From Squalus acanthias (lineage: Eukaryota), in the NCBI GenBank assembly GCA_030390025.1, contig CM059429.1, forward strand, positions 138,570,001-138,634,000: a stretch of 64,000 nt of DNA, in the 5' to 3' direction. Both the position numbers and the translations under genes were made by a program. Positions 1 through 64,000 of this stretch are shown piece after piece. Below the pieces are notes generated by a model. The model saw nothing but the letters and a program-made list of their open reading frames with translations. It was not told where the DNA came from and made no database searches. Every line of letters starts with the position of its first letter. Within the stretch, counting starts at the first letter, position 1.

Positions 1-1010
1 AGGTGAAACTAGAACTAGGGGGCATAGTCTTAGAATAAGGGGCTGCTCTTTCAAAACTGAGATGAGAAGGAACTACTTCACTCAGAGGGTGGGAGGTCCA
101 TGGAATATGCTGCCCCAAAAAGCTGTAGAAGCTACATCATTACATAAATTTAAAACAGAAATAGACAGTTTCCTAGAAGTAAAGGGAATTAAAGGTTATG
201 GGGAGCGGGCAGGAATTTGGACATGAGTCTAGGTTCGGATTGGTCATGGCCCTGTGGGTAGCGTAGCGGGCCCTGGGGCCGTGTAGCCTGATCCTGCTCC
301 TATTTCGTGTGTCCAATTCTGTTAGGTTCAGGAGATGGTTCTGTGATAGTAGATTGGCGGTTAGGATCAGATCAGCCATGATCTTATTGAATGGCGGAGC
401 AGGCTCGAGGGGCCAATTGGCCTACTCCTGCTCCTATTTCTTATGTTCTTATACAACCCATGGAGTACTGTGAGCAGTTCAGGGCACCACACTTTAGGAA
501 GGATATATTGGCCTTGGAGGGAGTGCAGTGTAGGTTTACCAGAATGATACCTGGACTTCAAGGGTTAAATTACGAGGAGAGATTACACAAACTAAGGTTG
601 TATTCCCTAGAATTTAGAAGGTTAAGGGGTGATTTGATCGAAGTCTTCAAGATACTAAGGGGAACAGAAAAGGTAGATAGAGAGCAACTATTTCCACTGG
701 TTGGGGATTCTAGGACTACGTGGCATAGTCTAAAAATTAGAGCCAGACCTTTCAGGAGTGAAATTAGGAAACACACAAAGGGTGGTAGAAGTTTGGAACT
801 CTCTTCCGCAAATGGCAATTGATGCTAGATCGCCTGTTAATTTTAAAGCTGAGTTTGATAGCTTTTTGTTAACCAAACATATTAAGGGATATGGGGCAAC
901 GGCGGTATATGGAGTTAGGCCGCAGATCAACCATGATCTCCTTGAATGGCGAAAGAGGCTCGAGGAGCTAAATGGCCTACTACTGTTCCTATGTTCCTAT
1001 GTTCTTCCTA
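1..1010 (+). mobile_element. Cluster of CR1 LINE 3' fragments
   Basis: ORF 391-822 contains the CR1 ORF2 C-terminus (RLYSLEFRRLRGDLIEVFKI, VWNSLP). Typical CR1 3' tails ending in (CTATGTT)-like microsatellites at ~445 and ~1000. Confidence 0.8.
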
Positions 1011-1775
1011 TTTAAATACCCCAGATGGATTTTTCTGGGCTGGCGAGTGAGAAAGAAAGAATTAAAGATGGCACAGGTGGGAATTGGGTTGGTCAGGAAT
1101 TTCCTCATCATCCTCTTTCAATTTCCTCATCATCTTCCTCTTTCTCCTCAGCAGCATCTTGCTATGACTCATCTAAGGGGGAAAATCAAATGGAAAGATT
1201 TTAATCATGTAGACTGGTTACTGGATGTCACAGCGCAATTTGAAGGAGGCTGATCAGGTGGCTTACATGTGTGCTAAGTGTGCACAAGCCACAATTATGG
1301 CAAGCTCTGGTGGTTCTGACAGTCCTGCAGCTCCTATTGAGACTCTATCTTGTCCCTTCCAACAGATTCTTCTGTCTGCCTCTGCTGAATCTGCTGAATC
1401 TGCAAGGCTTCCTCCTCTTGTGGCGGCAATGGTCCAATATTTGTGGGTCCTCCACCTGTAGCCTGTAACTCGGTATTGTTTTGGGAGACATTCTCTTGTG
1501 ATGAAGTGTAGAAGAGAATAGATAGGAGTTCAATATTGACAGCAGAGTAATGTCTCTTGTTCCAAAAGCACCACCCGTCAGCTTCTGACAGGGGCTGAGA
1601 CCTGCACAGTGTAAGTGATGGCATTTCAGGAGGCATGCTCATGTGTGCCACTTCTAGAGAGGGCTCATCTTATTCTTGCAATTATTCCAGGGTGGAGATA
1701 AGGATGGAAACGTAACATTTGAGCCTTATATCGCAGGGAGGTTCATTCCTGAGGAGCTCACAGTTTTCACAGGTT

Positions 1776-4350
1776 ATGAGAATAGAATGGCAGCTAACAT
1801 AAAAGGTAATCCAAAAGTCTTCTATAGGCATACAAATAGTAAATGGGTAGTAAGAGGAGGGGTGGGGCTGATTAGAGACCAAAAAGGAGACCTACGCATG
1901 GAGGCAGAGGGTATGGCTGAGGTGCGAAATGAGTACTTTGCATCTGTCTTCACCAAGGAGGAAGATGCTGCCATAGACATAGTGAAGGAGGAGGTAGAGG
2001 AGATACTGGATGGGATAAAAATGTATAAAGAGGAGGTACTAGAAAGGCTGGCTGTACTTAAAGTAGATAAGTCACCAGGACCAGATGGGATGCATCCTAG
2101 GACACACGGATGTGAAGGAAGAAGTCGCGGAGGTACTGGCCATAATCTTCCAATCCTCCTTAGAAACGGGGGTGGTGCCAGAGGACTGGAGAATTGCAAA
2201 TGTTACAGCCTTGTTCAAAAAAAGGTGTAAAGATAAACCCAGCAACTACAGGCCAGTTAGTTTAACGTCGGTAGTGGGGAAGCTTTTAGAAACAATAATC
2301 AGGGACAAAATTAACAGTCACTTGGACAAGTGTGAATGAATTAAGGAAAGTCAGCATGGATTTGTTAAATGCAAATTGTGTTTAACCAACTAGATCGAGT
2401 TTTTTGATGAGGTAACAGAGAGGGTTGATGAGGGCAATGCGGGTGACGTGGTGTACATGGATTTCCAAAAGGCGTTCGACAAAGTGCCACACAATAGGCT
2501 TGTCAGCAAAGTTGATGCCCATGGAATAAAAGGGACAGTGGCAGCATGGATACAAAATTGACTAAGTGACAGGAAACAGAGAGTAGTGGTGAACGGTTGT
2601 TTTTTGGACTGGAGGAAGGTATACAGTGGTGTTCCCCAGGGGTCGGTTCTAGGACCGCTGCTTTTCTTGATGTATATTAATGACTTGGCTGTGGATGTAT
2701 AGGGCACAATTTCAAAATTTGCAGATGACACAAAACTTGGAAGTATAGTGAACAGTGAGGAGGATAGACTTCAAGAGGACATAGACAGGTTGGTAGAATG
2801 GGCGGACACGTGGCAGATGAAATTTAATGAAGTAAAGTGCGAAGTGATACATTTTGGTAGAAAGAATGATGAGAGGAAATATAAACTAAAGGGTACAATT
2901 CTAAAGTGGGTGCATGAACAGAGAGACCTAGGGGTATTGTGCACAAATCGTTGAAGGTGGCAGGGCAGGTTGAGAAAGCAGTTAAAAAAGTTTATGAGAT
3001 CCTGGGCTTCATGAATAGAGGGATAGGGGGTGAAATTGGGTGACTTTGTGCCTCCCATTAGTGCAAACGGGTCGCAAACTGGTTGCGACGCACAGCGCTG
3101 ACATCAACTCCCGCCATATTCGGCAGGAGTTTTGCGGCAGCGCTACAGCATTGCGCCCCGATCTCCATCACCCAGAGATTGTGACATCATCACCATGCGC
3201 TTTGCCCCCGTAGCGCCCCGGACCCGATATTGACTTCCGCCCCCTGCAGCAGCGCTGGTCAAAAACACCGACAGCTGCAGGAGGCGGGCACATCGGGCGG
3301 CCGGACGCTTTGGGGGCGATGATTAAAGGCGAGGTGGCTGAGGTAAGTAAAAAAAAAAACCTTACCTTTCTTGTTCCAGTTTTTTTCCTGGGTTCCTGCC
3401 TGCGATCGATCAGCCCGGCACTCTGCTTGAGTGCTGGGCTGATCACGTGAGATCGCGGCTGCCTTGGTGGTCCAGGCAGGTACTTTTTATATTGCAGAGC
3501 CTGCAGCGATGGCCCTTCCCTTTAAGGGAGGGAAGGAGCCTTTGAACGCGGCAGTGCTGTACGGCCCAGTGTGCAGCGCTGCTGAAGTCTCCGCCCCACC
3601 TGCTGCTGTTTGTGCTCCAAGGAGGAAGTGGACGCTTGATTTAGCGCCCCACTTCCTTCTTGGAGCGCAAACGGTGAATTTTTCAAAAGTTTGAAATCAT
3701 TAGCACCTGGTGCTAACTTGTCAAACTTTTAAAAATTAGCACCCCAGATCTCCCCCTTTGAGTACAAAAGCGTGGAAATTATGATGAACCTTTATAAAAC
3801 ATTGATTCGACCTCAACTGGAGTAATGTGTCCAATTCTGGGCACCGCACTTTAGGAAGGAGGTGAAAGCCTTAGAGAGGGTGCAGAAAAGATTTACAAGA
3901 ATGATTCCAGGGATGAGGGACTTCAGTTATGTGGATAGACTGGAGAAGCTGGGGTTGTTCTCCTTAAAGCAGAGAAGGTTGAGAGGAGATTTGATAGAGG
4001 TGCTCAAAATCATGAGGGGTCTGGACAGAGTAGATAGAGAGAAACTGTTCCCATTGGCGGAAGGATCGAGAACCAGTAGACACAGATTTAAGGTGATTGG
4101 CAGAAGAACCAAAGGTGACATGAGGAAAAACTGGAATGCACTGCCTGAAAGGGTGGTGACGGCAGATTCAATCATGCTTTCAAAAGGGAATAGGATAAGT
4201 ACCTGAAGGAATTTTTTTTGCAGTGCTACGGGGAAAGGGCGGGGGAGTGGGACTAGCTGAAGTGCTCGTGCAGAGAGCCAGCACGGGTTCAAAGGGTGGA
4301 ATGGCCTCCTTCTGTGCCGTAACCATTCTATGATTTTCTATGATTCTATA
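1776..4350 (+). mobile_element. 5'-truncated, degraded CR1 LINE (RT region + 3' UTR), interrupted by a MITE
   Basis: [41 protein letters not shown] and RRLRGDLIEV motifs with frameshifts and stops. Tail (ATTCTATG)n at ~4325-4350. Confidence 0.9.
3026..3756. mobile_element. GC-rich non-autonomous DNA element (Harbinger/MITE-like) inserted into CR1
   Basis: The CR1 sequence AATAGAGGGATA...GAGTACAAAAG is split by ~730 bp with imperfect TIRs GGGGGTGAAATTGG / CCAGATCTCCCCC. Confidence 0.6.
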
Positions 4351-5645
4351 ACGATCAATTGTGTAATTCAGTCCCCAGTAAAAATATCAATACCATTCAA
4401 TAAAAATGGAATTAGATTTTTTCAGTCACTGTAAATAGGCATCCCTGATATTATCTCCTACATTGCATAAATACTCCATATTGTTAAAATCAGCAAATCT
4501 TCCAACTCACCTTGGGCAATGCCATAGGAAATCTACTAGAATAGAATAATAAATAGTTGAAATTGCATAAGAATCTGTAATTTTATGAAAGGATTCAAAT
4601 ATCATAAATCATGGGATCAAGAGTCAGAGAAGGCGGAAATGTAATAAAACTGCAAAAGCTATGAAGGGTTTTGCTAGGGTTAAAAGGGAAAGACTATTTC
4701 CTCTGGTTGGGCGTTGAGTGATGCAGGGCCTTCAATTAAAACTTGCCACCATGAGAGTGAGGAGGAAGGTTTGGGGAAATTCCTTTACACAGAAAGCTGT
4801 TGGAAAATAGACTTGTGCCACAAACCATAGTTGAATCAAAGGGCGTTCATTTTTAAAGGAAAACTGGGTAAATATTTGAAGCAGATGAAGACACAGAACT
4901 ATGGGGACAAAGGGATTAGTTCGGGATTGCTCCAGCAAAGAGCTGGCACGGCCACGAATGCCTTTCTTCCATGCTGTAAAGTTGTCGAGTTGTAAATGGT
5001 TATAGACATTAACTAAACTCTGAGATGGAATTACAATAGTTCGTTTCCATGTAGATTCTACCTACACGTTATCATCTCAATAAAGTGAAAACAATGTGAA
5101 CAAACAGATAACGGTAGGGCAGAAATTTCACTCAAGGATGACGAGGCTTCACAACAGAATGTGTAATACAGGATGAAACAGATTGACATCGGTCAGTAAC
5201 ACATCACGCAGCTCAGGTGATCTCATAAACCAAATGAATATTTTCTCGGTGTTACCTGATGTCCGGGCGAGTTCCATCAGCTAGAATTCGTGTGGTTTAC
5301 AGATGTATTTATTTTTGAATTTTTAAAGAAAGTTGTTGATGTCGGGGTCGGGTGATTGTACCACTCAGTATAAAATGACATGATACTGTATTACCAGGTT
5401 GAACTGCAATGATACAGGATTTTGCTGCACTGCATGTTAGGGGGAAATACATTTCAATTGCACAGAAGGAATGAAGAGACCGCCACATATATTTAGTTGA
5501 ACTATTCCATTCGGACTGCAACCATCCCCCGGTGTGATGTGACGCACTGTGCGCTACAACCGCAATAATCTCCCAGCGATCTTAATATTCTTTAGACCAG
5601 CCAACAGGTCTAACCAACCGGTGACTCGGTGCTTTCTTCAGCAAT

Positions 5646-5694
5646 ATGGCTCCATTTAGAAACATTGTTCTCAAACTCTGGCTCCTTGTCTTAG
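5646..5694 (+). CDS. Exon 1, signal peptide (MAPFRNIVLKLWLLVL-G)
   Basis: ATG at 5646, hydrophobic leader, donor G|GTAAGC at 5694/5695. Phase 1 split leader as in Ig/TCR-type genes. Confidence 0.85.
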
Positions 5695-8600
5695 GTAAGC
5701 ATTCACTCTTACCCCAATTGACAGTTATTCTAGTTGGACTCAGATAATTTGAATGTCATGTTCCTACTTGTTGTAATTTTATGTCCCAGGGCCTGCTGTC
5801 GGTCTGAAAGTGATCCAGTCTCCTTTAGCTCTGTCCCTCCTGAGAGGACAGACAGCTCGGATCAACTGCACCCTGTTACCCGGAGAGGAGCGGCTGGATT
5901 CGGGGAGATATTATTGGTTTAGGACAAGAGACAATCCTGGTATCAGAGGCAACAAAACTAGGAATGTCCTCAATAAAAGCTCTCGTGTGTCTCTATCTGA
6001 GGGCTCGCTTATCATCCGGGAGGTGATTGTGGACGATTCCGACACTTACCACTGCCTGGTTCTTAGAGAGGAGCCTCGGCCCTGGAAAGAATTTACAGGA
6101 GAGGGAACAGAACTGAACATCCAAGGTAATTAGATGAACCAAAACTGAAATAGTTCAATGTATTGGGGCAAAGGAATCAGAACTCGCTCCACACACATAT
6201 CTAATCTGGGACTGACATGCTCTGTGCACTGGAGACTGGACTGAATACACCAGCGTTTAACTTTAATTCCACAATATCCATTAAACAACAGGGGCTTTCA
6301 TATAGTTTGAAGAAAAACATCCAAAAGACAAAACTGTAGAATGCTGATACCAATACTAACAGCGGAATATAATTTATATAACAAGCGAATTGCAAATAGA
6401 GAAACTGATTTTGTGAAATAAGTATTGTCATTTTATTTCAATTTTCTTGATGATATTGGTCCAAAGAAAAACAAAGGGAATTTGTACCCGAACGAAACTT
6501 ACTGTAAAGTAACGGGATATTATTGAGGCTCGTTTTCCATTCTGTTCCGTGTGTTGGATTTTATTATATATAAACCTAGTGATTTGTATATTGAGACATA
6601 ATCTAATCAAATTGATTCTTCAGTTTCTCATTTAGTTTCAAATATGCACAAGTTTAAATCTTTTTTGTACAGTTGCACTCTATATAAGGTCGGGCAGCAT
6701 CTGTGGAGAGAGAAGCAAAGGGATTGTTTCAGGTCGATGACCTGTCGATTCTCTCTCCACAGCTGCTGCCCGACCTGCTGAGTATTTCCAGCATTTTCTG
6801 TTTTGATTCCAGACTTCCAGCATCCGCTGTATTTTGATTTGTCTCTCTATATATTTGCTATAACTCAGATTGATATAACTTGTGATATTTTAATGTTTAT
6901 TTAGCGGAACCTGAAGTCTATCTCTCTGCGGATCCCGAGAATGAAGTTGTTGGGATTCAGTCTCTGACTTGTGTGGCGGCGGGATTTTTCCCGAGAGGTC
7001 TGAACATTTCTTGGATTGTAGCGGGAGATGTATCCTATCAAATAGAACCGGACTCCCTGACAGGAAACAGTGACGGCACCTTCAACCTGAGCTCCCGGCT
7101 GCGGATTACAGACACTCACTGGGACCCGGGAACCGCCGTCACCTGTCAGATTCAACACGTTACACTGAAAGTGTCAGTGAGGAAAAGTTTCAGTGACAGC
7201 GGAGGTAAGTTGTTGACAAAGGGAATAAAGCTGCTCCCAGTTACTGTTAATATATGGAGGTAAAAATAGTAATTTTATGTAACCACGCGTAAAAGGCGAC
7301 TCATTAATCCGGATAGAATTACAAAAGGTAACGCGCGATGTGCACACCGGAGGTCTCAATTTTTAACGCGTAGCAATAAACAAATTGCACGTTTCAATAA
7401 ATTACATTGATGCAATACAGACGCTGTGTTTTATTGCTAAATATTACAGATAATGATGGTATGTCGAGAAGGCGGGTGAATTGAGTTAGGCAACATTAAC
7501 CAACTAGACTGAAACACAAAACAGCTGGAAATGCACAGCAGCTGGGACCAGAGCTATTCATCTCAAACATTGACAGGTCTTCTTTACCGATGCGAACAGA
7601 CCTGCCATGTATTTCCAACATATTTTTTTTACTGATGCCGACTAGATAGATTCGCTTCTAGTGTTTTACAGCAGAGAATAACTCAAAGAAATACAAAAAT
7701 GGAGCGAGTTAAAAACCTTTGTTCTTACACTGAGCTGTTTCAGGGCTCGTTTATAAACCGTCCGCTGTGGAATCGGTTTTAACTGCCGAGTTCTGGTTTG
7801 ACACGGACAGACTCGATAAAATATGATTAAAAAGCAGTCATTAAATGTCCTTCGTGTAACTGAAAAGTTCTACATCATTGAATGAATTTCATTTATTCTG
7901 GCTTCATAAATCGACAGAGGAAAAGTCGCCGGGAACCAGAATGGGCAAGTTTAAACAGTACAAAACAGACATCTCGATCGCACAGTTTATGCCCCAGAGC
8001 CGCTTTACTGCTCACTCTGACTTACCTTGATTTCCATATTTGAAAAGGAAGAATGTAGAAGGGTGGGGGGAGGACAGGGAATTGAGATAAGGTTAGGTAA
8101 AAGCTAGCACGGTCACATAAGCAGTGGGCCGAATGGTCTCCCCCTTGTGCTGTCATTCCTATGATTCCGATTAACAACCATTTGCCACTGAACCAGTTGA
8201 CAGAATTCTCAATTTTGTAGCAGCTGTGAATAAAATGCAGACATTTGCAATGTGGCGTTTATGTCCGCAAAAAAAGCGCCCAATATTACCAGACACATTT
8301 ACATGCCTTCCGCCAAGTCTCCACCTATTGATTCTGTTATAATACCAGCTGTATACAGGCCATCGTCTTGATTTCAGGCAATAGGTGATAGAACACCACT
8401 ACCACGCGTTGGGCACATATACCAGCTTCATTCAATAGCAACATTCTGCGGATGCTGGCAATCTGAAATAACAGAAAATGTTGGAAACACTCAGCAGGTC
8501 AGGCAGCATCCGTGGAGAGAGAGAAACAGAGTTAACGTTTCAGGTCTGGGACCCTTCTTCAGAACTGGAAAAGGCTAGAGATGTAACAGATGTAAGGGTC

Positions 8601-11600
8601 CCAGACCTGAAACGTTAACTCTGTTTCTCTCTCCACGGATGCTGCCTGGCCTGCTGAGTATTTCCAGCATTTTCTGTTGTACCAGCTTCATTGTTTGGTT
8701 AAATTACAAAGCATGTTAAGATTTTAGATTCTGAAGGAGAGTATGAGCGAGTAAAAGCCACTGTGTCCATTCAGTTCATCCCTTCACACCTCAGGGCATT
8801 AAAAGGCTCTGTATCTCGTTTCTATCCCTGCTTATTAAAGCTCAATTAGTAATAATTATTTAATTCCCCAATCTCGACATTTTTTTTACAAGTACCCTCT
8901 TCTTTAAGTTAATATATACAAATGAAACAGCGAGAAAACAGATTTAAAACATACAAAGATATCGTTTAGCCGCTAGCAGGGTTGAGAGCTATGGTTATAC
9001 AGCCCGCTTTAAGCGCTTGAGAGGGTGGCTACTGGGCGATGACATGTATGGGCGCATTGGATTTGTACGTCTGCAGGAAGCTTTGCATAGTAATCTTGGA
9101 CAGCAGTGAATTATTACTGACTTGAGAAGTATTCTATAATTGGGACTGCAGCGGCCTGCCTTAGGCTACCCGTGTTTGGTTGATGCAAAGTGGGTTTTTT
9201 GGGTGCACATCAATACAGAAGTGGCATTATAACTCAGAAGACTGCAGAATGCACTAAAGTCGTTGGGGTATAAGATTTCCTTCTGGAGGCTACCTCGCAA
9301 TGGTTTCTGTTTCCAAAGTGTGCAGTATAAATCCAGTCTTAATTTTTTTATTTAATATTTTCTGCTGTCATTAGCATACCTGTCAGACCAGAAAACTAAC
9401 TAAAGCTGACCAACTGCTTCAGAAAAGCTCACACAGCCCCAGAAAAGCTGGTAGCTCAATAATAGGACTCAATACAGGCCTCTCCACACATGGAGTTAGA
9501 CTGAGAGTGTAGTGGGATATGGGCTTGCCATAACAATCTGCAGACATAGCCAGCATATACAAACACACAGCGACAGTGGTGATTTAGCAATGACTGAAGA
9601 TGGATGCAAATGCTGAAGGCATGAGATTTATTTTCAACAACAACAACTTGCATTTACATAGCACCTTTAACATAGTAAAACATCCCAAGACGCTTCACAG
9701 GAGCTATTATCAAACAACATTTGACACCAAGCCATATTTAAAAAAATCAAATGAAATTCGTCACCTCACCAATCTCATCCCTATTTTATTTCCAAACTCA
9801 GGCAATTCTGTAACTGAGGTCATCTGTATTCTCAAATGAAGTTAGTTGGTGCATTCAGACCAGGGAACATCACATTATCTCAAAAAGGCAGCTGCAACCA
9901 CCCTTTAAGAAAAGAAGCCTTCATATGAAACAACAATCCCCCTCATAGTTCCTTTGAGGAAAACAAAAGTTTGAAAAACTGTATTTTAGCAGCTTATCTG
10001 TTATATATAACTTCTTTGGGACCAAACATTAAGTACACACACCTATACAAACACACAGCGACAGTGGTGATTTAGCAATGACTGAAGATGGATGCAAATG
10101 CTGAAGGCATGAGATTTATTTTCAACAACAACAACTTGCATTTACATAGCACCTTTAACATAGTAAAACATCCCAAGACGCTTCACAGGAGCTATTATCA
10201 AACAACATTTGGGCAACACGGTGGCATAGTGGTTAGCACTGTTGCCTCACAGCGCCAGGGACCCGGGTTCGAATCCGGCCTCGGTTAACTGTCTGTGTGG
10301 AGTTTGCACATTCTCCCCGTGTCTGCGTGGGTTTCCTCCGGGTGCTCCGGTTTCCTCCCACAGTCCAAAGATGTGCAAGTTAGGTTGATTTGGCTATGAT
10401 AAAATTGACCCTTAGTGTTAGGGGGATTAAATATGTGGGGTTACGGGGATAGGGTGGGATATGTGCAGGCTCGATGGGCTGAAATGGCCTCTATCTGCAT
10501 TGTGGGGATTCTATGACCTAAATGTGACTCTCAGAAACCAGCAGTTAATTTCCAATTGTTCACCTCAAATTTGCAACCAAGAAATAATGAAAGTAGCATC
10601 TGATTGATTCCAGTTCTACCCTCCAACCAGTCCAGTCCTGACAGGCTCCAGTTCCAACTTTCAAATGATCTGATTGATTATACTGACAACCTCCAATGAA
10701 CCTGAAAAAAAAGTTGAAATTTCTTGTGAAACACTGACAAACTGGCAGGTTGAAATATTAACTGTCAGCTTGAAACACTGACGGCTGTCATGTATGCACT
10801 GATGCGAATTAAAAATAGCGCAAGTATACACGGACAACTTGCTTATTATTAGCTGACCAGGGCAACATTACAGTTGGATATAGCCAAAGGTATGGGATGA
10901 GGGGATGGGAAGGAGAAAGAATGCATAAACATTGTAAAGTAGTTCTGCAAATAGCCGGCATAATTTGAGCAGGGAGTTGAGGTTAAGCTGCCACTTCAAG
11001 CCTGTACAACTGCTGTAGCAGCGGTGGGGGAGAGGGTTCAGTAAGGTGATGGCAGAGCATTGGTATTGTGCACTCAAGTTACATGGATAATTTGCTTCTT
11101 ATTATCTGACCATGGTAAATTTATTACTGTTAGTTTAGATTAGCTATGGAAAAGGACAGGGAGCAAGCTAGAGTAAAAATACTTAATTGGAGGAGGGCCA
11201 ATTTCAGTGGGTTGAGAACAGATCTGGCCCGGGTAAATTGGAATCAATGATTGGCAGGCAAAACTGTAATCGATCAATGGGCTACCTTTAAAGAGGAGAT
11301 GGTTCGGTACAGTTGAGGTACATTCCCACGAGGGGGAAAGGTAGGGCAGCAAAAGCCAGAGCTCCTTGGATGACGAAAGAGATAGAGAGCAGGATGAATC
11401 AGAAAAGGGGCTGTATGACAGCTGTCAGGTTGAGAATACAAGTGAGAACCAGGCTGAATATAGAAATTTCAGAGGGGAAGTGAAAAAGGAAATAAGAGGG
11501 GCAAAAAGAGAATATGAGAATAGACAGGCAGCTAACATAAAAGGGAATCCAAAAGTCTTCTATAAGCATATAAATAGTAAATGAGTAGTAAGAGGGGTGG

Positions 11601-14600
11601 GGCTGATTAGGGACCAAAAAGGAGACCTACGCATTGAGGCAGAGGGCATGGCTGAGGTACTAAATAAGTATTTTGCATCTGTCTTTGACAAGGAAGAAGA
11701 TGCTGCCAAAGTCATAGTGAAAGAGGAGATAGTTGAGATACTGGATGGGATAAAACTTGATAAAGAGGTGGTACTGGAAAGGTTGGCTTTACTTAAAGTG
11801 GATAAGTCACCAGGACTGGATGGGATGCATCCTAGGATGCTGAGGGAAGTAAAGGTGGAAATTGCAGAGATACTGGCCATAATCTTCCAATCCACCTTAA
11901 AAATGGGGGTGGTGCCAGAGGACTGGAGAATTGCAAATGTCACAGCCTTGTTCAAAAAAGGGTGTAAGGATAAACCCAGCAACTACAGACCAGTCAGTTT
12001 AACCTCGGTAGTGGGGAAGCTTTTAGAAACGATAATCTGGGACAAAATTGGCAGTCACTTGGACAAGTGTGGATTAATTAAGGAAAGCCAGCACAGATTT
12101 GTTAAAGGCAAATCGTGTTTAACTAACTTGATTGAGTCTTTTGATGAGGTAACAGAGAGGGTTGATGTGGTGTACATGGACTTCCAAAAGGCGTTTGATA
12201 AAGTGCCACATAATAGGCTTGCCAGCAAAATTGAAGCCCATGGAATAAAAAGGACAGTGGCAGCATGGATACGAAATTGGCTAAGTGACAGGAAACAGAG
12301 AGTAGTGGTGAACAATTGTTTTTCGAACTATAGTGGTGTTCCCCAGGGGTCGGTACTAGGACCACTGCTTTTCTTGATATATATTAATGACTTGGACTTG
12401 GGTGTACACGGCACAATTTCAAAATTTGCAGATGACACAAAACTTGGAAGTATAGTGAACAGTGAAGAGGATAGTGATAGACTTCAAGAGGACATAGACA
12501 GGCTGGTGGAACGGGCGGACACATGGCAGATGAAATTTAACGCAGAAAAGTGCAAAGTGATACATTTTGGTACGAAGAACGAGGAGAGACAATATAAACT
12601 AAAGGGTACAATTCTAAAGGGGATGCATGAACAGAGAGACCTGGGGGTATATATGCACAAATGGTTGAAGGTGGCAGGGCAGGTTGAGAAAACAGTTAAA
12701 AAAGCATACAAGATCCTGGGCTACATAAATAGAGGCATAGAGTACAGAAGCAAGGAAATTATGATGAACCTTTATAAAACACAGGTTCGGCCTCAACTGG
12801 AGTATTGTGTCCAATTCTGGGCACCACACTTTAGGAAGGAGGTGAAGGCCTTAGAGAGGGTGCAGAAAAGATTTACAAGAATGGTTCCCGGGATGAGAGA
12901 CTTCAGTTACGTGGATAGACTGGAGAAGCTGGGGTTGTTCTCCTTAGAGCAGAGAAGGTTGAGAGGAGATTTGATAGAGGTGTTCAAAATCATGAGGGGT
13001 CTAGACAGAATAGATAGAGGAGAAACTGTTCCCAAATGGGGGAAGGGTCGAGAACCAAAGGACACAGGTTTAAGGCGATTGGCAGAAGAACCAAAGGCGA
13101 CATGAGGAAAACCTTTTCACGCAGTGAGTGGTTAGGATCTGGAATGCACTTCCTGAAAGGGTGGTGGAGGCAGATTCAGTCATTCCTTTCAAAAGGGAAT
13201 TGGATAAGTACTTGAAGGAAAAAAAATGCAGGGCTACGGGGAAAGGGCGGGGGAGTGGGACTAGCTGAAGTGCTCTTGCAGAGAGCCGGCATGGGCTTGA
13301 CAGGCTGAATGGCCTCCTTCTCTGCTGTAACCATTCTATGATTCTATCATGAAGTGTTAGGGAATGGAAGCACAGCTGGCTGTCTTAGCTTTTAAAGTTA
13401 TTTTTGAATATCTGTACAGTTATTTGGTACAAAGTAAAAATATCACAAGAACATTTCTTAGGGTGCAGTAATTTTGCAATGATGCAAAGTGATTTTGGAT
13501 GTTGTTCAATTAAAAGTGGTAATATAACTCAGGAAGTTACTCAGCACATTAAAACAGTGTGGTGTGAGATCCCTGCAGACAGTGATAACATCCCTCATGA
13601 ATAATAAGAATATTACCATAGAGACCTAGGACTCCATGGCGGAATGGGCTTTCTCCTCCAACCAATAAAAGACTGCTACATTTCTTTGAGGATTATTAGT
13701 AGAAATAGGATAATGCATGATTATGTAATATTACTATTTCTACAAATGGAAGTTTTCTTGACATCTATCCTCAATGGAGTTCCTGCTGGGTGAATCCTAT
13801 TGGTATAGTTCACAAGAACAAGTCAACTCAAAAACTCAGAAATTACAGATGTTAAATATATTTCTGATTCAATATATGGTTTAAATAATATATGAAGATG
13901 CATATTTAAAAGTGTTGCATGTAATGTAATATATATCACTTATGTTTGTAATTAATTGCAACTAATTGTTTTGATTCACATTTCAATTGTAATTTTGAAG
14001 GTATTCCCAAGTACTACTATTACTTCAGCCTGCTGAGTCTTATCCTCATTGTACTATTTTGTCTCTGGATCATTAAGAGTCAGTGCAGTAAACTGAAGAA
14101 TGGAAAAGGTAATCAGATACAATGTACATTTTATTTTGTAACTGAACTAAACATATCAAAAGTGAAAATTGTATTTAAATTGTATTTAGAAGAAATAATT
14201 CCAACAAAAAATAATGTAAAAAATGAAAACCAATTTCATATTCCATCTAAAATTCACTTTTTGGAAAGAACATATTAACATAACCTGTAAAATTAATATA
14301 GTTAAGCTAAGGGAACTGTACTAATATAGGTTTATATGATTTTTTTTAACATAGCTAACTATAAATATCTTTGCATCCAAATATCCTAACATAGTTTTCA
14401 TGTGTAAATGATGAAGCCTCAGATGTAAGGTAAAAATGGGAATGGTGATACTCACTAGTATCTAAAAGTTATAGACTCTTTTTATTGTTGCTTCTCACTG
14501 CATACACCACTATACTATATGTTACACTAAGACATTTCTAATATTCATGATATTCATATAGATTCATCGATCCATGACAAAAATGTTGATGATCAAATAA

Positions 14601-17600
14601 TGGGAAAAGGGCTGAATGAATCAGTAAATGCTGTAAGTATATTGTTTTGATATTTTTCCTACACTGCATGCACCTGCACTGTGCTGAACTGAATGCATTA
14701 TAAAGTATCGTCAGCTCATTTAAATAAATTGTCAGCACTCTTGGACATGATGCACTGGGAACACAAAGGGGGCAGAATATCTAGTGCCAGTGGGGTGGAT
14801 ATTATTTTTACCATTGCCTGGAGGGAGTGCAGCGAGGAAAATTGGGTGGGGAGCATCACATCACTGCCATGGGGCCCGCCCAATTTTCCTTCCAGCATTA
14901 GTTGGTACTAGCCTGGAGTTTGCAAAATCATCCTGTAATATCCATCCTGACTTTTTCTATGTACTCAGAGCCCACAATCTCAAGGGTCAACTTCTCCTGG
15001 AGACTTAAAGATTTAATATTGAGAGGAGCTCCACCAGTTTTGTGCCAGTTCCTTCTCTTATGGGCTCCTTTTTCCTGTAAACAGATACAAATGATAAAAT
15101 GTTGGGAGTCTGAAAAGTGCACATGTTGCCCCCATGCATCCAAACCTATGCACAACTCAATGCATTTCCAGCATGCACATCAATGGTGATGAAACATAAG
15201 AACATAAGAAGTAGGAGCAGGAGTAGGCCATATGGCACCTCGGGCCTGCTCCGCCATTCAATAGGATCATGGCTGATCCGAACCTAGACTCATGTCCACT
15301 TCCCTGCCCGCTCCCCATAACCCTTAATTCCCTTATCAGCTAGGAAGCTACATTAGTGGGCAACATCAGCCGTGTGAAAACGAGTGAAAGAGGCTGAAGA
15401 TTGGCATGTGTCCACATTCCAGATGTAGCTGGTTGAGATAAAAGTCTTTGTTCCAGGTATGCCATACCAATATACTTGATGTAGTTAAATGCAACAACTC
15501 TTTCCTTGGGAAACTTCCTCAAGGTGGATTTTTTTTTCCATCTGGACAACAGACCTAGACCTATACATGGGAAGGTGGCAGTAAATTATTGTGACCTCCT
15601 CCCAGGCAAACCAGACAGCCAAGTTTTGTGCCCCTCTTTTCCAAAAAGAGCAGCCCTTTATTGTTGCACCTCTTCCAGAAAAGCTCTACAAGGCTGAGTC
15701 AAAAAAGTTGGTTGTCTTTTCACTTGGCCCAGGCCTGCTTCCAAATAAAGCAATCTTTGACTTCATTTCAACAAGTTTCAGCGGGCAAAAGTAACCTACT
15801 CCTAATGCCTCAGCACTCCTTGAAATAACATTGGCAGCAGCTTCTTATGAACTATTGCTGTGCTGGGTATACCGTTCCCAGCATTGGCTCGCTCCCTGCA
15901 CAGGGATCAATGAATAATTATGTGGATAAGCAGACCTCGAAATGTTGCAGGTCTATTCCATGTTCCATTGTTGCGAGCTGTGCTCACAGCATCCAGTCTG
16001 GGCTGCAATTAGCTGAGACAGGAAAATCCACCCTTAAGTTACAAGCTTTCCAGGGCGAGGTTGTCCAAGGACCACTGATATTAGCAATATAGGTCAGGCT
16101 TGGGAACATTAATATACTTTTTTTGTAAATTCTCCAAATTGCTGATATTTTGGGACCATTGCTGAAGTAACACTAAAGCCTACTGGTCTTTTATACAGTG
16201 TTTTGTTAATCTGGGGAAATATCAAGGGTGGGGGGCGGTAGGGGCTGGTGATGGGGTAGGGTGCCTATTTCTCTATAACTACCATTTGTTTAGTTCTAAC
16301 TCTTTTGGTCCTTTGTCAGAATATGATAGCATTGTAAAGATTGCTAGCCAACACCAACTGAGGATTATTTTCTGAAATAATAATAAACTATGAAAGTGAT
16401 GATACTAGGATTTTGCATTGGATCCCAGTCTTGTTAACTAATTATTCCAGGAGGTAAAATGATGAATTGCAGTCCTCAAAAAATGTCTGTGTCTTTTTAT
16501 TTGGCTACCCCATCTGCTTCAGATGCGTGACAATATTGTTGTTGGATCCTCGCTTGCCACAATGGTACATGTGATTTGTGTAATTCACATTTAATGGGCT
16601 ATTTTATTTTAAACTGCCGCTGAAGTTTTGCCATTTTTAAATAAATTTTCGCTCTTCTACTCCTGAAGGCATTCGCTGGAGTATGGTTCCATGGTCCCAG
16701 CAGCTGTCACATAAATTGCCCAGATGGCTTTTCTTCAGGTGTTAGTCTATGCAGTGAACATTAGCAGGTTGTTTGACCAGAGGGGGCATCGTGGCAAGCG
16801 GGTACACATACACACACTCACGCACATACTTTTCAGCAGGAGTCACTGGGAAGCATTCAGGAGTACAAACCTTCTTCTATCCCTAGAACAGTAGCACTCA
16901 GGCCAACTGTACTGGCCCAGCTGCTGCCAGATAGAGATCAGGGAATCAGAACTGGAATCTTTTGGTCTGTATGGATTAATAAACACTGGGTGATGCTTTA
17001 CCCAGTAGTCCATCACTGAATGCGTTACAGTAGAGAGTGATTGAGGTGGATTATGTCTCTGGCGCATATTGGGCAGGTGTTGGCCTGCTTAAATACAACA
17101 GGCGGGCTGTCAGCACTAATCACGCTGCCTACAGGGAGCTCACTGTTTGGGAGGGCTGGAAATCCAGCCGAATGGCCTCCTTCTGTGCCGTTATGAATCT
17201 ATGACTTCAACATCCCACAGTCCTTAAAAACGAGGTTCACTTTTCAAAGGTAGTCTGTGTGAACAGTGCGTTACCGAGGCAGCATGACATCGGCCAGGGC
17301 CCCCTGATTCTCCAATACAGCCGTGGAGCTGCAAATGAGGAACAGGAAGGAGGTCTTCTTTACCAGTGATGGCCGCCAGGTGCCCCGGCAAATTAGCCAG
17401 CAACAGTGGAGAGAGCTGGCTGGGCATGTCAATCAATGATTTCAGTGAAATGAACATCAGGCAGGGTCGCTAAAGGGCCTGCGATCCACCCTGTCAGACT
17501 ACTGCCCAGGCAGTGAAGACAGAAATCTACAGTTTAATTGCTTCCCATTGGATGTTTGCTATTGGAGGTGGGTATTTGACATTTCCATGTGGCTTTGCAT

Positions 17601-17992
17601 CATACAACAGGAAGACAGCATTTACGCTAAATCAAGGTCAGGCCAAAAATGTAATGTAAAATAATGTGTTGTGCTTTTTAATGATATAAGTGTGTGTGTT
17701 CTTATTGTTGTTTGTTATTACTATGTTACAGGGTAATGTTTCTTTCAGCAGTGAAACTCTGCATTATGTATCTGTTCATATCAACGATCCTCTGAAGAGG
17801 AAGCAAAAACAGAAATTGAAAAGATTAGAGCAGGACCAGGCAACTGAATACGCTGTTTTAAAGGTCAAAGATAAAAATAACCCATATGGTGAAGAATCGC
17901 TACATTACTCCACTGTCACCATTTGTCCCACATCAAGCAGAACACAAACTGTTAACTACAATGCAGCCACGTATGTTTCACTTAAGCTTTAA
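5646..17992 (+). CDS. Ig-superfamily V(J)-C1-TM-ITIM receptor gene (SIRP-like / non-rearranging antigen-receptor-like), whole gene span
   Basis: Exons 5646-5694, 5790-6125, 6905-7204 and 14001-14108 have GT/AG borders and join in phase 1 without stops. The terminal exon is 17732-17992. With a 32-nt linker exon (17619-17650, uncertain) the CDS is 1083 nt + stop = 361 aa. Confidence 0.88.
5790..6125 (+). CDS. Exon 2, V-set Ig domain with in-exon J-like segment
   Basis: Acceptor TCCCAG|G. Translation PAVGLKVIQSP...ARINC...YYWFR...SLIIREVIVDDSDTYHC...PWKEFTGEGTELNIQ has the B-strand Cys, C-strand Trp, DxxxYxC and a GxGT G strand. Donor G|GTAATT. Confidence 0.92.
6687..6838. mobile_element. Penelope-like terminal-repeat fragment (partially inverted) in intron 2
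   Basis: AGGTCGGGCAGCATCTGTGGAGAGAG ... CTCTCTCCACAGCTGCTGCCCGACCTGCTGAGTATTTCCAGC inverted pair; same family as 8433-8679. Confidence 0.55.
6905..7204 (+). CDS. Exon 3, C1-set Ig constant domain
   Basis: Acceptor TTTAG|CG. AEPEVYL...LTCVAAGFFPRGLNISW...NSDGTFNLSSRLRI..HW.PGTAVTCQIQHVTL shows the C1 signatures CxAxGFxP, NxDGTF and CxxxH. Donor G|GTAAGT. Confidence 0.92.
8433..8679. mobile_element. Palindromic Penelope-like element end with 13-bp TSD and hammerhead-ribozyme core
   Basis: Long inverted arms (~8472-8555 vs ~8594-8677), flanked by TACCAGCTTCATT at 8420-8432 and 8680-8692. The minus strand reads CTGAAGA-AGGGTC-CCA-GACCT-GAAACGTT. Confidence 0.7.
9556..10211 (+). repeat. 168-bp exact direct duplication (9556-9723 = 10044-10211)
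   Basis: Identical sequence at offset 488 (duplicate ORFs at 9600 and 10088). The second copy abuts a SINE head. Confidence 0.9.
10211..10515 (+). mobile_element. tRNA-derived V-SINE (HE1-like)
   Basis: Box A TGGCATAGTGG, box B GGTTCGAATCC, V-domain GTGTGGAGTTTGCACATTCTCCCCGTGTCTGCGTGGGTTTCCTCCGGGTGCTCCGG, and a CR1-like 3' tail ending GATTCTATG. Confidence 0.85.
11090..13349 (+). mobile_element. 5'-truncated CR1 LINE with largely intact RT ORF (11597-13105), in intron 3
   Basis: 502-aa ORF with [35 protein letters not shown] and FADD. 3' UTR and ATTCTATG tail. Same subfamily as 1776-4350. Confidence 0.93.
14001..14108 (+). CDS. Exon 4, transmembrane segment (GIPKYYYYFSLLSLILIVLFCLWIIKSQCSKLKNGK)
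   Basis: Acceptor TTTTGAAG|GT, phase 1 matches the C1 exon. ~21 uncharged hydrophobic residues followed by Lys-rich stop-transfer. Donor G|GTAATC. Confidence 0.8.
15195..15340 (-). mobile_element. CR1 3' tail fragment
   Basis: Starts with (ACATAAGA)2; reverse complement of the tail family seen at 180-450. Confidence 0.7.
17619..17650 (+). CDS. Candidate small cytoplasmic linker exon (AFTLNQGQAKN)
   Basis: The TM exon ends in phase 1 but the terminal exon acceptor at 17731 is phase 0. A 32-nt exon ACAG|CA...AAT|GTAATG reconciles them. Neighbouring AGs (17610, 17614) and a donor near 17637 give alternative solutions, so the boundaries are uncertain. Confidence 0.35.
17732..17992 (+). CDS. Terminal cytoplasmic exon with four tyrosine inhibitory motifs
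   Basis: Polypyrimidine tract + TTACAG|GGT. Encodes LHYVSV, TEYAVL, LHYSTV and ATYVSL. Stop TAA at 17990-17992. Confidence 0.85.
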   Translation, partial: GNVSFSSETLHYVSVHINDPLKRKQKQKLKRLEQDQATEYAVLKVKDKNNPYGEESLHYSTVTICPTSSRTQTVNYNAATYVSLKL

Positions 17993-18274
17993 ACATTTGA
18001 TATATTTATTTAGGTGACCTTAAACTCTGATGTGATCTAACAACAAATGTGATTTTTGTGAAGTACAGCTTTGCAGCTACAAATACATAAACAAATGTAA
18101 TATTAAAGTGGCTCCAATGTCTCAAAATGGACTTTGACAGTCATTGTTCCTTTAAACCGAACTCAAATAAGGTATTGATAGTTGAAATGCTTAGCGTACA
18201 AGGTGATGTTTACCAGATTCATTGAACATTTATATGCTTCATTTACTACCTTTTGCAATTAGTTAAATTCTACT

Positions 18275-18300
18275 AATAAATAGTTTGATGATTTAATAAA
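18275..18300 (+). promoter_or_regulatory. Candidate polyadenylation signals of the receptor gene
   Basis: AATAAA at 18275-18280 and 18295-18300, ~290 nt after the stop, followed by T/GT-rich sequence. Confidence 0.55.
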
Positions 18301-18869
18301 GTTTATTACATTTTCCTCCCTTTTTTGTTTGACTGCATTTTGCGTATTTTTCATATCTTAAGTATAATCAAAAATAACATTGGTGTTTTTTTTTTGTTGA
18401 GCTTTCTGTCAAGGTAATTGATGTCTTAAATCAGACTGTGGGGCGATTTTCACCTCTTGATTATCTCATTTGCGCTCAAAACTGGAGCAATAGCGGGTGG
18501 AAAATAAAATAGCTGTTCATCTCGCCCACTTATGCCTGTTTTTATAGCTGATCAGATTTTCGAGGTCACATCAATCCTGGTGGCCAGACCTCCACATGAC
18601 CTCCACATGAAACAGGCTTATGAATAAATTCAAATTGTGGTCAAGTGGCCATGCCGACCCCAATTTCACAACCGCATTGTCTGACTGCCGCCAATTTCTG
18701 CTCCCACCCACCAACCATGTGCATCCATTTTAAATGCTATTTGAAAGGATCCTCAGCTGCTATCAAGTAAAGTTGTATAGAGCATTTGGAGACAGCTTTA
18801 TTGCTGTCGTTTCTGGATTTTTTTTTTGACCTTGAAGGATTTAAAAGTGTTTGCAGTTGCTAATGTAAG

Positions 18870-19225
18870 CTGTTAATTACAGAAGGACCTAGACAATATT
18901 TGCAAGTGGGTGCAATTTTGGCAGATAAAATTCAATGGAGATAAGTGGAACAAAATTGATTGAATGGTATTGAACTAGCTAGGAAGAGGCTGAAAGTGAC
19001 CTGGGAATCAAAGTCTCAACACTGGCCTTGTCCAGTCATTGCAGAGTAGCAATTACCAAATAGCAATTACCAAAGCAAATAGGATGCTGAGCCATATTGG
19101 TAAATCAGAAAAAGTATAAATCTACACGTAGAGGCTGTCATGCTGAAGCTGTACAGAGCTCTGCTCAATGGCTGCACCTTGAATACTGCATTCAGTTATG
19201 GTCACCAAGGAACAGGGAAACATTT
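18870..19225 (+). mobile_element. Old CR1 RT fragment
   Basis: Degenerate DLD..W...WQIKFN and HLEYCIQLWSP motifs. Confidence 0.55.
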
Positions 19226-19239
19226 AAGTCCCGGGGCAG

Positions 19240-19520
19240 GACAATGCCACTTCTCGTAAGTTTACCACTGCTGGGATTTAAAATGCTGCAGCCAGTTGAA
19301 GGGCACATGCGTTTTTGGAGCGTAAAAAACTGGAGTTGCCACTATGCCAGAGAGAGCAGCAGCCTTGAGGGTGTCAGGAGGGCAGGAAGCTCCATAAGAG
19401 GCTGGCTCAGGCAGTATGGAGGGAGCTAGCAGAGGCAGTCAGTGCGACCTCCACCACCCCAAGAACTGTCATACAATGCAGAAAAAAGTTCAATCACCTC
19501 ATAAGAGTAAGCGGGGTATG
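19240..19520 (+). mobile_element. Harbinger-associated Myb/SANT-like gene remnant
   Basis: Reads ...QAVWRELAEAVSATSTTPRTVIQCRKKFNHLIR, followed by a GT donor; typical Myb/SANT-like domain of PIF/Harbinger ORF2. Confidence 0.6.
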
Positions 19521-19649
19521 TCAAGGCACTGTTGCTAATCCACATCTTGTACCACCAATACTCACCTCCTTACCTATCATACTACTTCTCTATCAGCACT
19601 TGGGTGTCAGGGATGCTAATGTACACAAAGACCAACCTCTGCAAGTACA

Positions 19650-20355
19650 ATATAGACTGGCCATTCAGCTCAACCAATCCATGTTGACACAAGCAGCAGT
19701 CCTAATCCCATGTACCCGATCTGCTCCCATATTTCTTTTTCCCTTTTCCTCAACTACCTATATAACCTATTGTTAAAAGATGACATGATCTCTGCTTCAA
19801 TCATTAACTCCAGTAGTGCATTCCACAGCCTCACAAGCCTCTGTGTAAAAAAGTTTTTCTTGCTCTCTGTCCTAAATCTCTTACATTTAATCTTATAATT
19901 ATGTACTTTGTTCTAGATCCCTCAACTATTGAAAATAATTTATTTTTTATCTACTCTACCTCATCCCTACATAATTTTAAACAACTCTATCAAATCACCC
20001 ATAATTTCCTCGGTCTTAATAAAAGCAACCCCAATCTTTCAAGTTCTTCTGCATATATGTATTTCCTCATACCAGGCAGCATCCAAGTGAATCTGTGCTG
20101 TACCCTCTCTATGGCCTCAACATTCTTCTTTTTGTATGCCCAGAACTGCGCAGAGTACTCCAGCTGTGGTCTTACTAAAATGTTATAAGAGATTCACCAT
20201 TACATTTTACATCCTATACTTCTTGCCATAAAACCCAATATTCCATTAGCTTTTTCATGGCCTTATCCACTTAAGGTTGCTTTTAATATTTTGTGAACCT
20301 GAACTCTCAAATCTCTCTGCTCTTCCACAGCATCCAGCTTTCCCCCATTCAAAGC
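19650..20355 (-). mobile_element. Old CR1 3' fragment
   Basis: The reverse strand resembles the CR1 ORF2 end and 3' UTR (LVRPQLEYSAQFWA-like region at ~20135-20180). Confidence 0.6.
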
Positions 20356-21064
20356 ATAATTAAAAAAAATCAAATTGTACCACCTCGCATTTATGACAAT
20401 CGGCCAGAATTTACTGTAGCAAACGAATGGTGCCGGCCGTTTGTTAGACTTGCTCTTGCTTATTTAATTTCTATGACCTTTTGCACTGGAAGTTGCTGTA
20501 AGTTAGAGAGCCAAACAATGCAGCTGGGCATCTGGGACCTGTGTAAACAGGGAAAGCAACTGTGTGTCTCCTTAACCAATCAAATTGAAGTATTGTTAAT
20601 AAACACTGCAGAGTTTGAACCAGGAAGTGTATGTTAGAATAGTGAATTCAATGTCAATCAGTTATAGAAAGCAAAATAAAGAAAGGGAAATAGAGACTAG
20701 ATTGAGAGAGAGTGAAAGGAGACTGAAAGAAAAAGCAAAAAAAAATTAAATTAAAAAAAATCTCCAACAATTAAAATCTGAAGGAATGAGACTCCACAAT
20801 TGTAAAAGTTAATTTTCAGTGCCAGAGAGGTTGTTTGGCAGTAATTAAGACTTATCACGCTGTACAAGTACAGGAACTTCATGCCATGCAATACATTTGG
20901 ATGGGGAGCCAGACAGGGAGATGCCGTTTTTATACAGTTTAATGGAAGCATCGCATCTCGGATAGCAACTTCTGGATTTTCATGTTTAAACTGTGCATCT
21001 GCGCTCGTCTGAAGTTGGTGTCTGATTTGCACATAAATAACGGTGAGCCTCACCGTTCTTTTAG

Positions 21065-21495
21065 GTGTCAGGCATCTTGCCTCTGAGTCAGAAGGTTGTG
21101 GGTTCAAGTCCCACTCCAGAGACTTGAGCGCAAAAATCTAGGCTGACACTCCAGTGCAATGCTGAGGGAGTGCTGCAGTATCAGAGGTGCTGTCTTTCGG
21201 ATGAGACGTTAAACCGAGACCCCGTCTGCTCTCTCAGGTGGACGTAAAAGATCCCATGGCACTATTTCGAAGAAGAGCAAGGAAGTTATCCCCAGTATTT
21301 ATCCCTCAATCAACATAACAAAAACAAATTATCTGGTCATTATCACATTGCTGTTTGTGGGAGCTTGCTGTGTGCAAATTGGCTGCCGTGTTTCCTACAT
21401 TACAACAGTGACTAAACTCCAAAAGTACTTCATTGGCTTTGGGATGTCCTGAGGTCATGAAAGGCGCTATGTAAATGCAAGTCTTTCCTTCTTGC
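21065..21495 (+). mobile_element. DeuSINE (SacSINE1/AmnSINE-like) copy
   Basis: tRNA-like head GGGTTCAAGTCCCACTCCAG, Deu-domain-like GGATGAGACGTTAAACCGAG, tail AAGGCGCTATGTAAATGCAAGTCTTTC. Confidence 0.7.
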
Positions 21496-21950
21496 AATAA
21501 ATTCTGCCACTTTTTCTTGCCCATTCCACCATCCAATCATTATTCTCCTGCACCTTCCTTTGGTGTTCAGAATTATTTACTGTGCCTCCAATTTTAGTAT
21601 TGTCTGCAAATTTGGACACCGCTCCCTCTAGCCTTATATCCAAGATGTAGACAGTGAACAGAAGCAGTCCCAGAACAAAACCCTGTGGGACACCGCTACA
21701 CATTTCCAAGCATCGAGAAACTGCCCTTAACTCCTACTCTGTTTCCTCTCTTCTAACAAGTTTTCAAACCAAGTTTCTACACTAATTGCATACCCCTTAA
21801 TCGTCTCCAAAAATTTCCTTTGAGATGCCTAGTCAAAGGCTTTCTGAAAGTCCATGTTTACCACATCCCCTGTATTTTTCCCATCCACCATACCCGTTAC
21901 TTCCTCAAAATGGCTCACTCAGGTTTGTCAAAGCTGATCTCGATTTAAAG
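21496..21950 (-). mobile_element. Old CR1 RT fragment
   Basis: ORF 21467-21709 (-): SGVPQGFVLGLLLF...SKFADNTKIGG. Confidence 0.7.
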
Positions 21951-22105
21951 GGACAATGCATCTCCACCTCTCATCATTATGGGATGCATGCACTCTTATG
22001 GGGGAAGTGTCTGTGACGCTCCTACATCTTTAACCTTATGGTCTCTCCTTCCAAAGGAAAAACACATCAATAACCATCGCCGTAGAAATGCAATTAGGAG
22101 AGGAG

Positions 22106-23373
22106 TGTAGGCTTCGCAAAATCCCCCAGAAACTTGAACAGAACCCTAAGTGAAGTGATTTGAGGTAAAAACCTCAGTTTTGGACATTTTAAAAGATCAG
22201 GGAAGAAAAAACCTGAGGAAAATGACTTTTTGAATCTTACTGTTGGGAAAGACACCTTTCACAGACACCGACAGGCTGCGGAGGGGCGTGGCCAGGCAGT
22301 GGACAGCTTTGGGTATTGGGGCCCAATCAAGCTGTCTGGGAATGTGTTTACACTGCCTTCCTACCAAGGAGGAAGAGACAAACCCAAAGCCTCACACACA
22401 TCGAAATATGAATAATCCAAGACCTCTTTTGAAATTCCCAGGCCCAAACAGGATACCAGAAGCCTGAAATCAATAAAACATTTAGTACCCCGATTTACTT
22501 CATCAAAAACCAATCAACCAGGTATCCACAGGACAGATTTAAAAGCCCGCCAAAAAACCTAGGACAATAGGGACAAGATTTGGCACGTAGATAAAGGCCT
22601 TGCCTAAATCGGAAGCTATCAGGACATGTTTAACACCAAGTTAAAGCCATCGAAACTAACAAGCCTGCCAAAACTAAGACAATGGAATAAACAGGGCTCA
22701 TTTGAAATCTAAAGGAAACTGTTTTAGTAAGGAGTTTTGGGCGCGAAAAGGACAAAGGGGCTGAACAAGTATAATTGGGGGCCTATACCCCCAAGACTCT
22801 CTCTCTCTGGACTTGCTGACAACGCTCTCAATGCTCGCACAGCTCTCTCTCTCTCAGCTCTGCTCCAGCAAAGACACCACAAGCCATGAGGAGGAGGAGG
22901 AAAGAAGGCCAACAACTTCACAAACAGACCAACACACAAGAAGAAACCAGAGCGACTGCCTCAGTGACCATCGGACACCTCGCGGCCTTACGAAACCTTT
23001 TACTCAAAAGAATCTAAACCCTAACTCTCAACTGTCAAGGATTCGTTTGGTGAGCATTATCCCTGATCTCCTGAAACCAAAACCTAGCTAGATAGTGGGA
23101 TTTTTGGGAGGGATAAGGTTTTTTTGTATATTGTCATTCTCCCTTGCCTGTACCGTGTGTTCCCCAACCTGTGTTTAAGTATTAAGTGTGTTTTAAGTTT
23201 GTTACCTTTTTCTTTTAATAAAGTCAAAATTCTTTCATCAGAACCTGTTGTCTACTGCATCTTTGTTCACAACCCCTAAATAAGTCCAAAGTCTAGGAAC
23301 CAGGGGCGTGGGAGCGATTCGAACCGCTCACCTGAGTCAGAGGTGAAGGCTGACCCCACTACCACCCCCTACA
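22106..23373 (+). mobile_element. Solo LTR (1268 bp) with 5-bp TSD
   Basis: Termini TGTAGG...CCTACA (perfect 6-bp inverted repeat). AGGAG on both sides (22101-22105, 23374-23378). Internal TATA-like GTATAA ~22769 and AATAAA ~23217. Confidence 0.75.
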
Positions 23374-24287
23374 AGGAGCACCAACACTAAAATACCCGAG
23401 TCTGGGTGAAGAGGAGGTGTTAGACATTATACGTACTATGCTGCATGTTACACAACATGGCAATACAGAGAGCAGTTGGAGGAAACAGAGCAACAGGAAG
23501 AGTCATCATCTGATGAGGAATAATTGGGTGATGGTGAGGGCAAAGCAAAAGAAAGTAGGCGAGCACAATACATTGCAACTGGAGAGCCCAGGGATCAGTT
23601 TTTAGAACAGTGACCTGCACATTCCCCTCCCCTGAAAAGTTACACAAAGCCCCTCTGCATTAATAGTCCTTGTCACACCCTTCACCGCACCTTTAATCCT
23701 GCATTAATGAATATTGAAACTATTTAGCTAACTTTTAAATGAATGACATAATGACATGCTGACAATGCTGAATCATGTGATTAACTTAATGCCAAACATA
23801 ATAATTGCCTTCAATTCATCTCTGACCCAAATGTCAACCCATACTGCTTTTCTTAAAAGAAGATTTACTAACTCTACTACTCCTACGAGGCGCTCCCTCA
23901 GTGGCTTCAGCAAAGCTGGTGGAAGGTTGCTGTTGCTCATGTTGGAACCCTTGAGATGCTTGTGGCTTTGAGGGCTTGGCTGCAGACTGCACCTCTTTAG
24001 CTGCTGCTGCGGCAGTCTGGTCCAGTTGGCTTTCATGGTACCATGATGCGTATTTGTTGAGGGAGTGTTGTGGGAGCAGATGTGATGACATCCTGGGAGA
24101 GGGCAACTCGTGCCACTAACATTGCACCACTGACACTCTTATGGGGCTGTGGCTCATCAATCCCACTAATCAATGGGAGAGCAGACTCCAGAAAATGAAT
24201 GACACCACCGTCTCTCCAAGATGGAGATCAGAGTCTGAATGGCAGCCATTTGAACTTCCACCAAATCTACAAAGACAAGTGACATAT

Positions 24288-25034
24288 GGGGGCGATTTTC
24301 CCAGCCCTGGGGAGGCGGGTATGGAGGCGGGACTGCCGGGAAAATGGCAGAATCTGGGAGCGGGTACCCATCCTGCCCCCAACCCACCTTTGTGCCATCA
24401 TTAGGTAGTTAACAGGCAGTTTTTTGGCTAATCCCTATTTTGAGCCCTAACGTGTGGGCTCCCGACGGCTCCGAACCTCGCCAGGGTCAGCGAGGTGAGC
24501 CGTGGGTCGGCGGGGGCCGAAATGTGTGCAGGTGAGTGATGGGTGCAAGTGTGGAGAGGTAAGTGTGTGAGGTGAGTCTAAAGTGTTTTAATAAGATTAC
24601 TTACCTTTGCTTCTTCCTCCAGGCCTCATCCCTTTAGGCTGCGGAGCTGCCTCATCTCATCGGCAGAGAAAACAGAATGGCCGCTGCATTCTTAAATGCA
24701 GCACACTTCTACTTTCTGCTCAGGAAAGCTTTCTAAGTGAGCCTGTGTCCAAGGTCTCAACTTAGAAGACAGATTGTTAGTGTTTGACAGCTTCACAGAG
24801 CTGTCAAACGATGACAATTCATCTGTCAAAAAATCTTGACAGATGAAACGTCATTCGCTGACGTCATCTGTCACCAGCTTTGCCTTAATTGGCCGGCTAA
24901 GCCCGCTCAGCGGGCTTAACAAGGCCAATCAAGGGAAAATAGCGTGGGTTGGCCAGACGTCGATGGAGGCGGGACTAAAACCTGACAAGCAACTTTCCCA
25001 CCTCCCTCACGTCCCCTTTGATAAAATCACCCCC
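24288..25034. mobile_element. Non-autonomous Harbinger-like MITE
   Basis: TIRs GGGGGCGATTTT / AAAATCACCCCC; GC-rich subterminal sequence; interrupts the Myb-like remnant. Confidence 0.65.
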
Positions 25035-27170
25035 ATGGACTCCTGTTGTGAGGGCCTGGCTGCAGTGTCCCTGGAGGTGGACTACAGAATGCGAGAAGAA
25101 ACCACTCAAGCTGGAAATGGACTCCTCCAAATTTTCCACCATGTTGCTTTGCAGCCCTTCTAATATCTGTGTGAGGCAAGCAGTTTTGTTTACATAGCTG
25201 GACCCCTGAAGTCTGCATCTCTGTCCTGTCGAGCAGAGCTGGGAGAGGACCTCACTCTCACTCATGCTGGGTGCTTCAACATGTACAGAACCCTCTAACT
25301 CACTCTCTGACCCAGTTGAGGTGCCAATCTCTGTGCTAATGCTTGGGAAGGCTGGAACATGTGACAGTGCCTCCTCTGAAGGATTGTCCTCCTCCAAGGT
25401 TTCTTCTTCAGGAGGTTCTTGCTGCAGAGAAAGACCTGGAGGAAAGAGAAAAGGGACAAGAGCTAGCGAGACACTGACAGGCTGGACTGTAGCAAATGTT
25501 GTTGTCATACTGACTGAATGTGCATTTTTCTGAGATACATGAAGATGCACAAGCAACAATCAGAGACTCTGAAGATTTCAGGCTGGGGGCTTATTGGAAC
25601 AATTTGGACAGCTCTCCACAGGGGCCACTGCTGCTCCAGTTCTGACAGGATTGTCAGGTTGGGTGTTCCTCTACTGGTCTACCTCCTCTCCCTGATGTTG
25701 TGTGTTGTTTTCTCCTGCAGAAAGAGAGGGCCAGAGTTAGTAAGTGTGTACTGAAAAGGAGAGTGGCCATGTGTGGGGCTTCTGCTGGTACTGCTCATGC
25801 CAAGAGGGAGAAGAAGCAAGATGAAATCAGGATGGGGAGGTGTTGAATGGAAAGCAAGAGGCTGGAATGTGAAGTGAAGAAGGAGTCATGAGAGAAGTTG
25901 CTGATTCTGTGAATGCTACAATGTGAGTGTTAGATTAATTCTTTATCCATTAAACAGGCTCATATAGCTAGAGACAGTAACATGTTTGATAATTCACTTC
26001 ATTTTTATCGACAAAACATTAATCTTAAACATCCTAACCACCTATGCAGAGTAATGCACATTAGCCCTGTGTCCAAAACTCACATGCATGGACATTAATG
26101 AGCATGATGCGGAGATGCCGGTGTGGGACTGGGGTGGACAAAATTGAGAGGTCGCACAACACCAGGTTATAGTCCAACAGTTTTATTTGAGCACCCATGA
26201 AGATGGCTTCTCCAAGACTGTTCACGCCACTGGGTCTCGAAGGTAGCAAGAGGCTTTTCTTTCTTTCTAAGTAAAAACATGGCATCTCTTTGTACTATTT
26301 CTTTTATGGTTCACTTCCTGCTGGATGCAACCCCATCCGATGTTTAATGACCACCCAGTTGTTTGAATCAATTGCCAAACAGAGTTGAGCGGCCCCATGC
26401 CTTTTCACACCATACTGTTAATTCCTATCATTGATTTTCCCCGAGCCATAGCTTTGTTATAAACAACCTTTGATGCATGTTCTTAAAGCAGCATATTGCC
26501 TTTTATATTACAGCAATCTCCTGCCCTTACACTACCTCCTGCTGTGATGTAAAGCCTGCGTTTTAAAAGTTTGTGCTATCAGCACCATTGACAAGTCTTT
26601 TGAGAACACAATTTAAACCAATTCTGTCTACATTACTGTTTTGTCTTTGTTAGAAATAAAAGTAATGTAAAAACACATTGATATTCTCACAGAGAGAACA
26701 AAATGCTGTTAGTGGCTACTGTGAAGGAAACAAGTAAGAGGTGAGAGTATGCTTGGAATGAGAATAAGATGTGATACAGTGTGCCCTTGTGATGGATGGT
26801 GAAGGATGTGATGCAGAGGAGGGAATTGTTCAGAGTGCTGGGGAAGGGGGAAGCACTGTTGCCAAGTGATATGCAGAGAGATGGAGAACTGAAGAGCTGT
26901 ACTTACCCTTGCTATCTTGTGAGGTAATTGAAGTGCTTCCTGCACTGGATTCAGGTCCTGAGGGTAATACTCCTGGTGCTGATTCTCTCAACTACATCTC
27001 TCCAGGCCGAATGAACATCCATTTTTGGAATCTTCCTGCCATTGGTGGGAGAAAGCATTTCACTTCTCATCCTCACCCCTTTGACCATGAGCTCCAGGGA
27101 GGCTTCAGGAGGCTGGCCTGCGACTCATTTCTTACCAAATTCCTTCTTGCAACAATAAAACAGCTAAACC
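25035..27170 (-). pseudogene. Spliced Harbinger Myb/SANT-like gene remnant
   Basis: Minus-strand exon ending ...IQCRKHFNYLTR with donor GTAAGT at 26906. The next exon from 25714 (CTGCAG|GAG) reads EKTTHNIRERR.TSRGTPNLTILSELEQ. Then an acidic exon (ORF 24975-25559). Contains stops. Confidence 0.55.
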
Positions 27171-30100
27171 AACCAGAAGAGAATGCAGCCGCCCTTTAAG
27201 AGATTGATTTCCGCTTTAAATAGATCTCGACATAAATCCCGCCCGGAATGTGGGCGAGCTTCTTGTTCCCGAAATGATTCGATGGGGAAACCCACCATTC
27301 GAATTGAAATTAGGTTTGGCACAGCCAGTGTCTGAGCAGTGAATGACTGACCCCAACTTCAGGATTTCCACGTTAGGATGTGCATGCGCTACATCCTGAA
27401 GTCGTGGTCAGTTTCAGAGGAGTAATAACAGCAAATGCTGTTCGTTCGCTGTTATTACCCACTGCAAATTCCAGGCCCATATAGTACAAACCTAAAATAA
27501 AATTAATATGGGCTGAGCTTTTCACACTGTGCTTAAGTGAATCACATTTGTCTATAAATTCAGCCACACAGTACCCGTTTTCCGGGTGCTAACTGGCTTA
27601 CTAAGCCCCCATATGCTGGGCAAGAAGCGAGCACACATTTCCGTTTGGAAGTGCACCGCTGCCATATTGGGAAAGGAAAAAAAATAGGTGCCAGGGCCCA
27701 GGCCTGAAGCAGGCGTTAGGTCCCTAATTTGCATATGTCACTTGAAGATTGGTTTGCCCTGAATGCAGCCCACTCCAGCATTGGCTGCACTCAGTGAAAC
27801 CAGGCCTTGGGACTAGCTGTGACCAACAAGGTAAGTCTTTCACATCTACTTACCTGAACATGGAGCCCAGAGAAGCAGGAGTGCTCCTTCCGACCTCACA
27901 TTTAACGAAAGCTCACCGCCACTCCCGACACCCCCACTGATCAGCGCCAATCCCGAACCCGCGATCGCCACCGTTCCCAACTCCCAACCACCGCCCCCAC
28001 CCCCCCTACCCGGTGGCCTCCTCCACCCCGACTCCCTTGGCCTCCTATCCCAATCCCTGGCCTCCACTCCCATCCACCCCCCCGGCCTCCGATCCCTCCC
28101 CTGGCCTTCTTTCTCTCCCCTACCCCATCCTCCATCCGCCCTCAGATTCCAATCTCAGCCTCCTTCCCCAACCCTCGTTCTCCCGATCCCCGGACCGACC
28201 CCGACCCCTTGACCCTGGGCCTGGGTGAGCCCGAATTTCTAGGCCACTGAGTCCAATAAAAAATATTTATTATCTTATAAAAAAAAAGAGCTTGCATGAG
28301 TTGGAGGAGATGGGTGGCAAAACACCATTCGAACTAATTTCTGTGATTCAATGTTGGTTATGCATTTCAGCAGAGCTGAGGCTAACCACAAAGAAAACAT
28401 TCTTTCCATTCAGACTATGACTGAAGTCACAACACAGTAAAAACAAAACTAATGACAAGGACTGAGTTAGTCTGGCAAGACTGACCACAATAAAAACACT
28501 TCCTGTGCTTCTGACCCTTCATAGAACCAGTCTCAAGCACCAAGCGACAAACAGCTTAATACACACAGCAATCCTTATCAGCTTGTGGTAAGTATTTACA
28601 GCCCAGCTAAGGCTATAGATGAAAGCTTGGCTACAAGTGTACAATTCATTCGATGGAATGTACGTAGGAAGTATATAGTTAGTCACAAATTGAAACTTGT
28701 TTTTAAAAAGCTTTTAGAGGTTTAGATTTAAGGACATTCTATGTGTGATTTTTCAGGACTTTTCAAAATGCTATTAGCAAGCGACTAAGGAAGACATTGT
28801 GAACTGTTCTTGACTCTAAATGGGTGGTAATATGACCCTGGCACAGCACTTCCAGTGCCACTGCTGCTCAGGTGCTTTGTGCACCTGTGTAGGAATGAGT
28901 TGACTTTGCCAAATAATCCAATTATTTGAATCTTTTTCCGGTGCCTGGGTGTGTCGCTTATGACATGCCAGGAGCACCAGAAGAGACGGGAGCCAGAATT
29001 CCAGGCCAATTGTGCCTTTTCGGGGCCAGGATATTTTGTTAGAACCTGTAGATGGGGCTGATGTATGCCAGGGTTGTGCTTGTGGAAATGTTTGGCCATA
29101 TCTGGGGACTCAGTGCACTTATTGGAAAAAAATTACATTGTAATAAATCATTGGATTATTTGATGGAAGGATTGTTTGGTGTTTGGTTACCTTGTGTGAC
29201 AATGGGTCACAGGTATTACACTGATGTTGAGGTTTAGGATGTAATAGCTAACTGTGAGGGCCAAGGATTTTATTTAGACAGTAGAGGATTTGGTGACAGG
29301 AACGGTAGCATAGTGGTTATGTTACTGGACTAGAAATCCAGAGGCCTGGACTAATGATCCTGAGATATGAGTTCAAATCCCACCATAGCAGCTGGGGAAT
29401 TTAAATTCAGTTAATTAAATAAATCTGGAATAAAAAGCTAGTATCAGTAATGGTAACCATGAAACTATTGGATTGTCGTAAAAACCCATCTGGTTCGCTA
29501 ATGTACTTTAGGGAGGAAATCTGCCATCCTTAACTGGTCTGGCCTATATGTGACTCTTAACTGCCCTCTGAAATGGCCTAGCATTCAACTCAGTTGTAAA
29601 AAAAAACTGCTATGAAAAACAATAAGAACAAAACCGGATGGACCACTTGGCACTGGGTACGGACACGACAATGGCACACCCAGCCCAGTCGACCCTGCAA
29701 AGTCCTCCTCACCAACATCTGGGGACTTGTGCCAAAATTGGGGGAGCTGTCCCACAGACTAGTCAAGCGACAGCCTGACATAATCATACCTTTCAGCCAA
29801 TGTCCCAAACTCCTCCATCACCATCCCTGGGTATGTCCTGTCCCACCGGCAGGACAGACCCACCAGGGGTGGCGGCACAGTGGTATACAGTTGGAAAAGA
29901 GTGGCCCTGGGAATCCTCAACATTGACTCCGGACACCATGAAGTCTCAGAGCTTCAGGTCAAGCATGGGCAAGGAAACCTCGTGCTGATTACCACCTACC
30001 GCCCTCCCTCAGCTGATGAATCAGTACTCCTCCATGTTGAACACCACTTGGAAGAAGCAATGAGGGTAGCAAGGGCACAGATGTACTCTGGACTTCAAGG

Positions 30101-31420
30101 TTCATCACCAAGAGTGGCTCAGTAGCACCACACTGCTGGCCGAGTCCTGAAGACATAGCTGCCAGTCTGGGCCTGCGACAGGTGGTGAGAGAACCAACAC
30201 GAGGGAAAAACCTACTTTACCTTGTCCTCACCAATCTACCTGTCACAGATGCATCTGCCCACGACAGCATTGGTAGCAGTGACCACCGCACAGTCATTGT
30301 GGAGATGAAGACCCTCCATCGTGTTGTGTGGCACTACCACCGTGCTAAATGGGATAGATTCAGAACAGAACAGCTCAAAACTGTGGGGCAGCAGCAGAAT
30401 TGTATTCCAACACGATCTGTAACCTCATGGCCTGACATATCCCTCACTCAACCATTACCATCAAGCCAGGGGACCAACCTTGGTTCAATAAGGAGTGTAG
30501 AAGAGCATGCCAGGAGCAGCACCAGGCGTACCTAAAAATGTGGTGCCAACCTGGGGAAGCTGCAACACAGGACTACATGCATGCTAAAAAGCAGAAGCAG
30601 CATGCTATAGCCAGAGCTAAGCGATTCCACAATCAACGTATCAGATCAAAGCTCTACAGTCCTTCCACATCCAGTCGTGAATGGTGGTGGACCATTAAAC
30701 AACTAACGGGAGGAGGAGGCTACATGAATATCCCCATCCTCAATGATGATGGAGCCCAGCACGTGAGTGCAAAAGACAAGGCTGAAGCATTTGCAACCAT
30801 CTTCAGCCAGAAGTGCTGAGTGGATGATCCATATCGGCCTACTCCTGAGGTCCCCACCACCACAGAAGCCAGTCTTCGGCCAATTCGATTCACTCCACAT
30901 GATATCAAGAAACGGCTGAGCGCACTGGATACAGCAAAGGCTGTGGGCCCCAACAACATCCCGGCTATCGTGCTGAAGACTTGTGCTCCAGAACTAGCCA
31001 CACCTCTAGCCCAGCTGTTCCAGTACAGCTATAACACTGGCATCTATCCGACAATGCGGAAAACTGCCCAGGTATGTCCTGTCCACAGAAAGCAGGACAA
31101 ATCCAATCCATCCAATTATCGCCCCATCAGTCTACTCTCAATCATCAGCAAAGTGATGGAAGGTGTCATCGACAGTGCTAACAAGCAGCACCTGCTCACT
31201 GATGCCCAGTTTGGGTTCCGCCAGGACCACTCGGCTCCAGACCTCATTACAACCTTGGTGCAAACATGGACAAAAGAACTGAATTCCAGAAGTGAGGTGA
31301 GAGTGACTGCCCTTGACATCAAGGCAGCATTTGACCGAGTGTGGCATCAAGGAGCCCTAGTAAAACTGAAGTCAATGGGAATCAGGGGGAAAACTCTCCA
31401 CTGGCTAGACTCATATCTAG

Positions 31421-31635
31421 TGTCATAAATCGCAAGTAACAACTCAGGAAGTACTACTGGGCGGCCAGCTGGGGCGCCGTTCAGGGAGTATAAATACTCA
31501 GGCATGGGCCCACCTTGGGCAGAGACAATCTGGAAACAGGAAGCTAGTGACTGCTAACTAGACCTCCATGTTTTGTTACAAGTTGATTAAAGCCTTGCTT
31601 TATGTTCAAGTGCGTAGTGAGTCTTTATTACGTCA
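31421..31635 (+). repeat. 5' LTR of Gypsy element
   Basis: TG...CA; TATAAA near 31489; ATTAAA at 31586-31591. Confidence 0.95.
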
Positions 31636-31727
31636 ATTTAATCAACTTGATATCGTCTCCACGCTTTGGGTGATTCGGAACAACCAGCTGCAACTCGAAC
31701 CACAGAAGGGCAAGAAACTGATCCATC

Positions 31728-33593
31728 ATGGAAAAACTCCTTAGACCCGCTCGTCTCGACCTGGACCCGAATGCACCTGCGGCAGCAAAGGTATGGAAGC
31801 ATTGGTTTCGTACCTTTAGCAACTTTCTTGAAGAATGTGGGGCGGATGTCCCTAATAAGTTACGAATGCTTATCAACTACGTGTCTCCTCATGTGTATGA
31901 TTATATTGAGGACTGTATAGACTATGACACTGCTATCGAAATCTTACAGCAGCTATATGTCAAGTCCACAAATGAAATCTTTGCTCGACACCTACTGGCT
32001 ACAACTCGGCAGCAGCCTGGGGAATCACTCGATGAATTTCTCCAGAAACTTCGCAGGCTCAGCAAGGATTGTAACCTTAAAGCAGTTTCAGCTGAACAGT
32101 ATCAAGAGGAACTAATCCGCTATTCCTTTATCAATGGAATCGCGTCCCCTTTTATACGTCAGCGCCTGCTGGAAAATAAAACCCTCAATTTACGGGCTGC
32201 TTATGACCAGGCGTGTTCCTTGGACTTGGCCAAGAAAAATGCAGACACTTATCTCCCACCACGTGCACGGGCGGCGGCTATCTCCTTTAATGAGTCTTTC
32301 GGTAGGTCTCGGGCGGATGCCCCCACTGATGTTGACTCTACTCTAACAGACGACAACCCTACCCTAGAGGCCTTCGCTGATGACGACCCCGCCCTAGCAG
32401 CATCCTGGCAATCAGGGAGAAAGTGTTTCTTTTGTGGAGGGGCGTGCCATCACAGAAAATTTTGCCCGGCTCGTAATGTGACCTGCAATCATTGCAGCAA
32501 GAAAGGACACTTTTCCAAGGTATGCCAGTCACGGGCCTTTGCTAACAAGAAAGGCCGCTCCTCTAAAGTATACCGGTCGAGAGCTCCTGTTAGCTTCACA
32601 GCTGCTATCTATGGAGCTGCTCCTCCCCCAAGAACTACTGTTAAGGCTACAGTTGCCGAAGGGAAAATTGCCCCTCCTCCCATCACGGCTGTTTTTCCCC
32701 AAAGTTTGTCCCATGCAGCCACGAAGGTTTCAGTAAATGGGCACACTCTAAGCGCGCTAATCGACTCCTGCAGCTCTGACAGCTTCATTAGTAAGCGGGC
32801 TGTCAACAGGTTAAAACTGCACATTTATCCCTCGGACAGGGAGATTGCAATGGCTCTGACGACTCTGACCACCAATTCTTCTGGCTTCTGTCTGGTCAAC
32901 CTCATCCTCAACGGCCGCACGTATCTCTCCACCCGGCTCGGAGTACTCGCAAACTTATGCAGCGATGTGCTTCTGGGACAGGACTTCCAGAAGCAGCACA
33001 AGAAGATCACTTTTGAGTTTGGAGGGTCAAGGCCGGAGCTTACCATTTCTAAGGTGCCGTTTTGTGCACTCTCGGCGGCCTTACTCGGTGAACCCTCCCT
33101 GTTTGCCAATCTTCCCCCCCGCTGTAAACCCATAGCCACCAAATCGCGGCGCTTTAGCCAAGATGATCGAGCGTTTATTGAGGCGGAAATCTCTCGCCTT
33201 TTAGTCGACGGTATTATCGAGCCATGTTCATCTCCCTGGCGGGCTCAGGTCGTCATCGTGAGGAATCCCTTAAAACAACATAAAAAACGTCTGTGTATCG
33301 ATTATTCGCAGACTATTAATCTATATACCGATCTGGATGCCTACCCGCTGCCACGCATAGATGACATGGTCAACAACCTTGCCAAATACAAGGTATTCTC
33401 GACCTTCGATTTAAAAAGCGCGTACCATCAGGTGCCACTGCAAGACTCCGACAAGAAGTATACGGCCTTTGAGGCCAATGGTCGGCTTTTCCAGTTTCGC
33501 CGCCTTCCAACGGGCCATGGATGGCCTAGTCCGGCAAGAGAACTTGACGGATACCTTTCCGTATTTAGACAATATCACTATTGCCGGCCATGA
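31728..33593 (+). CDS. Gypsy gag-protease-RT N-terminal part
   Basis: Two CX2CX4HX4C knuckles (CFFCGGACHHRKFC, CNHCSKKGHFSKVC), protease LIDSCS, RT motifs SPW, RLCIDY, DAYPLPRI, FDLKSAYHQV. Frame breaks after FRRLP. Confidence 0.9.
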   Translation: MEKLLRPARLDLDPNAPAAAKVWKHWFRTFSNFLEECGADVPNKLRMLINYVSPHVYDYIEDCIDYDTAIEILQQLYVKSTNEIFARHLLATTRQQPGESLDEFLQKLRRLSKDCNLKAVSAEQYQEELIRYSFINGIASPFIRQRLLENKTLNLRAAYDQACSLDLAKKNADTYLPPRARAAAISFNESFGRSRADAPTDVDSTLTDDNPTLEAFADDDPALAASWQSGRKCFFCGGACHHRKFCPARNVTCNHCSKKGHFSKVCQSRAFANKKGRSSKVYRSRAPVSFTAAIYGAAPPPRTTVKATVAEGKIAPPPITAVFPQSLSHAATKVSVNGHTLSALIDSCSSDSFISKRAVNRLKLHIYPSDREIAMALTTLTTNSSGFCLVNLILNGRTYLSTRLGVLANLCSDVLLGQDFQKQHKKITFEFGGSRPELTISKVPFCALSAALLGEPSLFANLPPRCKPIATKSRRFSQDDRAFIEAEISRLLVDGIIEPCSSPWRAQVVIVRNPLKQHKKRLCIDYSQTINLYTDLDAYPLPRIDDMVNNLAKYKVFSTFDLKSAYHQVPLQDSDKKYTAFEANGRLFQFRRLPTGHGWPSPARELDGYLSVFRQYHYCRP

Positions 33594-35637
33594 TCAAAAG
33601 GAGCATGACGCCAATCTTCAGAGATTTTTTGACGTACTCCGCCGTCGCCACTTAACGTTAAACGAATCCAAATCGGTGAAGTCGGTGCCATCGGTGAACA
33701 TTCTTGGCTACTGGGTGGGCAACGGTGTTATTAAACCGGACCCAGAGCGACTTCGTCCACTTCAGGAGCTCCCTCCCCCGACGAACCTCGGCTCTCTTCG
33801 TCGGGCACTTGGCATGTTTGCTTATTACGCAAAATGGATACCACACTTCTCCGATAAAATACAGCCCCTGCTCCATGCGAAGTCTTTTCCATTGGAAGCT
33901 ACGGCTATTTCTGCCTTCAACCTCCTCAAACGACAGCTGGAGAAAGCCACGCTTCGCTCCATTGACGAAAATCTTCCTTTTGTGGTCGAATGCGATGCAT
34001 CGGAGGTGGCGATCTCCGCTACCTTGAATCAAGGTGGCCGACCCGTGGCATTCCTATCCAGAACCTTGCAGGGTAGCGAGCTCCATTACCCCCCCGTCGA
34101 GAAGGAGGCTACGGCCATCATCGAGGCTGTACGCCAATGGGGTCATTTTCTTGCTCGGCGTCATTTTACGCTTATAACTGACCAGCGCTCTGTGGCCTTC
34201 ATGTTGGATAACCGGAGGCGCACGAAAATCAAAAATAATAAAATTCAACTCTGGAGGATGGAGCTGGCTGCCTTTGGATATACTATCTGTTACCGACCCG
34301 GCAAACAGAACGTGGCTCCAGATACCTTCACACGGGCATTTTGCTCCTCAATGTCAACGTCGACTCTGGCGGATTTGCATATGGACTTATGCCATCCTGG
34401 TGTGACCCGCATGTTGCACTTTGTGCGCTCCAAAAATCTACCATTTTCAACCGAGGACGTAAAGAAAACATGCTCCTCCTGTAGGATTTGTGCAGAATTG
34501 AAACCACAATTCTTTCGCCCATCAGATGGCTTACTCATACATGCAATGCAGCCTATGCAGAGGCTCAGCATAGACTTTAAAGGGCCATTGCCTTCGTTGA
34601 CAAGGAACACCTACCTACTTACGATGGTGGACGAGTATTCACGCTTTCCCTTCGCCTTCCCCTGCCCTAATATGCTTACCTCTACGGTAATTAAATGCCT
34701 CGATCAGGTCTTTTCCCTTTGCGGGACGGCCAATTTTATCCACACTGATCGGGGTCCCTCCTTTATGTCGAGTGAACTTAAAAGTTATCTCTCCCAACGG
34801 GGAATCGCCTCAAGTAGGACGACACCATATCACCCAATCGGTAACGGACAGGTTGAACGATACAATGCCATCATCTGGAACGCTGTCCGTCTGGCACTAA
34901 GGTCACGCAACCTGCCGGACCAGCAGTGGGAAACGGTGCTCCCCGACGCGTTACACTCTATCAGGTCTCTTCTCTCCACATCTACTAATGTCACGCCTCA
35001 TGAGCGATTCTTCAAATTCCGGCGTCGCTCTACACATGAGACCTCTCTACCGTCATGGTTGGTGGCTCCAGGCCCGGTACTACTCCGGAGGTTCGTCCGG
35101 TCTGCCAAAAACGACCCTCTCGTTGACGAGGTGGAGTTAACGGAGGTAAACCCCACGTATGCGCACGTACGGTACCCTGATGGCCGGGAGACCACCGTCT
35201 CGCTCCGAGATCTGGCTCCCTGCCCAACCGGTCACACGGGCCCGAATGATGAAGGATCCCCCGACAATGATATCAACACTCCGCACCCCTATGAAAATGA
35301 CGCCCCGCCTGGGACATCGGGGGATCTGCCGGCAACGCTACCGGATCAACTCAGGGAGCTGGACGCTCCCCGTAGGATGGCCACCCGAAACCAGGACGCC
35401 GGACAATCTCCAGCCACGACCCGGGATGAGGCCAGCTCCGCACCTGTGGGGACCCGCACCCGGAGTCATGATATTCCCAGTCCTCCACAGGATGATCAAG
35501 ATGACGCGGACTCTACTGACTTACCGGTACGGGCCAAGCGACCCAGGGACCAGGACACGGTCCGGGGAGACGTGCCTTCCAGTCACAAGCAGAGAGCTAA
35601 ACGTCTGCGGCTATTTCTGGTCCGCCTAGTCCGTTAA
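33469..35637 (+). CDS. Gypsy RT C-terminal part, RNase H and integrase
   Basis: FQRAMD, YLDN, RNase H ECDAS/EKEA/ITDQ, integrase HHCC and D(IDF)-D(TDRG)-E(VER). Confidence 0.9.
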   Translation: MRPMVGFSSFAAFQRAMDGLVRQENLTDTFPYLDNITIAGHDQKEHDANLQRFFDVLRRRHLTLNESKSVKSVPSVNILGYWVGNGVIKPDPERLRPLQELPPPTNLGSLRRALGMFAYYAKWIPHFSDKIQPLLHAKSFPLEATAISAFNLLKRQLEKATLRSIDENLPFVVECDASEVAISATLNQGGRPVAFLSRTLQGSELHYPPVEKEATAIIEAVRQWGHFLARRHFTLITDQRSVAFMLDNRRRTKIKNNKIQLWRMELAAFGYTICYRPGKQNVAPDTFTRAFCSSMSTSTLADLHMDLCHPGVTRMLHFVRSKNLPFSTEDVKKTCSSCRICAELKPQFFRPSDGLLIHAMQPMQRLSIDFKGPLPSLTRNTYLLTMVDEYSRFPFAFPCPNMLTSTVIKCLDQVFSLCGTANFIHTDRGPSFMSSELKSYLSQRGIASSRTTPYHPIGNGQVERYNAIIWNAVRLALRSRNLPDQQWETVLPDALHSIRSLLSTSTNVTPHERFFKFRRRSTHETSLPSWLVAPGPVLLRRFVRSAKNDPLVDEVELTEVNPTYAHVRYPDGRETTVSLRDLAPCPTGHTGPNDEGSPDNDINTPHPYENDAPPGTSGDLPATLPDQLRELDAPRRMATRNQDAGQSPATTRDEASSAPVGTRTRSHDIPSPPQDDQDDADSTDLPVRAKRPRDQDTVRGDVPSSHKQRAKRLRLFLVRLVR

Positions 35638-35675
35638 AGGAAGACTGGACTTCCAAACCTTTTAGGGAGGAAGAA

Positions 35676-35890
35676 TGTCATAAATCGCAAGTAACAACTC
35701 AGGAAGTACTACTGGGCGGCCAGCTGGGGCGCCGTTCAGGGAGTATAAATACTCAGGCATGGGCCCACCTTGGGCAGAGACAATCTGGAAACAGGAAGCT
35801 AGTGACTGCTAACTAGACCTCCATGTTTTGTTACAAGTTGATTAAAGCCTTGCTTTATGTTCAAGTGCGTAGTGAGTCTTTATTACGTCA
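35676..35890 (+). repeat. 3' LTR of Gypsy element
   Basis: Same 215 bp as 31421-31635. Confidence 0.95.
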
Positions 35891-36980
35891 CCTAGCACAA
35901 AGGAAGATGGTTGTGGTGGTTGGAGGTCAATCATCACAGCCCCAGGACAGTGCTGCAGGAGTTCCTCAGGGCAGTGTTCTAGGCCCAACCATCTTCAGCT
36001 GCTTCATCAATGACCTTCCCTCCATCATAAGGTCAGAAGTGGGGATGTTCGCTGATGACTGCACAGTGTTCAGTGCCATTTGCAACTCCTCAGATAATGA
36101 AGCATCTATGCCCGCATGCAGCAAAACCTGGACGATATTCAGGCTTGGGCCGATAAGTGGCAGGTAACATTCACGCCACACAAGTGCCAGGCAATGACTA
36201 TCTCAACAAGCGAGTGTCTAACCACCACCCCTTGACATTCAACGGCATTACCATTGCCGAATCCCCCACCATCAATATCCTGGGGATCACCATTGACCAG
36301 AAACATAACTGGACCAGCCACATAAATACTGTGGCAACAGGAGCAGGTCAGAGGCTGGATATTCTGCGGCGAGTGTCTCACCTCCTGACTCCCCAAAGCC
36401 TTTCCACCATCTTCAAGGCACAAGTCAGGAGTGTGATGGAATACTCTCCACTTGCTTGGATGAGTGCAGCTCCAACAACACTCATGAAGCTCGACACCAT
36501 CCAAGCCAAAGCAGCCCGCTTGATTGGCACCCCATCCACCACCTTAAACATTCACTCCCTCCACCATCGGCGTACCGTGGCTGCAGTGTGTACCATCTAC
36601 AAAATGCACTGCAGCAACTCGCCAAGGCTTCTTCGGCAGCACCTCCCAAACCCGCGACCTCTACCACCTAGGAGGACACGGGCAGCAGGCGCGTGGGAAC
36701 AACATCACCTAAAAGTTCCCCTCCAAGTCACACACCATCCTGACTTGGAAATATATCCTTCATCGTCGCTGGGTCAAAATCCAGGAACTCCCTCCCTAAC
36801 AGCATTACGGGAGTACCTTCACATATGGATTGCTGCGGTTCATGAAGGCGGCTCATCACCACCTTCTCAAGGGCAATTAGGGATGGGCAATAAATGCTGG
36901 CCTTGTCAGCGACGCCCACATCCCATGAATGAATAAAAAAAAAGGAGGTTGATTTTGACTTCCAAATAATGTTGCTCTAT

Positions 36981-37600
36981 TCACCTGTGACTAATGATTC
37001 TGTCTCTTAGCTGTCTAGCAGCACTAGCCACTGAACCTGCTTCCTGTTCTTCATGGGTCTGGGCTTCAGCATTATTAATGTCATAATTGTCAGGCTCTCT
37101 GGTATCCTCTGAGACATCTAGCACTAGTCCTTTCTTGATTGCAAAGTTCTGAAGCCTGCAGCATGTTACCACAATTTGTGAGCCAGTGTCGGGGGCATAA
37201 CTACAAAGAACCGCTGGAGATATCCACGCACCGGAGCCTTCTTTCGAGCATCCCAATGCCTTGCTTAATTCTTATCCTTGCCTTAATGAATTCTTCATTG
37301 CAGTGCTCCTCTGCAGCACTGGCACTCCTCCAAAGGGGTGGCATGCGACTTGGGAGTAGTGGGTATCCTTTGCCACCCAGTAACCATCTCGTTCCTTGCC
37401 CCTTCTGTTGAAATGGAGCTGGGACATCAGACTGACAATGTATAAAAGCATCATGACAGCTCCCAGCATGCCAGCATGGCAAACGAGCTGCACATTAAGG
37501 GAATAGAAGCTTTTGTGGTTCATATAAATATGGCAGTTTATATTTGGAGCCCGCAATACCACATGAGTACAATCACTAGCCCCGACAGCCCAACAGAATC
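36981..37600 (-). pseudogene. Degraded Harbinger (HARBI1-like) DDE transposase
   Basis: Overlapping minus-strand ORFs: NHKSFYSLNVQLVC, GSCHDAFI, WLLGGKGYPL, IGMLERRLRC, IVVTCCRLQNFA. Frameshifted. Confidence 0.75.
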
Positions 37601-38519
37601 CATCAACTCTGGAAAAACTTATTAGCCCTCTCAGTCATCTGTCTGGGAGCACTGTTGAATTGTATAAATTGAGATGCCTTGGCAAAATGGCCTTTGGTGA
37701 CATACCTTAGAGGAGTGCACAGCAAAATAGCTGATCTGGCAAAACATCCAGAGGACCTTGTATAAATGGCAGAACTCCAATGCCATCCTCATTGCTAATA
37801 TCTGAGAAGGATTTGACACAATGCAGCACTACCTGGAGCAGGTGCTGGCACCACTAACATCTGCATCCATCCCCCTGACGGAGAGGCCTCCACAGCAGCC
37901 AGTGTATTCAAAGTGGATGTTTTGACCATAGGCCTTTAGGCATTGTGAGACCATTTGGAGAGAACAATGGAATGTGGCTTCCAAGAGCTTCCAGGCGACA
38001 TCTTTCAGGATCTGCAGGTTCTAATTGATATTTACCCCTCTCTTCTACAGGCTTAACTGAACTCAGGTGCAATTTTGGTGTAAATACTGAAACAGCTGAT
38101 TTTGTCATCGTTATCCTATCATTTGCATAAATGCACCATTTGGGGACAGGACCAATTCTACCAAAATGTAGGGTATACTTTCGAATGGGCCTCTCCATGA
38201 CTTACACCCAAATTCTGGTTCCCTACACCAGAACTATACTATTTTTTGCACAAAAAGATTAGAATTCCAGGCCTCATATCTATTAATTATCCTCCTGCAT
38301 TTCTAGCCTCTGCCTCAACAATGGTCCTCACAACTTTTTTTTTTAACAGAACTTGACCTGCAGTCTTCTGTTTTTAAAAGCCTGACACAAATGTCAGCTT
38401 TTACCCCATCAAAAGTGAAATCCACCAGCCTAATCCCTGAGCATTGATCCCTGCTGAGTTCAGTTGATTGGAATCGTTGCAGCAGCAATGATCACTACAA
38501 TATTAAACTATATTTCATT

Positions 38520-38704
38520 GGGGTCATTTTAAATTTCAGCGATGGTGTAAAATAGGTAGTATTGATTCGACTGCCCATTATACACCCCACTCAATTTCCC
38601 TTTCCATTGAAGTCAGCGAGAAGGAAAACCAGGCAAGCTGTATAATGGGTGGGCGCTTTGATAGCACCCGCTTTACACCATCGCCAAAAGTTAAAATGAC
38701 CTCC
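38520..38704. mobile_element. Short palindromic MITE
   Basis: GGGGTCATTTTAAATTTCAGCGATGGTGTAAA ... TTTACACCATCGCCAAAAGTTAAAATGACCTCC, flanked by ATT on both sides. Confidence 0.7.
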
Positions 38705-38799
38705 ATTGTCTTCAGCACACCTGTTTAGTCATCCAATCTGAATTCTAATCCGCATTTCCCAATCTTGCTGTCCTGTGAATTTAACCCCTTGAGAGCTAG

Positions 38800-38870
38800 G
38801 TTTAGGGATGAGCAATAATTGCTGACCTTGCCAGCCGCGCCCACTTACCATGAACGAATAATAAAAAATA
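38800..38870 (+). mobile_element. 3' tail fragment of the same LINE/SINE family as 29299-36943
   Basis: TAGGGATGAGCAATAATTGCTGACCTTGCCAGC...CCATGAACGAATAATAAAAA matches the tail at 36878-36943. Confidence 0.65.
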
Positions 38871-40539
38871 GAATTTTAAACACATATTACCCCAATGTCC
38901 CCCTAGTCAGAAATCCCAAAATGTGGCACTCTGGAATTAGCATAAAATCAATTTCAAAGATTGATTTAATTTTCCAATGTTAGAGTGTATATACTTTCCG
39001 CTAACGTCTAGAGAAACTGGTGATTGGTATAAAATATTTCAAGCGATTATTCAATATGTAGATGCCTACAACCAGAATATTGTTTCATAAAAGGAAGCAA
39101 TGAAAATTACTCAGTAAATAAATGGGACTTATAAAACCTCACGGAATGTCATAAAGAAAGAAAAATGTACAAGTAGGTATAACAATTTTCCCATGTCTTT
39201 TAAGAAAAATAAGCATTCAAAACAAATAAAATGTAGGACTAAACATAAAACATTAGTGAAAGCTACTCCACGGATATTTTGAGATTTCTTGACAGTGGCC
39301 ATACCCACCCTTGAGACTGGGAAATGGTAATGTTGATTCACATCTTTGGCCAGTAAATGGCACTGTTGTACTTTGCAAATGCTGTATTGTGGCCTGTTGC
39401 AGAAGGGATCTCAAAGGCAGAATATGCCACTGTGGCAGGTAAACCAGTACCAGGTTTAACATTACATGGCTGCAAACTCCAGAGTCTAATCAACAGTTCC
39501 TGCTGCATGCTTCAAAATCCATCAAAACAGCAAAAGCAACAGGCAGATTTTAACATAAATTGCATGATTACACCAACAAACTGTTGCATTTTCCTGATTA
39601 CATTCATAATAAGCCTAATCAATATCTTTGAAGTATGCATTAATGAAAAGAGTTAGGGGTGTGAAAAAGAAAATTTGCTGTTTGAACAGCAAGCACAATA
39701 CAACTTTCTGATGTATTCATGTAAAGTCCTTCAAGGTGATGCTTTGGAAATGTGGTCAAGCAATACTTTTCAGAATCATAAGTGCCCAATCTGCGTCAAA
39801 TGAAATATTACACCTGGTTTGTAAAAGTCACTGCTTGCTATTCTGCTTTAACTTCATTAATCAGGAAGTGTACAGATTTTTAATAAATTGCTTTGCTTCA
39901 AGGAAAAAGTTTACATTTTTTCACACTGCTAATCAACAACCTGGGCTAGAATAACTTTGTTTGCACCAACTGTGTCTGACACTAAACGTCCTACTTCATT
40001 CATATCTTCCTCACTTTGCCAATTTTTGTGAAAAAGTAGATGTTGTTAAAAGGTGGCGTATTATGGGGTAATACAGCCTCCAGTCACTATTAGTGATATG
40101 AACACACTCACAAAGATTTCCTCTGTTCAGTTTTTCTAGCAAAATCATAAACGTATTCTAAAAGAACGCGTTTACAATTTCAGGAAACACAAACATTAAG
40201 AAACCTTCACGAAAGGATTTATGATGTCAGTAACGTGACAACCAGAAGATTTCTAACTCCATTATTTTTCCATATTTGGCACTGCTGTGAGGATGTCTAC
40301 CCTTCCAAAAATGGAGACAAAGCCTTGATTGTACTCGCAGGCAATAGTTTGCCAAGGGATGATGGTATGACAAAAGCTGCACACCAGAATTTCAGGTATG
40401 CAGCCACTTAGATACAAATTGTTGCAAGATGGGGTAACATTTCTTTCTGCATTTCCAAAAATTGGAAGGACTTTTAAATTACAAAAATCAGCGAAGGAAG
40501 AAAACAGAATGTGTGGCCAAGTAATGGAGTGACACAGCA

Positions 40540-40760
40540 CCCAAGTTCCCTGCTTAATGGCTGCCTCAGTGGAGGGGCTTCTGCATGAGGTGACTGCTAG
40601 GACAGTTGTCCTGTTTGACATTCCGGAGAACCCTTGCCAAAGGATAACAGTGTAGTACGCCTGAGATGGTGGCTGGAGTCAATGCTAAATACACTAACTG
40701 CAAGTCCTGGCAGATGGTAGACCTAAAGGAAGCTGCCATGATAATGCTACCCAATGGTAT
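40540..40760 (+). mobile_element. Possible Myb/SANT-like (Harbinger ORF2) remnant
   Basis: SVEGLLHEV..RTVVLF ... EMVAGVNAKYTNCKSWQ; heavily degraded. Confidence 0.35.
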
Positions 40761-43700
40761 CATTTACCTGATAGATGGTCCGCAAGTATGCATCGCAAAA
40801 GTGTTGGCTGTCAATCTATTCCATATTTATTGCTGGCCCATGTCAAGCCCTCCTACAGCCCTACAGCAGTTTAATTGTATAACATGCATACCCAGACTGC
40901 AACTTGCAATTGAAAGCCCTGGCATACTGACACCTTCAAAGGACTTCACACATCAAATTATTGTAGCATAACCTAACTACATAATACGCAGTTGTTTACT
41001 GACACACAGAATGGGCTGCAGGCTAGACTCAGGAAAATGGCACTTAATCCACGGGAACAGTTCTGAACTGGAGAACGGTTCAGAAATGACAACCCTTGAC
41101 TCCTTGTGAGCAGGTCATTTTGGGCAGCCAAGCATATACTTTACTTATATCCCTATTCTTACTTGGCTCCCACACAGGCAAATGCACAACATGCCATGAA
41201 TGGAAAATATTCTTACTAGCATTTCATACACAGGTATAGGTTAGTTTAATAATTTTCTTGTAAATTTTGCAATTATAATTGCATTTATTATGTATCAAGC
41301 CTTGGCCTCGATTTTAACTCTACTTGCCTGTCGGAAACCAGGCTGGGGGGTGGGGGGCAGTTAAAATGGAGCGGGCGACTTACCCACTGCATCCCATCCA
41401 AATCTTGATGACTGCAATTTTAAACCAGCGGGGTCCTCTTTAAGTATGGCCTGATCTGCCATTTTAACCTAAGGCTTGAGCAGGGGAGTAGGGGTGACTC
41501 CCACCAGGCCAAACCTGCCAGGAACAGCAGAGAGAGCCAGAAGAGGCATAGCGACAGAAGTTAATACATTTTTATTTAGGTTGTTTGTGTGCCAGCAACA
41601 GCAGGAATGCTCCTCTGGGTCGCACAAGGAAACCTTGAACCTTCTGTTGTGTGCGGGTCCGTTCTGTTCTTTGTGCGGGTCTGTTCTTTGTGTGGGTCTG
41701 TTCTTGTTGTGTATGGTCTGTTCTTGTTGTGCGCGGGTCTGTTCTTGTTGTGCGGGTCTGTTCTTTGTGTGGGTCTGTTCTTGTTGTGTATGGTCTGTTC
41801 TTGTTGTGCGGGTCTGTTCTTGTTGTGTGCGGGTCTGTTCTTGTTGTGCGGGTCTGTTCTTGTTGTGCGGGTCTGTTCTTGTTGTGCGGGTCTGTTCTTG
41901 TTGTGTGCGGGTCTGTTCTTGTTGTGCGGGTCTGTTCTTGTTGTGTGAGGGTCTGTTCTTGTTGTGCGGGTCTGTTCTTGTTGTGTGCGGGTCTGTTCTT
42001 GTTGTGCGGGTCTGTTCTTGTTGTGTGCGGGTCTGTTCTTGTTGTGTGCGGGTCTGTTCTTGTTGTGCGGGTCTGTTCTTGTTGTGCGGGTCTGTTCTTG
42101 TTGTGCGGGTCTGTTCTTGTTGTGTGCGGGTCTGTTCTTGTTGTGTGCGGGTCTGTTCTTGTTGTGTGCGGGTCTGTTCTTGTTGTGTGCGGGGCTGTTC
42201 TTGTTGTGTGCGGGTCTGTTCTTGTTGTGTGCGGGTCTGTTCTTGTGTGTGCGGGTCTGTTCTTGTTGTGTGCGGGTCTGTTCTTGTTGTGCGGGTCTGT
42301 TCTTGTTGTGTGCGGGTCTGTTCTTGTTGTGTGCGGGTCTGTTCTTGTTGTGTGCGGGTCTGTTCTTGTTGTGCGGGTCTGTTCTTGTTGTGCGGGTCTG
42401 TTCTTGTTGTGTGCGGGTCTGTTCTTGTTGTGTGCGGGTCTGTTCTTGTTGTGTGCGGGTCTGTTCTTGTTGTGTGCGGGTCTGTTCTTGTTGTGCGGGT
42501 CTGTTCTTGTTGTGTGCGGGTCTGTTCTTGTTGTGTGCGGGTCTGTTCTTGTTGTGCGGGTCTGTTCTTGTTGTGTGCGGGTCTGTTCTTGTTGTGCGGG
42601 TCTGTTCTTGTTGTGCGGGTCTGTTCTTGTTGTGCGGGTCTGTTCTTGTTGTGTATGGTCTGTTCTTGTTGTGTGCGGGTCTGTTCTTGTTGTGCGGGTC
42701 TGTTCTTGTTGTGTGCGGGTCTGTTCTTGTTGTGCGGGTCTGTTCTTGTTGTGTGCGGGTCTGTTCTTGTTGTGTGCGGGTCTGTTCTTGTTGTGTATGG
42801 TCTGTTCTTGTTGTGTGCGGGTCTGTTCTTGTTGTGTGCGGGTCTGTTCTTCTTGTTGTGCGGGTCTGTTCTTGTTGTGCGGGTCTGTTCTTGTTGTGTG
42901 CGGGTCTGTTCTTGTTGTGTGCGGGTCTGTTCTTGTTGTGTGCGGGTCTGTTCTTGTTGTGCGGGTCTGTTCTTGTTGTGTGCGGGTCTGTTCTTGTTGT
43001 GTGCGGGTCTGTTCTTGTTGTGTATGGTCTGTTCTTGTTGTGTATGGTCTGTTCTTGTTGTGTGCGGGTCTGTTCTTGTTGTGTGCGGGTCTGTTCTTGT
43101 TGTGCGGGTCTGTTCTTGTTGTGTATGGTCTGTTCTTGTTGTGTATGGTCTGTTCTTGTTGTGTGCGGGTCTGTTCTTGTTGTGTGCGGGTCTGTTCTTG
43201 TTGTGTGCGGGTCTGTTCTTGTTGTGTATGGTCTGTTCTTGTTGTGTGCGGGTCTGTTCTTGTTGTGCGGGTCTGTTCTTGTTGTGTGGGTCTGTTCTTG
43301 TTGTGTGCGGGTCTGTTCTTGTTGTGTGCGGGTCTGTTCTTGTTGTGTGCGGGTCTGTTCTTGTTGTGTATGGTCTGTTCTTGTTGTGTGCGGGTCTGTT
43401 CTTGTTGTGTGCGGGTCTGTTCTTGTTGTGCGGGTCTGTTCTTGTTGTGTGCGGGTCTGTTCTTGTTGTGCGGGTCTGTTCTTGTTGTGTATGGTCTGTT
43501 CTTGTTGTGTGCGGGTCTGTTCTTGTTGTGTGGGTCTGTTCTTGTTGTGCGGGTCTGTTCTTGTTGTGTATGGTCTGTTCTTGTTGTGTGCGGGTCTGTT
43601 CTTGTTGTGCGGGTCTGTTCTTGTTGTGTGCGGGTCTGTTCTTGTTGTGCGGGTCTGTTCTTGTTGTGTGCGGGTCTGTTCTTGTTGTGTATGGTCTGTT

Positions 43701-46700
43701 CTTGTTGTGTGCGGGTCTGTTCTTGTTGTGTGGGTCTGTTCTTGTTGTGCGGGTCTGTTCTTGTTGTGCGGGTCTGTTCTTGTTGTGTGCGGGTCTGTTC
43801 TTGTTGTGTGTGGTCTGTTCTTGTTGTGTGCGGGTCTGTTCTTGTTGTGCGGGTCTGTTCTTGTTGTGTATGGTCTGTTCTTGTTGTGTGCGGGTCTGTT
43901 CTTGTTGTGTGGGTCTGTTCTTGTTGTGTGCGGGTCTGTTCTTGTTGTGCGGGTCTGTTCTTGTTGTGTGCGGGTCTGTTCTTGTTGTGTGCGGGTCTGT
44001 TCTTGTTGTGTGCGGGTCTGTTCTTGTTGTGCGGGTCTGTTCTTGTTGTGTGCGGGTCTGTTCTTGTTGTGCGGGTCTGTTCTTGTTGTGTATGGTCTGT
44101 TCTTGTTGTGTGCGGGTCTGTTCTTGTTGTGTATGGTCTGTTCTTGTTGTGTGCGGGTCTGTTCTTGTTGTGCGGGTCTGTTCTTGTTGTGTGCGGGTCT
44201 GTTCTTGTTGTGTGCGGGTCTGTTCTTGTTGTGTGCGGGTCTGTTCTTGTTGTGCGGGTCTGTTCTTGTTGTGCGGGTCTGTTCTTGTTGTGCGGGTCTG
44301 TTCTTGTTGTGTGCGGGTCTGTTCTTGTTGTGTGCGGGTCTGTTCTTGTTGTGTGCGGGTCTGTTCTTGTTGTGCGGGTCTGTTCTTGTTGTGCGGGTCT
44401 GTTCTTGTTGTGTGCGGGTCTGTTCTTGTTGTGTGCGGGTCTGTTCTTGTTGTGTGCGGGTCTGTTCTTGTTGTGTGCGGGTCTGTTCTTGTTGTGTAGG
44501 GTCTGTTCTTGTTGTGTGCGGGTCTGTTCTTGTTGTGTGCGGGTCTGTTCTTGTTGTGTATGGTCTGTTCTTGTTGTGCGGGTCTGTTCTTGTTGTGCGG
44601 GTCTGTTCTTGTTGTGTGCGGGTCTGTTCTTGTTGTGCGGGTCTGTTCTTGTTGTGTATGGTCTGTTCTTGTTGTGTCTGTTCTTGTTGTGTATGGTCTT
44701 GTTGTGTGCGGGTCTGTTCTTGTTGTGCGGGTCTGTTCTTGTTGTGCGGGTCTGTTCTTGTTGTGCGGGTCTGTTCTTGTTGTGTGCGGGTCTGTTCTTG
44801 TTGTGCGGGTCTGTTCTTGTTGTTGCGGGTCTGTTCTTGTTGTGCGGGTCTGTTCTTGTTGTGTGCGGGTCTGTTCTTGTTGTGTGCGGGTCTGTTCTTG
44901 TTGTGTGCGGGTCTGTTCTTGTTGTGTGCGGGTCTGTTCTTGTTGTGCGGGTCTGTTCTTGTTGTGCGGGTCTGTTCTTGTTGTGTGCGGGTCTGTTCTT
45001 GTTGTGCGGGTCTGTTCTTGTTGTGTGTGGTCTGTTCTTGTTGTGTATGGTCTGTTCTTGTTGTGTATGGTCTGTTCTTGTTGTGTGCGGGTCTGTTCTT
45101 GTTGTGTCGGGTCTGTTCTTGTTGTGCGGGTCTGTTCTTGTTGTGCGGGTCTGTTCTTGTTGTGTGCGGGTCTGTTCTTGTTGTGCGGGTCTGTTCTTGT
45201 TGTGTGTGGTCTGTTCTTGTTGTGTCGGGTCTGTTCTTGTTGTGTGCGGGTCTGTTCTTGTTGTGTGCGGGTCTGTTCTTGTTGTGTGCGGGTCTGTTCT
45301 TGTTGTGTGCGGGTCTGTTCTTGTTGTGTGCGGGTCTGTTCTTGTTGTGTGCGGGTCTGTTCTTGTTGTGTGCGGGTCTGTTCTTGTTGTGCGGGTCTGT
45401 TCTTGTTGTGTGCGGGTCTGTTCTTGTTGTGCGGGTCTGTTCTTGTTGTGCGGGTCTGTTCTTGTTGTGCGGGTCTGTTCTTGTTGTGCGGGTCTGTTCT
45501 TGTTGTGCGGGTCTGTTCTTGTTGTGTGCGGGTCTGTTCTTGTTGTGTGCGGGTCTGTTCTTGTTGTGTGCGGGTCTGTTCTTGTTGTGTGCGGGTCTGT
45601 TCTTGTTGTGTGCGGGTCTGTTCTTGTTGTGTGCGGGTCTGTTCTTGTTGTGCGGGTCTGTTCTTGTTGTGCGGGTCTGTTCTTGTTGTGTGCGGGTCTG
45701 TTCTTGTTGTGCGGGTCTGTTCTTGTTGTGTGCGGGTCTGTTCTTGTTGTGTGCGGGTCTGTTCTTGTTGTGTCGGGTCTGTTCTTGTGTGTGCGGGTCT
45801 GTTCTTGTTGTGTGTGGGTCTGTTCTTGTTGTGTGCGGGTCTGTTCTTGTTGTGTGCGGGTCTGTTCTTGTTGTGTGCGGGTCTGTTCTTGTTGTGCGGG
45901 TCTGTTCTTGTTGTGTCGGGTCTGTTCTTGTTGTGTATGGTCTGTTCTTGTTGTGCGGGTCTGTTCTTGTTGTGCGGGTCTGTTCTTGTTGTGCGGGTCT
46001 GTTCTTGTTGTGCGGGTCTGTTCTTGTTGTGCGGGTCTGTTCTTGTTGTGTGCGGGTCTGTTCTTGTTGTGTGAGGGTCTGTTCTTGTTGTGCGGGTCTG
46101 TTCTTGTTGTGTGCGGGTCTGTCTTGTTGTGTATGGTCTGTTCTTGTTGTGGCGGGTCTGTTCTTGTTGTGTGCGGGTCTGTTCTTGTTTGTGCGGGTCT
46201 GTTCTTGTTGTGTCGGGTCTGTTCTTGTTGTGCGGTCTGTTCTTGTTGTGTATGGTCTGTTCTTGTTGTGCGGGTCTGTTCTTGTTGTGCGGGTCTGTTC
46301 TTGTTGTGCGGGTCTGTTCTTGTTGTGTGCGGGTCTGTTCTTGTTGTGTGCGGGTCTGTTCTTGTTGTGCGGGTCTGTTCTTGTTGTGTGGGTCTGTTCT
46401 TGTTGTGGCGGGTCTGTTCTTGTTGTGCGGGTCTGTTCTTGTTGTGTGCGGGTCTGTTCTTGTTGTGCGGGTCTGTTCTTGTTGTGCGGGTCTGTTCTTG
46501 TTGTGTGCGGGTCTGTTCTTGTGTGTGCGGGTCTGTTCTTGTTGTGTGCGGGTCTGTTCTTGTTGTGTGCGGGTCTGTTCTTGTTGTGTGCGGGTCTGTT
46601 CTTGTTGTGTGCGGGTCTGTTCTTGTTGTGTGCGGGTCTGTTCTTGTTGTGTGCGGGTCTGTTCTTGTTGTGCGGGTCCTGTTCTTGTTGTGTCGGGTCT

Positions 46701-49700
46701 GTTCTTGTTGTGTCTGGTCTGTTCTTGTTGTGTCGGGTCTGTTCTTGTGTGTGCGGGTCTGTTCTTGTTGTGCGGGTCTGTTCTTGTTGTGTGCGGGTCT
46801 GTTCTGTTGTGTGCGGGTCTGTTCTTGTTGTGTATGGTCTGTTCTTGTTGGTGCGGGTCTGTTCTTGTTGTGTGCGGTCTGTTCTTGTTGTGTGCGGGTC
46901 TGTTCTTGTTGTGTGCGGGTCTGTTCTTGTTGTGTGCGGGTCTGTTCTTGTTGTGTGCGGGTCTGTTCTTGTTGTGTGCGGGTCTGTTCTTGTTGTGTGC
47001 GGGTCTGTTCTTGTTGTGCGGGTCTGTTCTTGTTGGTGCGGGTCTGTTCTTGTTGTGCTGGGTCTGTTCTTGTTGTGCGGGTCTGTTCTTGTTGTGAGGG
47101 TCTGTTCTTGTTGTGTGGGTCTGTTCTTGTTGTGTATGGTCTGTTCTTGTTGTGGCGGTCTGTTCTTGTTGTGCGGGTCTGTTCTTGTTGTGTGCGGGTC
47201 TGTTCTTGTTGTGTCGGTCTGTTCTTGTTGTGTGGGGTCTGTTCTTGTTGTGCGGGTCTGTTCTTGTTGTGTGCGGGGTCTGTTCTTGTTGTGTGGGTCT
47301 GTTCTTGTTGTGTGCGGGTCTGTTCTTGTTGTGTGCGGGTCTGTTCTTGTTGTGCGGGTCTGTTCTTGTTGTGCGGGTCTGTTCTTGTTGTGGCGGGTCC
47401 TGTTCTTGTTGTGCGGGTCTGTTCTTGTTGTGTGCGGGTCTGTTCTTGTTGTGTAGGGTCTGTTCTTGTTGTGTCGGGTCTGTTCTTGTTGTGTGCTGGT
47501 CTGTTCTTGTTGTGTGCGGGTCTGTTCTTGTTGTGCGGGTCTGTTCTTGTTGTGTGCGGGTCTGTTCTTGTTGTGTGCGGGGTCTGTTCTTGTTGTGTGC
47601 GGGTCTGTTCTTGTTGTGCGGGTCTGTTCTTGTTGTGTGCGGGTCTGTTCTTGTTGTGTATGGTCTGTTCTTGTTGTGTTGGTCTGTTCTTGTTGTGTGC
47701 GGGTCTGTTCTTGTTGTGTGCGGGTCTGTTCTTGTTGTGCGGGTCTGTTCTTGTTGTGTGCGGGTCTGTTCTTGTTGTGTGCGGGTCTGTTCTGTTGTGC
47801 GGGTCTGTTCTTGTTGTGTGCGGGTCTGTTCTTGTTGTGTGCGGGTCTGTTCTTGTTGTGTCTGGTCTGTTCTTGTTGTGCGGGTCTGTTCTTGTTGGTG
47901 CGGGTCTGTTCTTGTTGTGTGCGGGTCTGTTCTTGTTGTGTGCGGGTCTGTTCTTGTGTGTGCGGGTCTGTTCTTGTTGTGCGGGTCTGTTCTTGTTGTG
48001 TGCGGGTCTGTTCTTGTTGTGTGCGGGTCTGTTCTTGTTGTGTCTGGTCTGTTCTTGTTGTGTGCGGGTCTGTTCTTGTTGTGTATGGTCTGTTCTTGTT
48101 GTGTGCGGGTCTGTTCTTGTTGTGCGGGTCTGTTCTTGTTGTGTGCGGGTCTGTTCTTGTTGTGCGGGTCTGTTCTTGTTGTGTGGTCTGTTCTTGTTGT
48201 GTAGGGTCTGTTCTTGTTGTGTGCGGGTCTGTTCTTGTTGTGTGCGGGTCTGTTCTTGTTGTGTGCGGGTCTGTTCTTGTTGTGTGCGGGTCTGTTCTTG
48301 TTGTGAGGGTCTGTTCTTGTTGTGTGCGGGTCTGTTCTTGTTGTGCGGGTCTGTTCTTGTTGTGTATGGTCTGTTCTTGTTGTGTGCGGGTCTGTTCTTG
48401 TTGTGCGGGTCTGTTCTTGTTGTGTGCGGGTCTGTTCTTGTTGTGTGCGGGTCTGTTCTTGTTGTGTGCGGGTCTGTTCTTGTTGTGTGCGGGTCTGTTC
48501 TTGTTGTGTATGGTCTGTTCTTGTTGTGTGGGTCTGTTCTTGTTGTGTGCGGGTCTGTTCTTGTTGTGCGGGTCTGTTCTTGTTGTGTATGGTCTGTTCT
48601 TGTTGTGCGGGTCTGTTCTTGTTGTGTATGGTCTGTTCTTGTTGTGTGCGGGTCTGTTCTTGTTGTGTATGGTCTGTTCTTGTTGTGCGGGTCTGTTCTT
48701 GTTGTGTATGGTCTGTTCTTGTTGTGCGGGTCTGTTCTTGTTGTGTGCGGGTCTGTTCTTGTTGTGTGCGGGTCTGTTCTTGTTGTGTGCGGGTCTGTTC
48801 TTGTTGTGTGCGGGTCTGTTCTTGTTGTGTGCGGGTCTGTTCTTGTGTGTGCGGGTCTGTTCTTGTTGTGTGCGGGTCTGTTCTTGTTGTGTGCGGGTCT
48901 GTTCTTGTTGTGTGCGGGTCTGTTCTTGTTGTGCGGGTCTGTTCTTGTTGTGTGCGGGTCTGTTCTTGTGTGTGCGGGTCTGTTCTTGTTGTGTGCGGGT
49001 CTGTTCTTGTTGTGTGCGGGTCTGTTCTTGTTGTGTGCGGGTCTGTTCTTGTTGTGTGCGGGTCTGTTCTTGTTGTGCGGGTCTGTTCTTGTTGTGTGCG
49101 GGTCTGTTCTTGTTGTGTGCGGGTCTGTTCTTGTTGTGTGGGTCTGTTCTTGTTGTGCGGGTCTGTTCTTGTTGTGTGCGGGTCTGTTCTTGTTGTGCGG
49201 GTCTGTTCTTGTTGTGTGCGGGTCTGTTCTTGTTGTGTGCGGGTCTGTTCTTGTTGTGTGCGGGTCTGTTCTTGTTGTGTGCGGGTCTGTTCTTGTTGTG
49301 CGGGTCTGTTCTTGTTGTGTAGGGTCTGTTCTTGTTGTGTGCGGGTCTGTTCTTGTTGTGTGCGGGTCTGTTCTTGTTGTGTGCGGGTCTGTTCTTGTTG
49401 TGAGGGTCTGTTCTTGTTGTGCGGGTCTGTCTTGTTGTCTGTTGTGCGGGTCTGTTCTTGTTGTGCGGGTCTGTTCTTGTTGTGTGCGGGTCTGTTCTTG
49501 TTGTGTGCGGGTCTGTTCTTGTTGTGCGGGTCTGTTCTTGTTGTGTGCGGGTCTGTTCTTGTTGTGTGCGGGTCTGTTCTTGTTGTGCGGGTCTGTTCTT
49601 GTTGTGTGCGGGTCTGTTCTTGTTGTGTCGGGTCTGTTCTTGTTGTGCGGTCTGTTCTTGTTGTGCGGGTCTGTTCTTGTTGTGTCTGGTCTGTTCTTGT

Positions 49701-52700
49701 TGTGCGGTCTGTCTTGTTGTGCGGGTCTGTTCTTGTTGTGTGCGGGTCTGTTCTTGTTGTGTGCGGGTCTGTTCTTGTTGTGCGGGTCTGTTCTTGTTGT
49801 GTGCGGGTCTGTTCTTGTTGTGTGCGGGTCTGTTCTTGTTGTGCGGGTCTGTTCTTGTTGTGTGCGGGTCTGTTCTTGTTGTGTGCGGGTCTGTTCTTGT
49901 TGTGTGCGGGTCTGTTCTTGTTGGTGCGGGTCTGTTCTTGTTGTGTGCGGGTCTGTTCTTGTTGTGTGCGGGTCTGTTCTTGTTGTGTGCGGGTCTGTTC
50001 TTGTTGTGCGGGTCTGTTCTTGTTGTGCGGGTCTGTTCTTGTTGTGTGCGGGTCTGTTCTTGTTGGTGCGGGTCTGTTCTTGTTGTGTGCGGGTCTGTTC
50101 TTGTTGTGTGCGGGTCTGTTCTTGTTGTGCGGGTCTGTTCTTGTTGTGCGGGTCTGTTCTTGTTGGCGGGTCTGTTCTTGTGTGTGCGGGTCTGTTCTTG
50201 TTGTGTGCGGGTCTGTTCTTGTTGTGTCGGGTCTGTTCTTGTTGTGTGCGGGTCTGTTCTTGTTGTGTGCGGGTCTGTTCTTGTTGTGCGGGTCTGTTCT
50301 TGTTGTGCGGGTCTGTTCTTGTTGTGCGGGTCTGTTCTTGTTGTGTGCGGGTCTGTTCTTGTTGTGTGCGGGTCTGTTCTTGTTGTGTGCGGGTCTGTTC
50401 TTGTTGTCGTGGGGTCTGTTCTTGTTGTGTGCGGGTCTGTTCTTGTTGTGAGGGTCTGTTCTTGTTGTTGCGGTCTTGTTGTGGCGGGTCTGTTCTTGTT
50501 GTGCGGGTCTGTTCTTGTTGTGCGGGTCTGTCTTGTTGTGTATGGTCTGTTCTTGTTGTGTGCGGGTCTGTTCTTGTTGTGTGCGGGTCTGTTCTTGTTG
50601 TGTGCGGGTCTGTTCTTGTTGTGTGGGTCTGTTCTTGTTGTGTGTGGGTCTGTTCTTGTTGTGCGGGTCTGTTCTTGTGTGTGGGTCTGTTCTTGTTGTG
50701 TGCGGGTCTGTTCTTGTTGTGTGCGGGTCTGTTCTTGTTGTGTGCGGGTCTGTTCTTGTTGTGTGCGGGTCTGTTCTTGTTGTGTGCGGGTCTGTTCTTG
50801 TTGTGTGGGTCTGTTCTTGTTGTGTATGGTCTGTTCTTGTTGTGTGCGGGTCTGTTCTTGTTGTGCGGGTCTGTTCTTGTTGTGTGCGGGTCTGTTCTTG
50901 TTGTGCGGGTCTGTTCTTGTTGTGTGCGGGTCTGTTCTTGTTGTGTGCGGGTCTGTTCTTGTTGTGCGGGTCTGTTCTTGTTGTGTATGGTCTGTTCTTG
51001 TTGTGTGCGGGTCTGTTCTTGTTGTGTGCGGGTCTGTTCTTGTTGTGTGCGGGTCTGTTCTTGTTGTGTGCGGGTCTGTTCTTGTTGTGTGCGGGTCTGT
51101 TCTTGTTGTGTGCGGGTCTGTTCTTGTTGTGCGGGTCTGTTCTTGTTGTGTGCGGGTCTGTTCTTGTTGTGTGCGGGTCTGTTCTTGTTGTGCGGGTCTG
51201 TTCTTGTTGTGCGGGTCTGTTCTTGTTGTGTGCGGGTCTGTTCTTGTTGTGTGCGGGTCTGTTCTTGTTGTGTGCGGGTCTGTTCTTGTTGTGTGCGGGT
51301 CTGTTCTTGTTGTGTGCGGGTCTGTTCTTGTTGTGTGCGGGTCTGTTCTTGTTGTGTGCGGGTCTGTTCTTGTTGTGTGCGGGTCTGTTCTTGTTGTGTG
51401 CGGGTCTGTTCTTGTTGTGTGCGGGTCTGTTCTTGTTGTGCGGGTCTGTCTTGTTGTGCGGGTCTGTTCTTGTTGTGCGGGTCTGTTCTTGTTGTGTGCG
51501 GGTCTGTTCTTGTTGTGTATGGTCTGTTCTTGTTGTGTGCGGGTCTGTTCTTGTTGTGTGCGGGTCTGTTCTTGTTGTGTGCGGGTCTGTTCTTGTTGTG
51601 TGCGGGTCTGTTCTTGTTGTGTGCGGGTCTGTTCTTGTTGTGCGGGTCTGTTCTTGTTGTGTGCGGGTCTGTTCTTGTTGTGTGCGGGTCTGTTCTTGTT
51701 GTGCGGGTCTGTTCTTGTTGTGTGCGGGTCTGTTCTTGTTGTGTGCGGGTCTGTTCTTGTTGTGTGCGGGTCTGTTCTTGTTGTGTGCGGGTCTGTTCTT
51801 GTTGTGTGCGGGTCTGTTCTTGTTGTGTGCGGGTCTGTTCTTGTTGTGTGCGGGTCTGTTCTTGTTGTGTGCGGGTCTGTTCTTGTTGTGTGCGGGTCTG
51901 TTCTTGTTGTGTGCGGGTCTGTTCTTGTTGTGTGCGGGTCTGTTCTTGTTGTGTGCGGGTCTGTTCTTGTTGTGTGCGGGTCTGTTCTTGTTGTGCGGGT
52001 CTGTTCTTGTTGTGTGCGGGTCTGTTCTTGTTGTGTATGGTCTGTTCTTGTTGTGTATGGTCTGTTCTTGTTGTGTGCGGGTCTGTTCTTGTTGTGTATG
52101 GTCTGTTCTTGTTGTGTGCGGGTCTGTTCTTGTTGTGTGCGGGTCTGTTCTTGTTGTGTGCGGGTCTGTTCTTGTTGTGTGCGGGTCTGTTGTTGTGCGG
52201 GTCTGTTCTTGTTGTGTGCGGGTCTGTTCTTGTTGTGTATGGTCTGTTCTTGTTGTGTGTGGGTCTGTTCTTGTTGTGCGGGTCTGTTCTTGTTGTGTGC
52301 GGGTCTGTTCTTGTTGTGCGGGTCTGTTCTTGTTGTGTGGGTCTGTTCTTGTTGTGTGCGGGTCTGTTCTTGTTGTGCGGGTCTGTTCTTGTTGTGCGGG
52401 TCTGTTCTTGTTGTGTGCGGGTCTGTTCTTGTTGTGTATGGTCTGTTCTTGTTGTGTATGGTCTGTTCTTGTTGTGTGCGGGTCTGTTCTTGTTGTGCGG
52501 GTCTGTTCTTGTTGTGAGCGGGTCTGTTCTTGTTGTGCGGGTCTGTTCTTGTTGTGTGTGGTCTGTTCTTGTTGTGCGCGGGTCTGTTCTTGTTGTGCGG
52601 GTCTGTTCTTGTTGTGTGCGGGTCTGTTCTTGTTGTGTATGGTCTGTTCTTGTTGTGTGCGGGTCTGTTGTTGTGAGCGGGTCTGTTCTTGTTGTGTGCG

Positions 52701-55700
52701 GGTCTGTTCTTGTTGTGCGCGGGTCTGTTCTTGTTGTGCGGGTCTGTTCTTGTTGTGTGCGGGTCTGTTCTTGTTGTGCGGGTCTGTTCTTGTTGTGTGC
52801 GGGTCTGTTCTTGTTGTGTGCGGGTCTGTTCTTGTTGTGCGCGGGTCTGTTCTTGTTGTGCGGGTCTGTTCTTGTTGTGTGCGGGTCTGTTCTTGTTGTG
52901 TATGGTCTGTTCTTGTTGTGTATGGTCTGTTCTTGTTGTGTGCGGGTCTGTTCTTGTTGTTGTGCGGGTCTGTTCTTGTTGTGTGCGGGTCTGTTCTTGT
53001 TGTGTGCGGGTCTGTTCTTGTTGTGTGCGGGTCTGTTCTTGTTGTGCGGGTCTGTTCTTGTTGTGTGCGGGTCTGTTCTTGTTGTGCGGGTCTGTTCTTG
53101 TTGTGCGGGTCTGTTCTTGTTCTGTGCGGGTCTGTTCTTGTTGTGCGGGTCTGTTCTTGTTGTGTGCGGGTCTGTTCTTGTTGTGTGCGGGTCTGTTCTT
53201 GTTGTGTATGGTCTGTTCTTGTTGTGTGCGGGTCTGTTCTTGTTGTGTATGGTCTGTTCTTGTTGTGTATGGTCTGTTCTTGTTGTGTGTGGGTCTGTTC
53301 TTGTTGTGCGGGTCTGTTCTTGTTGTGTATGGTCTGTTCTTGTTGTGCGGGTCTGTTCTTGTTGTGAGGGTCTGTTCTTGTTGTGTGGGTCTGTTCTTGT
53401 TGTGTATGGTCTGTTCTTGTTGTGTATGGTCTGTTCTTGTTGTGTGCGGGTCTGTTCTTGTTGTGTGGGTCTGTTCTTGTTGTGTATGGTCTGTTCTTGT
53501 TGTGTGGGTCTGTTCTTGTTGTGTATGGTCTGTTCTTGTTGTGTATGGTCTGTTCTTGTTGTGTGCGGGTCTGTTCTTGTTGTGTGGGTCTGTTCTTGTT
53601 GTGTGCGGGTCTGTTCTTGTTGTGCGGGTCTGTTCTTGTTGTGCGGGTCTGTTCTTGTTGTGTGCGGGTCTGTTCTTGTTGTGTATGGTCTGTTCTTGTT
53701 GTGCGGGTCTGTTCTTGTTGTGTGCGGGTCTGTTCTTGTTGTGTGCGGGTCTGTTCTTGTTGTGCGGGTCTGTTCTTGTTGTGTGCGGGTCTGTTCTTGT
53801 TGTGTGCGGGTCTGTTCTTGTTGTGTATGGTCTGTTCTTGTTGTGTGTGGTCTGTTCTTGTTGTGCGGGTCTGTTCTTGTTGTGTGCGGGTCTGTTCTTG
53901 TTGTGTATGGTCTGTTCTTGTTGTGCTGGTCTGTTCTTGTTGTGTGCGGGTCTGTTCTTGTTGTGCGGGTCTGTTCTTGTTGTGTATGGTCTGTTCTTGT
54001 TGTGTGCGGGTCTGTTCTTGTTGTGTGCGGGTCTGTTCTTGTTGTGTATGGTCTGTTCTTGTTGTGTATGGTCTGTTCTTGTTGTGTGAGGGTCTGTTCT
54101 TGTTGTGTGCGGGTCTGTTCTTGTTGTGTGCGGGTCTGTTCTTGTTGTGTGCGGGTCTGTTCTTGTTGTGTGCGGGTCTGTTCTTGTTGTGTATGGTCTG
54201 TTCTTGTTGTGTGCGGGTCTGTTCTTGTTGTGTGCGGGTCTGTTCTTGTTGTGTGGGTCTGTTCTTGTTGTGTATGGTCTGTTCTTGTTGTGTATGGTCT
54301 GTTCTTGTTGTGCGGGTCTGTTCTTGTTGTGTATGGTCTGTTCTTGTTGTGTGCGGGTCTGTTCTTGTGTGCGGGTCTGTTCTTGTTGTGTATGGTCTGT
54401 TCTTGTTGTGCGGGTCTGTTCTTGTTGTGTGCGGGTCTGTTCTTGTTGTGTATGGTCTGTTCTTGTTGTGTGCGGGTCTGTTCTTGTTGTGTGGGTCTGT
54501 TCTTGTTGTGTATGGTCTGTTCTTGTTGTGCTGGTCTGTTCTTGTTGTGTGCGGGTCTGTTCTTGTTGTGCGGGTCTGTTCTTGTTGTGTATGGTCTGTT
54601 CTTGTTGTGTACGGGTCTGTTCTTGTTGTGCGGGTCTGTTCTTGTTCTGTGCGGGTCTGTTCTTGTTGTGCGGGTCTGTTCTTGTTGTGTGCGGGTCTGT
54701 TCTTGTTGTGCGGGTCTGTTCTTGTTGTGTGCGGGTCTGTTCTTGTTGTGTGCGGGTCTGTTCTTGTTGTGCGGGTCTGTTCTTGTTGTGCGGGTCTGTT
54801 CTTGTTGTGCGGGTCTGTTCTTGTTGTGCGGGTCTGTTCTTGTTCTGTGCGGGTCTGTTCTTGTTGTGCGGGTCTGTTCTTGTTGTGTGCGGGTCTGTTC
54901 TTGTTGTGCGGGTCTGTTCTTGTTGTGTGCGGGTCTGTTCTTGTTGTGTATTGTCTGTTCTTGTTGTGCGGGTCTGTTCTTGTTGTGCGGGTCTGTTCTT
55001 GTTGTGCGGGTCTGTTCTTGTTGTGCGGGTCTGTTCTTGTTGTGCGGGTCTGTTCTTGTTGTGCGGGTCTGTTCTTGTTGTGCGGGTCTGTTCTTGTTGT
55101 GTGCGGGTCTGTTCTTGTTGTGCGGGTCTGTTCTTGTTGTGTGCGGGTCTGTTCTTGTTGTGTGCGGGTCTGTTCTTGTTGTTGTGCGGGTCTGTTCTTG
55201 TTGTGCGGGTCTGTTCTTGTTGTGTATGGTCTGTTCTTGTTGTGTGCGGGTCTGTTCTTGTTGTGTGCGGGTCTGTTCTTGTTGTGTGCGGGTCTGTTCT
55301 TGTTGTGTGCGGGTCTGTTCTTGTTGTGTGCGGGTCTGTTCTGTTGTGTGCGGGTCTGTTCTTGTTGTGCGGGTCTGTTCTTGTTGTGCGGGTCTGTTCT
55401 TGTTGTGTATGGTCTGTTCTTGTTGTGCATGGTCTGTTCTTGTTGTGTATGGTCTGTTCTTGTTGTGTGCGGGTCTGTTCTTGTTGTGTGCGGGTCTGTT
55501 CTTGTTGTGCGGGTCTGTTCTTGTTGTGTGCGGGTCTGTTCTTGTTGTGTGCGGGTCTGTTCTTGTTGTGCGGGTCTGTTCTTGTTGTGTGCGGGTCTGT
55601 TCTTGTTGTGTGCGGGTCTGTTCTTGTTGTGTATGGTCTGTTCTTGTTGTGTGCGGGTCTGTTCTTGTTGTGTGGGTCTGTTCTTGTTGTGCGGGTCTGT

Positions 55701-58589
55701 TCTTGTTGTGTGCGGGTCTGTTCTTGTTGTGTATGGTCTGTTCTTGTTGTGTGGGTCTGTTCTTGTTGTGTGCGGGTCTGTTCTTGTTGTGTATGGTCTG
55801 TTCTTGTTGTGTGCGGGTCTGTTCTTGTTGTGTGCGGGTCTGTTCTTGTTGTGCGGGTCTGTTCTTGTTGTGCGGGTCTGTTCTTGTTCTGTGCGGGTCT
55901 GTTCTTGTTGTGCGGGTCTGTTCTTGTTGTGTGCGGGTCTGTTCTTGTTGTTGTGCGATCTGTTCTTGTTGTGTGCGGGTCTGTTCTTGTTGTGTGCGGG
56001 TCTGTTCTTGTTGTGTATGGTCTGTTCTTGTTGTGTGCGGGTCTGTTCTTGTTGTGTGCGGGTCTGTTCTTGTTGTGTGCGGGTCTGTTCTTGTTGTGCG
56101 GGTCTGTTCTTGTTGTGCGGGTCTGTTCTTGTTGTGTGTGGGTCTGTTCTTGTTGTGTGCGGGTCTGTTCTTGTTGTGTGCGGGTCTGTGCTTGTTGTGC
56201 GGGGCTGTTCTTGTTGTGTGCGGGTCTGTTCTTGTTGTGTGCGGGTCTGTTCTTGTTGTGTGCGGGTCTGTTCTTGTTGTGTGCGGGTTTGTTCTTGTTG
56301 TGTGCGGGTCTGTTCTTGTTGTGTGCGGGTCTGTTCTTGTTGTGTGCGGGTCTGTTCTTGTTGTGCGGGTCTGTTCTTGTTGTGCGGGTCTGTTCTTGTT
56401 GTGTGTGGTCTGTTCTTGTTGTGTGTGGTCTGTTCTTGTTGTGTGCGGGTCTGTTCTTGTTGTGCGGGTCTGTTCTTGTTGTGTGCGGGTCTGTTCTTGT
56501 TGTGTGCGGGTCTGTTCTGTTGTGTGCGGGTCTGTTCTTGTTGTGCGGGTCTGTTCTTGTTGTGTGCGGGGCTGTTCTTGTTGTGTATGGTCTGTTCTTG
56601 TTGTGCGGGTCTGTTCTTGTTGTGTGCAGGGCTGTTCTTGTTGTGTGCCGGGCTGTTCTTGTGTGCCGGTCTGTTCTTGTTGTGTGCGGGTCTGTTCTTG
56701 TTGTGCGGGTCTGTTCTTGTTTTGTGCGGGTCTGTTCTTGCTGTGTGCGGGTCTGTTGTTGTGCGGGTCTGTTCTTGTTGTGTGCGGGTCTGTTCTTGTT
56801 GTGCGGGTCTGTTCTTGTTGTGTGTGGGTCTGTTCTTGTTGTGTGTTGGTCTGTTCTTGTTGTGTGCGGGTCTGTTCTTGTTGTGTGCGGGTCTGTTCTT
56901 GTTGTGCGGGTCTGTTCTTGTTGTGTGTGGGTCTGTTCTTGTTGTGTGTTGGTCTGTTCTTGTTGTGTGCGGGTCTGTTCTTGTTGTGTGCGGGTCTGTT
57001 CTTGTTGTGTGCGGGTCTGTTCTTGTTGTGTGCGGGTCTGTTCTTGTTGTGCGGGTCTGTTCTTGTTGTGTGTGGGTCTGTTCTTGTTGTGTGTTGGTCT
57101 GTTCTTGTTGTGTGCAGGTCTGTTCTTGTTGTGTGCGGGTCTGTGCTTGTTGTGCGGGGCTGTTCTTGTTGTGTGCGGGTCTGTTCTTGTTGTGTGCGGG
57201 TCTGTTCTTGTTGTGTGCGGGTCTGTTCTTGTTGTGTGCGGGTCTGTTCTTGTTGTGTGCGGGTCTGTTCTTGTTGTGTGCGGGTCTGTTCTTGTTGTGT
57301 GCGGGTCTGTTCTTGTTGTGTGCGGGTCTGTTCTTGTTGTGTGCGGGTCTGTTCTTGTTGTGTGCGGGTCTGTTCTTGTTGTGCGGGTCTGTTCTTGTTG
57401 TGTGTGGTCTGTTCTTGTTGTGTGTGGTCTGTTCTTGTTGTGTGCGGGTCTGTTCTTGTTGTGCGCGGGTCTGTTCTTGTTGTGTGTGGTCTGTTCTTGT
57501 TGTGTGTCGTCTGTTCTTGTTGTGTGCGGGTCTGTTCTTGTTGTGCGGGTCTGTTCTTGTTGTGTGCGGGTCTGTTCTTGTTGTGTGCGGGTCTGTTCTT
57601 GTTGTGCGGGTCTGTTCTTGTTGTGTGCGGGTCTGTTCTTGTTGTGTGCGGGTCTGTTCTTGTTGTGTGCGGGTCTGTTCTTGTTGTGTGCGGGTCTGTT
57701 CTTGTTGTGTGCGGGTCTGTTCTTGTTGTGCGGGTCTGTTCTTGTTGTGTGCGGGTCTGTTCTTGTTGTGTATGGTCTGTTCTTGTTGTGTGCGGGTCTG
57801 TTCTTGTTGTGTATGGTCTGTTCTTGTTGTGTGCGGGTCTGTTCTTGTTGTGTATGGTCTGTTCTTGTTGTGTGCGGGTCTGTTCTTGTTGTGCGGGTCT
57901 GTTCTTGTTGTGTGCGGGTCTGTTCTTGTTGTGTGCGGGTCTGTTCTTGTTGTGCGGGTCTGTTCTTGTTGTGTGCGGGTCTGTTCTTGTTGTGTGCGGG
58001 TCTGTTCTTGTTGTGTGCGGGTCTGTTCTTGTTGTGCGGGTCTGTTCTTGTTGTGTGCGGGTCTGTTCTTGTTGTGTGCGGGTCTGTTCTTGTTGTGAGG
58101 GTCTGTTCTTGTTGTGTGCGGGTCTGTTCTTGTTGTGTGCGGGTCTGTTCTTGTTGTGTGCGGGTCTGTTCTTGTTGTGCGGGTCTGTTCTTGTTGTGTG
58201 CGGGTCTGTTCTTGTTGTGTGCGGGTCTGTTCTTGTTGTGTGCGGGTCTGTTCTTGTTGTGTGCGGGTCTGTTCTTGTTGTGCGGGTCTGTTCTTGTTGT
58301 GTGCGGGTCTGTTCTTGTTGTGTGCGGGTCTGTTCTTGTTGTGTGCGGGTCTGTTCTTGTTGTGCGGGTCTGTTCTTGTTGTGTGCGGGTCTGTTCTTGT
58401 TGTGCGGGTCTGTTCTTGTTGTGTATGGTCTGTTCTTGTTGTGTGCGGGTCTGTTCTTGTTGTGTATGGTCTGTTCTTGTTGTGTATGGTCTGTTCTTGT
58501 TGTGTATGGTCTGTTCTTGTTGTGTGCGGGTCTGTTCTTGTTGTGTATGGTCTGTTCTTGTTGTGTATGGTCTGTTCTTGTTGTGTGCG

Positions 58590-59027
58590 GGGCAACACGG
58601 TGGCATAGTGGTTAGCACTGGTGCCTCACAGCGCCAGAGACCCGGGTTCGAATCTGACCTCGGGTGACTGTCTGTGTGGAGTTTGCACATTCTCCCCGTG
58701 TCTGCGTGGGTTTCCTCCGGGTGCTCCGGTTTCCTCCCACAGTCCAAAAATGTGTGGGTTAGGTTGATTTGGCTATGATAAATTGACCCTTAGTGTTAGG
58801 GGGGATTAAATATGTGGGGTTATGGGGATAGGATGGGATATGTTAGGGGGAATTAAATACGTGGGGTTATGGGGGTAGGGTGGGATATGTGTACTGTGGG
58901 GATTGGAGCAGGGACAGGGTACTGGATTTGGATGATCAGCCATGATCGTGTTGAATGGCGGAGCAGGCTCGACGGGCCGAATGGCCTTCTCCTGCTCCTA
59001 GATTCTATGTTTCTATGTTTCTATGTT
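58590..59027 (+). mobile_element. V-SINE (HE1-like) inserted in satellite, copy 1
   Basis: Same head and V-domain as 10211; CR1-like tail ending (CTATGTTT)n. Confidence 0.9.
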
Positions 59028-62000
59028 CTTGTTGTGCGGGTCTGTTCTTGTTGTGTGCGGGTCTGTTCTTGTTGTGCGGGTCTGTTCTTGTTGTGTGCGG
59101 GTCTGTTCTTGTTGTGCGGGTCTGTTCTTGTTGTGTGCGGGTCTGTTCTTGTTGTGTGCGGGTCTGTTCTTGTTGTGCGGGTCTGTTCTTGTTGTGTGCG
59201 GATCTGTTCTTGTTGTGTGCGGGTCTGTTCTTGTTGTGTGCGGGTCTGTTCTTGTTGTGCGGGTCTGTTCTTGTTGTGTGCGGGTCTGTTCTTGTTGTGC
59301 GGGTCTGTTCTTGTTGTGTATGGTCTGTTCTTGTTGTGTATGGTCTGTTCTTGTTGTGTGCGGGTCTGTTCTTGTTGTGTGCGGGTCTGTTCTTGTTGTG
59401 TGCGGGTCTGTTCTTGTTGTGCGGGTCTGTTCTTGTTGTGTGTGGGTCTGTTCTTGTTGTGCGGGTCTGTTCTTGTTGTGCGGGTCTGTTCTTGTTGTGT
59501 ATGGTCTGTTCTTGTTGTGCGGGTCTGTTCTTGTTGTGTATGGTCTGTTCTTGTTGTGTGCGGGTCTGTTCTTGTTGTGTGCGGGTCTGTTCTTGTTGTG
59601 TGCGGGTCTGTTCTTGTTGTGTGCGGGTCTGTTCTTGTTGTGTATGGTCTGTTCTTGTTGTGTATGGTCTGTTCTTGTTGTGCGGGTCTGTTCTTGTTGT
59701 GTGTGGGTCTGTTCTTGTTGTGCGGGTCTGTTCTTGTTGTGTGTGGGTCTGTTCTTGTTGTGCGGGTCTGTTCTTGTTGTGCGGGTCTGTTCTTGTTGTG
59801 TATGGTCTGTTCTTGTTGTGCGGGTCTGTTCTTGTTGTGTATGGTCTGTTCTTGTTGTGTGCGGGTCTGTTCTTGTTGTGTGCGGGTCTGTTCTTGTTGT
59901 GTGCGGGTCTGTTCTTGTTGTGTGCGGGTCTGTTCTTGTTGTGTATGGTCTGTTCTTGTTGTGTATGGTCTGTTCTTGTTGTGCGGGTCTGTTCTTGTTG
60001 TGTGCGGGTCTGTTCTTGTTGTGTGCGGGTCTGTTCTTGTTGTGAGGGTCTGTTCTTGTTGTTGTGCGGGTCTGTTCTTGTTGTGCGGGTCTGTTCTTGT
60101 TGTGCGGGTCTGTTCTTGTTGTGAGGGTCTGTTCTTGTTGTGCGGGTCTGTTCTTGTTGTGCGGGTCTGTTCTTGTTGTGTGCGGGTCTGTTCTTGTTGT
60201 GTGCGGGTCTGTTCTTGTTGTGCGGGTCTGTTCTTGTTGTGTGGGTCTGTTCTTGTTGTGCGGGTCTGTTCTTGTTGTGTGTGGGTCTGTTCTTGTTGTG
60301 CGGGTCTGTTCTTGTTGTGTGGGTCTGTTCTTGTTGTGCGGGTCTGTTCTTGTTGTGTGTGGGTCTGTTCTTGTTGTGCGGGTCTGTTCTTGTTGTGTGG
60401 GTCTGTTCTTGTTGTGTGTGGGTCTGTTCTTGTTGTGCGGGTCTGTTCTTGTTGTGTGCGGGTCTGTTCTTGTTGTGCGGGTCTGTTCTTGTTGTGTCGG
60501 GTCTGTTCTTGTTGTGCGGGTCTGTTCTTGTTGTGCGGGTCTGTTCTTGTTGTGCGGGTCTGTTCTTGTTGTGCGGGTCTGTTCTTGTTGTGCGGGTCTG
60601 TTCTTGTTGTGTGCGGGTCTGTTCTTGTTGTGTGCGGGTCTGTTCTTGTTGTGTGTGGTCTGTTCTTGTTGTGTGTGGTCTGTTCTTGTTGTGCGGGTCT
60701 GTTCTTGTTGTGCGGGTCTGTTCTTGTTGTGAGCGGGTCTGTTCTTGTTGTGCGGGTCTGTTCTTGTTGTGTGCGGGTCTGTTCTTGTTGTGTGCGGGTC
60801 TGTTCTTGTTGTGTGCGGGTCTGTTCTTGTTGTGCGGGTCTGTTCTTGTTGTGTATGGTCTGTTCTTGTTGTGTGCGGGTCTGTTCTTGTTGTGTGCGGG
60901 TCTGTTCTTGTTGTGTGAGGGTCTGTTCTTGTTGTGTGCGGGTCTGTTCTTGTTGTGCGGGTCTGTTCTTGTTGTGTATGGTCTGTTCTTGTTGTGTATG
61001 GTCTGTTCTTGTTGTGTGCGGGTCTGTTCTTGTTGTGTGCGGGTCTGTTCTTGTTGTGTGCGGGTCTGTTCTTGTTGTGCGGGTCTGTTCTTGTTGTGTA
61101 TGGTCTGTTCTTGTTGTGTGCGGGTCTGTTCTTGTTGTGTGCGGGTCTGTTCTTGTTGTGTGCGGGTCTGTTCTTGTTGTGCGGGTCTGTTCTTGTTGTG
61201 TATGGTCTGTTCTTGTTGTGTGCGGGTCTGTTCTTGTTGTGTGCGGGTCTGTTCTTGTTGTGCGGGTCTGTTCTTGTTGTGTGCGGGTCTGTTCTTGTTG
61301 TGTGTGGGTCTGTTCTTGTTGTGTGCGGGTCTGTTCTTGTTGTGCGCGGGTCTGTTCTTGTTGTGCGCGGGTCTGTTCTTGTTGTGTATGGTCTGTTCTT
61401 GTTGTGCGGGTCTGTTCTTGTTGTGTGCGGGTCTGTTCTTGTTGTGTGCGGGTCTGTTCTTGTTGTGTATGGTCTGTTCTTGTTGTGTGCGGGTCTGTTC
61501 TTGTTGTGCGGGTCTGTTCTTGTTGTGCGCGGGTCTGTTCTTGTTGTGTGCGGGTCTGTTCTTGTTGTGCGGGTCTGTTCTTGTTGTGAGGGTCTGTTCT
61601 TGTTGTGTATGGTCTGTTCTTGTTGTGCGGGTCTGTTCTTGTTGTGTGCGGGTCTGTTCTTGTTGTGAGGGTCTGTTCTTGTTGTGTGCGGGTCTGTTCT
61701 TGTTGTGTGGATCTGTTCTTGTTGTGTGGGTCTGTTCTTGTTGTGTGCGGGTCTGTTCTTGTTGTGTGCGGGTCTGTTCTTGTTGTGCGGGTCTGTTCTT
61801 GTTGTGTGCGGGTCTGTTCTTGTTGTGCGGGTCTGTTCTTGTTGTGTGCGGGTCTGTTCTTGTTGTGTGCGGGTCTGTTCTTGTTGTGTGCGGGTCTGTT
61901 CTTGTTGTGTGCGGGTCTGTTCTTGTTGTGTGCGGGTCTGTTCTTGTTGTGTATGGTCTGTTCTTGTTGTGTGCGGGTCTGTTCTTGTTGTGTGCGGGTC

Positions 62001-62506
62001 TGTTGTTGTGCGCGGGTCTGTTCTTGTTGTGTGCGGGTCTGTTCTTGTTGTGCGGGTCTGTTTTTGTTGTGTGTGGGTCTGTTCTTGTTGTGTGTGGGTC
62101 TGTTCTTGTTGTGTGCGGGTCTGTTCTTGTTGTGTGCGGGTCTGTGCTTGTTGTGCGGGGCTGTTCTTGTTGTGTGCGGGTCTGTTCTTGTTGTGTGCGG
62201 GTCTGTTCTTGTTGTGTGCGGGTCTGTTCTTGTTGTGTGCGGGTCTGTTCTTGTTGTGTGCGGGTCTGTTCTTGTTGTGTGCGGGTCTGTTCTTGTTGTG
62301 TGCGGGTCTGTTCTTGTTGTGTGCGGGTCTGTTCTTGTTGTGTGCGGGTCTGTTCTTGTTGTGCGGGTCTGTTCTTGTTGTGCGGGTCTGTTCTTGTTGT
62401 GTATGGTCTGTTCTTGTTGTGTATGGTCTGTTCTTGTTGTGTGCGGGTCTGTTCTTGTTGTGTATGGTCTGTTCTTGTTGTGTATGGTCTGTTCTTGTTG
62501 TGTGCG

Positions 62507-62944
62507 GGGCAACACGGTGGCATAGTGGTTAGCACTGGTGCCTCACAGCGCCAGAGACCCGGGTTCGAATCTGACCTCGGGTGACTGTCTGTGTGGAGTT
62601 TGCACATTCTCCCCGTGTCTGCGTGGGTTTCCTCCGGGTGCTCCGGTTTCCTCCCACAGTCCAAAAATGTGTGGGTTAGGTTGATTTGGCTATGATAAAT
62701 TGACCCTTAGTGTTAGGGGGGATTAAATATGTGGGGTTATGGGGATAGGATGGGATATGTTAGGGGGAATTAAATACGTGGGGTTATGGGGGTAGGGTGG
62801 GATATGTGTACTGTGGGGATTGGAGCAGGGACAGGGTACTGGATTTGGATGATCAGCCATGATCGTGTTGAATGGCGGAGCAGGCTCGACGGGCCGAATG
62901 GCCTTCTCCTGCTCCTAGATTCTATGTTTCTATGTTTCTATGTT
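62507..62944 (+). mobile_element. V-SINE (HE1-like) in satellite, copy 2 (duplicate of copy 1)
   Basis: Identical on reading to 58590-59027, offset 3917. Confidence 0.9.
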
Positions 62945-64000
62945 CTTGTTGTGCGGGTCTGTTCTTGTTGTGTGCGGGTCTGTTCTTGTTGTGCGGGTCT
63001 GTTCTTGTTGTGTGCGGGTCTGTTCTTGTTGTGCGGGTCTGTTCTTGTTGTGTGCGGGTCTGTTCTTGTTGTGTGCGGGTCTGTTCTTGTTGTGCGGGTC
63101 TGTTCTTGTTGTGTGCGGATCTGTTCTTGTTGTGTGCGGGTCTGTTCTTGTTGTGTGCGGGTCTGTTCTTGTTGTGCGGGTCTGTTCTTGTTGTGTGCGG
63201 GTCTGTTCTTGTTGTGCGGGTCTGTTCTTGTTGTGTATGGTCTGTTCTTGTTGTGTATGGTCTGTTCTTGTTGTGTGCGGGTCTGTTCTTGTTGTGTGCG
63301 GGTCTGTTCTTGTTGTGTGCGGGTCTGTTCTTGTTGTGCGGGTCTGTTCTTGTTGTGTGTGGGTCTGTTCTTGTTGTGCGGGTCTGTTCTTGTTGTGCGG
63401 GTCTGTTCTTGTTGTGTATGGTCTGTTCTTGTTGTGCGGGTCTGTTCTTGTTGTGTATGGTCTGTTCTTGTTGTGTGCGGGTCTGTTCTTGTTGTGTGCG
63501 GGTCTGTTCTTGTTGTGTGCGGGTCTGTTCTTGTTGTGCGGGTCTGTTCTTGTTGTGTGTGGGTCTGTTCTTGTTGTGCGGGTCTGTTCTTGTTGTGCGG
63601 GTCTGTTCTTGTTGTGTGCGGGTCTGTTCTTGTTGTGTGCGGGTCTGTTCTTGTTGTGTGCGGGTCTGTTCTTGTTGTGTGCGGGTCTGTTCTTGTTGTG
63701 TGCGGGTCTGTTCTTGTTGTGTGCGGGTCTGTTCTTGTTGTGTGCGGGTCTGTTCTTGTTGTGTGCGGGTCTGTTCTTGTGTGCGGGTCTGTTCTTGTTG
63801 TGTATGGTCTGTTCTTGTTGTGTGTGGTCTGTTCTTGTTGTGTGCGGGTCTGTTCTTGTTGTGCGGGTCTGTTCTTGTTGTGTGCGGGTCTGTTCTTGTT
63901 GTGTGCGGGTCTGTTCTTGTTGTGTGCGGGTCTGTTCTTGTTGTGTATGGTCTGTTCTTGTTGTGTGCGGGTCTGTTCTTGTTGTGCGGGTCTGTTCTTG

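What the first reader, a model, noticed from the sequence alone, without database searches (positions are those of the whole stretch)
5646..17992. Germline-joined VJ-C1 membrane receptor with an inhibitory tail: antigen-receptor-like architecture without rearrangement
Seen: one exon encodes a V domain together with a CDR3-like loop (LVLREEPRPWKE) and a J-like G strand (FTGEGTELNI). No RSS is visible. It is followed by a single bona fide C1-set exon, a TM exon and a tyrosine-motif tail, with phase-1 domain exons and a split leader as in Ig/TCR genes. Established: C1 domains are confined to few families (Ig, TCR, MHC, B2M, tapasin, SIRP, some B7). SIRP-alpha is V-C1-C1 and NITRs lack C1. Non-rearranging VJ-C1 molecules are regarded as models of the pre-RAG antigen-receptor ancestor. 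Inference: in a cartilaginous fish, this V(J)-C1-TM-ITIM gene may be a little-described or undescribed receptor family linking SIRP/PRARP/VJC1-type genes with TCR/IgL chains.
Basis: partly seen in the sequence, partly recalled or inferred. Interest (0 to 1): 0.82.

Follow-up and report, generated by a model that had tools for sequence, protein, structure and literature searches.

The report
Shark SIRP-like V-C1 inhibitory receptor gene
This is a real, intact shark gene for a membrane receptor with an antibody-like tip, one constant-type domain and an inhibitory tail; relatives occur across sharks, rays and chimaeras, public databases label them loosely as SIRP-like, and my literature searches found no description of them.

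Summary
A six-exon gene lies on the + strand at 5646-17992. It has a split leader, one V exon that also carries the J-like strand, one C1-set exon, a TM exon and two cytoplasmic exons with ITIM/ITSM-type tyrosines. No RSS heptamer is present. One transcript-like contig shows the leader-V splice exactly. The other junctions are not confirmed by reads. They rest on a database protein from Heptranchias perlo (74-88% identical) that maps collinearly onto all six exons.

The gene is not unique or unrecorded. I collected 23 related proteins from 14 named cartilaginous-fish species. Automatic pipelines named them inconsistently: SHPS-1-like, SIRP-beta-1-like, Ig kappa-like, IgH-like, TCR-beta-like or uncharacterized. 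Some rays have two C1 domains. Three rays also have partner forms with an Arg in the TM and a short tail, as expected of paired receptors.

Human SIRP-alpha is the best collinear V+C1 match among solved structures. Six literature searches found no description of this family.

Verdict: a SIRP-like inhibitory receptor, a new variant of a known kind. Unchecked scan notes report similar genes elsewhere in this genome.

The parts
5646..5694 (+). Exon 1: ATG plus the first part of the split leader (MAPFRNIVLKLWLLVL + 1 nt); ends in phase 1
   Evidence: Read and translated. An X1 contig joins it to exon 2. P0065 residues 1-17 match at 88%.
5790..6125 (+). Exon 2: end of the leader plus the V-set domain, with the CDR3-like loop and the J-like G strand (…YHCLVLREEPRPWKEFTGEGTELNIQ) in one exon; phase 1 to 1
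   Evidence: Translation. Pfam V-set E 1.1e-9. AlphaFold model with pLDDT 84.8 and nine strands. Foldseek best matches are VNAR, SIRP-alpha V and TCR V. No RSS heptamer.
6905..7204 (+). Exon 3: C1-set domain (…LTCVAAGFFPRGLNISW…VTCQIQH…) plus a short stalk; phase 1 to 1
   Evidence: Translation. Pfam C1-set E 1.4e-14. Model pLDDT 86.9. Foldseek matches are IgG CH3, CL, MHC class I and II membrane-proximal domains and the B7-H6 C domain.
14001..14108 (+). Exon 4: transmembrane segment with no charged residue in its core, plus a basic juxtamembrane stretch; phase 1 to 1
   Evidence: Translation. P0065 residues 229-269 match at 78%. Orthologue isoforms P0070 and P0071 skip this exon in frame.
14562..14632 (+). 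Exon 5: short cytoplasmic exon (D)SSIHDKNVDDQIMGKGLNESVNA; it takes the frame from phase 1 to phase 0
   Evidence: Translation. P0065 residues 265-287 match at 78%. Splicing exon 4 directly to exon 6 would give an immediate stop (reading).
17732..17992 (+). Exon 6: cytoplasmic tail with LHYVSV, TEYAVL, LHYSTV and ATYVSL; stop TAA at 17990-17992
   Evidence: Translation. P0065 residues 288-373 match at 77%. The Y-A of the first motif and the Y-A-x-L-K of the second are nearly invariant in 10 family proteins.
18275..18300 (+). Two AATAAA hexamers (18275-18280 and 18295-18300), candidate polyadenylation signals about 290 nt after the stop
   Evidence: Seen in the sequence only. Not tested with reads.

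Best explanation
The region is an intact, expressed, non-rearranging gene for a type I membrane glycoprotein. Its parts in order are a leader, a V domain with a built-in J-like strand, one C1-set domain, a short stalk, an uncharged TM segment and a cytoplasmic tail of about 110 residues with four ITIM/ITSM-type tyrosines.

It is this species' copy of a gene family found across sharks, rays and chimaeras. The nearest characterised relatives of that family are the signal-regulatory proteins (SIRPs).

The likely mechanism is inferred, not shown. The V domain binds a conserved, probably host-encoded ligand. The C1 domain acts as a spacer. After ligand binding the tail tyrosines are phosphorylated and recruit SH2 phosphatases of the SHP-1/SHP-2 type, which dampens activation of the cell carrying the receptor.

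In rays the family also has partner genes with nearly the same ectodomain, an Arg in the TM and a very short tail. These would signal positively through an ITAM adaptor. The family therefore behaves as a paired inhibitory/activating receptor system, and the window holds the inhibitory type.
For: **The gene is intact and transcribed**
- Open exons with GT..AG introns and correct phases.
- The leader-V splice appears in one transcript-like contig with 0 mismatches.
- Contigs of a related organism B are 92-96% identical and break at the exon-2 acceptor, 5788-5791.

**Domain identity**
- Pfam V-set and C1-set, both above their cut-offs.
- Confident models whose Foldseek matches are antigen-receptor or SIRP V domains and classical C1 domains.

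**The family**
- The V exon searched against 1.84 billion representative proteins gave 56 hits at E<=1e-3. Only 5 are close relatives (50-72% identity): P0001-P0004 and P0009.
- Further searches raised this to 23 proteins from 14 named species plus one unnamed source.
- P0065 maps collinearly onto all six exons.

**SIRP likeness**
- A family profile searched against PDB sequences gave human SIRP-alpha as the best single collinear V+C1 stretch, at 69.0 bits, plus 43.5 bits for its third domain. Comparators: 60.6 bits for UrIg2 (end of V plus C1), 48.4 for a lambda V-C stretch and 45-51 for IgG CH3.
- The J and hinge regions align as GTkLniqAKP against GTELSVRAKP.
- 14 of the 23 proteins are auto-named SHPS-1-like or SIRP-beta-1-like.

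**Inhibitory tail**
- 13 of the 23 proteins carry 2-4 [SIVLT]xYxx[IVL] motifs in the tail.
- A caecilian V-C1-TM protein, P0028, has tyrosines at the same four aligned positions.

**Pairing**
- 3 of the 23 proteins have an Arg-containing TM and tails of 2-15 residues: Pristis P0058, Hemitrygon P0075 and Mobula hypostoma P0081.
- The V domains of the two Pristis forms are almost identical, with branch lengths of 0 and 0.0085.

**Conserved V**
- Mean pairwise identity is 60.9% for V and 59.1% for C1 over 11 species and 55 pairs. This argues for a conserved ligand.
Against: - No read evidence for the V-C1, C1-TM or cytoplasmic junctions. These rest on predicted proteins of other species.
- Taken alone, the V exon scores slightly better against shark VNAR (27.7 bits) and an Ig light chain (26.6 bits) than against SIRP-alpha V (22.2 bits).
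- The SIRP-named hits mostly hold 2-3 V domains whose scores add up, so their ranking over single-V Ig chains is partly an artefact.
- The V tree gives no supported sister relation to the amniote SIRP clade. The backbone support is 59/27 and the forks are drawn open.
- Sharks have one C1 where mammalian SIRPs have two.
- The fourth motif in the window (ATYVSL) lacks the usual residue at -2.
- Ligand, phosphatase binding, expressing cell type and synteny were not tested.
Confidence: 0.7

Rival explanations
1. It is simply the one-to-one cartilaginous-fish orthologue of SIRP-alpha. A C1 exon was lost in sharks, or gained in bony vertebrates and some rays. On this reading it is an already known gene.
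For: - SIRP-alpha is the best collinear V+C1 match in PDB.
- The tail has four tyrosine motifs, and activating partners with a basic TM residue exist in rays.
- Two ray species have V-C1-C1 forms: Hypanus P0003/P0059 and Mobula birostris P0066.
- Automatic names point to SIRP.
Against: - The V tree does not join the family to amniote SIRPs.
- Identity to SIRP V domains is only about 25-27%.
- The two C1 domains in rays are near-duplicates of each other within a species (sequences). This looks like a recent exon duplication, not an inherited d2/d3 pair.
- Unchecked scan notes report several such genes in this genome, which argues against a one-to-one relation.
Confidence: 0.25
2. It descends from a rearranging Ig light-chain or TCR cluster. 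On this reading that cluster was joined in the germline, as happens in sharks, and later gained a TM segment and an inhibitory tail.
For: - V-J-C1 order, split leader and phase-1 exons as in Ig and TCR genes.
- Three family proteins are auto-named Ig kappa-like, one IgH-like and one TCR-beta-like.
- VNAR and Ig light-chain V domains are the best single-sequence PDB matches for the V exon.
- An unchecked scan note places similar genes inside a light-chain array.
Against: - Identity to Ig light-chain and VNAR V domains is only 22-29%. That is far below what a secondary germline-joined copy would show.
- The family is shared by sharks, rays and chimaeras with the same TM and tail, so any such event would be ancient.
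- No stalk cysteine for chain pairing.
- No RSS remnant.
Confidence: 0.07
3. It is a short member of the UrIg/UrIg2 family of non-rearranging shark VJ-C1 genes.
For: - The UrIg2 chain (PDB 9dmx) has the highest summed score for the family profile, 125.6 bits. Its best stretch is 60.6 bits.
- Both have a VJ exon, a split leader and C1 domains (PMC12227049: sections 4 and 7 read).
Against: - The 125.6 bits are summed over three C1 domains. The best stretch covers only the end of V plus C1.
- UrIg is secreted, with three C1 domains. UrIg2 has nine C1 domains in nurse shark, and 11 in the epaulette shark gene model.
- A term search of that paper found no occurrence of 'ITIM' or 'SIRP'.
- No UrIg-named protein appeared among the 40 hits whose names I looked up or saw listed.
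Confidence: 0.05

Closest known systems
SIRP family (SIRP-alpha/SHPS-1, SIRP-beta, SIRP-gamma) of mammals and other tetrapods
   Same: - N-terminal V domain with a J-like GxG strand in one exon, followed by C1-set domain(s), a TM segment and a tail with four ITIM/ITSM-type tyrosines.
- Paired short-tailed forms with a basic TM residue, seen in rays.
- Similar J and hinge sequence (GTELNIQ-AEP here, GTELSVRAKP in human SIRP-alpha).
- Best collinear V+C1 match in PDB.
   Different: - One C1 instead of two in sharks.
- Only about 25-27% V identity.
- No supported grouping in the V tree.
- The basic TM residue of the partner forms is Arg. That SIRP-beta uses Lys is recalled, not tested here.
- CD47 binding is unknown.
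UrIg and UrIg2 (non-rearranging shark VJ-C1 genes; PMC12227049, PDB 9dmx)
   Same: Non-rearranging VJ exon, split leader, true C1 domains, found in cartilaginous fish, and similar C1 sequence.
   Different: UrIg is a secreted disulfide-linked dimer with three C1 domains. UrIg2 has nine or more C1 domains plus a TM. This gene has one C1, no stalk cysteine and an inhibitory tail.
Ig light chains and TCR chains
   Same: V-J-C1 order, split leader, phase-1 domain exons, and a V fold close to VNAR, IgL and TCR-alpha V.
   Different: No V/J split and no RSS. No interchain cysteine. It carries its own signalling tail.
Other cartilaginous-fish V-C1-TM genes (Callorhinchus LOC103180135 = P0042; Pristis P0051) and amphibian 'SHPS-1-like' genes (Rhinatrema P0028, Discoglossus P0040)
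   Same: - V(J)-C1-TM layout and the shared LNISW / LNVSW strand in C1.
- P0028 has tyrosines at the same four aligned tail positions.
   Different: - 27-34% identity to the window's V and C1 domains for P0028, P0042 and P0051; P0040 was not in those alignments.
- P0042 and P0051 have short tails with a single YxxL.
- They form separate clades in the V tree.

Membership tests
SIRP family | N-terminal V-set domain with the J-like strand encoded in the same exon | tested here: met
   One 336-nt exon encodes the V domain through …FTGEGTELNIQ. Pfam V-set. SIRP-alpha V is among the top Foldseek matches at E 2.9e-8.
SIRP family | Two membrane-proximal C1-set domains (V-C1-C1) | tested here: not met
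   The window has one C1 exon, and tblastn finds no second copy. 20 of the 23 family proteins have one C1. Three proteins from two ray species have two.
SIRP family | Cytoplasmic tail with four tyrosines in ITIM-type motifs that recruit SHP-1/SHP-2 | tested here: inconclusive
   The motifs are present: LHYVSV, TEYAVL, LHYSTV and ATYVSL, and they are conserved in the family. Phosphatase binding cannot be tested with these tools.
SIRP family | Paired activating members with a basic TM residue and a short tail | tested here: met
   This is met for the family: P0058, P0075 and P0081 in rays have an Arg in the TM and tails of 2-15 residues. None lies in this window.
SIRP family | Phylogenetic grouping of the V domain with bona fide SIRPs | tested here: inconclusive
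   In the ML tree of 69 V domains the family clade scores 98/98 and the amniote SIRP clade 100/99, but the backbone is 59/27 and open. No Ig or TCR outgroups were available.
SIRP family | Conserved synteny with the SIRPA locus | not testable with these tools
The rest of the window holds only transposon ORFs and a satellite.
SIRP family | Binding of CD47 | not testable with these tools
   No computation here addresses the ligand.
UrIg / UrIg2 | VJ exon followed by three (UrIg) or many (UrIg2) C1 domains; disulfide-linked dimer; secreted (UrIg) | tested here: not met
   This gene has one C1, a TM segment and an ITIM tail, and only the four canonical ectodomain cysteines. The UrIg features are taken from PMC12227049, sections 4 and 7.
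Rearranging Ig/TCR chains | Separate V and J segments flanked by RSS | tested here: not met
   V and J are continuous in one ORF. No CACAGTG or CACTGTG occurs in 5600-7300.
PRARP (chicken non-rearranging IgSF genes, Fu et al. 2019) | Sequence and architecture as described in that paper | not tested
   The paper is not held, and no PRARP-named sequence appeared in any search. I saw only citations of it.

The most novel reading that the evidence does not exclude
The family may be a surviving minimal 'one V(J) + one C1 + TM' chain from before or around the RAG invasion. It would be sister to both the SIRPs of bony vertebrates and the antigen-receptor/UrIg lineage, and it would already have been organised as paired inhibitory/activating receptors in the common ancestor of sharks, rays and chimaeras. 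If so, it would show what an antigen-receptor-like chain did before rearrangement, namely innate self or ligand sensing through ITIM and ITAM signalling.
Probability: 0.15. Interest if true: 0.75.

Novelty: new variant of a known kind. Interest (0 to 1): 0.5.

Why it matters
Non-rearranging VJ-C1 genes are sought as relics of the precursor of antibodies and T-cell receptors. Recent work on shark UrIg and UrIg2 rests on exactly this argument (PMC12227049, PMC10751288).

This family adds a third, much simpler layout that is conserved across cartilaginous fish. It has its own inhibitory tail and, in rays, activating partners. Public annotation gives it contradictory names (SIRP-, Ig kappa-, IgH- and TCR-beta-like), which shows that nobody has curated it.

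If it proves to be the cartilaginous-fish SIRP, that would date paired SIRP-type signalling to the base of jawed vertebrates. If it is a separate lineage, it bears on how V-C1 chains were used before rearrangement. Either result can be tested with existing shark genomes and RNA data.

Tried and rejected
**Paralogue in the window.** tblastn with the V and C1 exons, and with 20 family proteins, found nothing outside the six exons. There is no second copy and no alternative activating-type TM exon here.

**RNA evidence for all junctions.** The run search returned only six small contig-type runs with word shares of 0.06 or less. The single read-laying run covered exons 1-3 and showed only the leader-V joint. 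Most of the depth came from a repeat at 6683-6853 in intron 2.

**Outgroups for a decisive tree.**
- The third protein search, with caecilian P0028, returned only the query itself.
- The profile search with A2 returned only 21 proteins, all close family members apart from the query protein P0028.
- Proteins auto-named 'Ig kappa light chain-like' from Scyliorhinus torazame turned out to be multi-V membrane receptors, not light chains.
- No Ig, TCR, UrIg, NKp30 or PRARP sequences were therefore available, and I did not build a C1 tree.

**ESM Atlas.** The V exon gave only generic V-set clusters; the top one is 'putative antigen receptor (fragment)' at 0.95.

**Fold searches.** They confirm the fold classes but do not separate SIRP from Ig, TCR or VNAR.

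**SIRP enrichment.** I first read the SIRP-named hits as evidence for SIRP affinity. I then discounted this, because those hits carry 2-3 V domains whose scores add up.

**Papers.**
- The PRARP paper (PubMed 30770416) and the first UrIg paper (PMC10530332) are not held.
- Supplements were closed. The supplementary tables and figures of PMC12227049 and PMC10751288 may list further VJ-C1 genes that I could not see.

**Spliced model.** Each exon was searched by reference, and the natural database protein P0065 served as the full-length stand-in.

Full report
**1. What is in the sequence.**
Reading 5000-19000 shows six exons on the + strand, all with GT..AG introns.
- Exon 1 (5646-5694) starts at an ATG and encodes MAPFRNIVLKLWLLVL plus one base.
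- A 95-nt intron follows. Exon 2 (5790-6125, 336 nt) then encodes the rest of the leader and a complete V domain. It ends …DSDTYHCLVLREEPRPWKEFTGEGTELNIQ.
- Exon 3 (6905-7204, 300 nt) encodes EPEVYLSADPENEVVGIQSLTCVAAGFFPRGLNISW…VTCQIQHVTLKVSVRKSFSDSG.
- Exon 4 (14001-14108) encodes a TM segment with no charged residue in its core.
- Exon 5 (14562-14632, 71 nt) shifts the frame from phase 1 to phase 0.
- Exon 6 (17732-17992) encodes 86 residues with LHYVSV, TEYAVL, LHYSTV and ATYVSL, then TAA.

The quoted peptide strings are there. No RSS heptamer (CACAGTG or CACTGTG) occurs in 5600-7300, and V and J are one open frame.

**2. Domain identity.**
- Pfam gives V-set for exon 2 (E 1.1e-9, 38.9 bits against a cut-off of 26). 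It gives C1-set for exon 3 (E 1.4e-14, 54.7 bits against 21). C2-set_2 scores lower, at 30.6 bits.
- The window's V exon and C1 exon were each modelled with AlphaFold, using family alignments. Mean pLDDT was 84.8 and 86.9, and both models are all-beta.
- Foldseek against PDB gives, for V: shark VNAR (1.1e-8), human SIRP-alpha V (2.9e-8) and TCR V domains (3.2e-8). These are essentially tied.
- For C1 it gives IgG CH3 (3.4e-8), light-chain C, MHC class II beta-2, MHC class I alpha-3-type domains and the B7-H6 C domain.
- The C1 call is therefore sound, and the V domain is of the antigen-receptor/SIRP type.

**3. Is it expressed and spliced as proposed?**
- The run search returned six small contig-type runs. 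I laid four of them on 5600-7300.
- One 151-nt contig of X1 matches exon 2 from its start with 0 other letters. It carries a GT..AG joint that skips the 95-nt leader intron.
- Three contigs of a related organism B (X2-X4) are 92-96% identical. All three stop aligning at 5788-5791, the exon-2 acceptor.
- This supports transcription and the split-leader splice.
- Nothing covered the V-C1 junction or later junctions. The heavy depth at 6683-6853 is an intronic repeat.
- The remaining junctions rest on comparison. The Heptranchias perlo protein P0065 (374 aa) maps onto the six exons in order, with breaks at the predicted boundaries. Identities are 88, 80, 74, 78, 78 and 77%.

**4. Relatives.**
- The V exon was scored against 1.84 billion representative proteins. 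It gave 56 hits at E<=1e-3, 8 at E<=1e-10 and 2 at E<=1e-30. Only five are close: P0001-P0004 and P0009, at 50-72% identity.
- Word-indexed searches with P0002 gave 15 hits among 2070 candidates. A seven-sequence profile gave 21 hits among 4768 candidates. Cluster look-ups added more.
- In all I collected 23 family proteins. They come from Heptranchias, Heterodontus, Cetorhinus, Mustelus, Scyliorhinus, Stegostoma, Hemiscyllium, Pristis, Hypanus, two Mobula species, Hemitrygon, Narcine and Callorhinchus, plus one unnamed MetaClust entry.
- The MetaClust entry (P0009) is 83% identical in C1 to the Callorhinchus fragment.
- The source names are inconsistent:
  - 8 'tyrosine-protein phosphatase non-receptor type substrate 1-like' (that is, SIRP-alpha-like)
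  - 6 'signal-regulatory protein beta-1-like'
  - 3 'immunoglobulin kappa light chain-like'
  - 2 'uncharacterized'
  - 1 'Ig heavy chain Mem5-like'
  - 1 'T cell receptor beta chain-like'
  - 1 'Ig-like domain-containing'
  - 1 unnamed
- The gene is therefore on record as predicted sequence. It is clearly uncurated.

**5. Architecture across the family (sequences).**
- 20 of the 23 proteins have one C1. Three proteins from Hypanus and Mobula birostris have two C1 domains that are near-copies of each other.
- 13 proteins carry 2-4 [SIVLT]xYxx[IVL] motifs in the tail, and Narcine has one. The Y-A of the first motif and the Y-A-x-L-K of the second are nearly invariant.
- Two isoforms (P0070, P0071) skip the TM exon in frame, which predicts a soluble form.
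- Three ray proteins (Pristis P0058, Hemitrygon P0075, Mobula hypostoma P0081) have the same V-C1 but a different TM segment containing Arg, and a tail of 2-15 residues.
- In the V tree the Pristis Arg-TM and ITIM forms are almost identical.
- This is the signature of a paired inhibitory/activating receptor family. The window holds only the inhibitory type.
- Across 11 species the V domain is about as conserved as C1 (60.9% against 59.1% mean identity; V higher in 33 of 55 pairs). This fits a conserved ligand better than pathogen-driven diversification.

**6. Which known family is closest?**

For SIRP:
- A profile of ten family proteins was searched against all PDB sequences. The best single collinear stretch is human SIRP-alpha domains 1-2, at 69.0 bits over profile positions 22-218. 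Its third domain adds another 43.5 bits.
- UrIg2 gives 60.6 bits (end of V plus its first C1). A lambda chain gives 48.4 bits and IgG CH3 domains give 45-51 bits.
- The J strand and hinge align well with SIRP-alpha.
- A caecilian protein (P0028, auto-named SHPS-1-like) has V-C1-TM and tyrosines at the same four aligned tail positions.

Against, or neutral:
- As a single sequence, the window V exon scores 27.7 bits with a VNAR, 26.6 with a light chain and 22.2 with SIRP-alpha V.
- The SIRP-named hits in the big search (P0014, P0033, P0038, P0040, P0050) each have two or three V domains whose scores add up. Their presence above single-V Ig chains is partly an artefact.
- I built an ML tree of 69 V domains. 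It used the domains of 42 chosen proteins whose family-HMM match began at or before position 10 and ended at or beyond 105. Partial V domains and giant multi-Ig proteins were left out.
- That tree recovers the cartilaginous-fish family (17 rows, 98/98), a shark subclade that includes the window (9 rows, 100/99) and an amniote SIRP clade (13 rows, 100/99). The backbone is unresolved (59/27, open forks).
- I had no Ig, TCR, UrIg, NKp30 or PRARP sequences to add.
- Synteny could not be examined.
- 'Works like a SIRP' is therefore well supported. 'Is the SIRP orthologue' remains open.

**7. Other candidates.**
- UrIg is a secreted dimer of VJ plus three C1 domains. UrIg2 has nine C1 domains plus a TM in nurse shark, and 11 in the epaulette shark gene model (PMC12227049, sections 4 and 7 read). 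A term search of that paper found neither 'SIRP' nor 'ITIM'.
- This gene has a single C1, no extra ectodomain cysteine and an inhibitory tail, so it is not a UrIg.
- A recent origin from a germline-joined Ig or TCR cluster is unlikely. Identity to those V domains is only 22-29%, and the whole layout is shared with chimaeras.

**8. Literature.**
- Six full-text searches found no paper describing a SIRP-like V-C1 receptor in cartilaginous fish.
- PMC10751288 discusses VJ-C1 precursors, NKp30, PRARP and UrIg (passages seen).
- The PRARP paper and the 2023 UrIg paper are not held. Supplements were closed. A mention in those sources cannot be excluded.

**9. Context in this genome.**
- Unchecked first-stage notes report several similar genes on other pieces of the same genome. 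These include tandem paired clusters and a pair inside a light-chain array.
- I could not test these notes. The look-up by sequence was blank.
- If the notes are right, the family has many copies here. That weakens a one-to-one SIRPA orthology and strengthens the paired-receptor reading.

**10. Verdict.**
This is a real, probably functional inhibitory V(J)-C1 receptor gene. It belongs to a family found across cartilaginous fish that is SIRP-like in layout, tail and pairing, and that is recorded only as inconsistently named predictions. I rate it a new variant of a known kind, of moderate interest. Its bearing on antigen-receptor origins is possible but untested.

Noticed in passing
window 41645-64000: At least 22 kb of tandem satellite with a 21-nt unit (TGTTGTGTGCGGGTCTGTTCT), about 1100 copies and 88% matches. 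The + strand has almost no A (AT skew about -0.98). The array runs off the end of the window.
   Followed up: partly
window 11597-13105 (+), inside intron 3 of the gene: A 502-aa ORF with a reverse-transcriptase domain (Pfam RVT_1, E 4.2e-32). This is a LINE-type retroelement inserted in the 6.8-kb intron between the C1 and TM exons.
   Followed up: partly
window 31728-35637 (+): Two overlapping ORFs with aspartyl protease, RT, RNase H and integrase domains, i.e. an LTR retrotransposon of Gypsy type. This agrees with the scan note on this window.
   Followed up: partly
window 6683-6853 (intron 2) and 8440-8680 (intron 3): Hairpin-like short repeats that share the …GGCAGCATC[CT]GTGGAGAGAGA… / …TCTCTCCACAG…CTGAGTATTTCCAGCATTTTCTGT… arms. 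The first attracts very high contig depth in all four runs, so it is a high-copy element.
   Followed up: no
window 9560-9740 and 10040-10220: A direct repeat of about 170 nt (…CAAACACACAGCGACAGTGGTGATTTAGCAATGACTGAAGATGGATGC…) occurs twice about 480 nt apart in intron 3. The second copy is followed by a SINE-like, tRNA-related stretch (GGCACGGTGGC…GGTTCGAATCC-like), seen.
   Followed up: no
proteins P0032, P0088-P0093 (Scyliorhinus torazame), P0052 (Chiloscyllium), P0086 (Heterodontus), P0039 and P0046: Sharks and rays also carry multi-V (V-V or V-V-V) membrane receptors with J-like GxGT strands and no C1. They are auto-named 'Ig kappa light chain-like', 'SIRP-beta-like', 'turtle homolog' and so on. 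This is another uncurated set of non-rearranging VJ receptors.
   Followed up: no
proteins P0070 and P0071 (Heterodontus, Heptranchias): Predicted isoforms skip the 108-nt TM exon in frame, joining the C1 stalk directly to the cytoplasmic exons. This could be a soluble form or a modelling artefact.
   Followed up: no

Follow-up and report, generated by a model that had tools for sequence, protein, structure and literature searches.

Minus-strand synthesis in LTR elements must begin next to the U5 end, and the Gypsy element found in the Squalus acanthias DNA analysed here (a 64-kb stretch, referred to as the window) lacks a TGG at that position, raising the question of what serves as its primer. 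The sequence-only reading had reported a perfect 13-nt self-complement at the primer binding site (PBS) position, overlapping an ATTAAA, and the match proved exact: CAAGTTGATTAAA is present at 31579-31591 and 35834-35846 (+), with its reverse complement at 31637-31649. The junction runs from the terminal CA of the LTR through a single A (31636) into TTTAATCAACTTG, which starts at +2 after the LTR and is the exact complement of 31579-31591, here named the LTR arm. The ATTAAA, a probable poly(A) signal, starts at 31586 and forms the last six bases of the arm. Comparison of these sequences across copies and families makes it probable that the element primes minus-strand DNA from this stretch of its own LTR instead of from a tRNA.

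The element is complete and young, occupying 31421-35890, with all its features on the + strand. The two 215-nt LTRs (31421-31635 and 35676-35890, TG...CA) are 100% identical, the second arm copy being the one in the 3' LTR. The target-site duplication (TSD) is TCTAG on the left (31416-31420) and CCTAG on the right (35891-35895), with one mismatch, and 5-bp TSDs are also present in other copies of the window family. The insertion is hosted by a LINE-type reverse transcriptase (RT) remnant, read from the translation, which covers 30820-31420 and resumes at 35891 to ~36940. A TATA-like box was found at 31489-31496 (TATAAA from 31489; kept in three subfamilies of this genome), and a polypurine tract, AGGGAGGAAGAA, at 35664-35675. 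Translation and Pfam place gag with two CCHC knuckles, protease and the N-terminal part of RT at 31728-33593, and the rest of RT (YLDN), RNase H and integrase at 33415-35637, without a chromodomain match. The order protease-RT-RNase H-integrase is that of Gypsy elements, the best solved match is the Ty3-G Gag-Pol (E 3.5e-29), and no chromodomain was found in the window element by Pfam at E<=0.001. Pfam and the window translation thus agree with the first description of the element as a non-chromodomain one with two zinc knuckles and a YLDN RT. The reading frame of the window copy is broken inside RT, and an 8-bp deletion lies near 31707, downstream of the LTR/PBS junction. Many copies of the window family have a single 1315-codon frame.

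Within the whole window, CAAGTTGATTAAA has only three matches at up to one mismatch, against a chance mean of 0.16. At least 13 complementary bases were obtained in 5 of 200,000 shuffled LTRs and at 303 of 200,000 random real positions (window 1-40000), the latter figure probably being inflated by the window's own repeats. The helix between arm and PBS dominates the predicted folds of the leader, with pair probabilities of 0.52-1.0 in four folds, including that of the whole leader. An Rfam scan of 31400-31760 gave no tRNA or snRNA, and its four matches (E 5-9) were far under the gathering scores.

Deletion of a TGG in the window copy was considered as an artefact and ruled out, since the junction is identical in all 30 fetched copies of the window family. 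A pattern with free PBS positions retrieved 513 genomic junctions with the same flanks, so the arrangement is not a local defect, and the same 13-mer PBS was found in 97 of 100 junctions among the matches listed. The 513 young-family junctions, and 828 across three subfamilies in another pattern search (100 among the matches listed), indicate a recent burst. Solo LTRs are common among the fetched loci. Twenty other Gypsy loci of the same genome served as control: 13 had no usable LTR pair, and the seven with an LTR pair showed TGGCGA or TGGTGA at the 5' LTR end and a self-complement of at most 7 nt. Loci L232, L233, L240, L243, L244, L246 and L250 form another Gypsy group, whose LTRs measure 120-140 nt and are followed, after 4-6 nt, by a TGGCGA-type PBS.

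Sequence changes within the genome were found on both sides of the helix. In a sister subfamily, whose LTR is ~90% identical to that of the window family, the arm carries a T>C, and each of the 13 junctions fetched has the corresponding A>G in the PBS; the 5' arm has since decayed at a CpG in three of them. An older family in the same genome has a 12-bp version of the helix. Within the young family, searches for variants at PBS positions 1-12 gave 11 matches, two of which represent one tandem duplicate, and only one of the ten independent variants is compensated, most being single-site changes. The compensated one, L155, has a G>T/C>A pair in the 5' LTR and PBS; because its TSDs are mismatched, the 3' LTR was probably acquired from a different copy. 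Both L155 and L171, with discordant LTRs and mismatched TSDs, are probably recombinants between copies. The same compensated change is present in both LTRs of L056, from another host. Copies L153 and L154 share an uncompensated C>T in the PBS, leaving a G-U pair, together with an LTR marker, and their arms are unchanged; the PBS is therefore not always overwritten by the arm and can be inherited without it. Taken together, the single-copy variants fit selection and templating alike. Four LTRs (L148 and L178-L180; three solo and one 3' LTR) carry ATTAAA>AGTAAA in the arm, and their other variants differ.

The analysis was extended to related families by joining the best 80 of 155 metagenome loci from an alignment search with four Squalus acanthias loci, which resulted in 36 gag-defined clusters. 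A register-blind search found the helix in 31 of the 36, with cluster representatives picked by best helix score and related families counting as non-independent samples; the pairing was set by hand in the window cluster, where the blind top score chose another, and in L094 and L095, offset by one base. The helix measures 9-19 bp and keeps one register across families, in which CA/N/TTT at the LTR end pairs with AAA/RCY (slashes mark borders). The five clusters in which it was not found are L032, L035 and L042, with only 45-118 nt of upstream sequence, L086, with 260 nt, and L087/L088, with ~2 kb and no LTR pair; the last two misses are unexplained or due to truncation. A separate integrase-pattern search gave six loci, two of them without a 5' end, and the four with a readable junction all show 14-15 bp in the same register; one is a helix family at 40% polyprotein identity. 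Complementarity, fixed register, covariation and the missing TGG are thus shared by about 35 families.

The borders of the helix are sharply defined. The three bases before it are CAA in 29 of 31 families, CAG in one and CAT in one, and the LTR end was fixed independently by the 3' LTR in nine. The arm is followed by R, then C or T, then Y or G, most often as GCCT (15 families) or ACCT (five). Pairs 1-9 are Watson-Crick in 30-31 of the 31 families and pairing then fades (29 at pair 12, 17 at pair 16 and nine at pair 17), and the pair just beyond the border on the inner side is Watson-Crick in none. The sequences themselves vary widely, with 30 distinct PBS 12-mers among the 31 families. At pairs 5-12, 242 of 248 cells are Watson-Crick, compared with 127±7 when arms are swapped between families and a maximum of 158 in 20,000 permutations. 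Covariation of the two 13-mers in related families, on which the sequence-only reading had staked its proposal, is therefore strong, and no TGG occurs within 10 nt of the LTR end in any of the 31. Together, the covariation and the missing TGG support that reading's suggestion of tRNA-independent priming, and it is likely that some thirty-five related animal families self-prime in this manner.

Homologues of the Gag protein were found in crustaceans, cnidarians, molluscs, a crinoid and hagfish, to which pol homologues add tunicates and a nematode; 1,694 clusters at 50% identity match Gag at E<=1e-10. No relatives were found among viral contigs through gag or pol alignment. The GTDB bacterial metagenome-assembled genomes L351-L356 contain contigs with this animal-type retrotransposon, most likely as host contamination. 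The L034 locus, from another host, has a 13-nt arm and PBS identical to 31579-31591 of the window and lies apart from the window family in the RT tree, which could reflect convergence or an ancestral preferred sequence.

The surroundings of the helix suggest how it could be processed. The last six bases of the arm are ATTAAA in 13 families and AATAAA in seven, with similar hexamers in most of the others and about one third of the hexamers non-canonical. A stem of at least 3 bp, starting at the second base behind the arm and closing within 25 nt, was predicted in 18 of the 31 families, compared with 3.6±1.7 in shuffled sequences (maximum 12 in 2,000). The window family has only a 4-bp version shifted by two bases (31594-31610), next to the predicted cut site between 31591 and 31592 at the 3' border of the arm, and a 9-bp hairpin is predicted at the U5 end (31612-31633). 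A third duplex, of the pretzel type, was not supported when the loop was crudely tested for pairing with the sequence that follows the PBS (mean z -0.54, 31 families), and no conserved hairpin was found upstream of the arm (mean z 0.04). Across families the 5' arm copy lies 24-72 nt from the PBS, and in many an ATG is found 15-50 nt from the start of the helix.

The position of the RNA start bears on the length of the primer. Three subfamilies of this genome retain a TATA box 101-103 nt upstream of the arm 3' end, which favours an RNA start ~60 nt before the arm, predicted near 31520 in the window copy from its TATA-like box; no fixed distance from TATA to arm was found across families. A geometry distinct from that of Tf1 is thus plausible for this genome. 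Reading the arm itself as an Initiator-like sequence (TCAGT-type motif) would presumably shorten the primer to 11 nt, as in Tf1, but covariation extends to pairs 12-16, for which a longer RNA is required. A cap-templated C behind the PBS helix was not evident by eye.

A mechanism can be proposed on this basis. In the genomic RNA, pairing of the 5' arm with the PBS would come first and would bury the 5' poly(A) signal as well, whereas the 3' copy of that signal is not followed by a PBS and would remain accessible. Cleavage would then follow at AAA/RCY, where the helix meets the small hairpin, and would leave a paired 3'-OH; judging from Tf1, the nuclease is most likely the RNase H encoded by the element. 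From there, RT would extend through the spacer base and U5 and then through the portion of R beyond the cut, and the resulting short cDNA could transfer to the 3' R by means of the ~15-25 nt that separate the cut from the poly(A) site. Plus-strand synthesis would finally copy the arm and rebuild the PBS, which would explain why both sides change jointly. With the RNA start probably ~60 nt upstream of the arm in this genome, a 5' fragment longer than the 11-mer of Tf1 would be released, and its 3' end would act as the primer. This long-fragment geometry is the least certain part of the model, and a search for a conserved feature that would stop plus-strand copying after ~15 nt of such a fragment found none.

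Other roles for the helix were weighed against priming. With AATAAA or ATTAAA at the arm's end in 20 of the 31 families, and related hexamers in most of the remainder, the helix might do no more than mask the 5' poly(A) signal and possibly, given the ATG close to its start in many families, the start codon nearby, priming being left to something else. Such masking would be specific to the 5' end, where alone a PBS follows the LTR, and a comparable RNA stem, the polyA hairpin of HIV-1, hides the 5' poly(A) signal within R while a tRNA primes; there, the partner strand is not the PBS itself, as it is in the present clade. Masking alone is nevertheless unlikely, as it does not require a helix that begins exactly at +2 after CA, no other primer site is present near the LTR end, and about a third of the hexamers are non-canonical; the helix could well serve masking in addition to priming. 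Priming by the 3' arm copy, with the RNA 3' end trimmed to AAA and paired with the PBS so that the RNA closes into a loop, would fit the occurrence of the arm in each of the two LTRs, with terminal A residues beside the poly(A) region, and would spare an internal cut near the cap. In the standard LTR scheme, however, strong-stop DNA anneals over the 3' arm and RNase H destroys it before the plus strand rebuilds the PBS, and the 5' copy, only 24-72 nt away, is predicted to occupy the site, so that we give this possibility little credence. It is hardly credible that the inverted repeat is a DNA-level by-product of template switching that perfects quasi-palindromes, without any priming role. Template switching can create paired changes in single copies and could have yielded those of L056 and L155, but it leaves unexplained the single register in about 35 families, the inner border never being paired (0 of 31) and the missing tRNA site, and the control Gypsy family shows nothing similar.

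A different primer acting in trans was also considered, namely a 5' fragment of tRNA-Thr(AGT) cut after nucleotide 24 in the D-arm, with the LTR arm as a mimic or placeholder. The sequence-only reading had seen no tRNA-CCA complement (TGG) at the PBS position. A host tRNA does pair there, less well than the own arm: nucleotides 14-24 of tRNA-Thr(AGT), in the D-arm, pair 11 contiguous bases with the window PBS (one G-U) in the same register, ending at AAA/GC (-10.9 compared with -15.1 kcal/mol for the own arm). The Squalus acanthias tRNA set comprises 197 genes, 149 of them distinct, with 22 clear anticodon types; it is incomplete and biased to Thr, Ile and Lys. The commonest letter of the arms is that of tRNA-Thr(AGT) at 13 of 15 positions, and against the 31-arm profile the tRNA segment reaches 19.0 bits, the arms themselves spanning 7.9-21.3. 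That score was not attained by any of 3,000 shuffled sets of 44 tRNAs, a figure that overstates the surprise because the hypothesis was formed after seeing the arms. On average, 10.6 of 15 positions of an arm agree with the segment, and 6.1 of 9 when the hexamer is set aside. Copia lineages provide a precedent for half-tRNA priming, according to the accessible text of PMC6317226. Pairing with tRNA-Thr reaches at least 10 contiguous bases in only nine of the 31 PBSs and at most four in 14, whereas all 31 pair with their own arm, which beats the best of the 149 distinct host tRNA-like sequences in 28 families (one host's incomplete tRNA set being compared with families from many hosts). tRNA-Thr cannot therefore be the general primer, and the change in L056 and L155 breaks its pairing and keeps that of the arm, so that priming by this fragment in trans is very unlikely.

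The likeness itself may reflect an origin from a tRNA primer, a structure preferred by the nuclease or RT, or a coincidence between poly(A) context and D-loop. A more elaborate scenario, which we regard as doubtful, would have the clade exchanging its tRNA primer, independently of Tf1/sushi, for an LTR segment derived from tRNA-Thr (the D-arm and an anticodon-stem-like hairpin); this segment would be cut internally, tens of bases from the cap, and would double as poly(A) signal, with one helix switching between suppression of 5' polyadenylation and the start of reverse transcription. Many tRNA-Thr-like copies with degenerate anticodon arms are present in this genome (C26:38.7-41.7 Mb, and dispersed as L201-L230), possibly as a tRNA-derived repeat. 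Self-priming from the LTR arm remains the favoured explanation, since the own arm is the only sequence that pairs next to U5 in every family, with its 3' end at the fixed AAA/RCY. Overall, the helix is a real feature of the whole clade and most likely serves tRNA-independent self-priming from an unusual primer position.

Regarding its placement, the present clade shares with the Mag lineage the lack of a chromodomain, short LTRs, an adjacent pair of CCHC knuckles and aquatic animal hosts. Two adjacent knuckles, which we take to be the hallmark of Mag in Gag, were found in 111 of 120 homologues, so the earlier label of Mag-like is a tentative one, drawn solely from the knuckle pair. The RT motif is YxDN, not YxDD, in 81 of the 94 homologues in which a motif was found (P0263-P0382; 26 of 120 unmatched by the pattern). 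The RT core is 26-33% identical to that of a TGG-primed YLDD Gypsy family of the same genome, and the clade was split from the TGG-primed group at 100/100 in an unrooted tree without named references, in which two rows of that group have no verified PBS. Clade names were not found in protein databases, and clade peptide motifs were not found in the supplements of PMC6238403 (five files, one scan unreadable) or in 11 of the 14 supplementary files of PMC8556966. A term search of PMC2774666 did not find Cigr, PBS or self-priming text.

The closest functional analogues are Tf1/sushi chromoviruses. The accessible parts of the sources describe a PBS complementary to the own LTR in these elements (PMC7175516, PMC4600332 for Tj1, bioRxiv 10.1101/2022.12.06.519325; see PMC5341516 for Tf2 of Schizosaccharomyces pombe), as in the present clade, and in Tf1 it is the first 11 nt that anneal to the PBS, with RNase H cleavage falling between nt 11 and 12 (PMC7175516). 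Tf1/Tf2, Tj1, Tosmo and Tcry1 also share the Gypsy domain order. The present clade differs in having no chromodomain (none among the precomputed domains of 120 homologues), a helix of 9-19 bp compared with 11 in Tf1, and an arm that shares bases with a probable poly(A) signal and is perhaps set back ~60 nt from the RNA 5' end. Behind the arm comes a local hairpin, the RT motif is YxDN, and the three-duplex pretzel, linked to chromodomain-bearing Tf1/sushi elements in the available text of bioRxiv 10.1101/2022.12.06.519325, was not found. The window element would therefore work like Tf1 without being a Tf1/sushi member by the chromodomain test.

Self-priming has also been predicted outside Tf1/sushi, from a PBS complementary to the LTR, in Tcn1 chromoviruses and in the TAR Copia elements Houba and Osr-1 of plants (PMC6317226, as far as its accessible text goes), whereas the present clade is animal, Gypsy and non-chromodomain. 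Skipper of dictyostelids is likewise a Gypsy element without a TGG PBS, but according to the accessible part of PMC5006619 it has a polypyrimidine stretch with no complement in the LTR and carries a chromodomain. Osser, Bryco and Bianca, Copia elements that prime from an internal tRNA segment (same portion of PMC6317226), are the nearest analogue of the tRNA-Thr likeness. The PBSs of such half-tRNA elements follow a fixed tRNA; those of the present clade, with their 30 distinct 12-mers and the 14 of 31 that pair with tRNA-Thr over at most four bases, follow their own LTR.

The literature search returned no described self-priming in an animal Gypsy clade without chromodomain; subscription journals, Repbase Reports, GyDB and supplements might hold one. 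The accessible text on mollusc Gypsy clades (PMC6238403) makes no mention of PBS or tRNA; other sources, also available in part, cover Metaviridae clades (PMC3670739), errantivirus PBSs (PMC13524379) and LTR evolution, including whether hairpin priming preceded or followed tRNA priming (PMC3601003). In the accessible literature, Gypsy self-priming is tied to Tf1/sushi chromoviruses, and a separate animal clade would add an independent origin. The tRNA-Thr likeness bears on the order of hairpin and tRNA priming discussed in the available portion of PMC3601003 and, if the tRNA-Thr origin is true, would preserve a trace of a tRNA primer becoming a self-primer. The clade spans cnidarians, molluscs, crustaceans, a crinoid, tunicates, a nematode and hagfish, with hundreds of young copies in the present genome, and its primer, if the proposed mechanism is true, overlaps a poly(A) signal. 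Host 3' tRNA fragments target PBSs, and a clade that truly self-primes could not be blocked by them. Annotation software relying on a tRNA PBS would overlook these elements or label them wrongly; their LTR ends can be found from one LTR through the rule CA/N/TTT...AAA/RCY.

Outside the element, a short frame at 37272-37634 (-) resembles what we take to be a Harbinger/DDE transposase remnant. A 17-kb satellite extends over ~41600-58600, with 19/21-nt units of the GCGGGTCTGTTCTTGTTGTGT type that are stop-free in several frames. Beside it, a 100% identical repeat was found at 58468-58767 and 62385-62684, with a spacing of 3917 nt, representing either a recent duplication or an assembly duplicate.
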